Shown here one piece after another: positions 1-64,000 of a stretch of 64,000 bases of DNA. Source of the stretch: a virus (taxonomy: Duplodnaviria > Caudoviricetes). Numbering within the stretch: the stretch's first letter is position 1; each line of letters starts with the position of its first letter. The position numbers were made by a program, and so were the translations under genes. The notes under the pieces were generated by a model, which saw only the letters and a list, made by a program, of their open reading frames with translations, did no database searches and had not been told where the DNA came from. The stretch is from positions 1-64,000 of the IMG/VR virus record IMGVR_UViG_3300028888_000053, one strand, 5' to 3'.

Positions 1-2
1 TA

Positions 3-170
3 CACAAATGTAAGTATTGCTATGCTTCTTATGACTTTGATAAATGTGATGAAAATTATAATTTACATGACCCGGAATCACCTATATTAATTGGATGGCC
101 TAAATTAGACCAGACAATAATTGAAATGAAACCAAAGAAATTAAATACAGGGCAATTAACTTTTTTATAA
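3..170 (+). CDS. DUF1848-family protein, C-terminal fragment (gene starts before the window)
   Basis: Frame 3 reads HKCKYCYASYDFDKCDENYNLHDPESPILIGWPK...QLTFL-TAA. The HxCxYCYA ... HDPxSPxLIG pattern is the typical DUF1848 C-terminus. Confidence 0.75.
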   Translation, partial: HKCKYCYASYDFDKCDENYNLHDPESPILIGWPKLDQTIIEMKPKKLNTGQLTFL

Positions 171-172
171 AA

Positions 173-697
173 ATGAAGAAAATATTATTTACCTTATTAT
201 TACTTTGTAGTTCTTTGATGTCTTACGGACAATCAATGTTTAATACTATTAAACATCTTGATAAATTTGATGATGTAACGAAGACAGAAAAAGTCAAAAC
301 GTTAGTTGATGGTGATCCAAATGATCTTTCTTTTATTGTAGAAACAAAAGGAAAAGCAAAGAAGACATATTATATTTTCCCAGTTTGCGGATTATATTCG
401 TATGGAAGTGCTGATTCTATTGTTAATATCGTTAAAAATGTATATGGATATCAAGATGATTATGTTTGTATAGAAGCATCAGATACACTCAAACATAATA
501 AATGGTATAATGAACAATATGAAAAAGCAGATATTGATGACGATATAACAACTGCTGTTAATATTAGAAATAATAGTCCTTATATAGTTACTATTGTAAG
601 AAGAGTTGTTACAACTCAATATACAGGAGATTATCTTAATGAAATATTCTGGATTCAAAAACCAGATGGTTCAAGAATAGTATACTGTAATGAATAA
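173..697 (+). CDS. Secreted/periplasmic hypothetical protein with signal peptide (174 aa)
   Basis: ORF track. N-terminus MKKILFTLLLLCSSLMSYG|Q is a Sec signal peptide with Gln at +1. TAA stop followed by a terminator. Confidence 0.8.
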   Translation: MKKILFTLLLLCSSLMSYGQSMFNTIKHLDKFDDVTKTEKVKTLVDGDPNDLSFIVETKGKAKKTYYIFPVCGLYSYGSADSIVNIVKNVYGYQDDYVCIEASDTLKHNKWYNEQYEKADIDDDITTAVNIRNNSPYIVTIVRRVVTTQYTGDYLNEIFWIQKPDGSRIVYCNE

Positions 698-704
698 AAT
701 AATT

Positions 705-754
705 AAGCCCCCAGTTAGGAGATTTTGCGTCTCTTAGCTGGGGGCTTTTTTTTT
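705..754 (+). terminator. Intrinsic terminator at the convergence of the + and - gene blocks
   Basis: Stem AAGCCCCCAGTTAGGAGA / TCTCTTAGCTGGGGGCTT followed by a T run; lies between convergent genes. Confidence 0.85.
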
Positions 755-762
755 ACTAAAAT

Positions 763-858
763 ATGAAATTGATAATTGTAATATTATATTTTTTACTTAT
801 TGCTATTATTGCAAGATTAATAGTATTGTTAATTGCTTACTTATTTGATAAGCTTTGA
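763..858 (+). CDS. Possible 31-aa hydrophobic membrane peptide
   Basis: ATG763 MKLIIVILYFLLIAIIARLIVLLIAYLFDKL-TGA. May be a chance product of AT-rich DNA. Confidence 0.3.
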   Translation: MKLIIVILYFLLIAIIARLIVLLIAYLFDKL

Positions 859-3800
859 TTTACCTTTTCTATTTTACCAAGCGTATCTTTAAAGACTCTA
901 ATTCCAGGCATATTATTATACATATATGCTTTCCAATTTTTCTCTCCAAAGATCACCTTCATTCCATCAGATAATACTTTTACAGATACATTTGCTGCAC
1001 TTGGTTCTATATCATCTGTAATATACTAGATCATAGCAAACGGACCTTTAAAACCATCATATGAATTTATAGTAGATTTGTATATAGCTTCTATGAATAA
1101 ATTGCTAAGAAGATTATCAGTATCCATGTTTTTCTTATGTTCTTCATAGGCAGGAGTAAAAAGAAAACCAAACAATAAACCAAACAACCACCACATTAAT
1201 AAATCTGCACAAGCTTTTTTAAAGTTAGCCATTTCATATTTATTAGATTTTAAATATCTCCATGTACCCTGTGGTCCATCTTCTCCAAATACTTTTTCTA
1301 TCAATGTACCAAGTGTAAAGATTATTCCCTATACTGGCAATGGAATTTTATCTATTACTGGAGTATATTTAACATTTGGATCAAGTTCATTTCCAAATTC
1401 ATCAATAAACGTACCGTTGGAAGTCTTTTCAACTATAAATCCGTCTTTATCCATATATAATTCATTGCCGGAAAAATCATCTCGTTTTATTAATAAATTT
1501 CCATCGGCATCTCTAGTAGTAAAATATTCACTATAATATCCTGGTTTTCTAAACCATGCTGCTGCTTGTCCATTTAACCAAGTTGTAAAAACTCCAAATG
1601 TTTGGCCTAAGAATATATTTTCATACATTGCCTTTTGTGATTTGTCATAAGCACCATATATTCCATCTGCGAACATTTTAAACTATCGAATTTCATTTTG
1701 CTAATATGGTTCAGGCAACGGAGTAGCGTTTCCATCATAAGTTATAGTATTATTTGGATGTTCCTGATTATATGTCCGTACCGCTGCATAATATAGAGCT
1801 TTTTGTTCTAAATATTTTGGATGATTTTCATTTCCAGATGCGTAAATTTTAAATCGTTCATCTTCTTTCCAATTATATTTTAATTGATGAGTTTCTTCAT
1901 CTAATGAAAAAGCTCCCCATACGCCGTCTTGTAAACACCTAGCAACAAATAACGTCATTCTATTAAGAAAATCTGGAGCTCTTAATGTTGAATAAGCCCA
2001 TTGATCTGGATTAAAAATACCTCCTCGCCCCATTAAAGCTCTTTCAGAAATACGAGCAGCATCAGTATTTGATAATCTATATCGCAAACAAAGTTCAGAC
2101 ATAATATTAATATCTCTGTCACTTTTAAACATATCCTATAAAACATGTTTATATCCTTTGCGAACATATTCAGCTTTTAAATCATTCTAAAAATGAGTTG
2201 CAGTCCGCATAAAATTTTGCCATAATCCCTCAAATGAATCTCTAAATGCAGATCTAATATTTCCAGCTATAAATAAATGAGACATTAATCTTTTTGCTGG
2301 GGTTAAGAATTCCATGGCCTAAATAGACAGATCCTCCATAATTGTTTTTCCGAAAACATTAATTTTTAAGTATTTTGTAATTTCATCAATACTTCTCTGT
2401 AAAATATCTTTAGCTTTTTGACCTTCTGTGCTTCCTAGTAACTACATTTCCATAATCAAACACTTACCCTAAAAAGCAACCTTTGTTAGTTCTTTTGTCA
2501 TGATTTGCTTCTCAATAAAATGAGCTATAAGATATTCTATATTTGTCTCGAAATAATCATCTTCGTGAGTATTTAATATTTGCTTTCTAACTTCTGGACT
2601 ATCTACAGAAGCTGCCAACGCGTTATGTACTGTCAATTTAAACAATGGTTCATTTCTTTCGGCATTATCAGAGAAATTATTTTCACTCTGTCTTTCTTGA
2701 TGTTTTGATTTTAAATATTCACCAAAACCTAGTTTTCTCATTTTTGAATATTCTTCCTTAAAATGATTTTTTACACCTGATGTGCCATTTTTTATTTGGT
2801 GTGCTGTAGATCCTCTCTCGAGTGGAACTCTAAGATATGAACGTCTATTGTTTTCATCTTGTAGCCAACTTACAATTTTTGGATCGTTATAAGAAGAAAA
2901 TGGGAATGAATATTCTGCAATTCTTTCTGCTTTTAATTTACCAAACTAAAATAAAATAAACTTTAAGAAATCTCTTTGTTTTTCATTTAATGCTGCGCTA
3001 GATACTTTATCATAAGGATTTACAAAATACCATGTTTTATTACCATTAGCATCTACTTCAAACATATCTTTAAAAACACTTTCTGCAGATCCTAATACTG
3101 CGGATTTTACTACTCCGTATCCAGTATCTTCATAAAATTCTTGAATTTTTTTTCGAATAGGTGAATATATTTTATCGAACTAAATAGAGCTTTCATCCAA
3201 TGCACGTGCATATAGATTGGACATATATCTCACATTTTCATCTGGATTTGCATATTGTGGTAACATATATCTTGAAAATGAATCTATCGCTTTAACCTAT
3301 GGACTTTCAATACCATTATATCTATTAATAGTTTTAATACATTCTATATAGATATTTGCGATAATTCTTTTATCTTTATTTTGAGAATTTCTGTCATTAA
3401 TTATAGCATTTGGATCTCTACCATTTTCTATATTTTCTACAACTTCTTGTAATTTAACTATTTGGGCCTCTTTAGATGTTAAATTTTCAAAACCATTTAA
3501 ACCCAAAGAATTAATTAATTCATTTTTTTTACTTGTAGATAATTCACTACCATTTAATAATGATTGAGTATATTGTACAATCAAAGTTGTGGAATCTACA
3601 AATTGTGTTTTATTAAAATTAATTTTATAGTCAGATAAATCAGAAATATTATTTTTTAAATATCTAACAATAACATTAAATTCTTTAACCATATCTTTTG
3701 CATGTCTATAAAGACCGTCACCACCAGAATATGGTGTAATCACTTTAATGTCACCTAATTTACTATCTTCTCCAAGCTCTGGTATAATCTCATTTAATAC

Positions 3801-5597
3801 AGCTAATGCTCGTATAATCTCCATATTGCCATATGTTGCCTCCATTAATGTTGGAGCATTCATATCTTCAGTATAATAACCTAAAATAGTTTTTCTTTTT
3901 TCTTTTAATGGTATAAATTCTCTTGGACGCAATGCACTAGGTACTACTATATCAACCTATCCAGTATTTTTATTTTTAAATAACAATATTCCGCAAGAAT
4001 ATAATTTATCATTTTGTAAAAGTTGCCAATCATGTTCTCCATCTGCATTTTCATCTAAATACATTGCCAATGAAGAATCAGCATAAGCAGCTGAAAATCT
4101 AAAACCTCTTCGATTTTGGAAACCACTTCTTACATTGTAATTATTAATAATTTCTTCAATAAGGTTTTCAACAACAACTGGTTCACCTCTTGCAATAATA
4201 TCTAATCTTTCAGATACTTTAGCAATTAAATCAGGGTTATTTAATGGCGATTGTGGATTAGAAGACTTTATTTCGGTTCCATCTTCAAATGTTACAACCC
4301 ATTCATCATTAATAAAATGAATTTCTTTTATATGTTCTCGAATCCATGTTTTTGCGGACAACTATAAGCCTTTACTTTTAGCATCATATTCTGGATTGAT
4401 ACATCTACTTAAAAGATCAGCTCGCTCTAAATCGGCATGAATGGTTAAATCTCGTATTGGTTCGCTATCAATCTATACAACATTTTTAACATCCTATTCA
4501 TATTTTGTCAAATAATCTTTTTCATTGCGTACAGAATATGTAATAATGTTATATACGCTTAGACTATGAATTTTAGTACAAACTTCATCTTTATTCGTAG
4601 CATCATTATATGTAACACCTAATGGAATATTATAGAAATTGACATTGTTTTGTATATTTCCATCTTTATCTATATATTCTACTGGAATCCCATTAGCTGC
4701 CAAAATACGTTTAATAAGAGCAACCTCATATGTATATTTTAAATCTTTATTTATAGACCATTTTTTTGGATCCATTGTTGTAGTTTTAAAATTAAAAACA
4801 TGAACAACTCCATTTTTGTCTATATATAATTGATCTATATGACATGCTATCGTCTCATCTGATCCTGCTAATTTAGCTGTAAATGTTTTGTTAAATCGTG
4901 ACGTACCTTCATAATCATCTGGTCGCAAACCTTTTAACTAAGTATTTATTTTTTGTTCAATTGTGTTTAAAAAAGTTAATAATATACTTTCGCTATTAGG
5001 ATCATCTTTAATTTTATTCCATAAATTAGGTACATTAGGTTCAACGTACTTTCTTACAAAATCATTCCAAGAGTCACCATTAATTAGATTTCTATGAAGA
5101 AATGCTAAAGTAATTAATTCATGAATATCCCTAGCATCCAACTTGGTTTTATCCCAAGATGTAAATTTCATATCAATTTCTTCTTTGGCCTCTTCTTCTG
5201 TTAACTTATCTGTATTAATTAATGCCTGTGTTGCGTATTTAGCAAATTCTTCTCTATCGATAAACATTCTAGCATTGAACTTCGGCTATCCATCCCATGC
5301 CGTGATACCATACATATCAAGATATTGACATGGTGTAATATATCCGTGATCAAATCCATATTCATCATCAACTGTAGATGATTCTTTTGCAATAAGTTGT
5401 TTCTTTTTAATTGCATCATCAACTTTTTGCGTAGTTATTTCTTTACTTAAACTATGGTGTCCGTCATATTTTAAATTTATTAAATCTTCTTTTGTATGTA
5501 TACCTTTCATTAAAATGAATGTACATAACTAACTTCTAGTAAATTCAAGCGTATATTCACCAAACTTTATTTTATATTTACAATTATCACTTTTCAT
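837..5597 (-). CDS. Giant virion/ejection protein (1586 aa, TAG=Gln) with a PD-(D/E)xK nuclease-like domain
   Basis: Track ORFs ending at 1026, 1329, 1701, 2469, 3297, 3957, 4494, 4938 and 5286 share one frame and end in TAG. Start MKSDNCKYKIKF at 5597, TAA at 837. Motif HIDQLYIDKNGVVHVFNFKTT at about 4779-4850. Confidence 0.8.
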
Positions 5598-5598
5598 A

Positions 5599-8247
5599 TT
5601 ATTTACAATTTTCAACTATTACACCTTCTTGTAATGTATCACCGATATTACTATCGATAAAACGATTTGCAGCTTGTGTGATTTTTGCATCTGGATCAAA
5701 TCCAATACCTAATTTTGTTTTCGTATTTCTTACTAATGATGATAGATTTGCTATTATCATAAATGGTTTTGTAGCGTTTTTATATAAATCCGGCAATGTT
5801 AAGTTATCAAAAATTGTACTCGATGTTACAGCCTCATCAACTGGACCAAAGAGATCAGAAACATTTATATTTTGATCAACGGATAAATATTTAGAATACA
5901 TTTCAGCAAAAAGCTCTTCTAGATAATATAACTCTTTTTCATCTTCAGATAACTACTGAACAACTTTTAATTTCGCATATCTGTCTTTAAGAGAATTATA
6001 AGCCTGTGCTAATCTTACATTTTCAGGCTGTTTTAATAATTCTCCTAATTTCATTAGTAATCCTTGATAACTATTAGGATCTTTGACTTTTAAAATTCCA
6101 ACTAGTAAATGTGCATATTCATGAAATAATGTACCATAACTTGCAGATGATGCATTCAAATATATTACACCGCCATCATGAAATCCATGTCCTTCAATAC
6201 CAAATCGTTTGATGTAATCTTCATTACTAAGAATTTGTACCTAAATACCATGCTCATTAAAAATTGTAGCCATTGACTATAATGTTAAGAATGACGTACT
6301 AACTGGCTATATTTTTTTTGACGGTGTATCATCATTAATATTGCTAGGTAATTTTGTCACAAACATAGTGGACTAGTGAGTAAATGGATTATAAACCTAT
6401 GTGTTAATGGCATATAATATCTCTTGCGCACTGTCTATTTCATCTAAAACATTTATAACATCATCTTTATATAATTCATATAATGTTGGGTTTAAATAGA
6501 ATGAAGCATTTCTAGCAAAATGTGAATAAAAAATAGCGGCCTTATCGACTGTATTCATTTTTGCTAAAATATCCTGTGCTAAATCTGGATCAAAAGTAGT
6601 ATTTACAAATTCTTCAAACTATCCCATTGTATAACCATAAGGTAAATTGTAGGGTCCTTTTGTATAGTCGATAGTAGCAACAATATCTCCTACTTTATAT
6701 TGTCCTCTAATAGTTATTTTTGATACATCAGAACTAGCTTTTTGTAAATCAGTATGATCAAAAATATACATAGGAATTTTATCATATGTATTGTTAATAT
6801 ACTATATAACATCATTCTTATCTAAGAATTTTTTTGGCGCTTTTGTATTTCTTGAGAATGGTTTGTTTGTTGCAAAATATTTTCTTACACCTTTATCTTC
6901 ATATGAATAAATATAAAATCCTTTGTAACGATCTTCCAACTATGGCAATAATTCTGTATTTGACATAAAATCAAGCTCATCAACCAAGGAATTATATTTT
7001 CGTTTAAAGAATAAATGTTTACTATCAAATGAATCCAAATAATAGTTTGCAGATTTTTGTCCATAAAAGAATCGTACCAATGACTCAATTGGTTTCTTTT
7101 TGATATCTATTCCTCGCTATTTAAAATATTCCTTAACTGTTTGAATGTCTAGAACTTTTAATTTTCCATATGGCTTCATTGCCGTTTCCATCGTTAGTAC
7201 TAGATCATCATTTGTTGTTATATTGTAATTCCAGCCTAGTAAAGTCCGTATTTCTCTAACTACATTATAATATGTATCTAAAGATAAATACGTTATCCAG
7301 TCATTCTAATGCGTAATAAAGTGCTCTAAAAACTCTTGTAGATTATTAATATCTGGCAGATTCTTTTTTTCCTTTATGTTATTTAATTGATTGGAGAATC
7401 TTTTAATTGTTTCGTCATTATAATAATCACTATCAATCTATTTAATTTTAATATCTAATTCAGCTTCTTTTGATGCAATTATTTTATTAAGCTCATCAAT
7501 TTCTTTTTCCCATCTTGCAATTCTATCGTTTAATATTTTTCTTCTAGCTATTTGAGGACGTTTTGGATTTTCGTTTTGATTTAATTCTTTTAAAGCAGTT
7601 TGCGCTGGTATTAACCACTATTTCTAAATTCTGTTTATTTTCTATTTTTCTTCTATAGCATCTTTATCCTTCTTATATCTATTTTTTAAGTCTTCTTTAT
7701 ATTTTTTAATTTTATCATCTATTTTTTTAATGTCTGAATTTAATTCTAATTTGACTTTCTTATCATATAATTCTTTCAGCGCATCCAATTCTTTTGATTC
7801 GAGATTTAACTTCTTAATAATATTCTTTAACCGAATATGCATAGCAAAACCCTTTATGTTTGCCTTCGGAACTACATAAACTTCATTTGCTCCCTAAATA
7901 ACTCTTTGCATTCCCCAAAAGTTTTCAGATCTGATATTTTTATTATCATTTACTAAAATTACAGGTGGAATATCTGAGTCTTGACCCCAATCTTCATCTG
8001 GAAATGCAATTAATAAATCATCCTTTGTATGTGTTGGAACCAATACATCATTTGGATTATAATCAACTAATTCTGATTTAGTGAGAGCGTCTCCAATCTA
8101 TTGAATTAACGCCTTTTTAGTTGCATCATCAACAGATTGGAGGCTTTCTGCAATGGTTTGTAAACCATTAAAATCACTCTCTTGTTCAAAATTAGTCTCA
8201 ATTTCAATTGCGCCGTTCTTTGTGTTAAAGATAATTTTACACGCCAT
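5599..8247 (-). CDS. Virion/ejection protein with C-terminal zincin metallopeptidase domain (882 aa, TAG=Gln)
   Basis: Start MACKIIFNTKNG overlaps the upstream stop. Frame shared with ORFs 5599, 5953 and 7642. LFHEYAH (6109-6123) plus downstream LEELFAE. Ends VENCK-TAA. Confidence 0.8.
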
Positions 8248-11200
8248 GACAATCAATTCTAATTTTTAATATTCTATCACGTTCTAATTGATCTAATATT
8301 TGTTTAATATAATTAACGTCTTGTCCACTAAGTCCATTTTCTATATATTTTGGCATTCCAATACTTGGTGCATATAATACAGCGTCAGACATAAAATTAT
8401 ACAATCTTTCAGCTTTTACTTCATCGGATTCTCCTTGTAAAAATTTAAAAGCTTGATATTCTTGATATCCAGTTCCGGCAGGTGCATATGGATTTTCACG
8501 CATTTCATAATGAGATCCTTTATAATCTGTTACTATAATGAATTTTTCCTATGCTCTGCGTTTGGTATATCTTGAATATATAGGAGCCATTTTAAATTGT
8601 GCAGTTTTAGTATCAAATGAAAGTTCTGTAGTTAAATAATCTTTTAGTCCACCATTCATAAATGCGAATTTAATTTTATAATCTTCTTCTCCAAGATATT
8701 GGACATAATCTGAAATTAAATTGGAACCTTTCATTAAAGATGTCCCAAATAACTATGTCATTCTATCATTACCTGGTCTGTTTTTATAAACTACCAGACT
8801 ATATAACATTACATAATCAGCTAACTTATATGGAGTTTGATTAAAATCATCTAATCGTCGCAAAGCTAACATAGCTCTCTAATATTTTGCAGCGGCACTA
8901 TTATCTTTTTCAATATTACTCATTCTAAAAGACATTTTTTTAATTGGATAACCAGACTCCATACCATCAATAATATATTGTGTTAAATCATATAATGTAG
9001 AATCAACTTTGATTTTTTCTCCATTAATGTATACAATACCATTTGCTATCTGTGGAAGCAGATAATTTTCAAACCATTTTTTAAAACTAGCTACATCATA
9101 ATATGTTTTTAAATCCTGCATTACACTAATTTGATTTTTCTAAATATCCATACTTTCTGTATAATACTCTTGACCTTTGTTAATTGGGAATTTAATATTC
9201 CTATCCTACAAAAATTTAGATATTAAGAGTTCGTCAGAATAGTTAATGAGTTTTTTAATTTTATCTTCATCAAAGAATACTTTTTGCTATTTAAGTAAAA
9301 TACGCATTTCATCAACAATTGCGGCTTTTACAGACGATATTCTTAAAATCTAATATACCGTATCATAAGCCTAAAAAGCGATAAAATGATTTGGTATTTT
9401 TGTTATAACATCAAAAATATTATAAGTATCTTTAATAATATTGTAAAAATCAATAGCTAATTCTCTATACTATTCATCTGTCATAAATCTATGAAAGTCA
9501 AAGGCAGTATCAATATGTGCATTGGATGCTTCAATAATAATATCATTTGCATTTAATGGTAATATTTTCTATGATGCTGTAAGTTTTTCATTAGTTTTAT
9601 TTATATCTAACTAATTTGTCGCTTCATCATAAACTATATATTTTGCAGCTTGAGACTCCATCATATTTTCAAATCTATGTATTTTGTGTAATAATTCAGA
9701 AAAGCTTGTTGGCATACCTCGATTCCATCCAAGTAACGTACCTAGATTTGTTGTTTCCTAAGAACGATTGTAAACTTTCTCAAATTCATCAAGGTCTTTT
9801 TCTAATCCATCATTATCTTGTAGCTCAGCATACTATTGTTTTGTTGCTTCTATTTCACTCTATATTATAGAATACTATTCATGTAATCTAATAAATTTAA
9901 GCCATATTTTTTTATGCTCATCTGTTATTAATTTATTTTTAATCGTATTTAAGTCTTCTGGATGAGTTTTAAACCAATCAAACATGGCTTTAAACTTTCC
10001 ATCATTAGTTGTTGTATTATAGTTTGTAATATGTGTTGCAAACGGTTCTACATACCTTATTTTCTAACGATCGAAGTACAATGATGTAAGGCTACCATAA
10101 GCAATTTGTAATTCAGGTGTTGAAATATATTTATAAAGATTAATTTCACCTTTAGCTTTTGCAATTGCATCTTTAACTTTGGTAAAATTATCATATTCAT
10201 TAAACATATTTACTTCCAAAAATTTCGAAATTAGCTCAATAGCAGGACTCGTCATAAAAGAAACAATATCTGCCAAATCATATCCTTCAATTAATAAGTG
10301 TAAATACACTCTTGCAAGATCTTTTCCTGCATTAATTTTATTTAAAATTAATTCTTTTGCATTATCAGTTGCAGCACTTAATAATTGAGATATTAAAAGG
10401 TCTGCCTATGTGTGATTTTCAATCTATCGATATGTTTCTAATGCAAGATCTTCATTTGATATAAATGGATTGTTTGATTTGATAGCATCCTAAATAGCTG
10501 CAATATTATTAAATTTAGCTTTTAAATCATCTGCATTTTCAATGCCATACCAATTTGTATCTGCAATTGCTGTTTTAGTCATTTTAATTGGAGATTGTTT
10601 TGAACGATTCTGTATACGAGTAGTAGTAGATATAAATCGTACTCTTTCGGCCCATTTATCGTCATTAGAACGAATAGCTTCATTCATATAATATGTTAAA
10701 TACATAAACACTTTTTCTCCTACGGCTGAAATGCCAATTACAGCTTTACCATCCATATTCTATTTCTACATGATAAATTTTGTAGCTGGATTCATTCCAG
10801 TCAAACTATAAATTAGATTTCCTTTAGAAGATCTATCAGATTGCTTTCTTAAATCACTAATAGTAATTGGAGAATATGCTAATGGCATATTTTTAGGATC
10901 TGAACTAACAATCTAAGTTCTAGCAGATACTGCGTTTTTATAAATATCTTCTCTCTAATCTGGATTAATTTTTGACAAGAAATCTTCATGAGATTTTATA
11001 TTTTCTAAAATATAACGCAAATTATCAAGCACTGGTTTAATCGTTATTGTTTTATCTATTGCAGCCTCATCAAGTTTTTTAATTAATATAGCATATTTAT
11101 TAATCATTTCAACTTTTCTGCCAGCTTGGTCTAAGTTAGCAATTTCCTATAAATCATTATTTATATCAATAACTGCTAAATCGTTTTCAGAAATCTGAAC

Positions 11201-14200
11201 ACCAGCAGACGTTGGTAATCTTAGTGATGCATTTAATGTTTCTTGTGATGCAAAATCAAATAATGGTGACCACTTTAAAAACCTTCCATTATTATCAAAT
11301 GAATAACCCATGATATACGCTTTATCAATATCATAGTCAGATCCTTGTAATAATGTCTATATATGAGATACCATACATTCATTTTCTCCAATAGGAATAA
11401 ATCCAACTAGTTTCATTTTCATATAAGACTATAATGATTGAGCTGGAATTCTTGCAACAGTAAAGTATCTTGATAAAACAAACGACTCTTTTACCTACTA
11501 CTTTAATTTTTCATATAATTGCGTTATAGCTTCAGTATAAGTTATAGCCTAGCCATTTTCTTCAATTCTAAATGGATTACGATTTATATATAATCCTAAT
11601 GCTGTTTGAGACGGATCACTAATTGCATTTACAAATTTAGATGCAATATTTATTGATTCATCATAAATATCATCTATATTAGTTCGATAATGAAGAATGT
11701 CTGTTAATAAATTTAGATTTTTACTATTTTTATTTAATTTTCCATTTAACTGTACGGTTACACAATTAGAATCAAGTGCAATTCTATATAATGCATTGCC
11801 AATAAATTCCTGTACAGACTAGTCGGAGTATGTTTCAATGGCATCTTTATCAAAATAATAATAAAGTTGATTTTTTGTTCTTTTACCAAAATCTACAGTG
11901 CCATAATATTTTTTTACAAAGTATATATTTTGATATACTTTACCATCTTTATAACACAATTCTTTTCCTGTATCTTTTTCTACAAAAATATCTCCTTTAA
12001 TTACCCCTTCTACAACTTCGCCATTAGTTCGTACAAACTACTAATGACGCTAATCATAACGGTAGTCTTGAGTTTCTGCCTGAATTCCGATTTGATAAAT
12101 GGGTTCTTGAATTTCTTTATCTCTTGATAAAGCCATAATTCGATTGCCAACTATTTTATGTCTAATGGTTTTTGTAGATAATTTTTGCGCTGGTTTTTGA
12201 AAACAAATTCCAATCTATTTTTTATTTCCAACTAAAATTAAATCAGAATCTGGAATTATTAACTGATTAAATTTACGGGGAACAAAAGATTCAATTGATT
12301 TTGCTAATGTATTATTACCTTGTCCAAATGTACTTTTATAAATATTAGACATCATTAACTCGGCCTCTTGTACATTTATCGAATTGTCATCAATTTGTAC
12401 ATTTTCCTATAATACTACTTTGCCAGTATTATCATCATAAATATATAATGATGCTATATGATTATCTACTAAATTATTTATTGCTTGTTGTATTGCATTA
12501 CGATCACGATTACCATAATATAAAGCATCTCTAACAGGTTTAAGGTTATATAAATTATTAACCTTTCCTCCTATTGTGAACTATATTCTTTGAGGACGTA
12601 AACTTCTAGGTTTTGTTAAATCTTCTTTAAATCTAACATTCTTAGATAACAATATTATATATTCATTATCTAACTCTTGCATAAATGATTGTGTAGATAA
12701 TACTTCTTCTAAGGCATCTTCATCACTTATAGTAGTACCTTGTGAAGCGTAATATAGAATAACCTAATTTTTATACTCCTCTAATTTTGTATGCAATAAT
12801 TCAAGATAGTCTTTAGCTGAAATTGATTTATCTTTTCGGTGTTTAGCTATGAAATGATCCCAATCTCTATCAACAAAATGATAGTAGTCTGTAATATCTT
12901 CTAAATCAAAATATACATTTGGATGCCCATCTATTACAGCAATATCTACAGGCTGAAATTCATCTATATCTTTATAATTAGATTGTTCTTGCACATCATT
13001 TAAGTATGCCTGAACTAATAATTTATTTTCTTGAATCTACGAAATTTTTTGCGATGTATATATTGGTATTTGATACTATTGATCATTAGAATCAGTACTA
13101 CTTACAAAACCTGGATTAAAACCAAAATTCTATAACTAATCAATTTCTAAACGCCCACTTAATGTGGTTTCATTGTCTAATGTTATTTTAGAACCTATTG
13201 GTAAAAAGTCATTTAATGCTAAATATAATTTTGTTCTTTCTAAATTAGTTAGTTGTCTATTTGCTGGGACTCCAGATTCAGTATCTAATTTATAATGAAT
13301 AAAATATAATTGAGGATCATCATTAGACTAAATGATCTCGAAACCAATTTGATGCTCATATCTGTCAACATCCTGTAAAGATTCATTAAATCGCCACGTT
13401 CCAGTACCATTAAGAGAGAAGAACCAAGCATTGTTTTGCACTCCATCGTCAGAAGTTTTAATATACTATGAAGTTTTTGCATTCTATACAATTCTATTAA
13501 TGGCATTTGTAGTAATAGTTCGTGCTCTTCCATTACCAATTTGTTCAACATATTGTATAGAAGAAGCCTTTTCTAATACATCATCAAATAATAAGTCTTC
13601 TTCTCCAATATGGAATATTTGAGCTTTTTTATATCCTGGCACCATAATAGTACCAAGACCAGCATATTTTCTTTTTAATGCTTTTTTGTTAATCCTACTA
13701 GTAAAATTAGCAATAATATCATTAAATATATTCGGATCAGAAATTGGTAGTTTAAAATCATCAAACTAATGTCCGTCACCTCTAATAAAATTAGCCTTAA
13801 GAGCATTAATAATATTCGTACTTAAGTCTGTAATATTTCTTGCAATATATGTATTGATAAATGATCTTGCAAAAGTATCATAAATATCTGATGCTAATTG
13901 TTCTCTTTCCTATGGAGTTGCATTTTTATTAATAATATTAATGAGTTGCTCAACTTCTACTCTTAATCCCTCTGCTGCAACTCTTCCAAGGTCCTAAAAT
14001 GCCATTTTAGCAAATTCATGAGTATAGCCACCAGCGTCCAACGATGCAATTACCTATGTAGGCTCACTTAATTCCGCCTAATCTGCTTCATGGTCACCAT
14101 TTTGCTAAATTCCAAGACCAGCATTACTTAATACTGTATATAATAAAGAAGAATCATCTGTGTAAGCATTGCTACTATTAACGTTAAACTAACCTCTTTT

Positions 14201-17200
14201 AACAGCTGTTGTATTAGCGGCGTATCCTATATGATAATCTTTAAGTGGTTGGCGCCAATTATCCTAATTTAAACTTTGATTTTGCAAATCTTCTCCTACC
14301 CATTCTGTTACATTATTCATGAATGCAACAACTGCGTAATTAGAATTTTCAGACCATGTATAACCATCTTCATTTTTTTCAACGGAATCAACACCACCCA
14401 TTGATGTGTGTAATTCAAACAAAGAGTTAATTGTGTGTAATTCTGTATTAGAATCCATATATTCTTTAACTCTCTCCTTAAATTCTTCTTGACTTTCATC
14501 TGATTCTTGCTCTATCTTAATTATATTAGAATTATTATCAAATAATTGTGCCACCAAATGATATTGCTGCTGAGTAACAACATTTGGCCCATTAACATAT
14601 TTTTCTTTTGTAAAATATGTATCAAGACTTTCATCGTATTCTAACCCTATAATCTATTTTATTATATTACGCTTTTGATAATAAAGTGCATTACCTTTTA
14701 CTTTAGATAAAATATCAGAAGTAAAATCTAATGAATGTATACTTTTGTGATTAGAAGATTGTGTTAAATCAATAAAATTCTACCACTATAAATTAGTCAT
14801 TTTTTTAAATAATTTATAGTGAGAATTTTCTGAATCCATTGAAATTCGCATCTGTCCATTACTTAATGTAAATGTAGCAAACTTCAATAAAACCGATGTA
14901 CCAGTAGCTGGATCATAATGATACCAAATAGGTTTTTTATTATTATATCCAGCCTCATTTGGTCCAAGGCTATAATTCTCCATGATAGCCTAAAATGGAT
15001 TTATCCAAGCAGAACCATCGTCGGCATCTTCAGTTCCAATATCTCCATTTGGAGTGAAATATGGTGCCTACTCATCAGATATAATTGCAACCTTAGTAGT
15101 TTTTCCAGTACCAGTAAAAGCATTCATTTGAAAATCTGTACGTGTAGCTGGAATAATTACATTTCTTTTATACTATGTACCTTCACTAGTAGCAATTACT
15201 CGATACATCAAAGACTGATACTTTTGTAATAAGTAGTTTACTTTTTGCTGAGTTATACGACCTTCTTCGTCTAAATTTTTCAATAATTGAGATACTCTTT
15301 CAAATGCTGTCTACTAATCATATATATCCGGTGCATATGTATCTGTATAGAACTCTTTTAATTGGTCTTCATTACCTGGTTCTAATAAAGATTGATAATA
15401 CTCTATATCATCTAAATTGTCCCTTAATAAAAATCCATATGAATCAATTTCATGTGATAAAGATACTAAATCTGTGTGTTGTAATGCTGTTAGTTCTTCG
15501 TCGGAAAATAAAGCTAACGACTCTAGCTCTTTGCGATCCTTTTTAGTCCTATCTGTATTTTGAGAATTTGGATCAAAATCTTTTGAAAAATCAAGATTTG
15601 CTGCTTTTAATGGATCAGAAATTTCATTGCCAAGTATAGAATATTTTATATTACCTGACACAATATTATCAACATAAAAATATTTTTCTAATAATGGATT
15701 TAATTCAATTCCTTGTTCATCAATATTTGCAAGATCTCGAGAATAAAATAATTCTTTATTGTTATATTTTGCAATTATTAAACGACCATCTTTAACCCAT
15801 TTCTACAAAAATGCCTTACGTTCATCAGAATCTTTGAAAATCTAAATTCCAGCTTCTGTTCCTCTATTGATAAGACTGGAAAAAATAGTTTCATCTGTCA
15901 AAACAGATTCAGTATAAAATTTAACATTATTATCAATTAATGATTTAACAAAATTAAATTTTTCTTTATAGAATCTAGATTTAATAGTTTCTTCTGGATT
16001 TGGCCCACTAAATAAATCATAATAATACGCAGATAGTTCATTTAAGCATAACTTACCAGTTAATTTGTTTTTTCTGTAATGAATATCTTCGCCAATATTT
16101 AATTGTTCGGTAGGATTTGATTCATTCCATTCCCTTAATTTCTATTCTAACTCAGATTTAGTTATTTTCTTTAATTCTTTATTAACGTCTACTTGTAACT
16201 GTTTATATCCAACTCGAGTATCTAAATTAAATAATTTAGCCAAATCATTTAAAATATTTTCGTGCTATTTAACTAAATAAGAGCCAACAGTTTGTGTATA
16301 TAATTTAATATATTTATTTTCGTCTAATGTAAGTAAAGTCTGGTTTTTAAATTCATCTCCAAATTTATCCAATAACTTTTGCATGCTAATTGTAAATAAT
16401 GCAAAACTAGTTTTATCTGAATATACAGTTGGCATGATTTGAACCTATTTAGACGAAAGAAGTTTATTAAAGAAATCATGAGCTATGGCATTATATAACA
16501 ATTCTCCAGTATTAGAATCTTTAACCATTTGTTCATGTTGATCCCAGCTACTTAATTCAGTTCCATAAACCACGTCTTCAATAAAATATGGATCTCTAAC
16601 AAATAATGTTGATTTTGTTGGGCTATTTGTTTCCTTTGATAACTTATATAAATTATACTAAGTCTGTTGTAATGATCCGAGAGAAGCTGGTCTATAGTTA
16701 GGTCTAGCATTACCATCTAAACCACGTGTAGAAGAATCTATTGCACGACCATTTAAAATATTTTGTGCAATACACCATGGATCAATCCAATCTTCTTTGC
16801 TGGCAGCTACAAAAACAGCCTTTCCATTTCGTCTTTTAATTGCAGTACGCTTATTTTTTATCAACAGATTATAAGCATTAATATCATGTTGCTGAAGATA
16901 TTGAGTAAAGTTCTATACTTCATCTTGAAAATCAAAATCAGACATAAATTGCTATTTATAAGCAATTTGTAGTGCATGAATAAACATATTTCTTACAGAA
17001 CCACCATTAATTTTAAAATAACCTAATGTTTTCATCCCATCAGGTGTAAGTAGACGTAATTTTAGAAAATCATCTATAAATTCTAGTAATTCTGTTGTTT
17101 GTTGATACGCTGGATTCTTTGCTAAAATATCTTTTTGAATTTGCGCTCCAAAGTTTTTAGTTAAATTTTTTAAATAGTTATAATTCAAAGTATTAATTAT

Positions 17201-19294
17201 ATTTTGAATCATCTATTTATCTTGCTCATTCGAAAGCTATTTCATCATTTCTTCAAGCAACTACACAATCTAAGTTCTTTTTTGCTCATCTACAAAAGGA
17301 TTTTCAATTGCTTGAATAATCAGAGCTTCTTGATCTTGATTTAAATTAGAAAACATAGCATCTAAATTACTTAAAAACTATATTTCATTTTCATTTAATA
17401 TTGGAACCATAGAGATTCCAATATTTTTGTCATTAACAAAAGTACTAATACCAGAACTATTGTTAGATTGAGTAGCAATAATTTTATACTAACGTTCTAA
17501 TTCAGTATCTTTATTTAACGTAATATATAATGTTGAAGCATTTTCAATATGAATATTGTATTTATCCAAGACTCTAAATCTAGAATCATATGAACTTCTT
17601 TCTAAACCTATATTTAATGAATTAATCAAATCGTGAGTTTGTACTTGTAATGACCCATGTTTAGAAATATTTTCAGTAATAGCCTATCCACCTTCATATT
17701 TAGTTCTAGCATATACTGCCGGTTGATTTCTATCAAAAATACCATAAATCACATCTTGCAATAAGTATTTTCCAGTCGGAGTAAGTCCCTACTATATACT
17801 CTCATCTTCTATACTTTTAATGGACTATGATTTTATTCGCTATATATCTCTAGGCTATTTAGATATTAATTGCGCATAAATAGAATATAAAACATCTAAA
17901 TCAGACTCACTTAATAGCCCTCCTTGTACAGATAATAATTTTGTCTATAAAGAAGAATTGGCTCTATCAAATAATAACTAAAATATAATTGGAATGTATT
18001 TATTTAAATTATCATGAGCTAATAAGACATCTTGTTTAAATACCGTTTCTTCTTCTTGTTGTGTTACTAGTTTACACGTTGTCTAAACTAAATTACCCCA
18101 TGCGCTAGATATTGCAGTCTAATCAATTTTACTTTCTAATTGCGTGCCATTTTTTCTATCGTATAATATTAGAGAGCCAATTAAAACTTTTTCAAATTTC
18201 GTTGTTAACTTAATAGCATCTCTAATTTCTCCAGCTCTCCAATCTTTTACTGCAGAACTAGTGTCTTTTCCAATTGCATATTTGATTAGTTCCTATTTCC
18301 CATCTGATGAATACTAAGAAGGCTCTTGTGGTAATGTATGATCTATTTGAATAATATCACCAAATTCTTGTTCTATAGTTTCATCAAAATGACTTACATT
18401 TAAATATGCATATATAGCCTCTAGTCTTTCATTAAGTATACCATCCGCTAAATACTATTCAAGTGCAATATCTAATGATATTTCTGCCTATGATGTTCTG
18501 ATATACTATCTGAATTTCTATAATAGAGAATCAATATATGTTTGTTTTACTTTACCATTAGCATCTCTATACGAACGCTCAACTGTGAAATTTTTATCAA
18601 TATATTTTTTAATAAAATTTCCAAGCAATCTATACTAACTATTTTTATATGCGGCAATAGAAGCATTTAAGCTTGCGTTATCTGTTACAATAATATCTTG
18701 CTGTGTAAGATCTTTAATGAGTTCTAATGCTTCATTTTTTTGTTCTCTAGAGAATTGTAATTGTTCGCTACTAGCTAATTTTTGCCAACAATCTTGAATA
18801 TACGCACTAGCATCATCATAATCTTTTTCTGGAGGCATTAATTTTTGTAACCTTTCATATTTATTCTAAAGAGACTCCGTATAAAAATTATGTCTAATAA
18901 TTAAAGATTTAAAGATACGTCTACGAAATATATTTAATCTATATACTTCTAATAAAGCATTCCCAGAAAATAATTCCATATAATCGTCATCTAAATCTAG
19001 AATTTCAGATTCTTGATTTTCAGCTTCATTCTATGCTGATACTAGATCAGAAATCATTGATTTTATTTCATTAATTGAATGGTTTTGGGCCCATGTTGCA
19101 TGAGCCCTAATATTTTCTAAAGATGTTATTCCATCTTCACTTTCAAACCATTCCTATAATAATCTTAATTTATCATCCTGTCTTCCGATCTATTCAAGAA
19201 TTTTATTTGTAACTTTTTCTAATGAATCATATTCAGACCCATTTTCATATATTCCCGTTACATCGTCGAATTTTAAAGTAATTTGACAAGCCAT
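8237..19294 (-). CDS. Virion-packaged single-chain RNA polymerase of crAss-like phages (3685 aa, TAG=Gln)
   Basis: Twelve track ORFs share this frame. Catalytic GSDYDIDK at 11321-11344, preceded by ARIPAQSLQ(TAG)SYM. Beta-like EDADDGSAWINP at about 15000-15030. Starts MACQITL, ends RIDCHGV-TAA. Confidence 0.9.
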
Positions 19295-19295
19295 A

Positions 19296-22200
19296 TTAAT
19301 CACAATTTGTAATAATTAAATTATTCCAAGAGTCTTCGAATCGATCTCTATTATCTTCATTATCATCTAACACTGCCATGAGTAAGTTACTATATTCTGC
19401 ATATATTGTTTCATGAGTTACGCCTTCTCCAAATTTAAGCTTACCATTTTCTTCTATTATAACTTCTTGATCTTTAAAATAATTTACAATAAATTGTTGA
19501 ATATAATCATCATTTGCCATATACTGTTGTAATCTAGCTAATAACTAATCCTCTTCGTTATTACCTGTATCTACAATTGTAACATTATTAGAACCAGGAT
19601 TATAAGAAATTGATTTATTGCCATCACTAATGATTATATTATTAAAATTCTATGTATAAGTTAAATTTTCTGATTTAAGATCATAATTTTGTATAATGAA
19701 CTAAATCATATTTGGAATTTGTTCAAATGATTTATTTTGCAAATATGAGACTTGTTCTGATATTGATAAACGCTTAAATCTTTCATCGTTATCAATTACC
19801 GCATTTCCAGTCGCAGCACTAGAAGCTTCTTGAGCTCCCTATACTTCAGACTATGTTTTATGAAATTTAAAAGTAAATCTAGGCATATCTACTGCCGTTC
19901 TAACAAGAAATAACGGATTCATTGAAGACTGACATTCTGCAAATAGTCCAAAATTTTCTACATTTACACCATTCTAAAAGCCTTGAATTTCAGCTTGTGG
20001 ATCTATAAAAAATCCATTCGGGAAATAAGCATCGCTAGATTGTGGCTCTACTTTACTATTATATTTTTGGCCATTACTAACTTTGGTTTGTAGTTTTCCA
20101 TATAACTTACTATCAATTAAACCTTTTGTATTAGATGTCCCATGGAAACATAAGTCAAGAACTTTAGGGATTAATCCACCATATTTTTCTATAATATCTC
20201 TTACCTATAAAACATGCGTTGCTAATAATGTAGCTTTCTCCGAATCTTGAGAATGATCATATTCTTTAATTTTAATAACAGACGACATGTTCCAATCCCA
20301 TTCTCTAGCTGGTTTATCACCACGTGCTTGTAAGAAACCATTTTCATCAAGTTTGCTATAAGCCATAGCTCTGCTAGCTATTTTTACTAATATCATAGGG
20401 ATAAATTTAGTTAATCTTGTATCCTATGCGCTATCAGTATTACCATGAACAATACTAAATGCAGATGTGTTTCCACTAATTTCATTTAAAGATTTAAGAA
20501 TTGAATGATCTTTTATATTAACACGTACGTCCTATGGTATAATGCTATTATCTCTATTATCGCGTATTTGTATTCCCAATGGATCCGTAAAGCTATGGTA
20601 AATATCATCGATAATATCGATCATCTACTATAATCCTTTTGTATTGGTACAAATAAAATTAATAGCATTTCTATATGATTGATTTTTCTTTGCTTTTTGA
20701 GCAATCCTAATCTATTCTGGCATATATGTTAAACCAGGTTCTACATCATACATGCGAATTTGCCAATTATTATCATTTCCTACACCCAATCTAAATTGTT
20801 TAATTCTATTTTGATCACAATTGTCATTAATTTCCCATATCTATTCGCACAAAGATATATTATCTGGCTACTATTTTTTTACATAATTTCTAAATCCATT
20901 TTCTGTTGGATTTTCAGTAGTTTCTGAATACTCCTAATACTGTTTATGTAAATATTGTAAAGTAGTATCTATATCTGTATCTGATAGATTATAATGTTTT
21001 TTCCATTTATTTAGATAATCAGAGAATAATAATAAATTTGCCCTGAAATTGTGTAATGCTATTAATTGTCTTTGACCCATATAATCATTTTCAAAGGGAA
21101 GTTTATTGTATTTTGCACCTCCCATACTAGCTTTAGTTCTGAAAATTTCATCATAATCATTATTACATAGATCTGATAATGTACAACCAGCATTATCTAA
21201 TATAATCATACGAACACTTCTATTTGAAGTGACAGATTTTCTTTCACTTAACCATGTCTGTAAAAGTGTGTTTGAATCTAATGCCATATTTCTAGATACA
21301 AAAATAACCGCTTTACCACGAATGCTTTGCATCCCACTATTTTCATCATCAGATTGTGTATACTTATAAATATATACTGGAGATATTCTTAGATATGGAT
21401 TTTTACGTCTAAAATTAGTCTATTTTTGTAATAATTTATCGTCTTTTTCAAATGAATCTAATCGCATTTGTGCAACTTGTTCAAATGGTATAATAGTATT
21501 ACCATTTTCATCAGTTTCTTTTAACCATAGAGCATTTTGTATAGTTCTCAATACGGTATTTCCATTGAAAGTAACATCCCCTATCTCTAATGAAACTTCA
21601 TCGCTATTTTGATCAGATCTATTTTCAAATGCAGCCCTAGCTTCGTCTAAATTTCGTTTATATGAAGTTTTGACAGTTTCGAAATTATTAATAAAATTTT
21701 GTAATTTAGAAATTATATTTTGTGCAAGAGGATTCGAGCTGCTTTCTAGTTTTTTAATTCTATGATTTATTGCTTGTAATATTTCCTGTTTTCTCAAATC
21801 GAAATTATCAGGATTCTAAAGTTGGCCTAAAGTTACACGAGCCTATTCGCCATTTTTTGTAGTAAATTCTACTACAATTCTATATACTAGAGCATCGTGA
21901 TTTCCATCACCGTTAATAGCAGCCTTAGATAGCAATAGATCAGAATATCCTACAAACGAGTGTTTATTTTTATCTAACTTAGATACAACTAATTTATACT
22001 TTTTATTTTTAAGTATATTTTTTATTTCTTCTTGTGAAACAACATCTTCTAGTCCACTAGTTGCATAAGCTGATTGGAATTGATCCGATTCAGGATATAT
22101 ATTATACAATAATATACTCTTAAAAACAAGTAATGAATTAACTAATTTATCTTTTGTGATTCCATCATTAATTTTTGAGCTTTTTTGCAACATCTATGGA

Positions 22201-25200
22201 GTTACAAAAGCTTCTATATCATTTAATACATGTCCATCAGTTCTATCTGGTAAAATCCATTCAATTGTTTCTTTAGTCTATCCTTGCTGATCTGTAGTTA
22301 CATTTTTTTCATAAGGAATGCCAAGCATGTGAGATTCACCAAATGCCAAACCTTCATCAGAATCAAATTCATCTTCAGTACTATTAGTATTTATTTCTTC
22401 GTTTGCTTGCTCATTATGTAGTTCTGTAACAGCTGTCTAATCAAAATCCAATGTTGGAGAAGTTAAATCTGGCATTAAATCATCTTCCATTGAATCAAGT
22501 GCAATTAAATCAAGAAAATCATCTCCAACATCAGCATGTGGAGCAACATTATTAGTTGTCTACTGTGGTTTTTCTTCTGCTTGCTACTACTATACGGTAG
22601 TTGTCGGCACAATCTTTAAAGATGCCATCTAAGCTTTAAAATGTTTTCTAAATTTATTTTTAGCATCCTTGCCAAAATTTGTAGATGTATTCTAAAATCT
22701 TTGATGTTCGTTATTAGTAATTATAGTAGAAAGAACACCATCATCAATAAATATAGAACCAATTTTTCCTCGTGTTTTTAATGTATAAAAACGCTTCAAA
22801 AAATCTAATGTATTTGCATGTTGTATCTAAAGATCTTTTGTACTAATTGGTTCCCATTTAGTATTAATTATTATATAATCGAATTCTTGTCCCTATAAGG
22901 CAACTTCATTATCAATAACAATTAAATTATCTCCAAATTTTGCTTTTAATACATCATATCCAGAAGTAGATTCAGATCCTAATAATCCAACCGTTATTTT
23001 TTTATCTCGTATCTATTTTGGTAAATGATCAACTAATTCTTTAGAAATTGATTTTGTTATTAAATCACCATTCAAATCTGTATTATCATAGTATGCAATT
23101 TTTAACTGTTTGAAAGCTTCTAGAGCTTGCTAAATTAAAACATTTCTAGTCGCTGAATCAGGTATATCATTAAACATTCTAATCAATGATACCAATTGAT
23201 ACACATTCTACTAACTTTGATAATTAGAATCACGTAATGTTAATGATATTCTCGGTGTTTTTCCAACAAAACATTTTTCTTGATTGAGATTTTCATCTAT
23301 ACCATCAGTATTTTTATATCCAGACTGATAATCATCTCCCAATAGGATAAATGGAATATTTTCTTTTGCACAATACTAACTTATAATTGATAACTATAAA
23401 GTAGAAAAATGTGTAGCTTCGTCCAAAATGATTGCAGATGGCTTTGATGTAGTTAATGTATATATTAAATTCTTTGATGCTGTCTAAAATGATTTTTCAT
23501 CTACACCAGTACGACTGTCAATAAAATTGGAAGTATTTACACCAGTCTTTAAATTATTATATGTAGTTTCACCAATTAACTGTTTGCATAAATCATCTGG
23601 AGAAAACGTTTTTCCACCAGTAATAGTACCCATTTTGTTGTACTACTGTGGTTTTGGTGCACAAACCCACAAACTATCCTTTTTAATTTTCAAATGATCC
23701 TACATAAAACTTGAAATTGTTCTTAAAACAACTTCTGTTTTTCCTGCACCACCATTTCCTGAGATAAATAATCCTTCTAATAAAAAAGGATTTGGAGTCT
23801 TTCCACTATCGGTCTATTTATATTGTGCATGACTTGCGATCCATTGTAATCCGCTACGATATATTGCAACATTTTTTGTATATGCCATACCAATACGTGA
23901 TACATACTACTATATAGACAATGGCGCAAGATCTTCATTTTCATATAATTTAACACTCTACATGTATTCATAATATTCATTTGGAGATAGACATGCTAAT
24001 GTAGTTAAATACATGCCAATGTCCATTGGTGTAAATTTATGAGCACTAATCTCCTAATTTAATTCACATGTAGTTTGTTCTATTAATGTATCATTGTTGG
24101 TGAAAATAACGTTATTTAAACCAGACTATTCCATAACTTCTTTAAAAGTTTTCTATGTTTCATACATAGCCTTCTAAATATTGTTATAAAACAGCTATTC
24201 AATTTTAGTTAGTTTTACAAATTCATCTGAATCATTAATTGTTTCATAGCCTTCTAATAAATCGTATTCATGCGTATTTCCATCTTTGTCAGCAACAGAT
24301 ACTTTTGAAAACGCTAATTTATGATCATCAAAAAACTTTAATTTTGCTTTAGTAAATTTTATATCAGTATTAATGAATTGTTGCGATTTATTAACGGCAT
24401 TTAATGTGTCATAATATCTCCAATGCTCTATTTCCTATAACAAATTATTTATTTGCTATGAATACAATGGAGCAATATTATCATCTATTACAGGCATTAA
24501 TTCCATATTTAATTTATGGTCTTTAATGATCTCGTTCATTAATTGGTTATGTGGATATAATGTAGATAAATTTCTACTATTATATGCAGAAACCATATAA
24601 TTTAATGCCATGTTTAATAAATCTTCAGCTTCCTACAATGTCTATTTCTACTATTCTGACAAAGTAAAAGTTTTAAATCCTTCCCTATCCATCGAATCCA
24701 TCAAAGATTCTAAAAGGGCATCTATTGATTTAACATCTCTATTAAAAGCTAAACCTAATTTATGTACAATTCTTATAATTGGATTTTCTATTGGCTTAGC
24801 ATGTTTAATGGCTTCTATTGAAGAATAAATACCATTAGCAAGAATACTTGCTTCAACTTGGCTTAGGGTAGATACAATTTGCTATTCAATTTGTTTTGAT
24901 AAATTAGAATTATTTAATGAACCTCCTAGATAATTGTAAGTATTACGAACATCACCAGTGTCTTCATCTTGATAATCTGAGATCTAAATAAAGTTGGTGA
25001 TATCTTGGCCATTATACTAATTTATAGAATCAACAATAGCACCTATATCTAATTTACCATCTTTAGTTTGTGATAATTGTGCAACAATAGAATCATCATT
25101 TAATAGAACCTATAAAATTTTTTGTCTAGCTTTAGAATTTTCAGTATCAAAATTATCATTTGCTGGATCTCCACTAAAAATAGAGAAATCGTCTATAAAA

Positions 25201-28200
25201 TTTAAATAATATTTTTCCAAAAAACCTAAACTAGGTTCCTATTGCTATAATTGTTCTTTATTGATTGTATAATCATCATTTAAAATAGATTTATCTTGTA
25301 AGCTCTATATAACATTTCTAATTTGTTCTGCTTCATGATTTAGACGCTATACAATCTATTCATATTCAATCTACTGTGGTTTTTGCAAATAATCAAAATC
25401 CTCTATAAATATTATTGATAATTTTTGAAATTTATCAATAGCTTTTTCTATTTCAGCTTGTTCTTCAGATAAAGCGGATTTCAACATTTTATCTTTAGCT
25501 TCTTTTAAATCTTCTAGAGTCTTAACAGATGATAAAATAGTATCAAATTCAGAAGATAATTTCCCATTATTTAACTATGCAACTTTATGCTATTGAATAT
25601 AGTGCTAAACAACATCTTGTTGCCTTAATCCTATTTGTAATAAAAGATGTCTTTTAGTCTATGGATCTAATAAACCATAAGAATTTCTGATAAAATCTCG
25701 AATTGCATTTAGTCTCTATAATGTCACTTCATCATTATAGTTTCTTGCAGCTTGAATTTGCAGTTGAGAATATCTTTCAGCTTTTCTTTTTGCAAAATCT
25801 GCATCTGATTCCCCATCTCTCTGATTTCTATCATCATATTCTTCTTTTGTTTCGTTATTTAATCTCTCATCATAAGATAGTTTAAATTCTTCATTTTTAT
25901 TATCTTCTGTAAAATCCTCAGGTTCAACTGTAACAATTTTTGCAAGAATACCATTTTGAGGATTAAAAAGCTTATCTGTTTCTTTTAGATATTCTTGATA
26001 TTCAGTAACACGATCCTATATACCTGTTAATTCAGTTTTAATTTTATCTCCAAAGAATTTAAAATTTTCCCAAGCCTAATCAGCATCGAGTCGCTATTTT
26101 GATTCTTTGTATTTTAAATAGTCCGATTTTAATTTATTTTGTTCATCAACTGACTATTTATCAAAATCTTCTATAGTCATTTGATGATTTAATTTTAACC
26201 AATAGTCAAATGTAGCAACATAAAATGAAGAATTGGTAGACGGGTCCATTTCAAATACCAACTTACCCATATAATCAACTGCTGTTTCTCCGGATTTAAA
26301 TTGCTCTATTTTTTGTAGGGTCTAATCTCTTAATTGTGTTAATTTATTAATGGATTCTTCTTTTTGTTTTCGTGCAGCAATATCGCTGTCACTAGTTCCT
26401 GTTGGAGTGTTATTTAATCCATCTATCTATTGCTAATATGAAACATATTCATTTACTAAATCAAGCCATTTCTATTTATAACCAGATTGATATTCTGCAT
26501 CAGGCATTAATTGTTTTAATCTTTGATAGCGCATATCGCTAAGCGTTAACTAGTCAAATAACTAACCATCACTCATGGCTAAATGTGATTCGTGAATTAT
26601 TTTATCAATAGTTTCAATTTCCCATTTAATTTGATTATAGATAAAATCCTTTTGACTAATGTGATCTTTATCAGCAGATAGAAAAATAATATTACCATCA
26701 TTGTCTTCTGTAAAGTCAGCACTTAACTGAGAACTTCCAGGAAGTTCGTCATGTTCTTTTAAATCATTTAACTGACGTATAGCCTCATCCTTACCATAAT
26801 CATGCACTATGTCAACCAGGTTATCACGATCTGTATTTCTTTTCCAATCCTTGCTCTAAAATCTTTCAACTCCATAAAAAATTCCACCACCAAGAAATCC
26901 TCCAAAGAAATTCATTCCATATCTAGCAGCTAAAGATTTAAGCGCTTTTGCTGGATCTTCTCCTATATTGTCAAAAGCATTAATGTTGTTAGTCGTTAAA
27001 TTACCAAATAAATTATCAATTGGTTTAATATCATGAGCTAGTTCGTATAATTGTTTTGAAACATCTGCCATCACTTCTTCAGATACCTCTTCTAAACCTT
27101 CACCCATTGCTTTGGTTAGAAAGCCACCTGAATGGTGTTTGATGTCATCCCAAAACTCATTAAATACTTTATTTCCTAACTCTTTTCCAGCTGTAATGTA
27201 TTTTTTCAACATGTTTGGGGCAAGTTCTCTACGAGCAGTTGCATTTGCCTAAGATAAAATTCCAGAAGCAAAAGACTCAACCCAATCTTTACGACTATTT
27301 TTTAAAGTAGCTCTTATGGCACGTTCTCCATTTGATGTTAGTTCATTGAAAAATACTTCTCCGAGTCCTTTTCTATCAACCATAAACATACCAAGTGTGC
27401 TACCAAAAGCCACGCTCATAGCTTCCCGTTTAGTTAGACCCCTATCTATTAAATCTTCATAAACATCAGTATTAGATACTAACGCCATATATATTAAAGA
27501 TGCGTCTGCACCTAGTCTATTAATGTTTTCAATCTATCCAGCAACATCCTTATAAGCATTTTGTAAATATGCCTATCCCATTACGCTTTCTTTCCACTTG
27601 GCTGCGTCACCAACAGTTTTAGATAAATTTTGTTCAATAGCTACTGCATCATCTACACGACCTGCGGCCCTTAATGATTCAGCCTATTTTAAAGCATTCG
27701 TCTTAAATGTTACTGATTCCGTATCGTATAATCGTTTAGCTGCTAACTCAGCTGATGTATTGATTTTTTTAACTCCATTTAATTCTTGAATGGCTTTAGC
27801 AATTATTTTCTACTAACTCCACTACAATGCAACATCCATCATTAAATTAGCGACGTTTTCTAAATTTAACTAAGAATTCTATGCATAATCAGATGTACTA
27901 GAAGAAGCAGCCACAGCTTTTCCTGCCAAATTGTTTGCCAATCTAGTAAATGGGGTGTCAGTATTTTCTACAGCACCAAATACACCATCAATCATTGGTA
28001 GTGTTTTGATTAATTCTCGTAAAGTTAAAGCTGATGCATATACTGTAGCAACTGGACCTCCTATAAATAATGGAAGAATAGCTGCTGCACTTTTCATTAA
28101 CGTTCCACCTATACTTTTCTTCTTATCATCAGAGTCAAGAAAGTCATACTAATTTAAACCAGAACCATCTACTGTTAGCTAATCAAAACCAGATAAAACT

Positions 28201-28874
28201 TGTTTACCAGCAAGACTTCTTCCATTTAATGTTTCATAGTAATATTTACCATCATCATTTAATTTCAGATCTCCTTTCTTATGTATTTTAACTGTATTGT
28301 CAATTGGGTCAAGATATTCTTCGTCTTCATCATATGCTGCAAGAACAAGTGGCTCTTTAAAAATATCTTTAAACCACTATAATGGATTTGAAAATAGCGC
28401 ATGATCATTTGGTGAATATTCTAGATAGGTGCCAGTTTTGGTATCATATACAGAATTTCTCTAAGCTAATTCTCTACTAGAAAATGGAGATTCTTGAGTT
28501 TCATTAATCCACCCATACCCAATAGTGGATTCTTCTGGATTATCAACTTTAAATAAAGTTAAATTTGGATTTGTTACACGAGCATTATCTTTGTCATATC
28601 TTCTATAGTCAAAAAGATCGTACTACAATCCGTTTGGAATGCCTGTAAATATTTTCCATTGCTATGATACCTAATTATAAAATTCGTCAAATTTAGCCTA
28701 TGAAAAGACGCCATCTTCATTTTTAAATGCGTCATTATCTTTAATAAAATTACTTGATAAATATTCCTATTTTGATAAAAGCTATGTATTATCCATATTT
28801 AATCCAGCAGCTCTTAACATACCAGTATCATACGTTGGATTTAATAGGCTTGATAATAAAAAATCGTTTTCCAT
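19296..28874 (-). CDS. Giant virion/ejection protein with SF1 helicase-like domain (3192 aa, TAG=Gln)
   Basis: ORFs 19296, 20205, 20934, 21420, 21843, 26562, 26856, 27249 and 27879 share one frame. Start MENDFLLSSLLNP. Motifs GNGGAGKT, ILDEATH, LLGDDYQ, QGQEFD and YTLKTRGK. Gly-rich hydrophobic segments near the N-terminus. Confidence 0.85.
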
Positions 28875-28875
28875 A

Positions 28876-30792
28876 TTAATTATTTAATAAACTTGCAGAT
28901 CCTTCTGTAAAGCCTGTGCTACGTCTAAAATCGCCAATATTATACATTTCCTATAATGCATCTTGAATAGACACCTTTGTATTTGTTCCTGCACCAATTT
29001 TTGTTTGCGCAAGATTCTATGTAACAGGAATAAAAATTGTGCCTTTATAAAGTCTGTCAAAATTCTAACCCCAATCAAATGGATTTAAAATAGAATAATC
29101 ATCCCAATCATATTTGTAATCTTTGCCAGATTCTGCATCTTTATGAAATACTGCATTAAGAAAAACATCTTTGTATGTATCTTCTTCTGAACCCGAAATT
29201 CTCTATGCCATATCGGTCGTGATAATTTTGCTAGTAGATAATCCATTAAGACATAAATATGGTTCGAATTTTGAAGTATCTGGAAGTCCAGAATAAGGAT
29301 CAATTAAACCTTCTTCTTTCATTTTCTGTATTACTTCTTTACTATCCATGCCTTTTACATTGATTAAATCTATTAGTTCTTTATGCTTAGACATAAAATC
29401 TAAATCCGGTACGATTTTTCCACTAGATTCGTCACGAGTAATAGGTAATATAACTCTAGTAGCCTATCTATCATTCATAAACGCGACATCTTTAAAATCT
29501 TCTGGATTGAGAACCTAGTCTTCAAATGTTATAGCATAATCACCACCCTTGGTGACGCTATTATATCCATAATCCATAAGAAACTGTAAGCTACCATTTC
29601 CAGTTATTCTATGTGAAGGATCATACGATAAATTGGGATAATTTTGTCCATTAATCTAGTAAACATTGCCATTACGATCTTTTAATGTATATCTAGTATT
29701 ATTTGCGCCTTGCGCTGTAGAAATATTAGTAAACAAATCTGCATACTCTTCTGTGGAACTTCCAGAACCAGACCCGCTTTTTGATCCTAATTTTTTCCCA
29801 TTTATATCAAATTTTAGTATCTCATCTTTATGGTCAGTTTTCGAATGTTGTTGAGTTAATCTACTCATTATAATATTCATAGCACCTTCATCAGTTCCAT
29901 CACTATGATATTTTAATAAAGTTTTAGCATTTTCCGGTAATTGCTAATAAATGTACTTTAAAGCAGATCTAATTTGTGTAATATTATCTTTTTCAAGATG
30001 TGATACATTATATAAACCATCGATACCAGCCTCAGAAACAAAATCATCCTGTTGTGAAGCTTGCTATAACTATGCAACACCATTTAAAACTGTTTGTGCT
30101 TTTCTTTTTTCATAAGTACTAGTTTTTGTTTCATAAGTACCCAAAGAACCTATATACTATGAAATCAATTTATCAATTTCAGGCTAACTTGTAGCATTAG
30201 ATAATGCTGTAATGTATGTACTATCCATTGGATTCGCTTGCGCCCTTAATTGTAAAATTTCAGAGTTTCTTATTGGTGTATAACCAGCATAATCTTCAGA
30301 ATTCTATTTATAATCCTCAACAGATACATACTGTACTTGTCTATTTTCATCAAAAAACATAAGTTTGCCATCTGGTGAAATTGCGACTTCATTTAATGCT
30401 TGTTTCTTATTTATATCCTCAAATGCCTTATCATATCTTTCTTTATAATACTTTGCATTTTTAATTTCAGCAAGAGTAGTAAAATAGTATGTCGCTAATG
30501 TAGATGAATTTGCCATACCTGGAATAGAAGCAATCTAAGACAGCTACGTCAACTATTGTGTAATATGAGCAAGATCACTAGGAAGACCATCCATCTTTTC
30601 TGCCATCTAGATAATATCTTTCATGGTAAGATCATCCTTATCAGAACTTGAACTAGACTTAGATGAACTGCCAGAAGAGCTGGACTCATAAGATCCAGCT
30701 CTCTATCTTGCAGTGCCACTATTCACCATTACTGGCTAATATACGGTATATGGTGGCATAAAACCACCCTATTGCATAATTTGTAATTTCAT
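28876..30792 (-). CDS. Virion/ejection protein (638 aa, TAG=Gln)
   Basis: Starts MKLQIMQQGGFMPPYTVYQP, joins ORFs 29203, 29656 and 30304, ends SLLNN-TAA one nucleotide before the next ATG. Confidence 0.8.
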
Positions 30793-30794
30793 AA

Positions 30795-33700
30795 TTATTT
30801 TAATATACTTCTTATTGATAACAGCTAAGCTTTTGATAATCTATCAAGAGCTTTTGAGTTTTCTCTTAGTCCAGCAATGATTTGTTTAATTAAACGATCA
30901 TTGTCTTTGCTTCTCTTCTTAACTTGAGTATCATCAAGAGTGCCACCTTTCTTAGCTGCACGTGCTTGATTATTTTCATAATGACTAATATCAACGCCTT
31001 TATTTTTAAGATACTCTAATGTATATTTCCAAGTAGCAGCCTATTGTGCATCTTGATATTGATATTGAGCCTAGTATAATTCTGGCCAGGTCACTCCTGT
31101 TCTGTGAGATACATCAAGCCAATTTTGTCTTGCACTTCTAACAGTTTCATCATTAGCTATCTAATGTGCTAACCATGCTTCTTCAGCTTTATCTTGATAT
31201 CTTTCACGCTTGTCTCTCAAGTCATCCATTCTCTATCTCAGACGAGATTCATTAGCCATAAGGTAATTGTTAATAGAATCCATATTAGATCTAATTTTAC
31301 CCATATGAGCCTTGATTTCTTGATTATATAATTCATGTAAAGCGGCATTATTGAAGTCAGCTACTCCTAAATTATATTTATCTACTTCTCTATCTACAGC
31401 CCATTGTTTTTCAGCTGTATCTCTAAGAATTTGATCAGATTTTAATTGACCTTCACGAGTTATATTCTAACCTTTATATTGAGCTTCTTGGGCTATAGCT
31501 TCATTAATTGAAGCATCAGAAGTTTTAGCCTAACCAGCATTTGCCAATAATTGATTAGCTTGTTGATTAGCTGCCTATTCAATATCAAAACCAGTATAGA
31601 CATTTCGATGAGCAACCATAGGATTCTTTAATGGAGTTCTAAGTTGCTTTGCAAGATCATACATTTTACTATTGCCACGAAGATTTGCCATTAGTCTTGC
31701 AATATCCAAAATCTCTGGTCTGAAGTCTGGGAAATTTTTAATCCATTCTTTCCATTTATCACTTCTTCCAGGAATTCCACTTATTACACCAGAACCAACA
31801 CCTATTTTTTGCGGTTGTTGTTTAGCTCCTTCTTGTGGTGTGCCTTGTTGCCCTGGTTTTTCTCCTTCTGTAGCAGGAGCAGGAGCTTGTTCTGTCTGAG
31901 AAGTTTGTGGCTGTGCTGGATTTTCTAATCCAAGATCTTGTATATCTTGTGGACTTAAAATTGCTATGTCACCATTTGCTTTTTTGTAAACCCATCCAAG
32001 ATCTCCAATCTTATGGACTCGTTTTTTTTTCTCTTCAGGAGTTAATTCCTCAAACTCTTTTTCGTACTAATCCATTCTTCGCTTCCATGTACTAGTACCC
32101 ATCCAGCTTTCTATATCGTCGTCTTGATAACCAATATTATATGCTCTATTTGTATCATTAGTTTCTGTTTGACTTCTATTTGCAAACATTTGTTTAAATA
32201 ACCTATTATGGTCTAATGCAACTTCAGGTGTATTTGCAATATACTTTGTTGGATTATCTTGCTAACCATAATGCCAAAAACCTCTAATTTTAGCTGCGTT
32301 TTGATTGTATCCGGCAACATATTCTTCAAGAGATTTGCCATTATACGCATCATTATAATACGTATTTAAATCTCGTCCAACTAAATCCTAATTGTTAGTA
32401 TAAGCTGTATTAAAAGCTTCTGGACTAGCTAAGTTCCAAATACTTTGTATTTCTTCGTCGGTCTTTCCTCTATTATGTGCATTTAACAACTTATCATTAG
32501 CATACTATTTTCTTTCATATTGATCAGGAAATCCTCTTAAGACTAGTTGTGGATATCGCATTGTATACCAAGTTTCTTTTGCAGGAGTTATTCTTTCTAA
32601 TGTAGTACCTGGTTTCGCTTTAACAATTCCTCCATTTTTTTTGAGTGCTAAAAGACGTTCTAATTTACCACCTTGTCTTTCTGTAGGAGTAGCTCCTTCT
32701 ATTGGTTCTGCAGGAGTTCCTGCAGCAGGAGTTTCAGTAGTAGCTGGTTTGGTTTTTGGCTTTGTTGTTTTTGGTTTTGATTGTCTTGTTATTTTAAGAT
32801 TTTCTATAAAATTATTAAAATATGATTCTTGCTCAGAAATACGTTCCGGTGAGAAACCTAGACTTTTCTGTTTCGCGATCTCCAATTTAAATAGCTTATC
32901 AATAGCATCTTTTTGAGATTGATTTGTAACTTTGTTGGTAATTGCATTTGATGGCTATGTTAAACTTTGCACTAATTCAAATTTTCCATCTGCTGTTTTA
33001 ACTACCCATTTATAATTTGGTGTTACTTTTCCATTTTCTAACTAGAATACTATAATATCTTTAGGAGATTCTACATTTGTTCCTTTATTAATATTTAAAA
33101 ATTCATTAGCATCAGGAGCATTCGGGTTTAATTTATGATATCTATTAACATTTTCTTGCTAAATATCTGTCATTCTGCCGCGCGCAGCCGCCGCTCTTGC
33201 TTGTTCGTATAAGCCTCCTGGTTTTAGATATTCTTTCATAAATGTTTTATCATCAATAAAATTATCCCATGATCTAGTAGTCGTTGTTTCAAATGGACTT
33301 TGTTCAAAATGCCATCTCTATGGACGTGTCCGTGTAAATGCCGTTCTTGGCATATATTGTTTTTGAACTTCTAATGTAGCAGGATCAAATCCCTCAACCT
33401 GACTTGGATGAGATTGAGCCCATTGTCTCAATGCTTCATTTTGAGATTCTATTGTAGAAGCAGACTAAATATTTTTGATTAAAGTATCATCGACCCCTTG
33501 AATTTGCCCAGATTTACCAGATCCATCTTTGACATTTAAGTTTGTTGTTTCTGTACTTTTAATATTATTGCGACGAATTCCTTCACCTTTCAATCCCAAG
33601 CCGATATTTGCAACAGCATGTAATCCACGCAATAACTATACCATTTCATCCTTAGTAAGATCTGGTAAAGAGCCTGCACGATTAATTAATAACTTTCCTG

Positions 33701-35744
33701 CAGACACAACCTCTGGAACTGAAGAAGCCATCATATAACGACCTAACCATTTTAACTATGGCGCGAATCTTGTAGCCGTATTGATAAGGTGTTTATCTTT
33801 GAATTTCTTACCAAGAATAGGAATACCAGCAATAAATGCGGTTCCTAAATTTAATCCAGCATATTTCAACGCTTCAGACTTTGAGACATATGGGTCCCAT
33901 AAGTCGTTTCCAAGTCCAGTTCCAGAACTAAGAGCACTTAAAGCCCATCCAGCGGCTGGATATTTATACATAGCAAGAGCTCCTGTTAAACCAAGCGCAG
34001 CTTCTGCCATTCTAGAATAATCATCATAAGTAAGTTTTTGCGCACCAGCTTCAAGAGCTTCATCCGACCTGATATTCTATTCTCTAATAAAATTAAAAGG
34101 TAAAAATGGACTTTTTTCAGTTTCACTCTACTTATATTGATATTTTTCTGGCTCTATAGGTAACGTGTTCCCTCGTAACTCTGCTATTCTCTATGCTGCA
34201 TCTTTATTGTTCCATGGTTTTTTAGGGGTTTGTTGTTTAGTCGTTATTTGACCGGATTTTTGAAATTTCTGTATATTTGTTAAAATGCCACCAATTTGAT
34301 TTTTAGGAACATACTTAAATTTATTTCTGTTATAAAAATCTTTTCGCATTTTTTCAAGAAGTTTTGTGTGCTATTCTGGATCTATACGTACTTTTGATAA
34401 AGTGCCTTTTGTAGTATTAAATTTAGTTATAATACCAGTTTTAGGATCAAAAGAAGCATTAATTAAATATTCATTCTCATTTAGTTTAGTAAATTCATCA
34501 TTCTGCTAATCATTAAATTGGTCAACCATTAAATATAAGAATTGTGAAAATTCTTTAGATAGATTTGGCCTTAAATTTAACAGTTGTGAATTTTGGAACA
34601 TCTTTTCAAAGTTCGTTAAATCTAGTATATCATGATATTTATTATTGAAATCATTCCATTTTTTCTAAAATTCCTCTGGAGTCCAGCCTTTAATTTCTTT
34701 ATAATCAGGATCCGATAACGTATAAACAGTTTTTTCATAGAAAGGAGTATTGAATATCCTATTCTACTCTTCATTCCACTTCTAAAGATTCTCCTAATTC
34801 TTAAGCTAATCTCTTGTTGATTGTAATGACTATTGCATTTGAGCCTTGTATACATCTATGGCGTCCATTTGTCCCATCCATTCTGGATGAGCTTCTAACC
34901 ACCTATCAAAGTATAAATCCTGAACATCTTTTGGATCCATATCCTATAACCTCTATGACTATTCACTTTCTCCACTAATATTAGTAACATCAAAAAGTTT
35001 TCTATTTCCAGCCATTCCTAGATTATTGAAAATACTCTTCAAAGTATTTTGTTCTGTTTCACCATATTCAGGGCCAATAGTATTAAGGTCCTGAATAGCT
35101 TTGTCTAGTTTTGCAATATACGATTCCTTATTTTTATGAATTCCCCAGTCGTAATCTGTTGTTGATTCATTTAAATAATCCCTGTATTTTGGTAAATATT
35201 CTTTAAGCCATGCTAGACGATTAGTATTACTACGAACTTTTCTGTTATTTGGATCTATATCATCCTACTATTGCCAATCTAATTTCATCTGACTGGTTAA
35301 TTTATCACCTCCAAAAATAGTCTAAGCAAAGTATTTTCCAAATTCAGAATCGGCATTAAACTTAGTTTTTGCTTTTTCTTCTTCCTTTTCAGTCGTAGTA
35401 GTATTACGTTTTATAGGAGTCATCTAATTATAAATCTACTTAGTAAAATTAATTGCATACCCAATAAAACGATCATCAGAAATACCATTGCCATACCAAC
35501 GAGTATCTTTATCTTGATGAAGACTACCATCAGCGACAGCCTATTTAACTGCAGTATAAGCAGCCATAGCATGTTCTCTATCTTTGCGACGAGTAAACTG
35601 ATTTAAGAATACTTCTTCATTATGTGGATTATCAAGATTTGCTAATAATCTTTCAGCGTCGTAATTACCATACTATGTTCTTACTTGTAATTCAGGTTCA
35701 TCGGCAGTACCGCCACTTGCTAATTTCTTTATATATTGTGCCAT
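30795..35744 (-). CDS. Large virion/ejection (cargo) protein (1649 aa, TAG=Gln) with putative membrane segments and P/A/T-rich linkers
   Basis: Starts MAQYIKKLASGG, joins ORFs 32505 and 33756, ends IRSILK-TAA. Gly/Ala hydrophobic stretch at 33780-34010; several xxGG motifs. Confidence 0.8.
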
Positions 35745-35756
35745 ATGTCATATATT

Positions 35757-35789
35757 AAAAAAGGAGGTATAAAATAATTTACACCTCCT
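35757..35789 (-). terminator. Intrinsic terminator-like hairpin
   Basis: Minus strand AGGAGGTGTAAA-TTAT-TTTATACCTCCT followed by a T tract, just upstream of the ATG at 35744. Confidence 0.7.
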
Positions 35790-35818
35790 CCACCTTAAAA
35801 CATTATAAGTTAATCTAA

Positions 35819-36136
35819 TTATTTTCTAATACGATATGCGATTTTCCCACCTGCACGATAAACGGGTTCACCTTGAGGCTCTTCCTGAGGAGCTCTACCA
35901 CCCTGTTGTGCTTCCTGAATAAGCTGAATAAACATGTTGCATACCTCCATGGCACTCTGACAATCATTATTTTGAATTGCTTGCATAGCTAATTGTGCCA
36001 TAACCATCATTGGATCTTGCTCTTGAGGAGCTGCTTCTTGAGGCTGTCCAACTGGTACTTCTTCTTCCATGGGCTCTTCAGCGGGAATTTGTCCGCCTTC
36101 CTAAAGATAATTAATTTTACGTAATTTAAGTTTCAT
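35819..36136 (-). CDS. Small Q/P/E-rich virion-associated protein (105 aa, TAG=Gln)
   Basis: Extends the track ORF through one TAG: MKLKLRKINYLQEGGQIP...PVYRAGGKIAYRIRK-TAA. Confidence 0.8.
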
Positions 36137-36199
36137 GTTTTTAATATATTTTTAACGTTAATAAATATGTTGAATTTTCTGTAATTATTAAGATACACA

Positions 36200-36228
36200 A
36201 TTATAATATATTGAATGTATTAATTCAA
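36200..36228 (-). promoter_or_regulatory. Putative promoter TTGAAT-N17-TATAAT
   Basis: Minus strand TTGAAT taatacattcaatatat TATAAT in an intergenic gap. The same architecture recurs at 49714 and 61907. Confidence 0.6.
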
Positions 36229-36251
36229 ATTTCTTTCTTAAAACCTGAAAA

Positions 36252-37589
36252 TTAGCCATTATCCTTATTGTTATCAAGACTAACATACTCAGCATCACGA
36301 GAATCTTGAGCATCTAATTCCTTGAATACATACTTACCTAAAGACCTACAATAATTATCAAACTTCTCGTTTTTTCTATTCTTATAAGCCTTCTTTGCTT
36401 TACGGATAATAACTCGTGTAGATGTTCTACTAAATATTCTCTGGCCAGATTTTAATTCATATTGTGATTGTCCGTCACTACCAAGAACAGACATTACATA
36501 TTCATCATCATCTCCTGGTAAATCCAAATCATCACCAGGTTGAACATCTGCATCTTTATCTAATTCTACAACAAACATTACATTGTCTTCATGAACTAAT
36601 GTTTCGTTCATTGGTTCGATTCGTTTTACAGAGATACATTCTTCATCATCATCAAAGAATGCTATAGTTAAAGGAATTAATGTATCTTTACCCCAGTAGT
36701 CAACCGATTGAGGACGATCGTAATAGAAGATCATACCTTCATTAGGTTCTAATTCTTTAATTCCCTGTAATCCTTTTTCTTTTTCTTCTGGTGTTTTGGC
36801 TTCCCATAAATGATATTCCTTACCACCAATTTGAGCTGCAATTTGATTCTCTTTCAATTCGCTTGTAGGTACTTCTTCTGGCTCTTTAACTTCATCACCT
36901 TCAGCATCTTTTTTGATACCACCAGCTTCTACTGGTAAGTTCTTTGTAAAATAGAATTTACCTTTAAAGAATCTGCCATCACCTTTCATAGTATGGACTA
37001 CATTCTTTCCACTAATATCATTCTTATCCAAATCATTAGGTAAGATTACAATTTCACCAGAGATAGCTTCTCTAACTTTGCGTTCAGGATTAATTTTATT
37101 ACCAGCTTCATCAAATTCAATATCACCACCATTTTTAAACAACTGCATTCCGTGAAATGCTTTTTCAATATGATCATCGTCCATTAAAGCGAATAATTTC
37201 TTTAAAGATGATCCTTGTTTCTGTTTTTCTTCACGGATCTTTTTAATGTCATCTTTAGTGTATTTCTTATCAATAGAAATCATGCCAAGAATATCTTTCA
37301 TCATATCAACGAAACTATCCTCCTCATAAGCCTTTTCTGGACCACCTAAAGATATAATAACTTCAGTTTCACCACCAAATAAATCAGCCAACTTTTCTGG
37401 TTTATAATCCCTTAAGATATGCTTAGGATGACCAAGAGATTCCATAATAGCACATAACAGACATTCGAGATCATCTTGTTCGACTTCTTGTTTATCATCG
37501 ATTTCTGTTTCACGTCTTGTCGTAGGCTCTAATCTCTCTTCTACCTCTTCGTTATATTCACTAATCAAGTCTTTAAATGTCTTACTCAT
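36252..37589 (-). CDS. DUF192-domain protein with long acidic N-terminal extension (445 aa)
   Basis: EAKTPEEKEKGLQGIKELEPNEGMIFYY...YWGKDTLIPLTIAFFD...VVEL matches the DUF192 pattern. No internal TAG. Confidence 0.8.
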   Translation of the reverse strand: MSKTFKDLISEYNEEVEERLEPTTRRETEIDDKQEVEQDDLECLLCAIMESLGHPKHILRDYKPEKLADLFGGETEVIISLGGPEKAYEEDSFVDMMKDILGMISIDKKYTKDDIKKIREEKQKQGSSLKKLFALMDDDHIEKAFHGMQLFKNGGDIEFDEAGNKINPERKVREAISGEIVILPNDLDKNDISGKNVVHTMKGDGRFFKGKFYFTKNLPVEAGGIKKDAEGDEVKEPEEVPTSELKENQIAAQIGGKEYHLWEAKTPEEKEKGLQGIKELEPNEGMIFYYDRPQSVDYWGKDTLIPLTIAFFDDDEECISVKRIEPMNETLVHEDNVMFVVELDKDADVQPGDDLDLPGDDDEYVMSVLGSDGQSQYELKSGQRIFSRTSTRVIIRKAKKAYKNRKNEKFDNYCRSLGKYVFKELDAQDSRDAEYVSLDNNKDNG

Positions 37590-38679
37590 CGTCTTTAGAT
37601 TTTAATTTAGTCATATCTATAACAAATCTTCCATCAATATCTCCATTTAACATACGTTCATATGCTTTATTAATGGCCTCTGGAGTTGGTTCTAACTCTT
37701 CAACTTCTGGGTATATATCGTTTCTAATGCTAAATTTAGCACATAGCTCAGTTTCAGGAATACCACCAATCTGAGATCCCCAGATCTTAACTCCAGGATA
37801 ATTCAATATCATATCTTTAATATTAACATTTATGTCTTTACACTCTTCATATGGAGGTAGTCCAACAATAGCAAAATCACCATTATATTTCATTAATGGC
37901 AAATAAGTGTTCAAATCATATTGATATGGAATTGTCGAAATAATAAAGTCAAAAGATTTAGTCAAGTCTTCATCAGTATGAAATTTATCATCAACCTGTA
38001 CAAATTTAATACCTAATTCTTTTGCAAAATCAGCTTTATCTTCTTTATCAAAAGCAGTAATATCACAGCCTAATGCTTTTAGATATTTAACTGCCATATG
38101 ACCAAGACCTCCTAATCCTAAGACTCCACAAACACTATCTTCTGAAACATTAGCTTGATGAATGGGAGAGAATGTTGTAATGCCAGCACACATTAAAGAA
38201 GGACATTTCTTTAAGTCAGCGTTTTCTGGAATTTTAATTCCAAAATTCTCATTTAATACATATAAATTAGAATAACCTCCTTGTGTGATTTCATTATCAT
38301 GTCTCCAGTCTTTTGATGCGTATGTTAAAACTACATGTTTGCAATCTTGTTCTCTTTTATTTCTACATGCTGGACAATTCATGCAGCTATCAACCATACA
38401 GCCGACTCCACAGTAATCTCCAACTTTAAATCTTGTAACCTAAGAGCCAACTTCTTTTACTCTGCCTAAAATTTCATGACCAGGAATCAAAGGGAAATTT
38501 TCAACATTACCCCAGTGATTTTTAACAGTATGTAAATCACTGTGACAAATTCCAGCATAAAGTATTTCAATTAAGATATCGTATTCATCAAGAGGTCTTC
38601 GGGTAAAATGTATTTCTTTAAATTTATCAGCTGATTTTTCTATACCAAATCCAACTGCCTTTATTCGTTCTTTATTCAT
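37582..38679 (-). CDS. Zn-dependent NAD(P) alcohol dehydrogenase/aldehyde reductase, cinnamyl-ADH (YahK/AdhC-like) MDR family (365 aa, one TAG=Gln)
   Basis: GICHSDLH, PGHEILG, GVGCMVDSCMNCPAC...C (structural Zn), LMCAGIT, GLGGLGHMAVK and GRFVID. Two track ORFs join across the TAG at 38440. Confidence 0.92.
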
Positions 38680-38681
38680 AA

Positions 38682-38868
38682 TTATTTATAATTCATTATA
38701 TAATTTACGCAATTCTATATCGCTTCCTTATAATTATCTGGGTATTCATCAATTTCGTGTTTATCATAATTCATTTAAACAAAAATATTTTAACAATAAA
38801 GGAATAGCTTTATAATGTTTATTTTTGAAAATTTCAGTAATTAGTGATTGACATAATATATTATTCAC
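38682..38868 (-). other. Two overlapping tiny ORFs (34 aa and 30 aa), or one frameshifted ~60-aa gene
   Basis: GTG38868 (GTGA overlap with the upstream stop) VNNILCQS...YFCLNEL-TGA38764. ATG38774 MNYDKHEID...YIMNYK-TAA38682, 2 nt before the ADH ATG. Confidence 0.35.
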
Positions 38869-40094
38869 ACTTTTATTTCTTTTAACAATCCAGTTCTGTC
38901 ATCAGTATTCTCTATAATATCAATTGCTAATAATTCACCAGCTTTTCTAGCAATTTCGTCTTTATCCTTCTGTGTTTCTGCTTCATGATACTATTTACGC
39001 AACTCTTCGATTTCATCTGTTAATTCTTTATTTAAGATGATTTCATTAAGCTCAATTTCTGCTTGCTATTCACCTGATTCAGAAGATACAACAGGTATTC
39101 CTTTATGAGTAATCTCTCCCTTTAATTCTGGATTAACCTCTTCGAGATTGTGTTTTCTTGCATGTAATGCTCCTTCTGGAATAAGGTTCATCTAACCTCC
39201 ATTCTAGAATTTATCCACATCTCCTACTAACTAAATGTCAAGTCCAGAAAAATCGGGTTCTGCTTGATGCTAAGATCTATAAGCAACTCTATGTGCAATC
39301 TAAAAAGCTTTAAGATTACTTAAAATACCACCTTTTTTTGCCGCGTGAATTGCTCCTTGATCGTAACCACCATTCATTAAGTTCATGTATTCTTGATTAT
39401 TCATATCTTGTTGCTATGCTAATGATTGTAATCGCATTTGATTATAATCCATAATTGTATTTAATTCGTTTTGTGTTCTACCAGCATCTGAAATTAATTC
39501 ATTGGCTCTTCTTCTTTGTTTAGAAGACCAAGCACCATATTTGCCAATCCTACCCATGGCACTATTAAAATCCCCTTCAGATCCATTATAAGAATTTCCA
39601 GCTAATGCCCAAGTTCTATAATCTCTATCAATAGAAATAGTCTTTTTACCTCCAAATCCATTGATAAGACCTATATTCCAGTTAAAGAAATTAGAACCTA
39701 AGATAGCATCTTTTCTGGTTTTTCCATCAGTTCCACCACCTAATCTACCAAGCCCTTTTCCGAGTAATTCCATACCCTTCATTGCTCCTCCTGCTATCTA
39801 TCCCCAACCTGGAATATTCATAAGTGTATCACTGACTTTATCATAAGCAGCATCCATACCAGCGGTGATGTTTCCATATTCACCATCGTATTCATTCTTT
39901 GGTTTTATAAAAGCGCCAGCAAAATCAGCTGCTTGACCTACTGCTGAAGCCCAACCTCCGGCCGCCTAAGTTTTGGGACCAGAGGTAGACAACGCAGAGA
40001 AAAAGCTACCAGCATTGGAGGCAAAAGGCATGCCTCCTCCGCCAGTTCCATATGTGGGGCCACTAATGACACCACTACCAATATTTCCATTCAT
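38865..40094 (-). CDS. Gly-rich virion cargo/internal protein (409 aa, TAG=Gln)
   Basis: Starts MNGNIGSG, contains track ORF 39414, AAKKGG and KFQNGGQMNLIPEGALHARK...QAEIELNEII, ends KEIKV-TGA. Directly follows the muzzle gene, as in crAss-like phages. Confidence 0.75.
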
Positions 40095-40095
40095 A

Positions 40096-43000
40096 TTATG
40101 AATAACTATTAGTATATAAAGTTAATATTCCAGAAATAACAGCTAAGTCCTCACCAGAATATCTAACCTTAATTCGTAAATATTTATCTTTTATTCTCAT
40201 CTCATGTCTTCCAGCATCCCATTTATCAAATGTAATGTCATTACCAGTATAATTTAACTACAATCTAGTATTCAATGGATCAATATTTAGTTCTTCTGGG
40301 AAGTCCTTAATATCTTCTGGTACTGGATTATTACCTAAAGCAAGTTTTAACTTCGGGTTATTATCATCTAAATGTGAGTTAAGATATTCATTCTTCTACA
40401 CATAATTAATAGAAGGAATCTATACATACCAAATATCTTCTTTATAATGCATATTACCTCTTAATCTACCATTCTTTGTAATATCAACACCCTAGACATG
40501 ATTGCAAATCTTAAATTCATTTAATAACTGATCATATATAATTTCACCGCCTGATAAATTCTGATATTCATAACCATTAGCGGTTAGAGCCTAATATGAA
40601 TCATATATCTTATTGTAATTCCCCTTTCTACTATAATAAAGTGGGAACATTGTTGATTTAAATACCTCTACAGGTACTACATCTTTAAAGTTCTTATTGT
40701 ATTTTATATTAGAACCCATACATATTTGATAGAATGCCTTTGTTAACTCCTATCTATAATACATATTAGGTTTATCACTAATTTGTTCTTTGAATGATCC
40801 TGGTGGCATTTTAATGTGATCAAGATCATAGCACTATCCAATTACTTCATAATGGAATGATTCTGGAGCTGCTTTATTAGAAATAATCCTCAAATCATTA
40901 AATATCTTGTGATTTATAGGATTATTATTTACTACAAACTCAAATTCAAATGGATGTTGTTCTCCATACCATTTAGTTGGTAATATTCTTTCCATATCTG
41001 GTACAAAGTCAGACTAACCATGTTTCCATAAATAAGTAAACCTTGTATCATCTACATCATCGATAATCTTCTTATCCGTTTCATGATTAAACGTGATAAA
41101 ATTATTACCAATATTACCAGAGAATGAAGGAATCCATGAATAGAAAGTCTACCATCCATTACCAGAATGAGCCGAGTTTAAATTATAACAAATATTCCAC
41201 ATTACATCTTCATTATAATCCCTGCCTACAACATCTACATTGTTGTAATCGTAAGCAGTGAACATTACATCATTTTTAAATGCATTGTAATGTGATTTAA
41301 TATTTGTTTTATTTAACTCTAATTCTTTATTCCACATTGATAATCCTTTATTCAAGAAGGACTATATTCTAAAGTCAGATATCAATTGGAATCCATGTGT
41401 AGTACCATTTGTATACCAAATTTTCTTTGCTACGGCATCTACTCCAAATACTCCATAAGGAGTTTGAATAATACTTTCAGGCCAAGTAGAACCATAAGTA
41501 TCAGAAATGATTACAGAATTTTCTGGTAACACATTTGGACTATTAATGAAGACTAATCCATTATTACCATTACCAGCCTATACTCTTTCTTTTACTGCTA
41601 ATGCTAAAATACCATGTTCGCAAACAACTAATAAGTCTCCACTTAATGTAAGTATTTTAACAATAGCTCCATATTGATCTGTATAATCTCTAAAATGAGT
41701 TGCAAGGAATGTTCTGTTGCCATTTTCAAAAGATCCATTAACCATTATATTAGAATAGGTAATTCTATTCTTATAATATGAATTATCAAAAATGGTATTA
41801 TTCTAATTCCAATACTATCTATCACTTCCAGATTTACTAAATGCAGAATTATAATTATCGGATTCTGGCATTTTGTATGAACCAGATGCGTCAACAGAGT
41901 GCAATGGATAGAACGATCTACTATTTCCACTCTAATGTTTCTCGTCAGTCCAAGATTCATCTGTACTTCTAATAGAAATATTCATTGATGAACGCACTGG
42001 GAAAGTAACCCAACTACCCATCTAAACAGCATTCAAGTCGCCAACATTGATTTTTAAAGCTGCTTTTGCGCCTGCTGGATCTGAAGAACCACTAGAATCA
42101 TTACCAGTAGAAGCTTCTATTCTTCGATATTCAACATCAAATATATCTTTACTAAATAATGATTCTACACTAGATGGGGATAATATCTCATCATTATAAG
42201 GCGCTGTTGCGTCGTTGAAATTTCTATTTACTCTATGGGTGAACCAGCCTATAAAGCAATCTCCTCTATATAATGAATCTGTTTCTACTAGATTAGTAGA
42301 CATTTCCATTCTATCACTAATAGCATAGTATTCAGATTTGTCATGATATCTTAATTCTCTATACTATTCAAACTAATCCGTAGAATAATTAGGAATATAT
42401 ATATTTACTATTCTATTAGCAAAATCTTTTACTGCGCGTTTCTTTGTATCACCTTCTGTATTATATACATATTCCTCAATTGGATAACAACCTAAATAAG
42501 GACCATATTTTCCACGTAATACATTAAATGGTACGTGCTAATTTAACATATAAATTCTATCATCCCGATTAATGGTAGTTTGATATGTGTTAGGCTTACT
42601 TATATCAATTTTGGCCGATTTTTCATCAGGAAAAACATATCCTAAGAATTTAGCTCCAGCAAATCTAAATGTAAAATCTTTATCACTACCACATTTCGTA
42701 GAGAAGTAAGCCGCTTCATTATGACGAAGATAAGATTTGCCAACTTCAACTGGATTGTTCATTCCTAAATTGATAGAACAAATAGTAATATCCTCTTCAA
42801 CTCCTAAAATCTTTGTAGTATATGTCTTGTTTTGAGTTTTTTCTAATTCTTGATTTTCGTATGTATATCTTCTAGAATTTTCACTTGTATTCAAGAAGGC
42901 TTCAGTTGTAGCGAATTTCGCAACTAAGTTACCACCAGTGAAAAAGTTGTTGTAATGTGCTTTGTATAAATCATATTCTGGACAAAATGCAGCATAAGAA

Positions 43001-45696
43001 TTAAATTCCATTGGATGAAAATACAAAGAATATTCATCGCTATCTTCATATGATTTTGGATATTCATATTTACCATCATACGTAGAAATGTCTTCTTTAT
43101 TATCATATACAGTTTCTTCAATAATTCCAGTATCATTTGGATCAACAACTATTTCTCGAATATAAGTAAAATGAAAATCTTTATAACTAGATGGAGTATA
43201 TTCTTTGTTAATACACTTATTAATAAACTATGTCAAAATATTTATTACATTTGACTGATTTTGTGCATTCTATCCATAACCTTCAGCATCAACTCGGTAT
43301 GTAATACCATTAAATTTAACATAACGGCACACTGGAGTATAATCTTTTAATGTTTTATTAACATTATCAAATCCTTTATCATACCAGTACTTTTGATATA
43401 ATCCTTCTCTTACATTTGTAACTCTAGTAGGTTCTTTACCTCCACTAGCAAAATCAATTGGGACATAGCCCTATGCTGTAAACTTCTAATTTTCAGTTGG
43501 AGAACATTCTTTTGCAACATAATTACTTCCAATACTATCTAGTTCAGCAGCTTCTTCACTACTTATTTTAGTGGCGAATAAAGCATAACACCAAAAATGA
43601 CGATCGTTATCGTAATTTAATGTATTTACATTATTAGCAAAAATACCAATAAAATCACTATCCTCCTTTTGCCATACTCGATAACCGGAGTACCAAAATT
43701 CTTTGTTATTACGTATAGACTGTCCATATTCTTTAACAAAGGCATTATAAGATACATTACCTAATACTTTTTTGTCTCTATAAATACGAGTGTGATCAGT
43801 TAAAGAGAATAATCTACGACTGTAAGCATTAAATAGCCTAGGTTTGTTTTCGTGCGAAATATTTTTAGGATAAAAAGCAGAATCAATGTCATTTGGTAAT
43901 TCATAAAAACTACCACCCATAAAAGATTCATACAAGTATCTTGCTTCACCATTAATGTCAGACTATAAATTAATGCTAGGAACATAAGCATCTTCACATA
44001 CATTAGTAGTATAAGCCTATGCTAAAAGAGTTGGAATTCTCTTCTGTCTTACAAAGAAGTAACCTTTATAGTTTTCTTGAATATAAGTATTCTACAAAGC
44101 TTCGATATTGAACTTAATACCAACAACAGTCATCTAATCCCAATCAGTTCCTTGATTAATTCTTGAAACACCAAATATATTGCAATGCTGATCTGATAAA
44201 GAAGATTCGTTATTATAATCAATTTGAGATTGAGAAACAAGTTTTATTGCTTTTAAAGTATCTTGGCTAGTTTTTTCTGTCAATTCATTAACACCTAATA
44301 CATCAAAGACACTCGTTAATGAATTATCTTGTCTTATATAAACAATACCAAATCTATAGAACTCTCCAATATGATAACCAGTAGATTCGTAACAGAACTT
44401 AGAATTATAATACGAATTCTATTCTTCACCTTCATCGTATTCATAGCTAGAACTTAAATTAACTCTTTTACTGGCATCCAACATTGGATACACCTAAAGA
44501 CTAATAGTTCTCAATTCATCATACTCATTATCATTTTTGTAATTCTCAGCTATATTACCCTAAAACAACATGTTCTATGTTAAACACTATGTTTTAACTG
44601 TATCTGCATTGAAATATCTTATATTAAGATCAGTAATTGCCATTGCTACTTCATCCTCAAAACCTGTAAAGATAATGTGAATAATACTATTTCCACCATC
44701 TTTTGTTACAGGGAATAATGTCTATACTTTATAAGCTAAAGTACTTGCATTCTAATTATTAGCAGCAGCAGTTCTAGTGTAACATAACTTTACGTAATGA
44801 TATGCACTATCTATATTTGTAATCGTTAAGTCTATTGATTTGTCTGATACTTGATTTTCAGATCCTCCATTTACACTAAAAGGATCTCCATCTGTTCCTA
44901 AAAATACAGGAATTACACCAGATTCACATATAATATCAGATTCATTGCCATCTTTGTCACACGCGATGACATATATTGTATATGTTCCTACTTTTAACTA
45001 ACCACCAGTTTGTAATCCATTAAACTGTATTTTAGGAATCTTATGAGAATCTCTATACAACGAAGTTTGCAAATTGAATAAAGTTTTATCATCTAATCGA
45101 TATCTATTAGTATGAACTGAATCATCACCAATTCTATCAATTATATAATATTCTCCATTTTCTCTTGCCTAGAAACCAGTGTTAATTAATTTAGGATTAT
45201 TTTTATTATCAGTAAAGATTAGATTTACCGAACCATCATAAGAATCCTCTGCTAACACTTCTACTGGATGATTTAAATCAAAATTAAAATATTCAGATCT
45301 TAAATCATACAATGAACCATTTTCAGTAATTCCAATCTTTAATGGGCTATATTTATAAATTAGTTTTCCTTTTTTGGCATCCCAATCAGGACTAGGGAAA
45401 CACCCAACTTCTCCTAATCCTCTTTCTTTACTATATGATATAATATACATGATATTACCGAATACTTTCAATCCGATTGGAACAAAAGTTTCGGTTAAGC
45501 ATGCATATGATGTTTCACCATTGTCTAAGTGATATGGAATTCTAACATTTCCCATATCATTCTATAGAATCTACTCATTACCGTTAAAGGTACTAATTGT
45601 AGCATTCAAAGCATTCGATAAGACATTTTTAGGTGTTGTGGCTATATTGCTGTCAAGAATTAATCCACCTTCAAACGTGTTTTGCGTAGTTTCCAT
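40096..45696 (-). CDS. Tail muzzle/stabilisation protein, crAss type (1866 aa, TAG=Gln)
   Basis: N-terminus NTFEGGL...ALNATISTFNGNEQILQNDMGN, internal GYHIGEFYRFGIVY, C-terminus KDKYLRIKVRYSGEDLAVI...SYS-TAA. ORFs 41149, 42022, 42538, 43486 and 45169 are in frame. Confidence 0.85.
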
Positions 45697-46273
45697 TTAA
45701 TATTTCGTATTGGTTTCTTGTTATCAACAAATCATGAAATTTCCATGCCGGAATAAACCCAAGTAATTCACACTTCGCAGGAGTATATTCTTTTAAAAAT
45801 AAACAATATCCAAAATCTGCAATATAAGGCACTCTAAACATATATTTAGGATATGTATGCTGTGCTTTACACTCATCTTGTAACTTATATAATTTTACAT
45901 TATGAAAAGTGATGCGTTCATGAATTCCTTCTGGTTTCTTAACTTGAGGTAAATATTCCTCTTCGTATTCTCTTCTATTAATACAGAAGTAGTAATATCC
46001 ATCCCACTTCATGTGCTTTTTCATAAACATAACTCGTAACTTACGAGCTAATTTATGTTGATATAATTTATATTGTTTCAATCTTTTAATTGGGATGCGA
46101 CCACTTAATAAATAAAACTCATCCGTGCATATATTAATATCGCATCCCAATCTATTATAGGATAGAAACTGATTCCATCCATATCTTAAAATTTTCTTTA
46201 TATCAGATAAAGGTACATTCGGATATTTTTCATGTACCTTGTCAACATAATCAGCAATAGTAGTAATTTTCAT
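45671..46273 (-). CDS. IHF/HU-like protein of the crAss tail module (200 aa)
   Basis: Track ORF; basic protein between the tail-tube and muzzle genes, where crAss-like phages carry two IHF-like genes. Confidence 0.65.
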   Translation of the reverse strand: MKITTIADYVDKVHEKYPNVPLSDIKKILRYGWNQFLSYNRLGCDINICTDEFYLLSGRIPIKRLKQYKLYQHKLARKLRVMFMKKHMKWDGYYYFCINRREYEEEYLPQVKKPEGIHERITFHNVKLYKLQDECKAQHTYPKYMFRVPYIADFGYCLFLKEYTPAKCELLGFIPAWKFHDLLITRNQYEILNGNYAKHV

Positions 46274-46734
46274 GCTGTATACTATTTTCCATTATTCGTA
46301 TATTCCACTATTTTATCTCGGATTGTATGAGAAACATAAATTGGTTTTTCAATTGTTCTTTCACCTTTTTTCATAAAAAGATAGATCTAATATCCTCTAA
46401 AATTAGATGCATAAGGATCTATGTTAGAAAATTTGGAATATTTAGATCTGACTCTCAAAAAGTCTTTTTTCTCAAAGACCTTCATTTTTAAATAAGATTT
46501 ATATAATTCTCCAGGCAAAAGAAATTGAGCATCATTGTCAACTATATCATTAATAACAAGTTTTACTGATTCTCTAAAGATATTAGCGCATAACTATCTA
46601 CGCTAAAATTCCTTTATATCCGGATCCTCAATTAAATCTCTAAATTTAAACCTTAATTTTTTCAATGGGAAAGTTAAAAATAACTATGTAGCATTCAAAC
46701 AATGTCCGAAATAGAAATCACAATATTTTTTCAT
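46270..46734 (-). CDS. Second IHF/HU-like protein (154 aa, TAG=Gln; absent from the ORF track)
   Basis: MKKYCDFYFGHCLNA...VKLVINDIVDNDAQFLLP...IDPYASNFRGYQ...EYTNNGKQYTA-TGA, with ATGA overlap to the next gene. Confidence 0.7.
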
Positions 46735-46741
46735 TGTATTA

Positions 46742-47443
46742 TTATTTCATTGCTGGTTTAAATGATCTGCCATAAGTCTTCCTCATAAACGAACTCTTAA
46801 CGTCTAAGATATCATTTGCGTCATTCTGATCAAGATGTTCAGGAACTCTGGCAGCATCACAAAATCTATTCCATTCATTCTTTAAAAACTAAGCCTATTG
46901 TATTATTGCAGTGTTATTGGTTGCTAAACCTTCTTTAAATTTCATAACATATGCAACATAACATGCAATGGCTTGTACTTCTCTATCATTTAAAAATGGT
47001 AGACCTTCATCATCTAACATTTCTCCTTCGTATAGAATTAATACTTTGGGAAATGGATGCTGTACATATATTTTATCTCCAATTCTTTCGTAATGAATAT
47101 ATTTTCCTCTTAAATATAAAGGATCTTTGAAGTGTTTTCTTGCTTCACTGTATTCTTCGTTAAAAGAACTAATGATATCACCATTCCAATGAATGCCATC
47201 AGCATAAGTCCAATCTTCTGGCGGAATGGTAACAGCTTCTATCTCATCACAATTACATGGAAGGTCTATGCTCAATGTTACTGGGTCAACTTTACCTACA
47301 TATCTGTAGAATCTTAAATGTTTGGTACCAATTAATGAATGAGCTATTAAGCCCATTTCCTCAAAATCAGAACTATCATTAAAGTCTGTACCGTACAATA
47401 AGTTGGCCTAGAACATTGCTGTATTAAAATTATTTAATGCCAT
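46742..47443 (-). CDS. Tail tubular/ring protein (233 aa, TAG=Gln)
   Basis: MALNNFNTAMFQANLLYG...IDLPCNCDEIEAV...LDDEGLPFL...RKTYGRSFKPAMK-TAA; supported by gene order. Confidence 0.75.
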
Positions 47444-47453
47444 ATATAATCAA

Positions 47454-48143
47454 TTAACCTGGAGCATGTTGCTATGTATTAGGAGTAATAGGAGCAGCCA
47501 TTCTTCTATACAAATCAACATAATACTTAACCAGTCTATTAGCTATTTCATTATCTAACCATGTATATTGCTAATTTGACAACTCTTGACAGCAATTAAA
47601 CTGTTCAAGTTGTCTTGGATCTTTAAATACAGCAACTACAGATATTGTCTTCATTAAAGGAGCATTAAATATAAAGCAATCATACATTCCATTCTCATTT
47701 GGAGTAATATCAATGTATACATACGGTTTGTCTTTATTTCTCCTTCTATATTTGTGGTAGTATTGCCATTTCTATGATGATAGATAAAACACAAAAGGAT
47801 TCTACCTATCAGGACTCCCTATATATGCAATAGATCTACTTCCAAAATCAGTAATGATTTGAGGTATTTCAAAATGCATTGTAGGTGTTCCAATATTAGA
47901 ATTTGGATTACATATAGAACATCTTTCCAAATCCTTACAATCAACTTCTATACAATTGATCGCTAAGAGTAAATCATTAATTGGCAATATTCCTTTTAGC
48001 TAACTCTCTTTAACTATCTGTAATCGTGTAGAAACTATCGAGTCTTCTATCAATTCCATCGGAAGACTCATATTATTGTGTAGTCCACGTAATCCAGATA
48101 CAACATCCATCTAGATACGTGAAGCTAATTTATCGTACACCAT
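47454..48143 (-). CDS. Conserved crAss structural (ring-like) protein (229 aa, TAG=Gln)
   Basis: MVYDKLASRIQMDVVSGLRG...AINCIEVDC...AVFKDPRQL...PITPNTQQHAPG-TAA. Confidence 0.7.
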
Positions 48144-48159
48144 ATTATTATAAATAATT

Positions 48160-48198
48160 AAAGGCGAAGGCTACAATTGCCTCCGCCTTCTTTTTTTT
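48160..48198. terminator. Terminator-like hairpin downstream of the auxiliary capsid gene
   Basis: AAGGCGAAGGC-TACAATT-GCCTCCGCCTT flanked by A/T tracts. Confidence 0.65.
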
Positions 48199-48242
48199 AA
48201 TTTACATTATGAAAGTTTTTAATATCAAAAAAGCTCTTAATT

Positions 48243-49214
48243 TTATTCGTTGCTCTTAGGGCCCTAAATACCATAAGATGTCATGTCAACAAACTCAACA
48301 CCAATTTCAGTGAGAGCGCTTTCAAAATCCTCTGCGAGGCCGTGCTGTACCCAGAATACATGAGTTGTCTCAGAAGTAATCTGTTCGCCAACACCACCAA
48401 GACCAGCTACCTGACCACGATCCACAATATAGTGGAGGATGTATTCGTCGTAAATAGCACCAGCAGCGGGCATTTCGTCTGCCATAGGTCTCTTCCAGCG
48501 AAGATTTGCAGCGGTAGGAAGACGGAAGTCTTTCTCGAGATGAGCGAAAGTACCAAAGCCTTCAGCTCCACCGATAACAGCGCCTTCAGTTTCTGTCATA
48601 TCAGCAACGAGAACCCAGCGTTCTGCGACACCGGCGGCAGCAGGAACAAACTTCTCAACAGCGAGTTTGGTAATTCTCATATACTCATTAGCAGCAACGA
48701 GATAAGCAACATCACTCATATCCTTAGCGGCAGGAGTCTTAATAGCAGAAACACGCTCTGTACTATCCACTTCCTTAGCGGGTTTCAAAACGGGCTTGTC
48801 AAGGGTAATATTCATGTACTTGTTAAGATTCTTAGCAAGTTCTACCTTTGCTGTCTTGCCTGTTGGAACAGTAAACTCTACATAGAAAGGTTTGCCCTTA
48901 AATACGAAATCATTGGAGAACAGAGGATCTGCATTACCAATCGAACGAATGTAGAGAGCCAAACGATAGATCTGATCTTCACCAGTACTATCTTTTTCAC
49001 CTGCAGTAATCTAAGGAAGTTTGCTCAAATCAATTGTATCAAGCCAAGCGTCATGACCCTCGGTCTTGTAAGCACAAATCTTATGAGTTTCATCCATTTT
49101 GTAAAGACCCTGATGCTTTACATAAACAACCTCACCCTTCTTCTCGATCAAGGGGAGACCGGTGCTATAGTCCTTAAGACTATTTACTAAAGTAGTTGTA
49201 GTAAACTAAAACAT
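48243..49214 (-). CDS. Abundant structural protein, probably an auxiliary capsid protein (323 aa, TAG=Gln)
   Basis: MFQFTTTTLVN...LALYIR...FKGKPFYVEF...GFGT...RLPTAAN...SETTHVFWV...GPKSNE-TAA. Visibly GC-richer, with codon usage like the major capsid gene. Confidence 0.7.
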
Positions 49215-49280
49215 AATAATTAAATCAATTTAAATTACTCTTCGTAATGTTAATAAATATTATCTATAAACTCATTAATC

Positions 49281-49685
49281 TTAGCTAGCAGCCTGCGATG
49301 CTTGTTGTGCAGGATTAGCTATGGATTGCGACAAAGGAACATGAGTTTGAACTCTTTGATCCGTGGCGTTCTCCATAATAATATGAACTAATTCATTAAT
49401 AATCTCTTGACAAATATAATCAGGATATTCCATAATTTGCGACGTATCCTCAGTTTTGTCAATTTGTTCTTGGGTTAATCTTATGTATTGAGGTGTCTTA
49501 AGATAATCAACATGAACACCGGCTAATTCATAGACCGAATCATCATTGCCATATCTTATTTCCAACCTAACTTTACTTGTATTTCCATAACGATGCTGAG
49601 CATCAGGCTATACTAGATCAATAGTTTGGCCACCAATTTTTGTAGTCCTAGGAAATTCACTAGGAAATTTAACTATTTCTGGCAT
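49281..49685 (-). CDS. C-terminal half of a split tail ring/adaptor protein (134 aa, TAG=Gln)
   Basis: MPEIVKFPSEFPRTTKIGG...RYGNTSKVRLEIRYG...DYLKTPQYIRLTQEQID...EYPDYICQEIINELV...SIANPAQQ resembles the C-terminal part of the crAss ring protein whose N-terminal part is at 56863-58080. Confidence 0.7.
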
Positions 49686-49713
49686 AATTTTATATTTTTA
49701 ATTCATGTTGGTA

Positions 49714-49742
49714 ATTATAATATATCTAATTATAAAAATCAA
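49714..49742 (-). promoter_or_regulatory. Putative promoter TTGATT-N17-TATAAT
   Basis: Minus strand TTGATT tttataattagatatat TATAAT, 28 nt upstream of ATG49685. Confidence 0.55.
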
Positions 49743-49796
49743 TTATTGCGAATGTTTATTGAAAAATAGATGTTTTATAACTGAATATTAAGCAGA

Positions 49797-52700
49797 TTAA
49801 TTGTTTTCATCTGTAGAATTAAGAGCATACTTGTCTACAATAACATTCCAATTAAATGCATTAGCACCACTAATCACATCTTTGGCATCCGTCCCATAAT
49901 AATAATCCGCAGTAATTAACCCTTCTCCAGGATTGTTATATGCATAATCAGATATCCAATAAGTTCCATTTTTAAATGTCTAATACTGACTTGTACTTGC
50001 ATCCTAGCCGGCAGCTGGCGCAATTGATGTATACATTTGTTCTGGGAATTTATTACATGTAAAAATTATACTTGTACATTTAGTGGTACAATTTAAATAA
50101 TCAACACCTTTGTCTAAATATTTAGAACAAGGCAAAAAAGTCCCATAATCTTCAGAAGATTCTATCTATGTAAATGCATCTAATGAACCATCATTTTGAT
50201 TTGATTCCCAAAGAGCCCTCCATAATTCCATAACAGGATAACTTGTGGCTATAATGCATCCTCTATAATACACAAGTTCTCTATGTAAATTTACAGTCAA
50301 AATCAATTTTTCACCCACAAAAGAGTCTGCGTAACGCATATATGCAATTGCGTCTTTACAATTTGTTAATGCTGGATTCGGATATGAAGTATATTCATAT
50401 GTGATTCCCCTTGTATCAAAAGAATTAATATATGACACATCATTATCATTTCTTACTTCAAAATAATAAGCAGGAAAATCAATATATACCTCAATAAAGG
50501 CATTATTTTCTGAATCCAGATTACTAAATCCATATCTACTCAACCAATCAGCATATCCATCATCATTATTAACTGTATCATCATAAGCTTCTTTAACCAT
50601 TGCCTATACATCTTCTGTCCATATAGTTTGTGTATGCTATAATTTTATATTAGTGCCATATTGTAATGGATTAAAATAATATTTAATAGTTAACTAATGG
50701 GTTTCATCTTCAGAAACTATACAATGTATATATTTCTTGTCAATATCAGCTAATTCAACTGTCTATTCACCAGCTATTGCAGTTCCCGAGAATCTTGCAC
50801 TAGTAGATTTACAAGTTAAATTACCATCTTTATCAACATAGAAATTAGGATTATCCTTATCTCCAAGCCATAATGGATATTTAGGAGTTGTTTCACTCTT
50901 TTCTACAACAGTAAACTATCCATAAGAAGTGCTGCCATCTTTTAATGTTACAGATCTTGTTGCCAGACTATCAATCTTAGCATTAGCAGCCAATAAGTTC
51001 TAGTAATAAGCAGACTATTCGGATTGAATCTACATCCAATGTTCGGAGTCTTCATACCAATTATTTGGCACAGTTGAAGTATATTTAATGGAAGATTTAC
51101 ACTAGTAAACGGCATATGGCTAATCACCTTCATCAATTATAATAAAATCAATAAAGTCATCAGTACCATCTTTATACTAGAAATCAACCATAGGATGCTT
51201 AAGACTTTTATAGAATGTACGAATTGTAGCACCACGTTGTCCAGAATCTCCTTGTTTACCTTCCTTTACAATAGAAATTGTTTCTTGATCCACTATGACA
51301 TCTTCATTATTTACCTTCTTTGTCAATTGGACTACAATATATTTAGGTAAATTAGCATCTGCATCATAGTGAATTGTATTATTTTCAATTGTAAACTAGG
51401 TTCCAGTATCATCCTTTGCAGTAATACCATAACCTTCTACGCCAATTACAGAATTAATTCCATTAGGAGAAATTTCTTGTGCACCAATCGTTATTGTCTA
51501 TGCAACATCTGCTTTATCATTATTTGTTGCGGTAATAACATCTGGAGTCAAAAGCAAACGATAAGAACTACCATCTTCAGATACATCAACAACTTTTAAT
51601 TTTTGGTATTTATACAATACTGTTGTACCAACTGTAATTGTATAAGTGATAGTATATGTTTCACCTGCAATTAAGTCTGCATTTTCGTTGATTTTAGATA
51701 ATATAACCTAACAATCTCCATTTTTTGTATTAGAGGAATCAGCTTTAATATTAGATCCGTCAGGAAGAGCAATATCAACACTATAATCAGAATCTTGTGC
51801 TTTATAGGTTAATTTTTCAGTGCCTTTAAATACCTAAATAAGTCCTGTTGATACACCTTTTAAAAGGTTATTAGTAATATTGTCATCAACAATGATAGTA
51901 TCATTAGTTAATGAAGCTGTAATACCGCTACTTCCTTGTTCTCCAGCTATACTAAATGTAATCTATTCACGATCAAATAAGACTAAATTATATCCACTAT
52001 TGTTAACTGCATAAGCTTCAACATAGATGCCTTTACAATTTGTTTGATTATATCTATTTAATGCGTTAGCTGGAAAGACAACTGTTTCTCCGTCACTGCT
52101 GGTGTAATATTGAACTTCGTCATTATCTGGATTATTATCTTTCATTACACGTAACATTACGTGTACTCTAGATGCTACAGTATTTATAGTCTCATATTTA
52201 ATTTCTGCTAAATCACCAGAAATTTTCTATAGCTTTACTTCAATATTTTCATCAAAACCAGCTTCTAATATTTGGCCATTATATCTTCTATAAAGTACAT
52301 CATTTGATAACATTAATTTATACGAACTACCATCCTCGGAAATATCAAAGACTTTTACTTTTTGTACAGTTTCAGCAATAATATTTCCTTCATATTCAGC
52401 ACGAATATGAATCGTCCGATATGGATCATCTGCCGATAAATAAGTATTTTCTTTTAACTATAAATAGAAAGTGTTATTACTTATTACTACATCAAACAAA
52501 TCATACTAACCACCTTCTTCGCTAATAGTAACAATATATGGTTTAGTTGTTTCAGATGAATTTTCTGAAGTGATAAAACACTAATTGGTTACATCTTCAA
52601 CGCCCTTCAATAATTTGATATTAGCTTTTGATACTTGTTCTATAACACCATTAGTAGCATTATCATCTAATACCACAACGTCATTATCAATTGTTAAAAG

Positions 52701-55700
52701 ATAAGGAGATGTACCGTCGGTCGTGTGTTGATACATTAAAACAGGATCACCAAAATTATTCCAACGATGATTTAAAGAATTCCATTTTCTTTGAGCCCAA
52801 TAAACATATTTTGATGTTTCTGTTGGCTATAATAAATCGTCAGACCAATGCTTATATTTTCTAGTATCATTAACAAGCTTATCGTAATCTTCAGAAAGCA
52901 CGGGTTCTATGATAGGTAAGAAATCATCATTTGTTTTAGCAACACTGTTTGTTTGCTATACAATTTGATATTTATTGCCAACCTTTACATAACCTCTGCA
53001 ATCATAAGCAATAGTTAAATTTGGATTGATTGTATCACTTAATAAATAAACATATTCAACGCCATTTCCATCCTAACCATCTTTAACAAACTGAATTGTT
53101 TCAGAGTCAATAATTAAATCATTTTTTACAGCCTGAACTTCTAATGCACTAAAATCAGTTAGTATTGTATATGGTATTCCAGCATTTCCAGTTGCAGTGC
53201 CAGTTAAATTAATTTTATACTCATAACCCTATTGCTAAGTAGTATCCATATTAGCAATACTAATATTCATTGGCTAACTTTCACTGTCATTTTGAGAATT
53301 TACATACCCTATAAATTGTATTTGAATACTATTATCATTCAAATTCTATCTAGTTACTTCTCCATTCTTAATCATATTAACAGAAATAGAAGCACTTGAT
53401 GAATTTGCAATACCATTAGAATTAATAGATATAGAATTAGGACTAACTACTAATTTGTAAACTTCACCATTACCAATATCCTTGATAAGAACCTTTTGAG
53501 ACTTACTAAGAACAACAGTATTATTATTTTCATCATCAAATGTAATAGATACATTTACAGTACCAGATGTTTCTACTACAGAAGCATTTGGTTTAAATGT
53601 GAGATGATATGATAAATTACTCTGATCAGTAACTGGCTCAAAGATGTTATTAAGATTACTAGAAACTGTTACATTTATTAACGGATTATTATCAGATACA
53701 TTTACTTGCTGTCCTTCATAATAGATACTAGCCTATGTCTGAGAAACGACTTCCAAATCACCAGAAACAGTATCATCATCAATTATAATATAATCATTAT
53801 CAAGTGTTAAAGCATAATTAGAACTAACACTCTCTCCTGTCTCTCCTTGGTAAGAGAAGGAAATTGGTTCAGTATCCCATTCAAATCCATTAACAAACAG
53901 TTTACAATTTATAATTGTTGAACTATTAACATAATCAAGAAATGCAGAATTACTAAAATCAATTGCAATGGTACCTAATTGAACTTGTTTCCTAGTTATT
54001 TTATAAGTATAATCAGCTCCGACAAATGATAATAAAATATAATTTTTATTAACAGTATCATCTGCATCTAATACTAAATTACTAACCTAATCACCGATAC
54101 TTTCAATTGCATTAAATGTAATTACAGTATTTTTATTAGTTTGTAATGTTCCAAGAACATCTTTATATAATACGTTTGGTGTTACATTTAATACGTAATT
54201 TCTACCATCAGAGTAATTCTATATACGAATATTCTATTGTAATGTAGCCACAACACCAGAACCAGCATCAACATAAGCTGCATATGTAATAGTACCATAA
54301 TATTGATGATCTTTAAATGGATATTGAACAGTTGAATCAAACTTTTCTGGATTTGGAATTAAATAAAATCCGACAGGTTTATTATTCTAATTATCTGCCA
54401 ACATTGCAAATAATCCTGGTTCTACCAATTGATCATTTTCGTCATATATAGACTAGGAAACAATATCTATTAAATATGTTCCCATCTCTTGTACAACATC
54501 TTCGTATTTTAATTCTGGTACAAAATAAGAAGCATTTTTTAAGCTTGAAGCAGTAGTATCATCATCAATTACAAGAGAATGTTGAAAATTTAATACATAT
54601 GGAGAGTATCCATCTTTACCATCTTCTGGCATGATGTATACATCACAATCCTCCTATGCTAGATATTCTTCGTTCTTTTTTAATGTAAATACAGCGTAAT
54701 CCAAATTGGCAAAATCATTACCAGTAATATCAGGCAGTTGAATTATTCCGTTTTCTCCGATTAAAGGTTGTTCACCTGTTCCATGATAAGTTACAGAACT
54801 AAGTACAGTTCTGTTATTTGTATATAAAGTAAGCTAAACATTGAAGTCACTAAAATTAGTTACTTGCTATGTAGTAGCTCCAATATAATGATTAATACTT
54901 AACTAAGCACTATTTCCATATACGTAGGTGCGATCTTTCTTTAAACGAATCTAAGATGGGAATACTTTAATATCATAGAATTCATTAGAATCTAATACTA
55001 TAATCTTCTAACTCTACTACCCTGTATATGTAACAGATGAATCATTTGGATCTACATATTCAAAATCTACTTCTACTCCAGTATCGCCAAAGACTTTAGT
55101 ACAATAGAATGACTTTGGATAATAATTGCTATCTGTATACCCAGAGTCTAATTCCGTATTTCCGTCTACTAATTTAAATTCAGCTGTAGTCTATTCACCA
55201 GGAGTGCGACCTATTTCTTTTACTTCTGTAATTCTATACTAATTACCACTTAACGGCTAACCATGATATGTAATAGTTAATGTGGCATAAGATGTTTTCT
55301 TTAAAGTAGCTTTTGCTTCATCCGATAAATTATTACCTAATAAAGTCTGATTTACTAATACATTTTCATTAATTAAATCACAATCAAAATCAGAGAAAGA
55401 TTCAGTACGTAATTTAGACTAATAGAATACAGCTATCGCCTAGTGGTCTTCAATCTCTTTATCAGGAGATAAGATGTAGGCTTCAATGTAATCGTTTACA
55501 TTATCACCACCACTCAAGAATTGCTACATTACATCCTAAGAGAATGTCCAACTACCATTTGTAGTAGTAATAGGTTCAGAATTCTCGTCTTCACTCCAAA
55601 TTTCTCTTACTGTATTACCATTGGTAAATGATAATTTAAAATAATGTGCGTTAGTAGTATCTACTGCATATTTCTATATCGTACCATCCCAATATAATTT

Positions 55701-56840
55701 ATTGGCAGTACATGTAATAGCAGGAGCTAAATTAGTACTAGGAATATTAATAACACCAGGTGCTACTGTTATTTTATAAGAATATTCTTTACTAGTAAAA
55801 CGCATCTGTTGCATAATGGTCATATTCTAAGCACCAACAGATACTAAGAATCCAACAGCAAAGAATGTCTCAGAATTAACTTTACTTAACACCGAATCAT
55901 CATCGACTGATTTAGTATAAGCCAAAACCTCATCAGTTGATAATTTATCATGATCTGTATCAGCCCATTCTAACCAATATACTTTGGCAGGAACTTCTAT
56001 ACCATTAATAGTAGTAATATCTTGCCCTGTACGAACTCTGAATCCATTTCCATTACCATCTGTAATTGGAGCAAAAGAATCCTGTAAAGCTATCGAACTA
56101 ATATTATTACTAGCAACTGGTTCTCCATTATAAAATACCTATAAAATAGTATAAGAAGCTTCTTTTAATGCTTTATTAGAAACTTTTCCATCAATACTTT
56201 TAGGTATGGATACGTTATAATTTGATAAACTACAACGATAAATATCATTACTTACACTTGTACTTGACGATACTCCACCACCACTCAATAAGAATGGTTT
56301 GGACCACTAAGCATTATTAGTAGTACCATCAAGGCCATAAAGTGTATAATTTCCATTCTATTCAACTTTAAAAAGACCATAACAAGCCCAGATTACCTGT
56401 CTATCATAATCAACTTCAACATTGAAAGATGCAGTCCATTCTGTGTTGTTTATAGCCCTTATTAATTCTTGGAAACTATTTGCTCTAGTAATTGTAGGAA
56501 TAGCAATCTTACTCTAATCAGTCTCACTATTTACTAAATAAGCGAAGATGGCTCGAATATCGTTAGACTAAGCTGCACCTCCGCTTTTAGCAACCAACTA
56601 ATTATCGATTATGTGATATTCCTGAATAGAACTTCTAGTCCCATTCACCCATCTAGCAACAGTAGCACCATCAGGAAGAGAAGAAACACCTAATGTTTCT
56701 TGTAGTGTAGAAATAATCTAATCTTCACTAACATCCCAAGGTCCATAATAAATGTCATTAGATGGCTGTGGGATGCCGTCTCTTAGCGATTGCATTTGAA
56801 ACGGCAATCCACGATAATATATTTGGTCTGTATTTGCCAT
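49797..56840 (-). CDS. Large fibre/adhesin-like protein with tandem Ig-like beta repeats (2347 aa, TAG=Gln)
   Basis: Starts MANTDQIYYRG, is in frame with ORFs 50166 and 51963, ends STDENN-TAA. Recurring units YxLxxDNDxxxxDD and DGxxYxLxxxP. Confidence 0.75.
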
Positions 56841-56862
56841 AATAAATAATTATTAATTATTA

Positions 56863-58080
56863 TTATACCTTTGTGACAACAACCTCATACGAGTTGTTCT
56901 AATATGCACCAACTGTAGAATCTCCATAATATACTACAGTATATTCACCAACAGTAATAGATTTCCATCCAGAATGATTTGTCTAGCCCCATAACTCAGT
57001 GTTAAAGGTCTTTTCAGTAATAGTAGTTACATTAAAATCATTTGTCTTAAATGCAAACCATACCACCTTGGTCTATGCTCCATCAAGATTAAATCTATAT
57101 TTAGAAGATGTTACAAATAATCTATTATTAGTTGGATCAGTAATATCTATTTCCATTGCTGGAATTTCATTCTTACCAGTATATATATAACCACCAGGAG
57201 TATATTGCGTAGCACCCTTCTAAATGGCAGTAAATGTCAATGTGTTATTGGATTCATTCTAGGTAAAATCAATATATCCATATCTAAGATTAGGAGTTGT
57301 ATTATCATTAGCAATGACATTTGTGCCATCAAAGTCCAACCAATCAGCATTCCTTACTTTATAAGTATAACCCTATATAGCAGGACTTTCATTGTTGATC
57401 TTCTTCGTACTCGTAACAGTAACAGGTAATTGACCACCAGCAGCTTCAAATTCATTTGTAAACTTATCAAGTAAGAATACATAAGTAGTATTTGGAGTCA
57501 CATCGGTACCTTTAATAATCTAACCATCATCATCCAATTCTATTGGATTAGTAGGACGATCAACAGAAGTATTGACATTATGAATATAATAGTAAGGTCT
57601 ACGAGGTAATGGACGAGCATATAAATTATTCAATATACCAGCCCATAAATCTGCAGTAAGCCTCTATGCTGCAACACTCCAGTAATCACCAGCATTATGA
57701 CAACCATCACGTTTCTTCAATTTGTAAATACATACGCAATTTAAAAGATGGAAATAATCATCTGGTAAATCAACTTCATAAGTGGCACCATATACACTAT
57801 CTATCATTTTAACGTCATCACCAACAACTCCACTAGCACCGCCTTCGAAGTCAGCGTATTCATATGCCTTGTGTGGCTTTAATAATGCGCCGGCTTTTAA
57901 TACGCGCATATTGTCTGTAGTCTGCTAATTAACATCGTAAATATTATACTATTTATTTACAAATTGCTAAATAGCCTTATTGAAAAAATAATTAAAATCG
58001 TCTAATAATACAGAGGGAGCATTCACCTTATTTAATTCAGTTAATACAGCCTCCATAATTTTACGCGCTGTGTATGCCAT
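56863..58080 (-). CDS. N-terminal half of the tail ring/adaptor protein, fused to a BACON domain and a further beta domain (405 aa, TAG=Gln)
   Basis: MAYTARKIMEAVLTELNKVNAP...DFNYFFNKA...LPDDYFHLLNC...RPYYYIHNVN, then FEAAGGQLPVTVTS...ADW...NTTPNLRYGYIDFTQNES...FTAIQKG (BACON-type). Confidence 0.75.
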
Positions 58081-58127
58081 AATTAAACGTATATAAAATA
58101 TAAATAACTATTATCTAAAAACAATTA

Positions 58128-58169
58128 AAGCCTTGCATTACTCAAACAACGGTGAGTAACACAAGGCTT
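58128..58169 (-). terminator. Intrinsic terminator-like hairpin
   Basis: Minus strand AAGCCTTGTGTTACTCA / TGAGTAATGCAAGGCTT followed by a T-rich tail. Confidence 0.7.
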
Positions 58170-58177
58170 GAGTATCA

Positions 58178-59032
58178 TTACTTGGACGGTTTCTTGTCCG
58201 CAAACAATTCGGGATAAACATCCTTACGAATCAATTCTAATACATTCTTGTTCTAAGGATGCTGCATCCAATTAATTACAGCATCATCCGTAGCACCAAG
58301 AATAATGTTATCACCGTAAACGTATAGCTTGTTCTTGTAAATGATAATCTTCTTATCTTTGGCGTCAGCAAACAACAATCTTAATGAGATATCTTCACCT
58401 CTATACAAATTAATAATCTTATCAGGACTCTTCTCAGCAACCTAATCCAAGAAATCAATTACATCAGTATCAGGCATGTTCTCCATTCTTCTGCCTAACA
58501 ATCTAGCTTTTGTTAAGCGACCTTCATACCCGCGCTCGTCTTCAAAAATGTAATTCAACGCTTCACGATACTTCGACTTCTTACTTACTCTCTGCTGAGA
58601 TTCCAAACCAGGACGGTCTACATACAATTCGGCAGTTCCGTAACGAGGAGTGGTGTTTCTATATCCCATTGTGCCATCAATAAGATAATTACCCTGTTTG
58701 TCCTTAGACCAACGCTCAGGTGCAATCATTCGATTATGCTTAATAGCTTCCCAGATAGCCTTATCTCTTGGGTTATCTAAGTTGAAAGTCTGTCCGTCAA
58801 CAATGGTGAACATAGAATTCTCAGGCAAAAATACATTACCACTATTCCGATCTTTATCAGAAAGAATCATGTCTCCGTGAGAATCAACTCTACGTACACA
58901 ATCAGGAAATTCACCAGTTTCAGGATCCTTACAAGGCTAAATAAAATACTTCATTCCAACCTTACCATAAACACTTCTTAGCACAACAACATTACTCTAT
59001 ATATCACTATTCTTAGTACTTTTAGTAGCCAT
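58178..59032 (-). CDS. Conserved crAss protein immediately downstream of the major capsid gene (284 aa, TAG=Gln)
   Basis: MATKSTKN...LRSVYGKVG...extends track ORF 58442 on both sides...RKDVYPELFADKKPSK-TAA. Confidence 0.75.
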
Positions 59033-59065
59033 AAATTTTTTTGTTAATTATAATATATGAAAATA

Positions 59066-59097
59066 TTCTGGGAGAGGGTTTTAATGCTCTCCCAGAA
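59066..59097. terminator. Hairpin after the major capsid gene (terminator or attenuator)
   Basis: TTCTGGGAGAG ... CTCTCCCAGAA, an 11-bp perfect stem. Confidence 0.65.
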
Positions 59098-59141
59098 AAA
59101 TCTATAGGTTATTTTATTATCTAAACAATCTCATTCATTTA

Positions 59142-60563
59142 TCAGATCTCACGAATGATGAACGAACGATAAGGATTAAATACTGCGATACCAGCATAAC
59201 CCCAAGCGACGAGCTTGCTACCAGCAACAGGAGTAGAAACCTGACCACTGGAGAGGCCGTCAAGACCACCAACACCAACAATCTGGTTAGTCAAATACTC
59301 ACCACCCTTAAGAGTGAAGCAAGCAATAGGAGGCTGTGCAGATGTCTTGTCAGCAGTTAAGTCGAGACAGAGGCAATAGCCCTTCTCCGAACCGTACTCA
59401 CGGCTAAGAGCTCTCTCAACCTTGAAGGTAACAGTATTACCAGCAAATTCATAAGAATTATAGGTAGCACCAACCTTTACATAATCATTTGCGGCCTGAG
59501 ACCACAAATAAGAACCATCGGTCTTAGCCTGTACGAGGTAGTCACCAAGTACGAGCTGGAGGTTCTGCCAGAAGCGTTCGTTGCAGATGAAGGTGTAGTG
59601 GTTACCAGTAGGAGTGGCAGCCTTCTCACCCAACATAGCGAGAGCGGTCTGGAATACTTCCATAGATAGACGGTTGTATGCATACTTGGATGCAAATCTC
59701 TCAACCTGAGGAATAAGACCCTCGGTAATGTAAACAGGTCTATTAGTATCGGGATCAACGATAGAAGCCTTACCATTAGCGTCTACATTACCCTTATTAA
59801 ACAACAGACCAGTGTTACGAGCGTACATGAAGTTATCAAGCAAGATCTTCTCTTGTTTGTCCATACGATAAATAACTTCGCTCATGTCGCCATTACCCTT
59901 ACCAGATGCAATCTTGATGAATACATCCTCGTGAGCAGCAAAGAGAGCAGAACGAGAAATATCGTTACGGAAGGTCTGGATAACGTTACGCATCTTGCTA
60001 ACGTTGCTCTGATACTTAACATAACCCTCTTCATGGAGCTCAGGCATAGCGTTGCTTAAGAACATGGTGGTATCACCAATGTTGCAACCAGTAACGTCAA
60101 GTACAGAACTGTAATCGTTGTCGATCAAACGAACCTGTACTTCCCAGTAGTTGTCACGTTTACGAATAGGCTTCGAAACAACCATGCACTACTGACCAGT
60201 TGCGTCAATTCTAAAGATATCATATTTCTCATAATATCTTTCTTTGAAAGCCATGGTAATCTCAGTACCATTAGCGCCATCCTCAGTAGGAACGTCAGCG
60301 AATTCAATACGCTTGATATTATTAGTGGAAATCTCCCACTCGAAATACATCGAATTAATGCTCTAGAATTTGTTGGATGCCTTAGCATCATTGTAGAAGA
60401 TATTTCTCAACGATTCAGTTAAATAAGAAGCGGTCATATCTTCATACATACGAGATACGATACCAAAACGAGTAGGATTAGTACCAATCCACTTACTAAA
60501 GTCTTCATATGTTGCAGTCTCGGACATTGCCGGATGCAAATTTACCATTGTTGCTACTTGCAT
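59142..60563 (-). CDS. Major capsid protein, crAss type (473 aa; TAG=Gln at 60189 and 60363)
   Basis: MQVATMVNLHPAMSETATYEDF...LTESLRNI...MPELHEEGYVKYQSN...EGLIPQVE...FNPYRSFIIREI-TGA. Size, position and biased codon usage fit. Confidence 0.85.
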
Positions 60564-60590
60564 AAAATAATATTTTTTTAGTTGTTAATC

Positions 60591-61673
60591 TTACCAATCG
60601 ATATCATCGATTGACATACGTTTCTTTACCTCTTTATTCTCAGGCCTCTTTACAACAACTTTAGGATCTGCGGGCTATTTATTACTAGAAGCTTTTTTAA
60701 CTCCTTCTTCATAGCCAGCTCGGTGAGCTTTAGTGATCTCTGCCTTATAATAGTCAGAAACACTATTAATAACATCCTCACCCTTTAACGCAAACCACGC
60801 CATCTGCACAAGAGTCTCAGGATCATTCAATGCTTTCTGTAAATAACTAATACCAGCATTGTCAGTTCCAGTTAAAAATGTATAAATTTCATTTTTGTCA
60901 TCATCATCCATATCAACACTAAGCTCTCCAAGAGAGTCAAAATTGTTGATTGCATTTACAACACCATATGCATAACGATCGAAGTTGTCTTGTGCAAGTT
61001 GTTGCTAGTAAGCAGCATCTTTCTGATTCTTTTCATCTTCAAGTCTATGATATTCGTCTCTAAGTCCAGCAATTTCCTTGGCAAATAATGCTTCATTAGA
61101 TTTGGCTCTATCTAAAGCCTCTTGTAATTCCTCCTCAGTAATCTTATCTTGTCCAATACGTGCTTGTAGATCTAACACATAAAGCTCTTCATCCGTAAGG
61201 TCATCTATAGAATACGTTGGTTCAGGAGCTCCCTACTACTACATATATTCTGCTACACCCTGCTGTTTAATAGTTGCAACAAATTCCTCGGGAGTCATAT
61301 TACTGAGTCTCAATCTATTAATAAGATCTATTTCAGAATCATCTAATTGAGTGTTATCATCTACAGGCTATTCATTATTTTGAAGTATGTTGAGTTGTTC
61401 ACGTGAAGTCAAATCATTCCAGTTCTTTTCCTACACCTGATCATTATCATCTAAGAACTTAATCTTCGTAGGATCGTCAATACCTTTCTGCTTCAATAAA
61501 GAAGCAATGACGTCGATCTGTTCATCTGGCTCTTCAGGTTGATTATCTTCAACTACTAGTTCTTCTTCTCCTGTCTAAGTTGGTTCCTCCACAGTCTATT
61601 GCGCAGGATCCGTTTCACTTACGCTTACATCAACTACATCGTCGATGTCAATGTCATCAATACTTATTGCCAT
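60591..61673 (-). CDS. Acidic scaffold-like protein upstream of the major capsid gene (360 aa, TAG=Gln)
   Basis: MAISIDDIDID...ALNDPETLVQMAWFAL...RMSIDDIDW-TAA; highly acidic; conserved position before the capsid gene. Confidence 0.7.
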
Positions 61674-61700
61674 AATACATTAATTAAAAAAGTTAATAAT

Positions 61701-61735
61701 AAAAAAAAAGGAGATTTTACGGGCGTAAAATCTCC
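61701..61735 (-). terminator. Strong intrinsic terminator
   Basis: Minus strand AGGAGATTTTAC-GCCC-GTAAAATCTCCT followed by a T run. Confidence 0.85.
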
Positions 61736-61906
61736 TGATGAAGAAAATATTATTCGATATAAATAAATTCAAATTATCAATGAGATTAACCAACATATTC
61801 TACTATACATATTTACATTTGTGTAGTCTTATTTACCGCTACACCCCTAACCTTAATTTTTGTGCAAATTGTGGTCATTTCATCTAAATCATTTATTACT
61901 GTCGCA

Positions 61907-61935
61907 ATTATAACAATGCGTTATTGATAATTCAA
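61907..61935 (-). promoter_or_regulatory. Putative promoter TTGAAT-N17-TATAAT with extended -10 TG
   Basis: Minus strand TTGAAT tatcaataacgcattgt TATAAT. Confidence 0.6.
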
Positions 61936-61952
61936 ATTATTTGTTGTTTTCG

Positions 61953-62339
61953 TTAAATTCTGTTAAAAACTTGTATGATATTGTTAAATATCACCTAAAT
62001 AAAGTCTCCCAACATAGTGGCAGATTCCTCTGGTTCATAGTCTCTAACAGTACTTATGTGATCTATTAAATGATAACATTCATGTACTAATGTATTCATT
62101 AATTCCGATGATGATGAAACTTCACCAATTCCAATTACGCTTTCTTCTAACATAAAATTAGAATATGTAAAGCCAATATCCAAATCATCATACTAAATCT
62201 GTTTCCTTGCTTTTTCGATTAAGGAAACAGGACAGTCTATGTCCTCTAAAGCATTCTTTATTTCGGGAAAATCCTCGCTATTAATACTATAAAATATCTA
62301 GACTGTCCATCCATCTAATTCATACGTCTACTTTTTCAT
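61953..62339 (-). CDS. Small zincin-like (HExxH) protein (128 aa, TAG=Gln)
   Basis: MKKQTYELDGW...GFTYSN...NTLVHECYH...EPEESA...FNRI-TAA; ATGA overlap with the upstream gene. Confidence 0.75.
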
Positions 62340-62740
62340 AACATCTCTTCCCAATCTATAGCTATTCCGAGTTTGCATGTATCGGCGTACCACCGATTAA
62401 ATACAAGACCATCATAGCCGTCTTCATCTTCTATTACATCTTTAATGTATTTTGCGAGTTGAGCATCATTGGTAATGCTTGAACCATAGAAATCAGCGTA
62501 AGCCATATTAGCTACGTAGACATAATCATATAATTGATTGTTTTCTAGAGTGATTCCAGCATTCTTCAATATAGTATCAACCTTATCCTTATCAAGGGCA
62601 TTTAATCGCTTTCCACCTTTCATCATATAATGTGTTGCAAATTCACACATCTTGCGAGTAAAATGCCAACCATAATTAGACAGATACTTAATCATGTCTT
62701 TTGGTCTCTCATCATATTGGTCCAAGCTATTCCTCATCAT
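62336..62740 (-). CDS. Conserved hypothetical phage protein (134 aa)
   Basis: Track ORF; YLSNYGWHF...YDYVYVANM...FNRWYAD...IDWEEML. Confidence 0.8.
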   Translation of the reverse strand: MMRNSLDQYDERPKDMIKYLSNYGWHFTRKMCEFATHYMMKGGKRLNALDKDKVDTILKNAGITLENNQLYDYVYVANMAYADFYGSSITNDAQLAKYIKDVIEDEDGYDGLVFNRWYADTCKLGIAIDWEEML

Positions 62741-62946
62741 ACGTATCTACTCATTCTTTTTCCACCACGCATGTTATAACGTGCATCATAGTAATCTTCT
62801 TCATCGTCGTACTATTTGCGATGAGCTCTCTGATTCATAGTATCCTCTTCGAGAATCTCGCGAATAGCTTTAGCTTTCTTTTCAATGCAAGAAGCATATT
62901 CCATTACTTTGCCGTAATCGTCTGTGCTATATTCTACTACTATCAT
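62737..62946 (-). CDS. Small charged hypothetical protein (69 aa, TAG=Gln; absent from the ORF track)
   Basis: MIVVEYSTDDYGK...MRGGKRMSRYV-TGA, with ATGA overlaps at both ends. Confidence 0.7.
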
Positions 62947-63434
62947 TTTTCTTTAGTGGTTAATGCGGTTAATATTTTATCTATCTTATTCTCTACGCCT
63001 TCAAACTTTGATTCAAGCGTATTTAAACGATCATCACGTTCTTTATCCTTAGCAAACTGAGGACTCAGTTCTTTTAGAATCTTCTCGCCTTCTTCAATAT
63101 TCTTTTTATAAGTATCAATATTATTTAAGACTTGTTTGCTATTAGATATGATAGTTTCTACTTCTGATTGTAACCCTTGTTTAGTTTCACTCAATGTAAC
63201 CTTTCCATTGTTATAAGTAACAATAGAATACGAACTTGGGATAGAATTATAATCATAAATACTACCATCTATATTAACTTTAAGATCTACATACATAGTG
63301 CTTCCAAATGAATTGTTGACAAAAGCGTTAGCATGAGGAGCACTCACGCTAACTACTTCGCCAATCTTTAATTTTGGAGCATCTGTTTTATCTAGGATAT
63401 AGATCAAGCCTCCTTGCTACAATGAACTAAACAT
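62943..63434 (-). CDS. Conserved hypothetical protein with C-terminal coiled coil (163 aa, TAG=Gln)
   Basis: True start MFSSLQ(TAG)QGGLIYILDK at 63434, one nucleotide after the upstream stop. Confidence 0.75.
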
Positions 63435-63435
63435 A

Positions 63436-63747
63436 TCAAGCTACCAATTTAATTGTGTTAGAAACTTTATTAAACGTAATCAAATGATCACCTGCGGTAA
63501 TTTCTGTTAAAGGATCACCTTCAGCATCAGTTAATGCTAAAGTAGATTCATTAACAACAAGATCAATGCCAAGCACACCAGTTACTGCATCACTAAAGGT
63601 TACAATAACAAGTCCTGCTGGACCAACAAATCTAAAAGTGTGATCAGGTAAAGTATAACTAGCATCAGCAGTTGCACTTCCAACACTTGACTGAGTTGCT
63701 CTTACCGTAGGAATTCCTCCACGATTGCCAATAAGTACATTTGCCAT
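63436..63747 (-). CDS. Small beta-rich hypothetical protein (103 aa)
   Basis: Track ORF; likely start MANVLIGNRGGIP at 63747. Confidence 0.7.
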   Translation of the reverse strand: MANVLIGNRGGIPTVRATQSSVGSATADASYTLPDHTFRFVGPAGLVIVTFSDAVTGVLGIDLVVNESTLALTDAEGDPLTEITAGDHLITFNKVSNTIKLVA

Positions 63748-63758
63748 AATCACATCAA

Positions 63759-64000
63759 TTAAGACCAAAAACCATTACCATAGCCATAACCATAACCATA
63801 GCCAGGATATAAACCCATTCCTACATAAGGAGTGGTGTTTACAGCTGTAAGATTAGGCCACTGAACTGGTACTGTATTTGGTTGTTTGTTAGCAATCTCA
63901 TTTACCTTTGCCTAAAGAGGGGTGATCAAACTATATAACTAGCTAGTCTGACGATCATTGTCTAACTGACCTCTTAACTGAGTAATGATATCACTCTGGG
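63759..64000 (-). CDS. C-terminal part of a hypothetical protein ending in a GY-repeat (starts beyond the window)
   Basis: ...QLDNDRQTSQLYSLITPLQAKVNEIANKQPNTVPVQWP...GYGYGYGYGNGFWS-TAA. Confidence 0.7.

Follow-up and report, generated by a model that had tools for sequence, protein, structure and literature searches.

The window, a stretch of 64,000 nucleotides, is part of a TAG-recoded genome of 212 kb. With translation table 11, almost no ORFs are found at positions 1-32000 of the window, and TAG=Q recoding was used instead. This resulted in four consecutive giant genes on the minus strand, A, B, C and D, which are given here together with the sequence elements at their ends.

19296..28874, minus strand: protein A, TAG=Q ORF of 3192 aa, first in the proposed chain, N-terminus without Cys
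19299..19325, minus strand: C-terminal tail of A, NNLIITNCD, codon of Cys3191 at 19302-19304
8237..19294, minus strand: protein B, 3685 aa, virion RNA polymerase homologue, GSDYDIDKAY at residues 2651-2660
19235..19294, minus strand: N-terminal module of B, MACQITLKFDDVTGIYENGS, codon of Cys3 at 19286-19288
8240..8272, minus strand: C-terminal tail of B, LKIRIDCHGV, codon of Cys3682 at 8249-8251, overlapping the start of C
5599..8247, minus strand: protein C, 882 aa, zincin-type, HEYAH at residues 709-713
8197..8247, minus strand: predicted N-terminal hairpin of C, MACKIIFNTKNGAIEIE, codon of Cys3 at 8239-8241
5602..5628, minus strand: C-terminal tail of C, EGVIVENCK, codon of Cys881 at 5605-5607
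837..5597, minus strand: protein D, 1586 aa, last in the proposed chain, N-terminal Cys6, C-terminus without Cys
5538..5597, minus strand: N-terminal module of D, MKSDNCKYKIKFGEYTLEFT, codon of Cys6 at 5580-5582

The sequence-only reading had named the four products, in this order, helicase, virion RNA polymerase, zincin and nuclease-like protein. The assignment of B is supported by the motif GSDYDIDKAY, which aligns to the DFDID site of phi14:2 gp66. By BLASTP, residues 2615-2670 of B matched residues 1322-1374 of phi14:2 gp66 as well as crAss001 gp50, crAss002 gp33 and the cr55_1 giant protein; the E-values are weak (5e-5 to 6e-4), yet all four matches fall on one site. The catalytic pattern D[FY]D[IV]D is present in the motif of B, in phi14:2 gp66 (DFDID at 1361) and in crAss001 gp50 (DFDVD at 1483). 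The zincin assignment of C is supported as well: the HExxH is invariant in 35 homologues, and in the alignment with the Lbo-JY46 giant protein the HEYAH of C falls on the HEFMH region. A Foldseek search with the model of C against the PDB gave no match at E<=0.001, and its top weak rows, zincin protease domains, are unusable as evidence. No match to C was obtained by tblastn against GenBank phages, and a single-protein pattern scan of IMG/VR for relatives of C returned nothing. In A, a P-loop region is located at residues ~1700-1850, and the name helicase goes back to AAA_30/AAA_22 matches that are weak and under the Pfam cut-offs. The nuclease-like character of D found no support in PHROGs, domain and profile searches, and PHROGs gave no match for A, C or D. 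A profile built from nine D orthologues had no match in gp49, gp65 or the fused giant proteins, and homology of D to the third protein of other crassviruses is therefore unsupported.

The major head protein is encoded at 59142-60563 (phrog_11589, 1.4e-8) and shares ~24% identity with the capsids of named Crassvirales; the other genes of the putative head and tail module are without a PHROG match. A, B, C and D are probably the RNAP-associated cargo block of a divergent TAG-recoded crAss-like phage, and would be packed in its head and injected. For A, C and D, a place in the virion of this phage is suggested by synteny and by homology of B only. Mass-spectrometry data on virion proteins are available for crAss001 and phi14:2 only (PMC10172136; bioRxiv 10.1101/2020.03.07.982082).

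At 3 of 3 junctions in the window, Cys is located at both facing ends, and the junction DNA reads as quoted in the sequence-only reading. At the A/B junction, A ends with NLIITNCD and B starts with MACQITLKF; at the B/C junction, the end of B (LKIRIDCHGV) overlaps the start of C (MACKIIFNT); and at the C/D junction, C ends with GVIVENCK and D starts with MKSDNCKYKIKF. At the upstream end, Cys is followed by 1-3 further residues; the downstream start is M-x(1-4)-Cys and then a strand in which hydrophobic residues alternate. The outer ends of the series are free of Cys, as had been noticed before (start of A, MENDFLL; end of D, QSLSNK), and the sparsity of Cys in the four giants could be confirmed with 38 of 9345 residues (0.41%) vs. 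1.3% genome-wide. Protein C contains two cysteines in all, Cys3 and Cys881. The remaining 202 genes of the 212-kb genome include 8 with a Cys within their first 6 residues and 13 with one within their last 5, corresponding to a background rate of 4-6% at gene ends. The chance of 6/6 Cys ends at three consecutive junctions is about 1.7e-8, or ~3e-6 if 200 placements are allowed.

The comparison was extended to 16 genomes, covering crAss001, phi14:2, DAC15, crAss002, Suoliviridae, Crevaviridae, a cyanophage and uncultured lineages. In these, Cys is found on both facing ends at 26 of 27 junctions and on none of the 27 outer ends. Due to the relatedness of the 16 genomes, Fisher values overstate independence, with 1e-20 obtained for 53/54 junction-facing ends vs. 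0/27 outer ends (~0.9 expected from composition). The Cys pairs co-occur and move with the gene splits, as had been proposed for checking a link between the proteins, and none of six mapped gene-fusion points keeps a pair. The sole irregular junction belongs to L013, in which a zincin protein of 645 aa has no C-terminal Cys, though the next protein has an N-terminal one. The observation at the junctions is thus confirmed and extends well beyond the window, and no paper was found that describes a terminal-Cys rule or a link of this kind.

In the cultured phages, the giants have almost no Cys other than those at the junction ends. In crAss001, gp47 contains only Cys2339, gp50 contains Cys5, Cys1334 and Cys2404, the last of which lies 8 residues from the end, and gp49 contains only Cys5. 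The phi14:2 proteins gp67 (one Cys, the last residue), gp66 (Cys3, Cys2179) and gp65 (Cys3) have four Cys in 5398 residues, all at junction-facing ends. In the cyanophage Lbo-JY46, each of two giants has a single Cys, which is the final residue in the first giant and residue 4 in the second. Two-protein systems were found in Suoliviridae, Crevaviridae, crAss002 and Lbo-JY46. The rule holds with a 35-nt spacer between the genes (L005) and with an intervening terminator (crAss002). In crAss001 (gp47 vs. gp50 and gp49) and in DAC15, the gene of the first protein lies on the other strand, and the arrangement in crAss001 shows that the rule is one of proteins. Intron-like interruptions of the vRNAP gene create no Cys pair. 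Furthermore, two gene starts, one in crAss002 and the other in an IMG/VR contig, were corrected by means of the rule.

The terminal Cys are also conserved in distant orthologues of all four proteins, in agreement with what an alignment of orthologous termini had been expected to reveal. The orthologues of A (P0004-P0007) all carry Cys 1-2 residues from the C-terminal end (KECE, DNCM, GKCEI, TFCI), and it is kept by all A orthologues at identities down to 39%. The N-termini of B orthologues read MACSINLKF, MIECNIKIY, MAECKVLAK, MDKCTFD and MANLIEACVF, with B-type starts MSCKINIKFG in L005 and MSTCGFKFKL in L003. In an alignment of the last 150 residues of B from 12 orthologues, Cys3682 is the sole invariant column. 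For the 35 homologues of C, which have a mean identity of 17%, both terminal Cys are invariant in the same way as the HExxH metal site; the invariant columns are M1, C3, I695, H709, E710, H713, Y757, E777, E778 and C881, and the C-termini read IIQECD, IIEDCE, IKENCK and similar. Among nine D orthologues, of which eight are 19-31% and one is 86% identical to the D of the window, Cys6 is the sole invariant Cys, located in N-termini such as MKNCTYDIV, MECRYKIVN, MNCTYTYKG and MSTCVYKLGG.

The N-terminal motif, analysed in 68 unique ends, has a hydrophobic residue at +2, +4 and +6 after the Cys in 87, 76 and 65%, respectively, and G/N/D at +7/+8. The C-terminal motif is shorter and has [IL] at -4 and [EK] at -2, followed by Cys and 0-3 residues. 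Both ends had been described as beta-strand-like, which for the N-terminal side agrees with the pattern and with an AF2 model of C (mean pLDDT 78.7), in which strands are predicted at residues 4-9 and 12-17. On the C-terminal side, strand character is a matter of the sequence pattern only; AF2 leaves the tails of C and B free at low confidence (residues 868-882 of C at pLDDT <50), as would be expected if the strand forms only with a partner. The N-terminal hairpin modules of B, C and D are alike. There is one Cys per end, and within 10 residues of it His or a second Cys occurs at 0-3% of positions. No CxxC-type motif was found at the ends, and the partners of a junction lack the two or more Cys/His ligands each that define a zinc hook. 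For this reason, a disulfide fits better than a zinc site. A complex prediction for B 3583-3685 with C 1-49, TAG-free segments of the window run without alignment, scored 0.05 and speaks neither for nor against pairing.

The conserved Cys at facing ends, lost where genes are fused, suggests that the proteins are tied head to tail. We consider it somewhat more probable than not that a head-to-tail link, most likely a disulfide, joins the giants into a pseudo-polyprotein, the bond being predicted from the termini. Each polypeptide break would carry a two-part connector, with an upstream flexible tail [IL]-x-[EK]-x-Cys-x(0-3) and a downstream M-x(1-4)-Cys that leads into an amphipathic strand and a hairpin. 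The upstream tail would lie antiparallel to the first strand of the downstream hairpin, so that the two Cys would come together at the position of a hairpin turn and be joined by a single inter-chain disulfide, by which the continuity that relatives get by gene fusion would be restored. The product would be an A-B-C-D thread of ~9300 aa, which would provide for 1:1:1:1 packaging and ordered passage through the tail and would come apart into its active subunits once in the reducing cytoplasm. The motif, its conservation, its pairing and its dependence on polypeptide breaks are observed; from these we infer the disulfide, a chain present in virions, ejection in order and release by reduction. 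The interpretation given in the sequence-only reading, proteins linked in gene order, is partly supported: the counts fit the head-to-tail order of the chain, but gene order is not required, as gp47 of crAss001 lies on the opposite strand. When and how the Cys would be oxidised is hard to account for, given that assembly takes place in a reducing cytoplasm and that many such phages inhabit the anoxic gut. The shortness of the C-terminal motif, the position of the last gp50 Cys in crAss001 and the irregular junction of L013 also speak against the link. A search for a phage sulfhydryl oxidase (Erv1/ALR) gave no match, but the controls were silent too. One gene with a thioredoxin/glutaredoxin fold is present, which is not diagnostic.

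The pairing logic would be the same if the ends docked head to tail without a disulfide, either by a shared metal (Zn or an Fe-S cluster bridging at least two junctions) or by non-covalent strand pairing with the Cys in a packing role. This is judged unlikely. In its favour, the anoxic niche and the reducing assembly compartment favour metal over disulfide, and acidic or amide residues are common beside both Cys (E/K at -2, N/K/E/D at -1, K/T/D at +1). However, with the single thiol per end and the rarity of His or a second Cys nearby, a tetrahedral metal site would need four termini or carboxylate ligands, and packing alone hardly explains why the Cys is strictly invariant and never replaced by Ser, Ala or Val. 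Pairing other than head to tail, in which the middle proteins close on themselves and the first and last pair, or like ends form homotypic dimers, is judged to be quite improbable. Nearly every genome has matching numbers of N-terminal and C-terminal Cys, which would also be expected from self-closure, and the end counts cannot tell head-to-tail pairing from self-closure of the middle proteins. In addition, several copies of each protein may occur per virion (PMC10172136). Against this, the two-protein systems permit one heterotypic pair, the C-terminal end of the first protein with the N-terminal end of the second, and it is simplest to assume this partnership in the other genomes too. Homotypic pairing would not account for a first N-terminus and a last C-terminus free of Cys (27/27), nor for the loss at fusion points, and the AF2 model of C, as weak evidence, leaves the C-terminal tail unstructured and unpaired with any strand.

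The two motifs could also be independent, serving for docking to a common scaffold, portal or chaperone or as processing or modification sites, so that the Cys never meet. Other phages are known to carry capsid-targeting peptides at the ends of proteins, and the similar N-terminal hairpin module in B, C and D is what a shared receptor would lead one to expect. A shared signal should, however, also be present on the first N-terminus and the last C-terminus, where it occurs in 0/27, and it should sometimes survive fusion, which 0/6 do. Both motifs always come and go together at a break. Independence is very improbable. The pattern might also be suspected to be due to chance, to faulty gene calls or to a translational coupling signal in the nucleotide sequence where stop and start codons overlap, since the six junction Cys codons of the window are all TGT and lie <=20 nt from a stop or start. 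These explanations are practically eliminated, being already refuted by the comparative data: for the window by itself the chance probability is about 2e-8, the rule is kept between amino-acid sequences of 17-30% identity, and the intron-like interruptions of the vRNAP gene do not produce a pair. A coupling signal fails because the rule persists with spacers, a terminator and opposite strands.

The crAss-like phages, the most abundant viruses of the human gut, pack and inject megadaltons of protein including an RNA polymerase. Structural papers state that the order and interactions of the cargo are not known (PMC10172136; PMC13434306). A conserved end-to-end connector would supply a mechanism for stoichiometric packaging, ordered threading and release, and would explain the evolutionary interchange of fused and split gene forms. 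Tentatively, the RNAP machinery of crAss-like phages and at least one related cyanophage may be a redox-cleavable thread of 6000-9300 residues with one disulfide per break, closing a hairpin between the tail of one giant and the first strand of the next. The thread would be packaged at a fixed stoichiometry, pass the phage tail in a fixed order, and be released and activated by the reducing host cytoplasm. The redox state of the host would then be the signal of cargo arrival. For annotation, the Cys rule helps to find true starts and true protein boundaries and to distinguish real breaks from intron interruptions.

Among known systems, naturally split inteins are alike in being two-part elements at a gene break that restore a split protein, with Cys and a strand at the start of one part. 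Here, it is the downstream protein that begins with the Cys-strand and the upstream protein that finishes with the Cys tail, and the modules have about 5-20 residues instead of ~100 plus 35. A split intein was rejected due to this reversed topology, the lack of a Hint domain (no Hint or intein family at E<=0.1 in A, B, C and D) and the unconserved Asn, which precedes the Cys at -1 in 13/66 ends. The vRNAP gp50 of coliphage N4 is a single ejected chain of ~3500 aa (PMC13434306). It is likewise a giant virion RNA polymerase thought to pass a narrow tail as beads on a string, but it consists of a single polypeptide, has a T7-like RNAP fold, is non-homologous and lacks terminal-Cys connectors.

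The phi14:2 protein gp66 is a virion RNA polymerase of the two-barrel type that has been crystallised (Drobysheva et al., bioRxiv 10.1101/2020.03.07.982082); the preprint does not mention cysteines, and the protein was kept in DTT/TCEP. The block gp67-gp66-gp65 and that of the window have in common the GSD[FY]DIDK motif of B and gp66, a zincin HExxH and an identical terminal-Cys rule. They differ in that phi14:2 has three proteins instead of four and its zincin lies inside gp65, whereas in the window it is a separate protein of 882 aa with its own connector pair; outside the catalytic motif BLASTP detects no similarity, and the window is read with TAG=Q in a 212-kb genome. In crAss001, gp47, gp50 and gp49 are virion cargo by mass spectrometry, and their ejection is believed to occur in a partly unfolded state (Bayfield et al., 2023, PMC10172136). 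As in the window, Cys is found at the C-terminal end only, then at both ends, then at the N-terminal end only; the opposite strand of gp47 and the distance of the gp50 Cys from its C-terminus are different. Disulfides are reported for the tail and not for the cargo, and the three cargo proteins are unresolved in the structure (PMC10172136). The fused giants (Suoliviridae proteins of 4300-4950 aa, crAss002 gp33 and cr127_1 with 4133 aa) contain the same domains in the same order in one covalent chain, a form termed a 'single huge polyprotein' (Drobysheva et al., bioRxiv 10.1101/2020.03.07.982082). Their continuity is that of the peptide bond, with no Cys pair at the fusion points, whereas in the window continuity would come after translation.

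The first 32 kb of the window contain almost no ORFs under the standard bacterial code, and reading TAG as Gln results in a continuous minus-strand gene array. The source record totals 212,277 bp, of which the window represents the first 64 kb. Among the large virion genes, almost all use TAG for Gln (e.g., 99 such codons in A and 95 in B, listed below), and a few genes are free of TAG (36252-37589 and 45671-46273). No CTA suppressor tRNA was detected by ARAGORN across the whole 212-kb genome; among the six tRNAs found with this tool are a tRNA-Gln(TTG) (168919) and an unusual one (162988). Within the array, four consecutive giant proteins are encoded:

within 837-28874, minus strand: A, first giant protein, 3192 aa
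within 837-28874, minus strand: B, second giant protein, homologue of the virion RNA polymerase (vRNAP), 3685 aa
within 837-28874, minus strand: C, third giant protein, zincin-type, 882 aa
within 837-28874, minus strand: D, fourth giant protein, 1586 aa

The GSDYDIDKAY motif of B lines up with the catalytic DFDID in phi14:2 gp66 and with crAss001 gp50, which identifies A-D as the RNAP-associated cargo block known from crAss-like phages. The junction DNA agrees exactly, at all three breaks, with the terminal Cys pairs that the sequence-only reading had quoted. A ends with NLIITNCD and B starts with MACQITLKF, the end of B (LKIRIDCHGV) overlaps the start of C (MACKIIFNT), and the C-end of C (GVIVENCK) is followed by MKSDNCKYKIKF as the N-end of D. 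Cys is missing from the two outer ends, where A begins and D terminates. Cys makes up 0.41% of A-D compared to 1.3% genome-wide, and the only Cys of C are residues 3 and 881. Elsewhere in the genome, Cys occurs in the first six residues of 8 and in the last five of 13 out of 202 genes, so that Cys in six of six facing ends at three consecutive junctions has a probability of ~1.7e-8, or ~3e-6 allowing for possible run positions.

In relatives of the phage, the terminal Cys are retained. A C homologue with 71% identity on a 196-kb contig has kept both, and the neighboring proteins likewise. A orthologues with 77, 55, 43, and 39% identity all carry a Cys 1-2 residues from the C-terminus, around which the tails are otherwise unalignable; on two contigs, the following gene starts with MSTCGFKFKL or, behind a 35-nt spacer, with MSCKINIKFG. 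B orthologues (22-31% identity) start with M-x(1-6)-C and end with Cys or Cys plus one residue, and the terminal Cys is the only invariant column in the last 150 residues of 12 orthologues. An exhaustive profile search revealed 49 C homologues, of which nearly all full-length ones have M-x(1-5)-C and a strand-like stretch at the start and C-x(0-3) at the end. In an alignment of 35 of these (mean column identity 17%), ten columns are invariant (M1, C3, I695, H709, E710, H713, Y757, E777, E778, and C881); conservation of the two terminal Cys thus equals that of the zincin metal site. Among nine D orthologues, no Cys other than the N-terminal one is invariant. The B/C/D pattern is repeated in seven IMG/VR loci, all of which are TAG-recoded.

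The pattern is also found in named phages. In phi14:2, gp67 (1797 aa) ends with its only Cys, gp66 (2180 aa) contains just Cys3 and Cys2179, and the single Cys of gp65 (1421 aa) is Cys3. In crAss001, where gp50 and gp49 are located on one strand and gp47 on the opposite one, gp47 (2341 aa) has Cys2339 only, gp50 (2412 residues) Cys5, 1334, and 2404, and gp49 (1349 aa) Cys5 only. The rule also applies to DAC15, IAS virus, cr116_1, crAss002, three Suoliviridae, one member of the Crevaviridae, and the Leptolyngbya phage Lbo-JY46. In total, both facing ends carry Cys at 26 of 27 junctions in 16 genomes, with none at 11 outer N-ends and 16 outer C-ends (Fisher 1e-20, a value that overstates independence due to the relatedness of the genomes); the flanking sequence has diverged past alignment in most of these comparisons. 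The pooled giants contain 177 Cys in 92,809 residues, of which 53 are terminal compared to ~0.9 expected. The expected conservation and co-occurrence are thereby confirmed, and the observation holds across the order. The sole exception is located in L013, where a 645-aa zincin protein (8876-10813) has no C-terminal Cys, yet the next protein starts with MSTC.

The first two proteins are fused in the Suoliviridae, the last two in crAss002 and cr127_1, and the zincin of Lbo-JY46 forms part of a larger protein. Fusion points were located by BLASTP against the crAss001 and phi14:2 proteins, and none of the six mapped carries a Cys pair; the pairs move with the gene split points, as had been predicted. 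The 4551-aa giant of cr55_1, with a fusion point near residues 2030-2190, has Cys4026 and Cys4548 only. Inserts of 0.35-2.4 kb split the vRNAP gene of three IMG/VR relatives precisely within the catalytic ..LQGSDY|D.D.. motif:

L007:5333-5688, insert interrupting the motif
L011:4760-6159, insert interrupting the motif
L012:3792-6171, insert interrupting the motif

The inserts resemble self-splicing introns that may or may not include a homing endonuclease, and the Cys-Cys signature is absent at the breaks in all three. In cr116_1 (MT774389, L019:15680-16327), a 215-aa ORF with a LAGLIDADG-like motif (..LLIGLLIGDGTI..) is located between ORFs of 2507 and 833 aa. Since the flanking ORFs jointly resemble one gp50-type gene, the interruption probably represents an intron carrying a homing endonuclease; the 2507-aa piece before it happens to end with ..IKMC.

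The terminal-Cys rule provided two better start codons than the annotation or ORF caller. For crAss002 gp33 (NC_055828; L017:9270-9420), the family motif is matched by an in-frame ATG AGT TGT (MSCTPS..) that lies 32 codons further downstream than the annotated start. A terminator-like hairpin and its T-run are located between gp32 and this ATG, just before the latter. For these reasons, the annotated start is probably wrong. In L013 (5976-8870), a GTG start overlapping the end of the upstream gene gives MANNCIPKIIIGG.

Around the block, the N-terminus of A (28800-28874, minus strand) is conserved among its orthologues as M(K)E[NH]D[FW][ILF][LV]..L.NP.. and may serve as a docking peptide or as the leading end of the proposed thread. 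The two genes that precede A (28876-35744, minus strand; 638 and 1649 aa) lack terminal Cys, and the larger is free of Cys altogether. Their orthologues in the relative L005 have GG-rich N-ends (MSQYIKKLQAGG.., ..MQNGGGMPPFTY..) that recall crAss001 gp45 (..GKMPPNIFDTGG..), and the two genes may correspond to gp45 and gp46, cargo proteins of crAss001. A zinc-containing alcohol dehydrogenase superfamily gene (37582-38679, minus strand; phrog_2640, 1.8e-42) lies inside the virion-gene array; it recurs in L005 (ADH_N, ADH_zinc_N), where a DUF192 gene comes next. The only thiol-redox gene found in the phage is a small thioredoxin/glutaredoxin-fold ORF outside the window (G000:C1:198894-199136, plus strand; Pfam Thioredoxin 3.9e-12, Glutaredoxin 2.2e-7).

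Of 68 unique N-ends, 65 have Cys at position 3-5, followed by hydrophobic residues at +2/+4/+6 (87/76/65%) and G/N/D at +7/+8, which describes a putative amphipathic strand running into a turn. Of 66 unique C-ends, 65 have 0-3 residues after the Cys, with [IL] at -4 and [EK] at -2. Hardly any His or second Cys occurs close to the terminal Cys at either type of end. AF2 predicts an N-terminal hairpin for C (strands 4-9 and 12-17; mean pLDDT 78.7) with the last 15 residues unstructured, and a free tail for the last 13 of the 150 C-terminal residues of B. As the simplest reading of these termini, the free tail of one protein would pair antiparallel with the first strand of the next, and the two Cys would bond at the place of a hairpin turn. 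Such docking would restore the continuity that the fused forms possess.

The end counts are also compatible with middle proteins that close on themselves by pairing their own ends, but the two-protein systems require a partnership of the C-end with the N-end of the following protein. The dock may instead be metal-bridged or purely non-covalent, given that assembly in a reducing compartment and life in an anoxic gut speak against a spontaneous disulfide. The putative head-to-tail chain has passed two of its sequence tests, while its chemistry and function, with a bonded chain in virions, an ordered exit, and a release, are a proposal only.

The proposed tail-to-strand link fits the published picture, in which the three cargo proteins of crAss-like phages are virion cargo and form one polyprotein in some phages. 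phi14:2 gp66 alone is active in DTT (bioRxiv 10.1101/2020.03.07.982082), as expected if reduction frees the working enzyme. Full-text literature searches revealed no mention of these cysteines, and the word 'cysteine' is absent from the crAss001 atlas (PMC10172136) and the gp66 preprint. The A-D genes represent a four-way-split member of the known cargo block, whose connector has apparently gone undescribed. Compared to phi14:2, the window lineage has one more break and, with it, one more Cys pair.

Follow-up and report, generated by a model that had tools for sequence, protein, structure and literature searches.

Why would a gut phage keep the gene for a zinc-dependent alcohol dehydrogenase (ADH) in the midst of the genes for its virion proteins? 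The proteins that tailed phages are known to eject into their hosts make channels, cut the cell wall or transcribe DNA. If the ADH were carried in the particle, an oxidoreductase would add a new class to these injected activities, and this would suggest that crAss-like phages chemically prepare the envelope or the redox state of the host at entry. The gene lies in the window analysed here, a stretch of 64,000 nucleotides from the large genome (212 kb) of a crAss-like phage of the gut. Its closest entries in GenBank are metagenome contigs without annotation, and its lineage is present in many bovine and ovine runs. A sequence-only reading of the window had taken it for a domesticated auxiliary metabolic gene (AMG), expressed late and possibly packaged. 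The account that we prefer, which in our judgement could equally turn out right or wrong, is that a conserved and probably active ADH has been recruited to the ejected-protein (cargo) module of the phage, in which enzymatic heads are interchangeable, and that it would be packaged.

Results

Four lines of evidence support the reading of TAG as Gln in the late genes of this phage; the fourth, from ADH homologues, is given with the gene below. The block on the minus strand from ~1 to 124 kb holds giant open reading frames (ORFs) only if TAG is a sense codon, and in-frame TAG is almost absent from the plus-strand half of the genome. When six late proteins were compared with a standard-code relative, the relative had Q at 20 of the 76 TAG sites (26%, against a background of 4%). 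A tRNA with the anticodon CUA, which was missed by default ARAGORN and surfaced at a relaxed threshold, lies at genome positions 110815-110890 and was then confirmed with Rfam (tRNA, 38.7 bits).

The ADH gene occupies positions 37582..38679 of the minus strand (365 codons; ATG at 38679, TAA at 37584..37582). Its sole in-frame TAG is codon 80 (38440..38442, minus strand; context GS-TAG-VTRFKVGD), read as Gln; in homologues this position is occupied by Q, N, K, G or S, the fourth line of evidence. Table 11 splits the frame into two pieces of 79 aa and 271 aa, and the full-length enzyme does depend on TAG being read as sense, as the sequence-only reading had claimed. The stop of the ADH gene overlaps the start of a DUF192 (domain of unknown function) gene by 8 nt (ATGAGTAA; 37582..37589, minus strand); ORF and sequence checks confirmed this overlap together with the coordinates and the single TAG. 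The further statement that the gene was already carrying a recoded TAG is right as to the codon but overstated, TAG being only one of the seven Gln codons of the ADH. Taken together, the ADH, DUF192 and p105 genes use TAG for 2 of 37 Gln codons, versus 337 of 810 in the other genes of the cargo block (Fisher p = 2.7e-6); the ADH gene alone does not differ significantly from those other genes (p = 0.25). Its position and its TAG codon suggest that the ADH is expressed late. Eight contig pieces from an RNA-library run (X2) match the window exactly, also across the TAG codon and the junction of ADH with DUF192, but may be carried-over DNA and are not counted as proof of transcription. Promoter scans stayed close to expectation, with 19 sigma-70-type sites against 23 expected, and 107 sites against 97 expected for TANNTTTG, which we take to be a Bacteroidetes-type promoter motif.

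The order of genes in the window is muzzle, p409, ADH, DUF192, p105, p1649, p638 and giant proteins. The crassvirus muzzle protein (1866 aa; 40096..45696, minus strand; PF25731, 1.9e-19) is followed by p409 (38865..40094, minus strand), which contains KFQNGGQMNLIPEGALH, and by a spacer of 185 nt (38680..38864), so that the ADH is the second gene after the muzzle and lies ahead of the giant ORFs. Beyond the DUF192 gene stands p105 (35819..36136, minus strand), a small conserved protein of the cargo block with an N-terminal NYLQEGG, which completes the TAG-poor trio. Directly after it a consensus scan found a terminator-like hairpin of 14 pairs with a T run (35760..35791, minus strand), which is followed by the large cargo-block protein p1649 (30795..35744, minus strand; N-terminal YIKKLASGG). 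The giant proteins after p1649, also on the minus strand, extend to the end of the block at 837, and one of them (8237-19303) contains the stretch SDYDIDKA. Searches of PHROGs gave no match for the DUF192 protein, p409, p105, p1649, p638 or p200. Bayfield et al. (2023; PMC10172136) describe gp45, gp46, gp47, gp49 and gp50 of crAss001, whose genes come after the muzzle, as found in virions; the proteins of this crAss001 block are packed in the particle and ejected into the host. The ADH gene matches these virion cargo genes in position, and its earlier placement among cargo genes is in agreement with this arrangement.

Pfam assigns ADH_N (PF08240, 4.2e-23) and ADH_zinc_N (PF00107, 5.5e-15) to the encoded protein, whose best solved relative is 3TWO (1.6e-91), with YahK (1UUF) at 3.2e-70. 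Residues 5-358 align with residues 2-345 of 3TWO, over the full length and both domains. By this alignment the catalytic zinc ligands are Cys45 in GICHSD (38545..38547), H68 (38476-38478) and C164 (38188-38190), and the structural-zinc lobe holds C99, C102, C105 and C113 (38341..38385). The dinucleotide-binding GxGxxG motif reads G188-L-G-G-L-G193 (38101..38118), with G188, G190, G191 and G193 invariant, and Asp211 (38047-38049) stands at the end of the next strand; all these codons are on the minus strand. The seven zinc ligands, the GxGxxG motif and Asp211 are invariant in the alignment of 23 phage-type homologues of 52-85% identity. With every ligand and the motif present, the protein is the intact Zn-MDR enzyme of CAD/YahK type that had been recognised earlier, and it is probably active in catalysis, as a zinc alcohol/aldehyde oxidoreductase from the cinnamyl-ADH/YahK branch of MDR. 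Against the Ahr equivalog (NCBIfam NF047908) it scores 219.5 bits, under the cut-off of 470 bits. NADPH-dependent aldehyde reductases of the Ahr/YahK type have small or basic residues following strand B, by which the 2'-phosphate is accepted. An Asp at position 211 presumably favours NAD(H), and because Asp211 sits where 3TWO has Ala, the sequence suggests NAD(H) rather than NADP(H) as the cofactor and argues against the NADPH-type chemistry of YahK and Ahr. Aldehyde detoxification or redox balance, the role first proposed, is one possibility for such an enzyme.

The locus would be an artefact if the assembly were chimeric or a bacterial contaminant had entered a phage contig, and we found nothing in favour of this. 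The ADH gene matches the genome in composition (GC 31.9%, GC3 17.5%; genome GC 31.5%), its in-frame TAG fits the phage code and its 8-nt overlap is with a phage gene. A 79-kb contig of another study (X4) is colinear with the window over 35700-38680, which spans ADH, DUF192 and p105; short contigs from two further studies cover the same three genes, mostly at 95-99% identity; and no indels within ADH or DUF192 are listed in X3, X4 or X8. IMG/VR contigs of 139-197 kb carry the same ADH gene in the same block. Composition and the colinearity of X4 rule out a chimera at this locus, and an artefact of either kind is scarcely credible.

Selection on the ADH is strong and purifying. Of the 14 strain differences shown in the gene, 12 are synonymous and two are conservative (R73K, T82K), and dN/dS is 0.015-0.062 in nine informative pairs of L001-L005, which rules against relaxed selection. 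A single branch with support of 100 separates 25 phage-type from 47 bacterial-type rows in the tree, where the phage-type label was assigned from rank, fusions and lack of signal; branches among ADHs with invariant catalytic residues measure 0.3-0.9 substitutions per site. An ADH alignment as query retrieved L001-L018. Only L001-L005 among these are phage-type; the others, L006-L018, are 33-44% identical to the query, some of them on giant-virus bins. A single ADH protein as query gave zero matches in viral contigs. Direct phage DNA context for the ADH comes only from the window and the L001-L005 lineage. Because its GC content matches the genome, X4 is colinear, its tree branch is separate, its residues are invariant and its dN/dS is low, the ADH is neither chimeric nor recently acquired. 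It has the features of a phage AMG: it is of cellular origin, its composition is adapted to the phage and purifying selection acts on it within the phage lineage. The tree, strain differences and dN/dS bear out a domesticated gene of long phage residence. The fusion of the ADH to non-enzymatic modules in several lineages would fit an exapted scaffold, in which the fold is kept for structure or binding and catalysis is irrelevant. However, the zinc ligands, GxGxxG motif and Asp211 have remained invariant over long branches, with a dN/dS of 0.015-0.06, and a scaffold role is very improbable.

The nearest cellular ADHs are 46-52% identical to the phage protein, and Asp at 211 is common to them. 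Named members are mostly from Bacteroidota, one example being P0030, named as an NAD(P)-dependent alcohol dehydrogenase of Flavobacterium agrisoli. A hydrophobic N-terminal extension is present in 59 of 69 scorable bacterial-type rows, some with RRxFLK or a lipobox-like Cys, and in none of 27 phage-type rows; from its N-termini the bacterial sister family looks exported. A phage-derived HMM of moderate sensitivity detected DUF192 within 4 kb of a bacterial ADH at 0 of 80 loci. The pairing of ADH with DUF192 is phage-specific. Joint capture of the two genes from bacteria was considered and rejected on the strength of the same 80 loci.

The DUF192-family protein of the window (445 aa, no TAG; 36252..37589, minus strand) consists of a helical 'adaptor', a small beta domain, the DUF192 domain and conserved C-terminal helices. 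The adaptor region (residues ~39-155, CLLC ... MQLFKNGG; 37125..37475, minus strand) is conserved with or without extra heads. The DUF192 domain (residues 264-347; 36549..36800, minus strand) matches PF02643 (4.9e-15; 55.9 bits, cut-off 27), and this part of the predicted model matches 3PJY (TM 0.79 on target) and 3M7A. A fold search with the model of the protein (mean pLDDT 66) returned DUF192 structures only, with no match for the adaptor.

In each of the two lineages for which DNA context is available, ADH adjoins the DUF192 gene, and the order varies: ADH comes first in the window, and DUF192 comes first in L001, L002 and L003, related phages that carry the ADH within the same block. The gene ends overlap whichever the order. 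ADH-DUF192 fusion proteins form eight clusters in two subclades, and the extension carried by the ADH in the L001 lineage shows homology to the head region of the DUF192 protein P0146 (5e-14). The N-terminal heads of the DUF192 family are swappable; one of them, an NlpC/P60 wall hydrolase (1.1e-16), has further matches among tail and virion PHROGs. PDB sequence searches with the heads of P0136 and P0137 matched only DUF192, and a search for fused ADH-DUF192 loci (viral contigs, metagenome contigs, tblastn) returned only ADH-less DUF192 loci. 'Accessory partner of DUF192' is a better description of the ADH than 'lone metabolic insert'.

The position of the pair in a morphogenesis operon, the tight coupling to DUF192 and the conserved catalytic residues would also suit an assembly-time helper, with ADH and DUF192 acting in the infected cell, on a cargo protein or cofactor for example; the ADH would then be required to build the particle and would not be ejected. 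Four relatives (MT835470, MT835492, L105 and L108) nevertheless build the same block without the ADH and with a short DUF192 in the usual position, which implies that the ADH is not essential for assembly, and the alternative NlpC/P60 heads point to the host envelope rather than to the particle. We regard a helper role as quite improbable.

Of 15 extended ADH homologues, 13 have an x-x-G-G junction no more than 40 residues from the end of the domain, this motif being a feature of our own definition, with a regular expression composed after the data were seen, rather than an established criterion. The same kind of motif occurs at the N-termini of the phage's cargo-block proteins and in crAss001 gp45, and the DUF192 protein of the window has one at residues 150-155. 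The window ADH itself stops 9 residues past the domain, with neither extension nor junction motif.

Discussion

An ordinary AMG that is not packaged would work in the cytoplasm late in infection, during virion assembly, in the reduction of toxic aldehydes or in NAD(H) balance. Its place in the structural operon would be fortuitous, and its adjacency to DUF192 would reflect a shared insertion hot spot. The surroundings of the gene are consistent with this. The spacer upstream of the ADH is a strain-variable insertion site by comparison of X3, X4 and X8: the 79-kb X4 contig has 176 other letters there and a coordinate jump implying ~2.8 kb of extra DNA, and loose ends occur at the spacer in X3 and X8 too. 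Other accessory genes fill the ADH gap in L105 and L108, and the TAG-poor trio between the variable spacer and the hairpin could be expressed under another regime than the true cargo genes. ADH-superfamily genes are known in other phages (phrog_2640; Synechococcus phage S-SM2), and the bare C-terminus of the window ADH also counts in favour of this reading. In contrast, a shared hot spot accounts poorly for the two subclades in which ADH is fused to DUF192 and for the third in which it is fused to a domain common to DUF192-family heads, or for an adjacency, with overlapping ends, that survives flipped gene order, and the closest cellular relatives are for the most part not cytoplasmic but signal-bearing. 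We consider a non-packaged AMG a serious alternative, but a somewhat unlikely one.

In the preferred account, recruitment to the cargo module, an ancestor of a large TAG-recoded crAss-like clade would have captured an ADH from the mostly signal-bearing bacterial family, and the signal-less phage ADHs would have become a fixed partner of the DUF192 protein in the block just downstream of the muzzle. The two genes are translationally coupled in the window, with ADH first; elsewhere their order is reversed or they are joined in a single polypeptide. The ADH may be one of several interchangeable enzymatic 'heads', with cell-wall hydrolases among the others; made late, it would be taken into the particle alongside the DUF192 protein or by way of it, and would act at ejection or just after. 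The idea of packaging gains indirect support because of the fusions, the swappable heads with a wall hydrolase among them, and a motif shared with a cargo protein verified by mass spectrometry. If the window ADH is packaged it must have a partner, given its missing motif and extension, and gene position and the hydrolase heads suggest packaging of the DUF192 protein as well. Counting against packaging, a folded zinc enzyme, probably oligomeric, would have to unfold for passage through the tail. A more specific proposal, which is tentative and in our view unlikely, is that the ADH is injected together with the phage DNA, the DUF192 module serving as its delivery route and the ADH as a 'warhead' alternative to wall hydrolases, acting at entry on an alcohol or aldehyde of the envelope or periplasm, perhaps with a tightly bound nicotinamide cofactor.

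Even if it is not packaged, the ADH is a metabolic gene that abundant gut phages have long kept in their cargo block and on which purifying selection is strong. Its fusion with the ADH gives DUF192 a first functional partner, and a DUF192 family with swappable heads and a recurring G-G junction offers a handle on the construction of crassvirus cargo proteins.

Comparison with known systems

The phage ADH shares the two-domain Zn-MDR fold and both zinc sites with 3TWO of Helicobacter pylori (deposited as 'mannitol dehydrogenase') and with YahK/Ahr of E. coli, but differs from these enzymes in having Asp211, in sitting in a virion-gene block and in being paired or fused with DUF192. Unlike the signal-bearing bacterial ADHs, the phage forms are without Sec-, TAT- or lipoprotein-like N-termini and have a DUF192 neighbour. 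The ADH of phrog_2640 and Synechococcus phage S-SM2 belongs to the same superfamily (1.8e-42) but is only ~24% identical, and S-SM2 is a cyanophage whereas the window phage is crAss-like. Our literature searches, with the main texts of PMC7886860, PMC12386605 and PMC11054128, found no description of ADH or DUF192 in crAss-like phages. In crAss001, as described in PMC10172136, the genes of gp45 (C1) and gp46 (C2) likewise come directly after the muzzle and before the giant RNA-polymerase proteins, but the cargo proteins described there have no homology to the ADH and none is a metabolic enzyme. Packaging in crAss001 was established in that report by mass spectrometry and cryo-EM, whereas for the window phage it is a prediction from gene content and order. 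The repeated aromatic-x-x-G-G motifs of crAss001 gp45 have their counterpart in the block of the window phage. To our knowledge, the enzymatic heads of ejected proteins attack the cell wall or make RNA, and the literature searched held no description of an oxidoreductase head on an ejected protein. The transglycosylase domain of T7 gp16 is an enzymatic domain within an ejection, or internal virion, protein. Ejection proteins of this kind combine a constant virion-targeting part with an enzymatic part, and the DUF192 family, with its NlpC/P60 head, is built likewise.

Results

The alcohol dehydrogenase (ADH) encoded in the window is a partner of the DUF192 protein of the crassvirus cargo block, the set of genes downstream of the muzzle gene, and in some lineages forms its covalent head. 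The ADH coding sequence runs on the minus strand from an ATG at 38679 to a TAA at 37584..37582 (365 codons), with a single in-frame TAG at codon 80 (38442..38440). The sequence-only reading had called an intact Zn-dependent enzyme here, interrupted by one TAG and overlapping the DUF192 gene by 8 nt, and this held throughout. Under translation table 11 the frame breaks into ORFs of 79 and 271 aa; Pfam matched ADH_N (4.2e-23) and ADH_zinc_N (5.5e-15); the catalytic (C45, H68, C164) and structural (C99, C102, C105, C113) Zn ligands are present, with a GLGGLG motif at residues 188-193; and the ADH stop shares the 8 nt ATGAGTAA with the start of the next gene 3', which encodes a 445-aa DUF192 protein (37589..36252, minus strand; PF02643, 4.9e-15). 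The closest solved structure is 3TWO (1.6e-91, residues 5-358 aligned); behind it rank CAD-type enzymes from plants and the YahK of E. coli (3.2e-70). The enzyme shares the CAD/YahK branch with Ahr/YahK, but as it scores 219.5, under the 470 bits required for the NADPH-dependent Ahr equivalog, we file it in that branch and not as an Ahr/YahK equivalog. In MDR enzymes an acidic residue at the end of the strand following GxGxxG favours NAD(H); the residue here is D211, aligned with Ala in 3TWO and invariant in the phage clade and the bacterial relatives aligned. The seven Zn ligands, glycine motif and D211 are invariant over 23 phage-type sequences, and the enzyme is conserved and apparently active.

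The ADH gene is neither a chimera nor a recent arrival. Its GC content (31.9%; GC3 17.5%) resembles that of neighbouring genes, and a 79-kb contig from sequencing run X4 is colinear with window 35700-38680, comprising p105, DUF192 and ADH, which disposes of the concern that the contig might be chimeric at this locus. Contigs that span the stretch come from three other studies and are mostly 95-99% identical to it, and the sole listed indels (35950-35957 and 38855-38858) lie outside ADH and DUF192. RNA-library contigs identical to the window may be DNA. Among strain differences, counted in a sample consisting of the best-supported 40 of 260, the 14 shown in ADH comprise 12 synonymous and two conservative changes (R73K, T82K), and DUF192 has 17 synonymous versus 5 non-synonymous. 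For the ADH domains of L001-L005, IMG/VR contigs with a phage-type ADH, nine informative pairs gave dN/dS values of 0.015-0.062 (L003 and L004 have the same domain sequence), contrary to the relaxed selection that the sequence-only reading had considered. The 185-nt spacer upstream of ADH, between p409 and ADH (38680-38864), is strain-variable: X4 has 176 different letters there and a coordinate jump in its own contig implying ~2.8 kb of extra DNA, runs X3 and X8 show loose ends, and the corresponding gap in L105 and L108, relatives that lack ADH, contains extra motif-bearing genes. The spacer has the appearance of a hot spot where accessory cargo genes are acquired.

The window opens a single 212,277-bp contig (GC 31.5%), of which it forms the first 64 kb. 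The minus-strand block at ~1-124 kb gives very long ORFs only when TAG is sense, with TAG making up 30-60% of its Gln codons, and in-frame TAG is almost absent from the plus-strand half of the genome. When six late proteins were compared with MT835470, a relative that uses the standard code, Q stood opposite 20 of 76 TAG positions (26% versus 4% background). A tRNA with anticodon CUA, on the minus strand at genome 110815-110890 outside the window (L103 216-291), reached 38.7 bits in Rfam against a gathering score of 29 and was missed by ARAGORN at its default threshold; it is likely an amber suppressor. A further odd tRNA, at genome 141380-141453, has an enlarged anticodon loop. The crassvirus muzzle protein is encoded at 45696..40096 (1866 aa; PF25731, 1.9e-19). 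The major capsid protein has 65% and 56% identity to its counterparts on two unannotated phage contigs from the human gut; with a named Crassvirales member identity is just 24%, and the match spans half of the protein. Runs containing the stretch are labelled mostly sheep or bovine gut metagenome. A 3688-aa protein (8237-19303, minus strand), to which Pfam matched no family, contains LQGSDYDIDKAY, a DxDxD-like motif, consistent with a crAss-like phage virion RNA polymerase.

A protein search scored 8000 candidate ADH homologues, of which the best 26 (P0002-P0027, 99-52% identity) form a separate group; below P0027, named members are mostly Bacteroidota. In the phylogeny proposed with the original gene call, built as a 72-row tree (P0014 and P0024 dropped, P0028-P0121 thinned to every second row), one branch with SH-aLRT 100 parts 25 phage-type rows from 47 others. 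The label "phage-type" is our own; phage context was directly observed in just two cases, the window and the L001-L005 lineage, and for eight further clusters was deduced from fusion to a phage-type DUF192 module. A hydrophobic N-terminal extension, scored by a heuristic rather than a signal-peptide predictor, occurs in 59 of the 69 scorable bacterial-type rows (94 rows, P0028-P0121) and in none of 27 phage-type rows; some bacterial-type N-termini are RRxFLK-type (twin-arginine-like) or lipobox-like (lipoprotein-like). Export would in itself be an unusual property for a family of NAD(P)-type Zn-ADHs. With a phage-derived HMM, DUF192 was found within 4 kb of ADH at 0 of 80 bacterial loci, and over this range the ADH-DUF192 pairing is absent in bacteria.

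In a check that the sequence-only reading had proposed, ADH was found in the same muzzle-downstream block of related phages. L001, L002 and L003 (contigs in the 139-197 kb range, all TAG-recoded) have the order muzzle, p409-like, DUF192 protein, ADH, p105-like, p1649-like, p638-like; they share the block with the window with ADH and DUF192 reversed, and the gene ends overlap in both arrangements. At the equivalent site four ADH-less relatives, MT835470 (standard code) and MT835492, L105 and L108 (TAG=Q), carry a short DUF192 protein of 188-237 aa. Since DUF192 is kept where ADH is lacking, it is the earlier occupant of the block, which ADH joined as an accessory partner in one subclade. In L003, L004 and L005 (10001 to ~13870) the ADH ORF ends at 399-413 aa, within a C-terminal extension, and L003 has ~2.6 kb of extra DNA upstream of the p105-like gene, as if an element had inserted there.

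In eight clusters of 546-587 aa, falling in two tree subclades, ADH and DUF192 form one polypeptide (among them P0020-P0023 and P0025-P0027; P0018 is an unfused sister). In P0011, P0012, P0015, P0019 and the L001 lineage, ADH carries a further ~260-aa extension, which has a homologue in P0146, a DUF192 protein, as its N-terminal head (5e-14). Members of the DUF192 family (39 matches) begin with a head that varies, followed by a helical adaptor that is conserved (CLLC ... MQLFKxGG), then the DUF192 domain and conserved C-terminal helices. One head, NlpC/P60 (1.1e-16), has further matches among tail and virion PHROGs, and ~740-aa forms weakly match an endolysin PHROG (8.3e-5); a wall-hydrolase head is expected of an ejected or virion-associated protein, T7 gp16 being the textbook case. 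A model of the DUF192 protein matched only the structures 3PJY and 3M7A. By eye, the heads of the DUF192 proteins P0136-P0153 and inserts in the p409-like proteins of L105 (5014-6960) and L108 (5770-7620) have unassigned domains in common (for example ...YWELHGKP...FHS.SVA.NE.GEYEFMK... and ...HYETD.YYNG...); if this likeness is true, domains have been shuffled among cargo-block genes.

A short motif, approximately [K/F]-[F/H/L]-[Q/K/A]-x-G-G-x-[I/M/V], recurs at N-termini and domain junctions of the cargo block (window 28876-40094, minus strand): it is N-terminal in p105, p1649 and p638 (N-termini at 36136, 35744 and 30792) and lies at internal junctions of the DUF192 protein (36252-37589) and p409 (38865-40094). 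A regular expression written after viewing the data found 5 sites in the block versus 0.59 in shuffles. Its position is retained in divergent orthologues, with occurrences in L001, L019, L020, L105 and L108, and crAss001 gp45 (L102 7988-10516) has similar aromatic-x-x-G-G repeats. G-G falls within 40 residues of the catalytic domain end in 13 of 15 extended phage-type ADHs, which are mutually related and so do not represent 13 independent events (~0.25 per sequence expected from composition); the window ADH lacks a G-G-bearing tail. The motif might be cleaved, or might serve as a docking strand.

Discussion

We found no published description of the ADH-DUF192 feature in literature searches or in the main text of the crAss papers searched. 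The genes for ADH, DUF192 and p105 (35819-38679) form a TAG-poor island within a heavily TAG-recoded operon: TAG makes up 2 of their 37 Gln codons versus 337 of 810 across the rest of the cargo block (p = 2.7e-6), and likewise in L001 3 of 55 versus 61 of 258 (p = 0.0015); a terminator-like hairpin lies 3' of p105 (35791..35760). Together these suggest that the trio may be a sub-unit with a separate expression regime, which may count against packaging in the virion. The main rival reading, that ADH is a late metabolic gene whose product is not packaged, would accommodate such a regime, and we consider it possible though somewhat doubtful. That ADH is a component of an ejected-protein module is the likeliest reading, to which we give about even weight, and it is for this reading that the crAss001 virion offers a comparison. 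There gp45, gp46, gp47, gp49 and gp50, encoded after the muzzle gene (gp44), were detected by virion mass spectrometry, and gp45 was partly resolved by cryo-EM (PMC10172136). By position, ADH and DUF192 fall within the corresponding block of the window; the crAss001 proteins were detected in the virion itself, and for ADH and DUF192 gene position suggests a place there.
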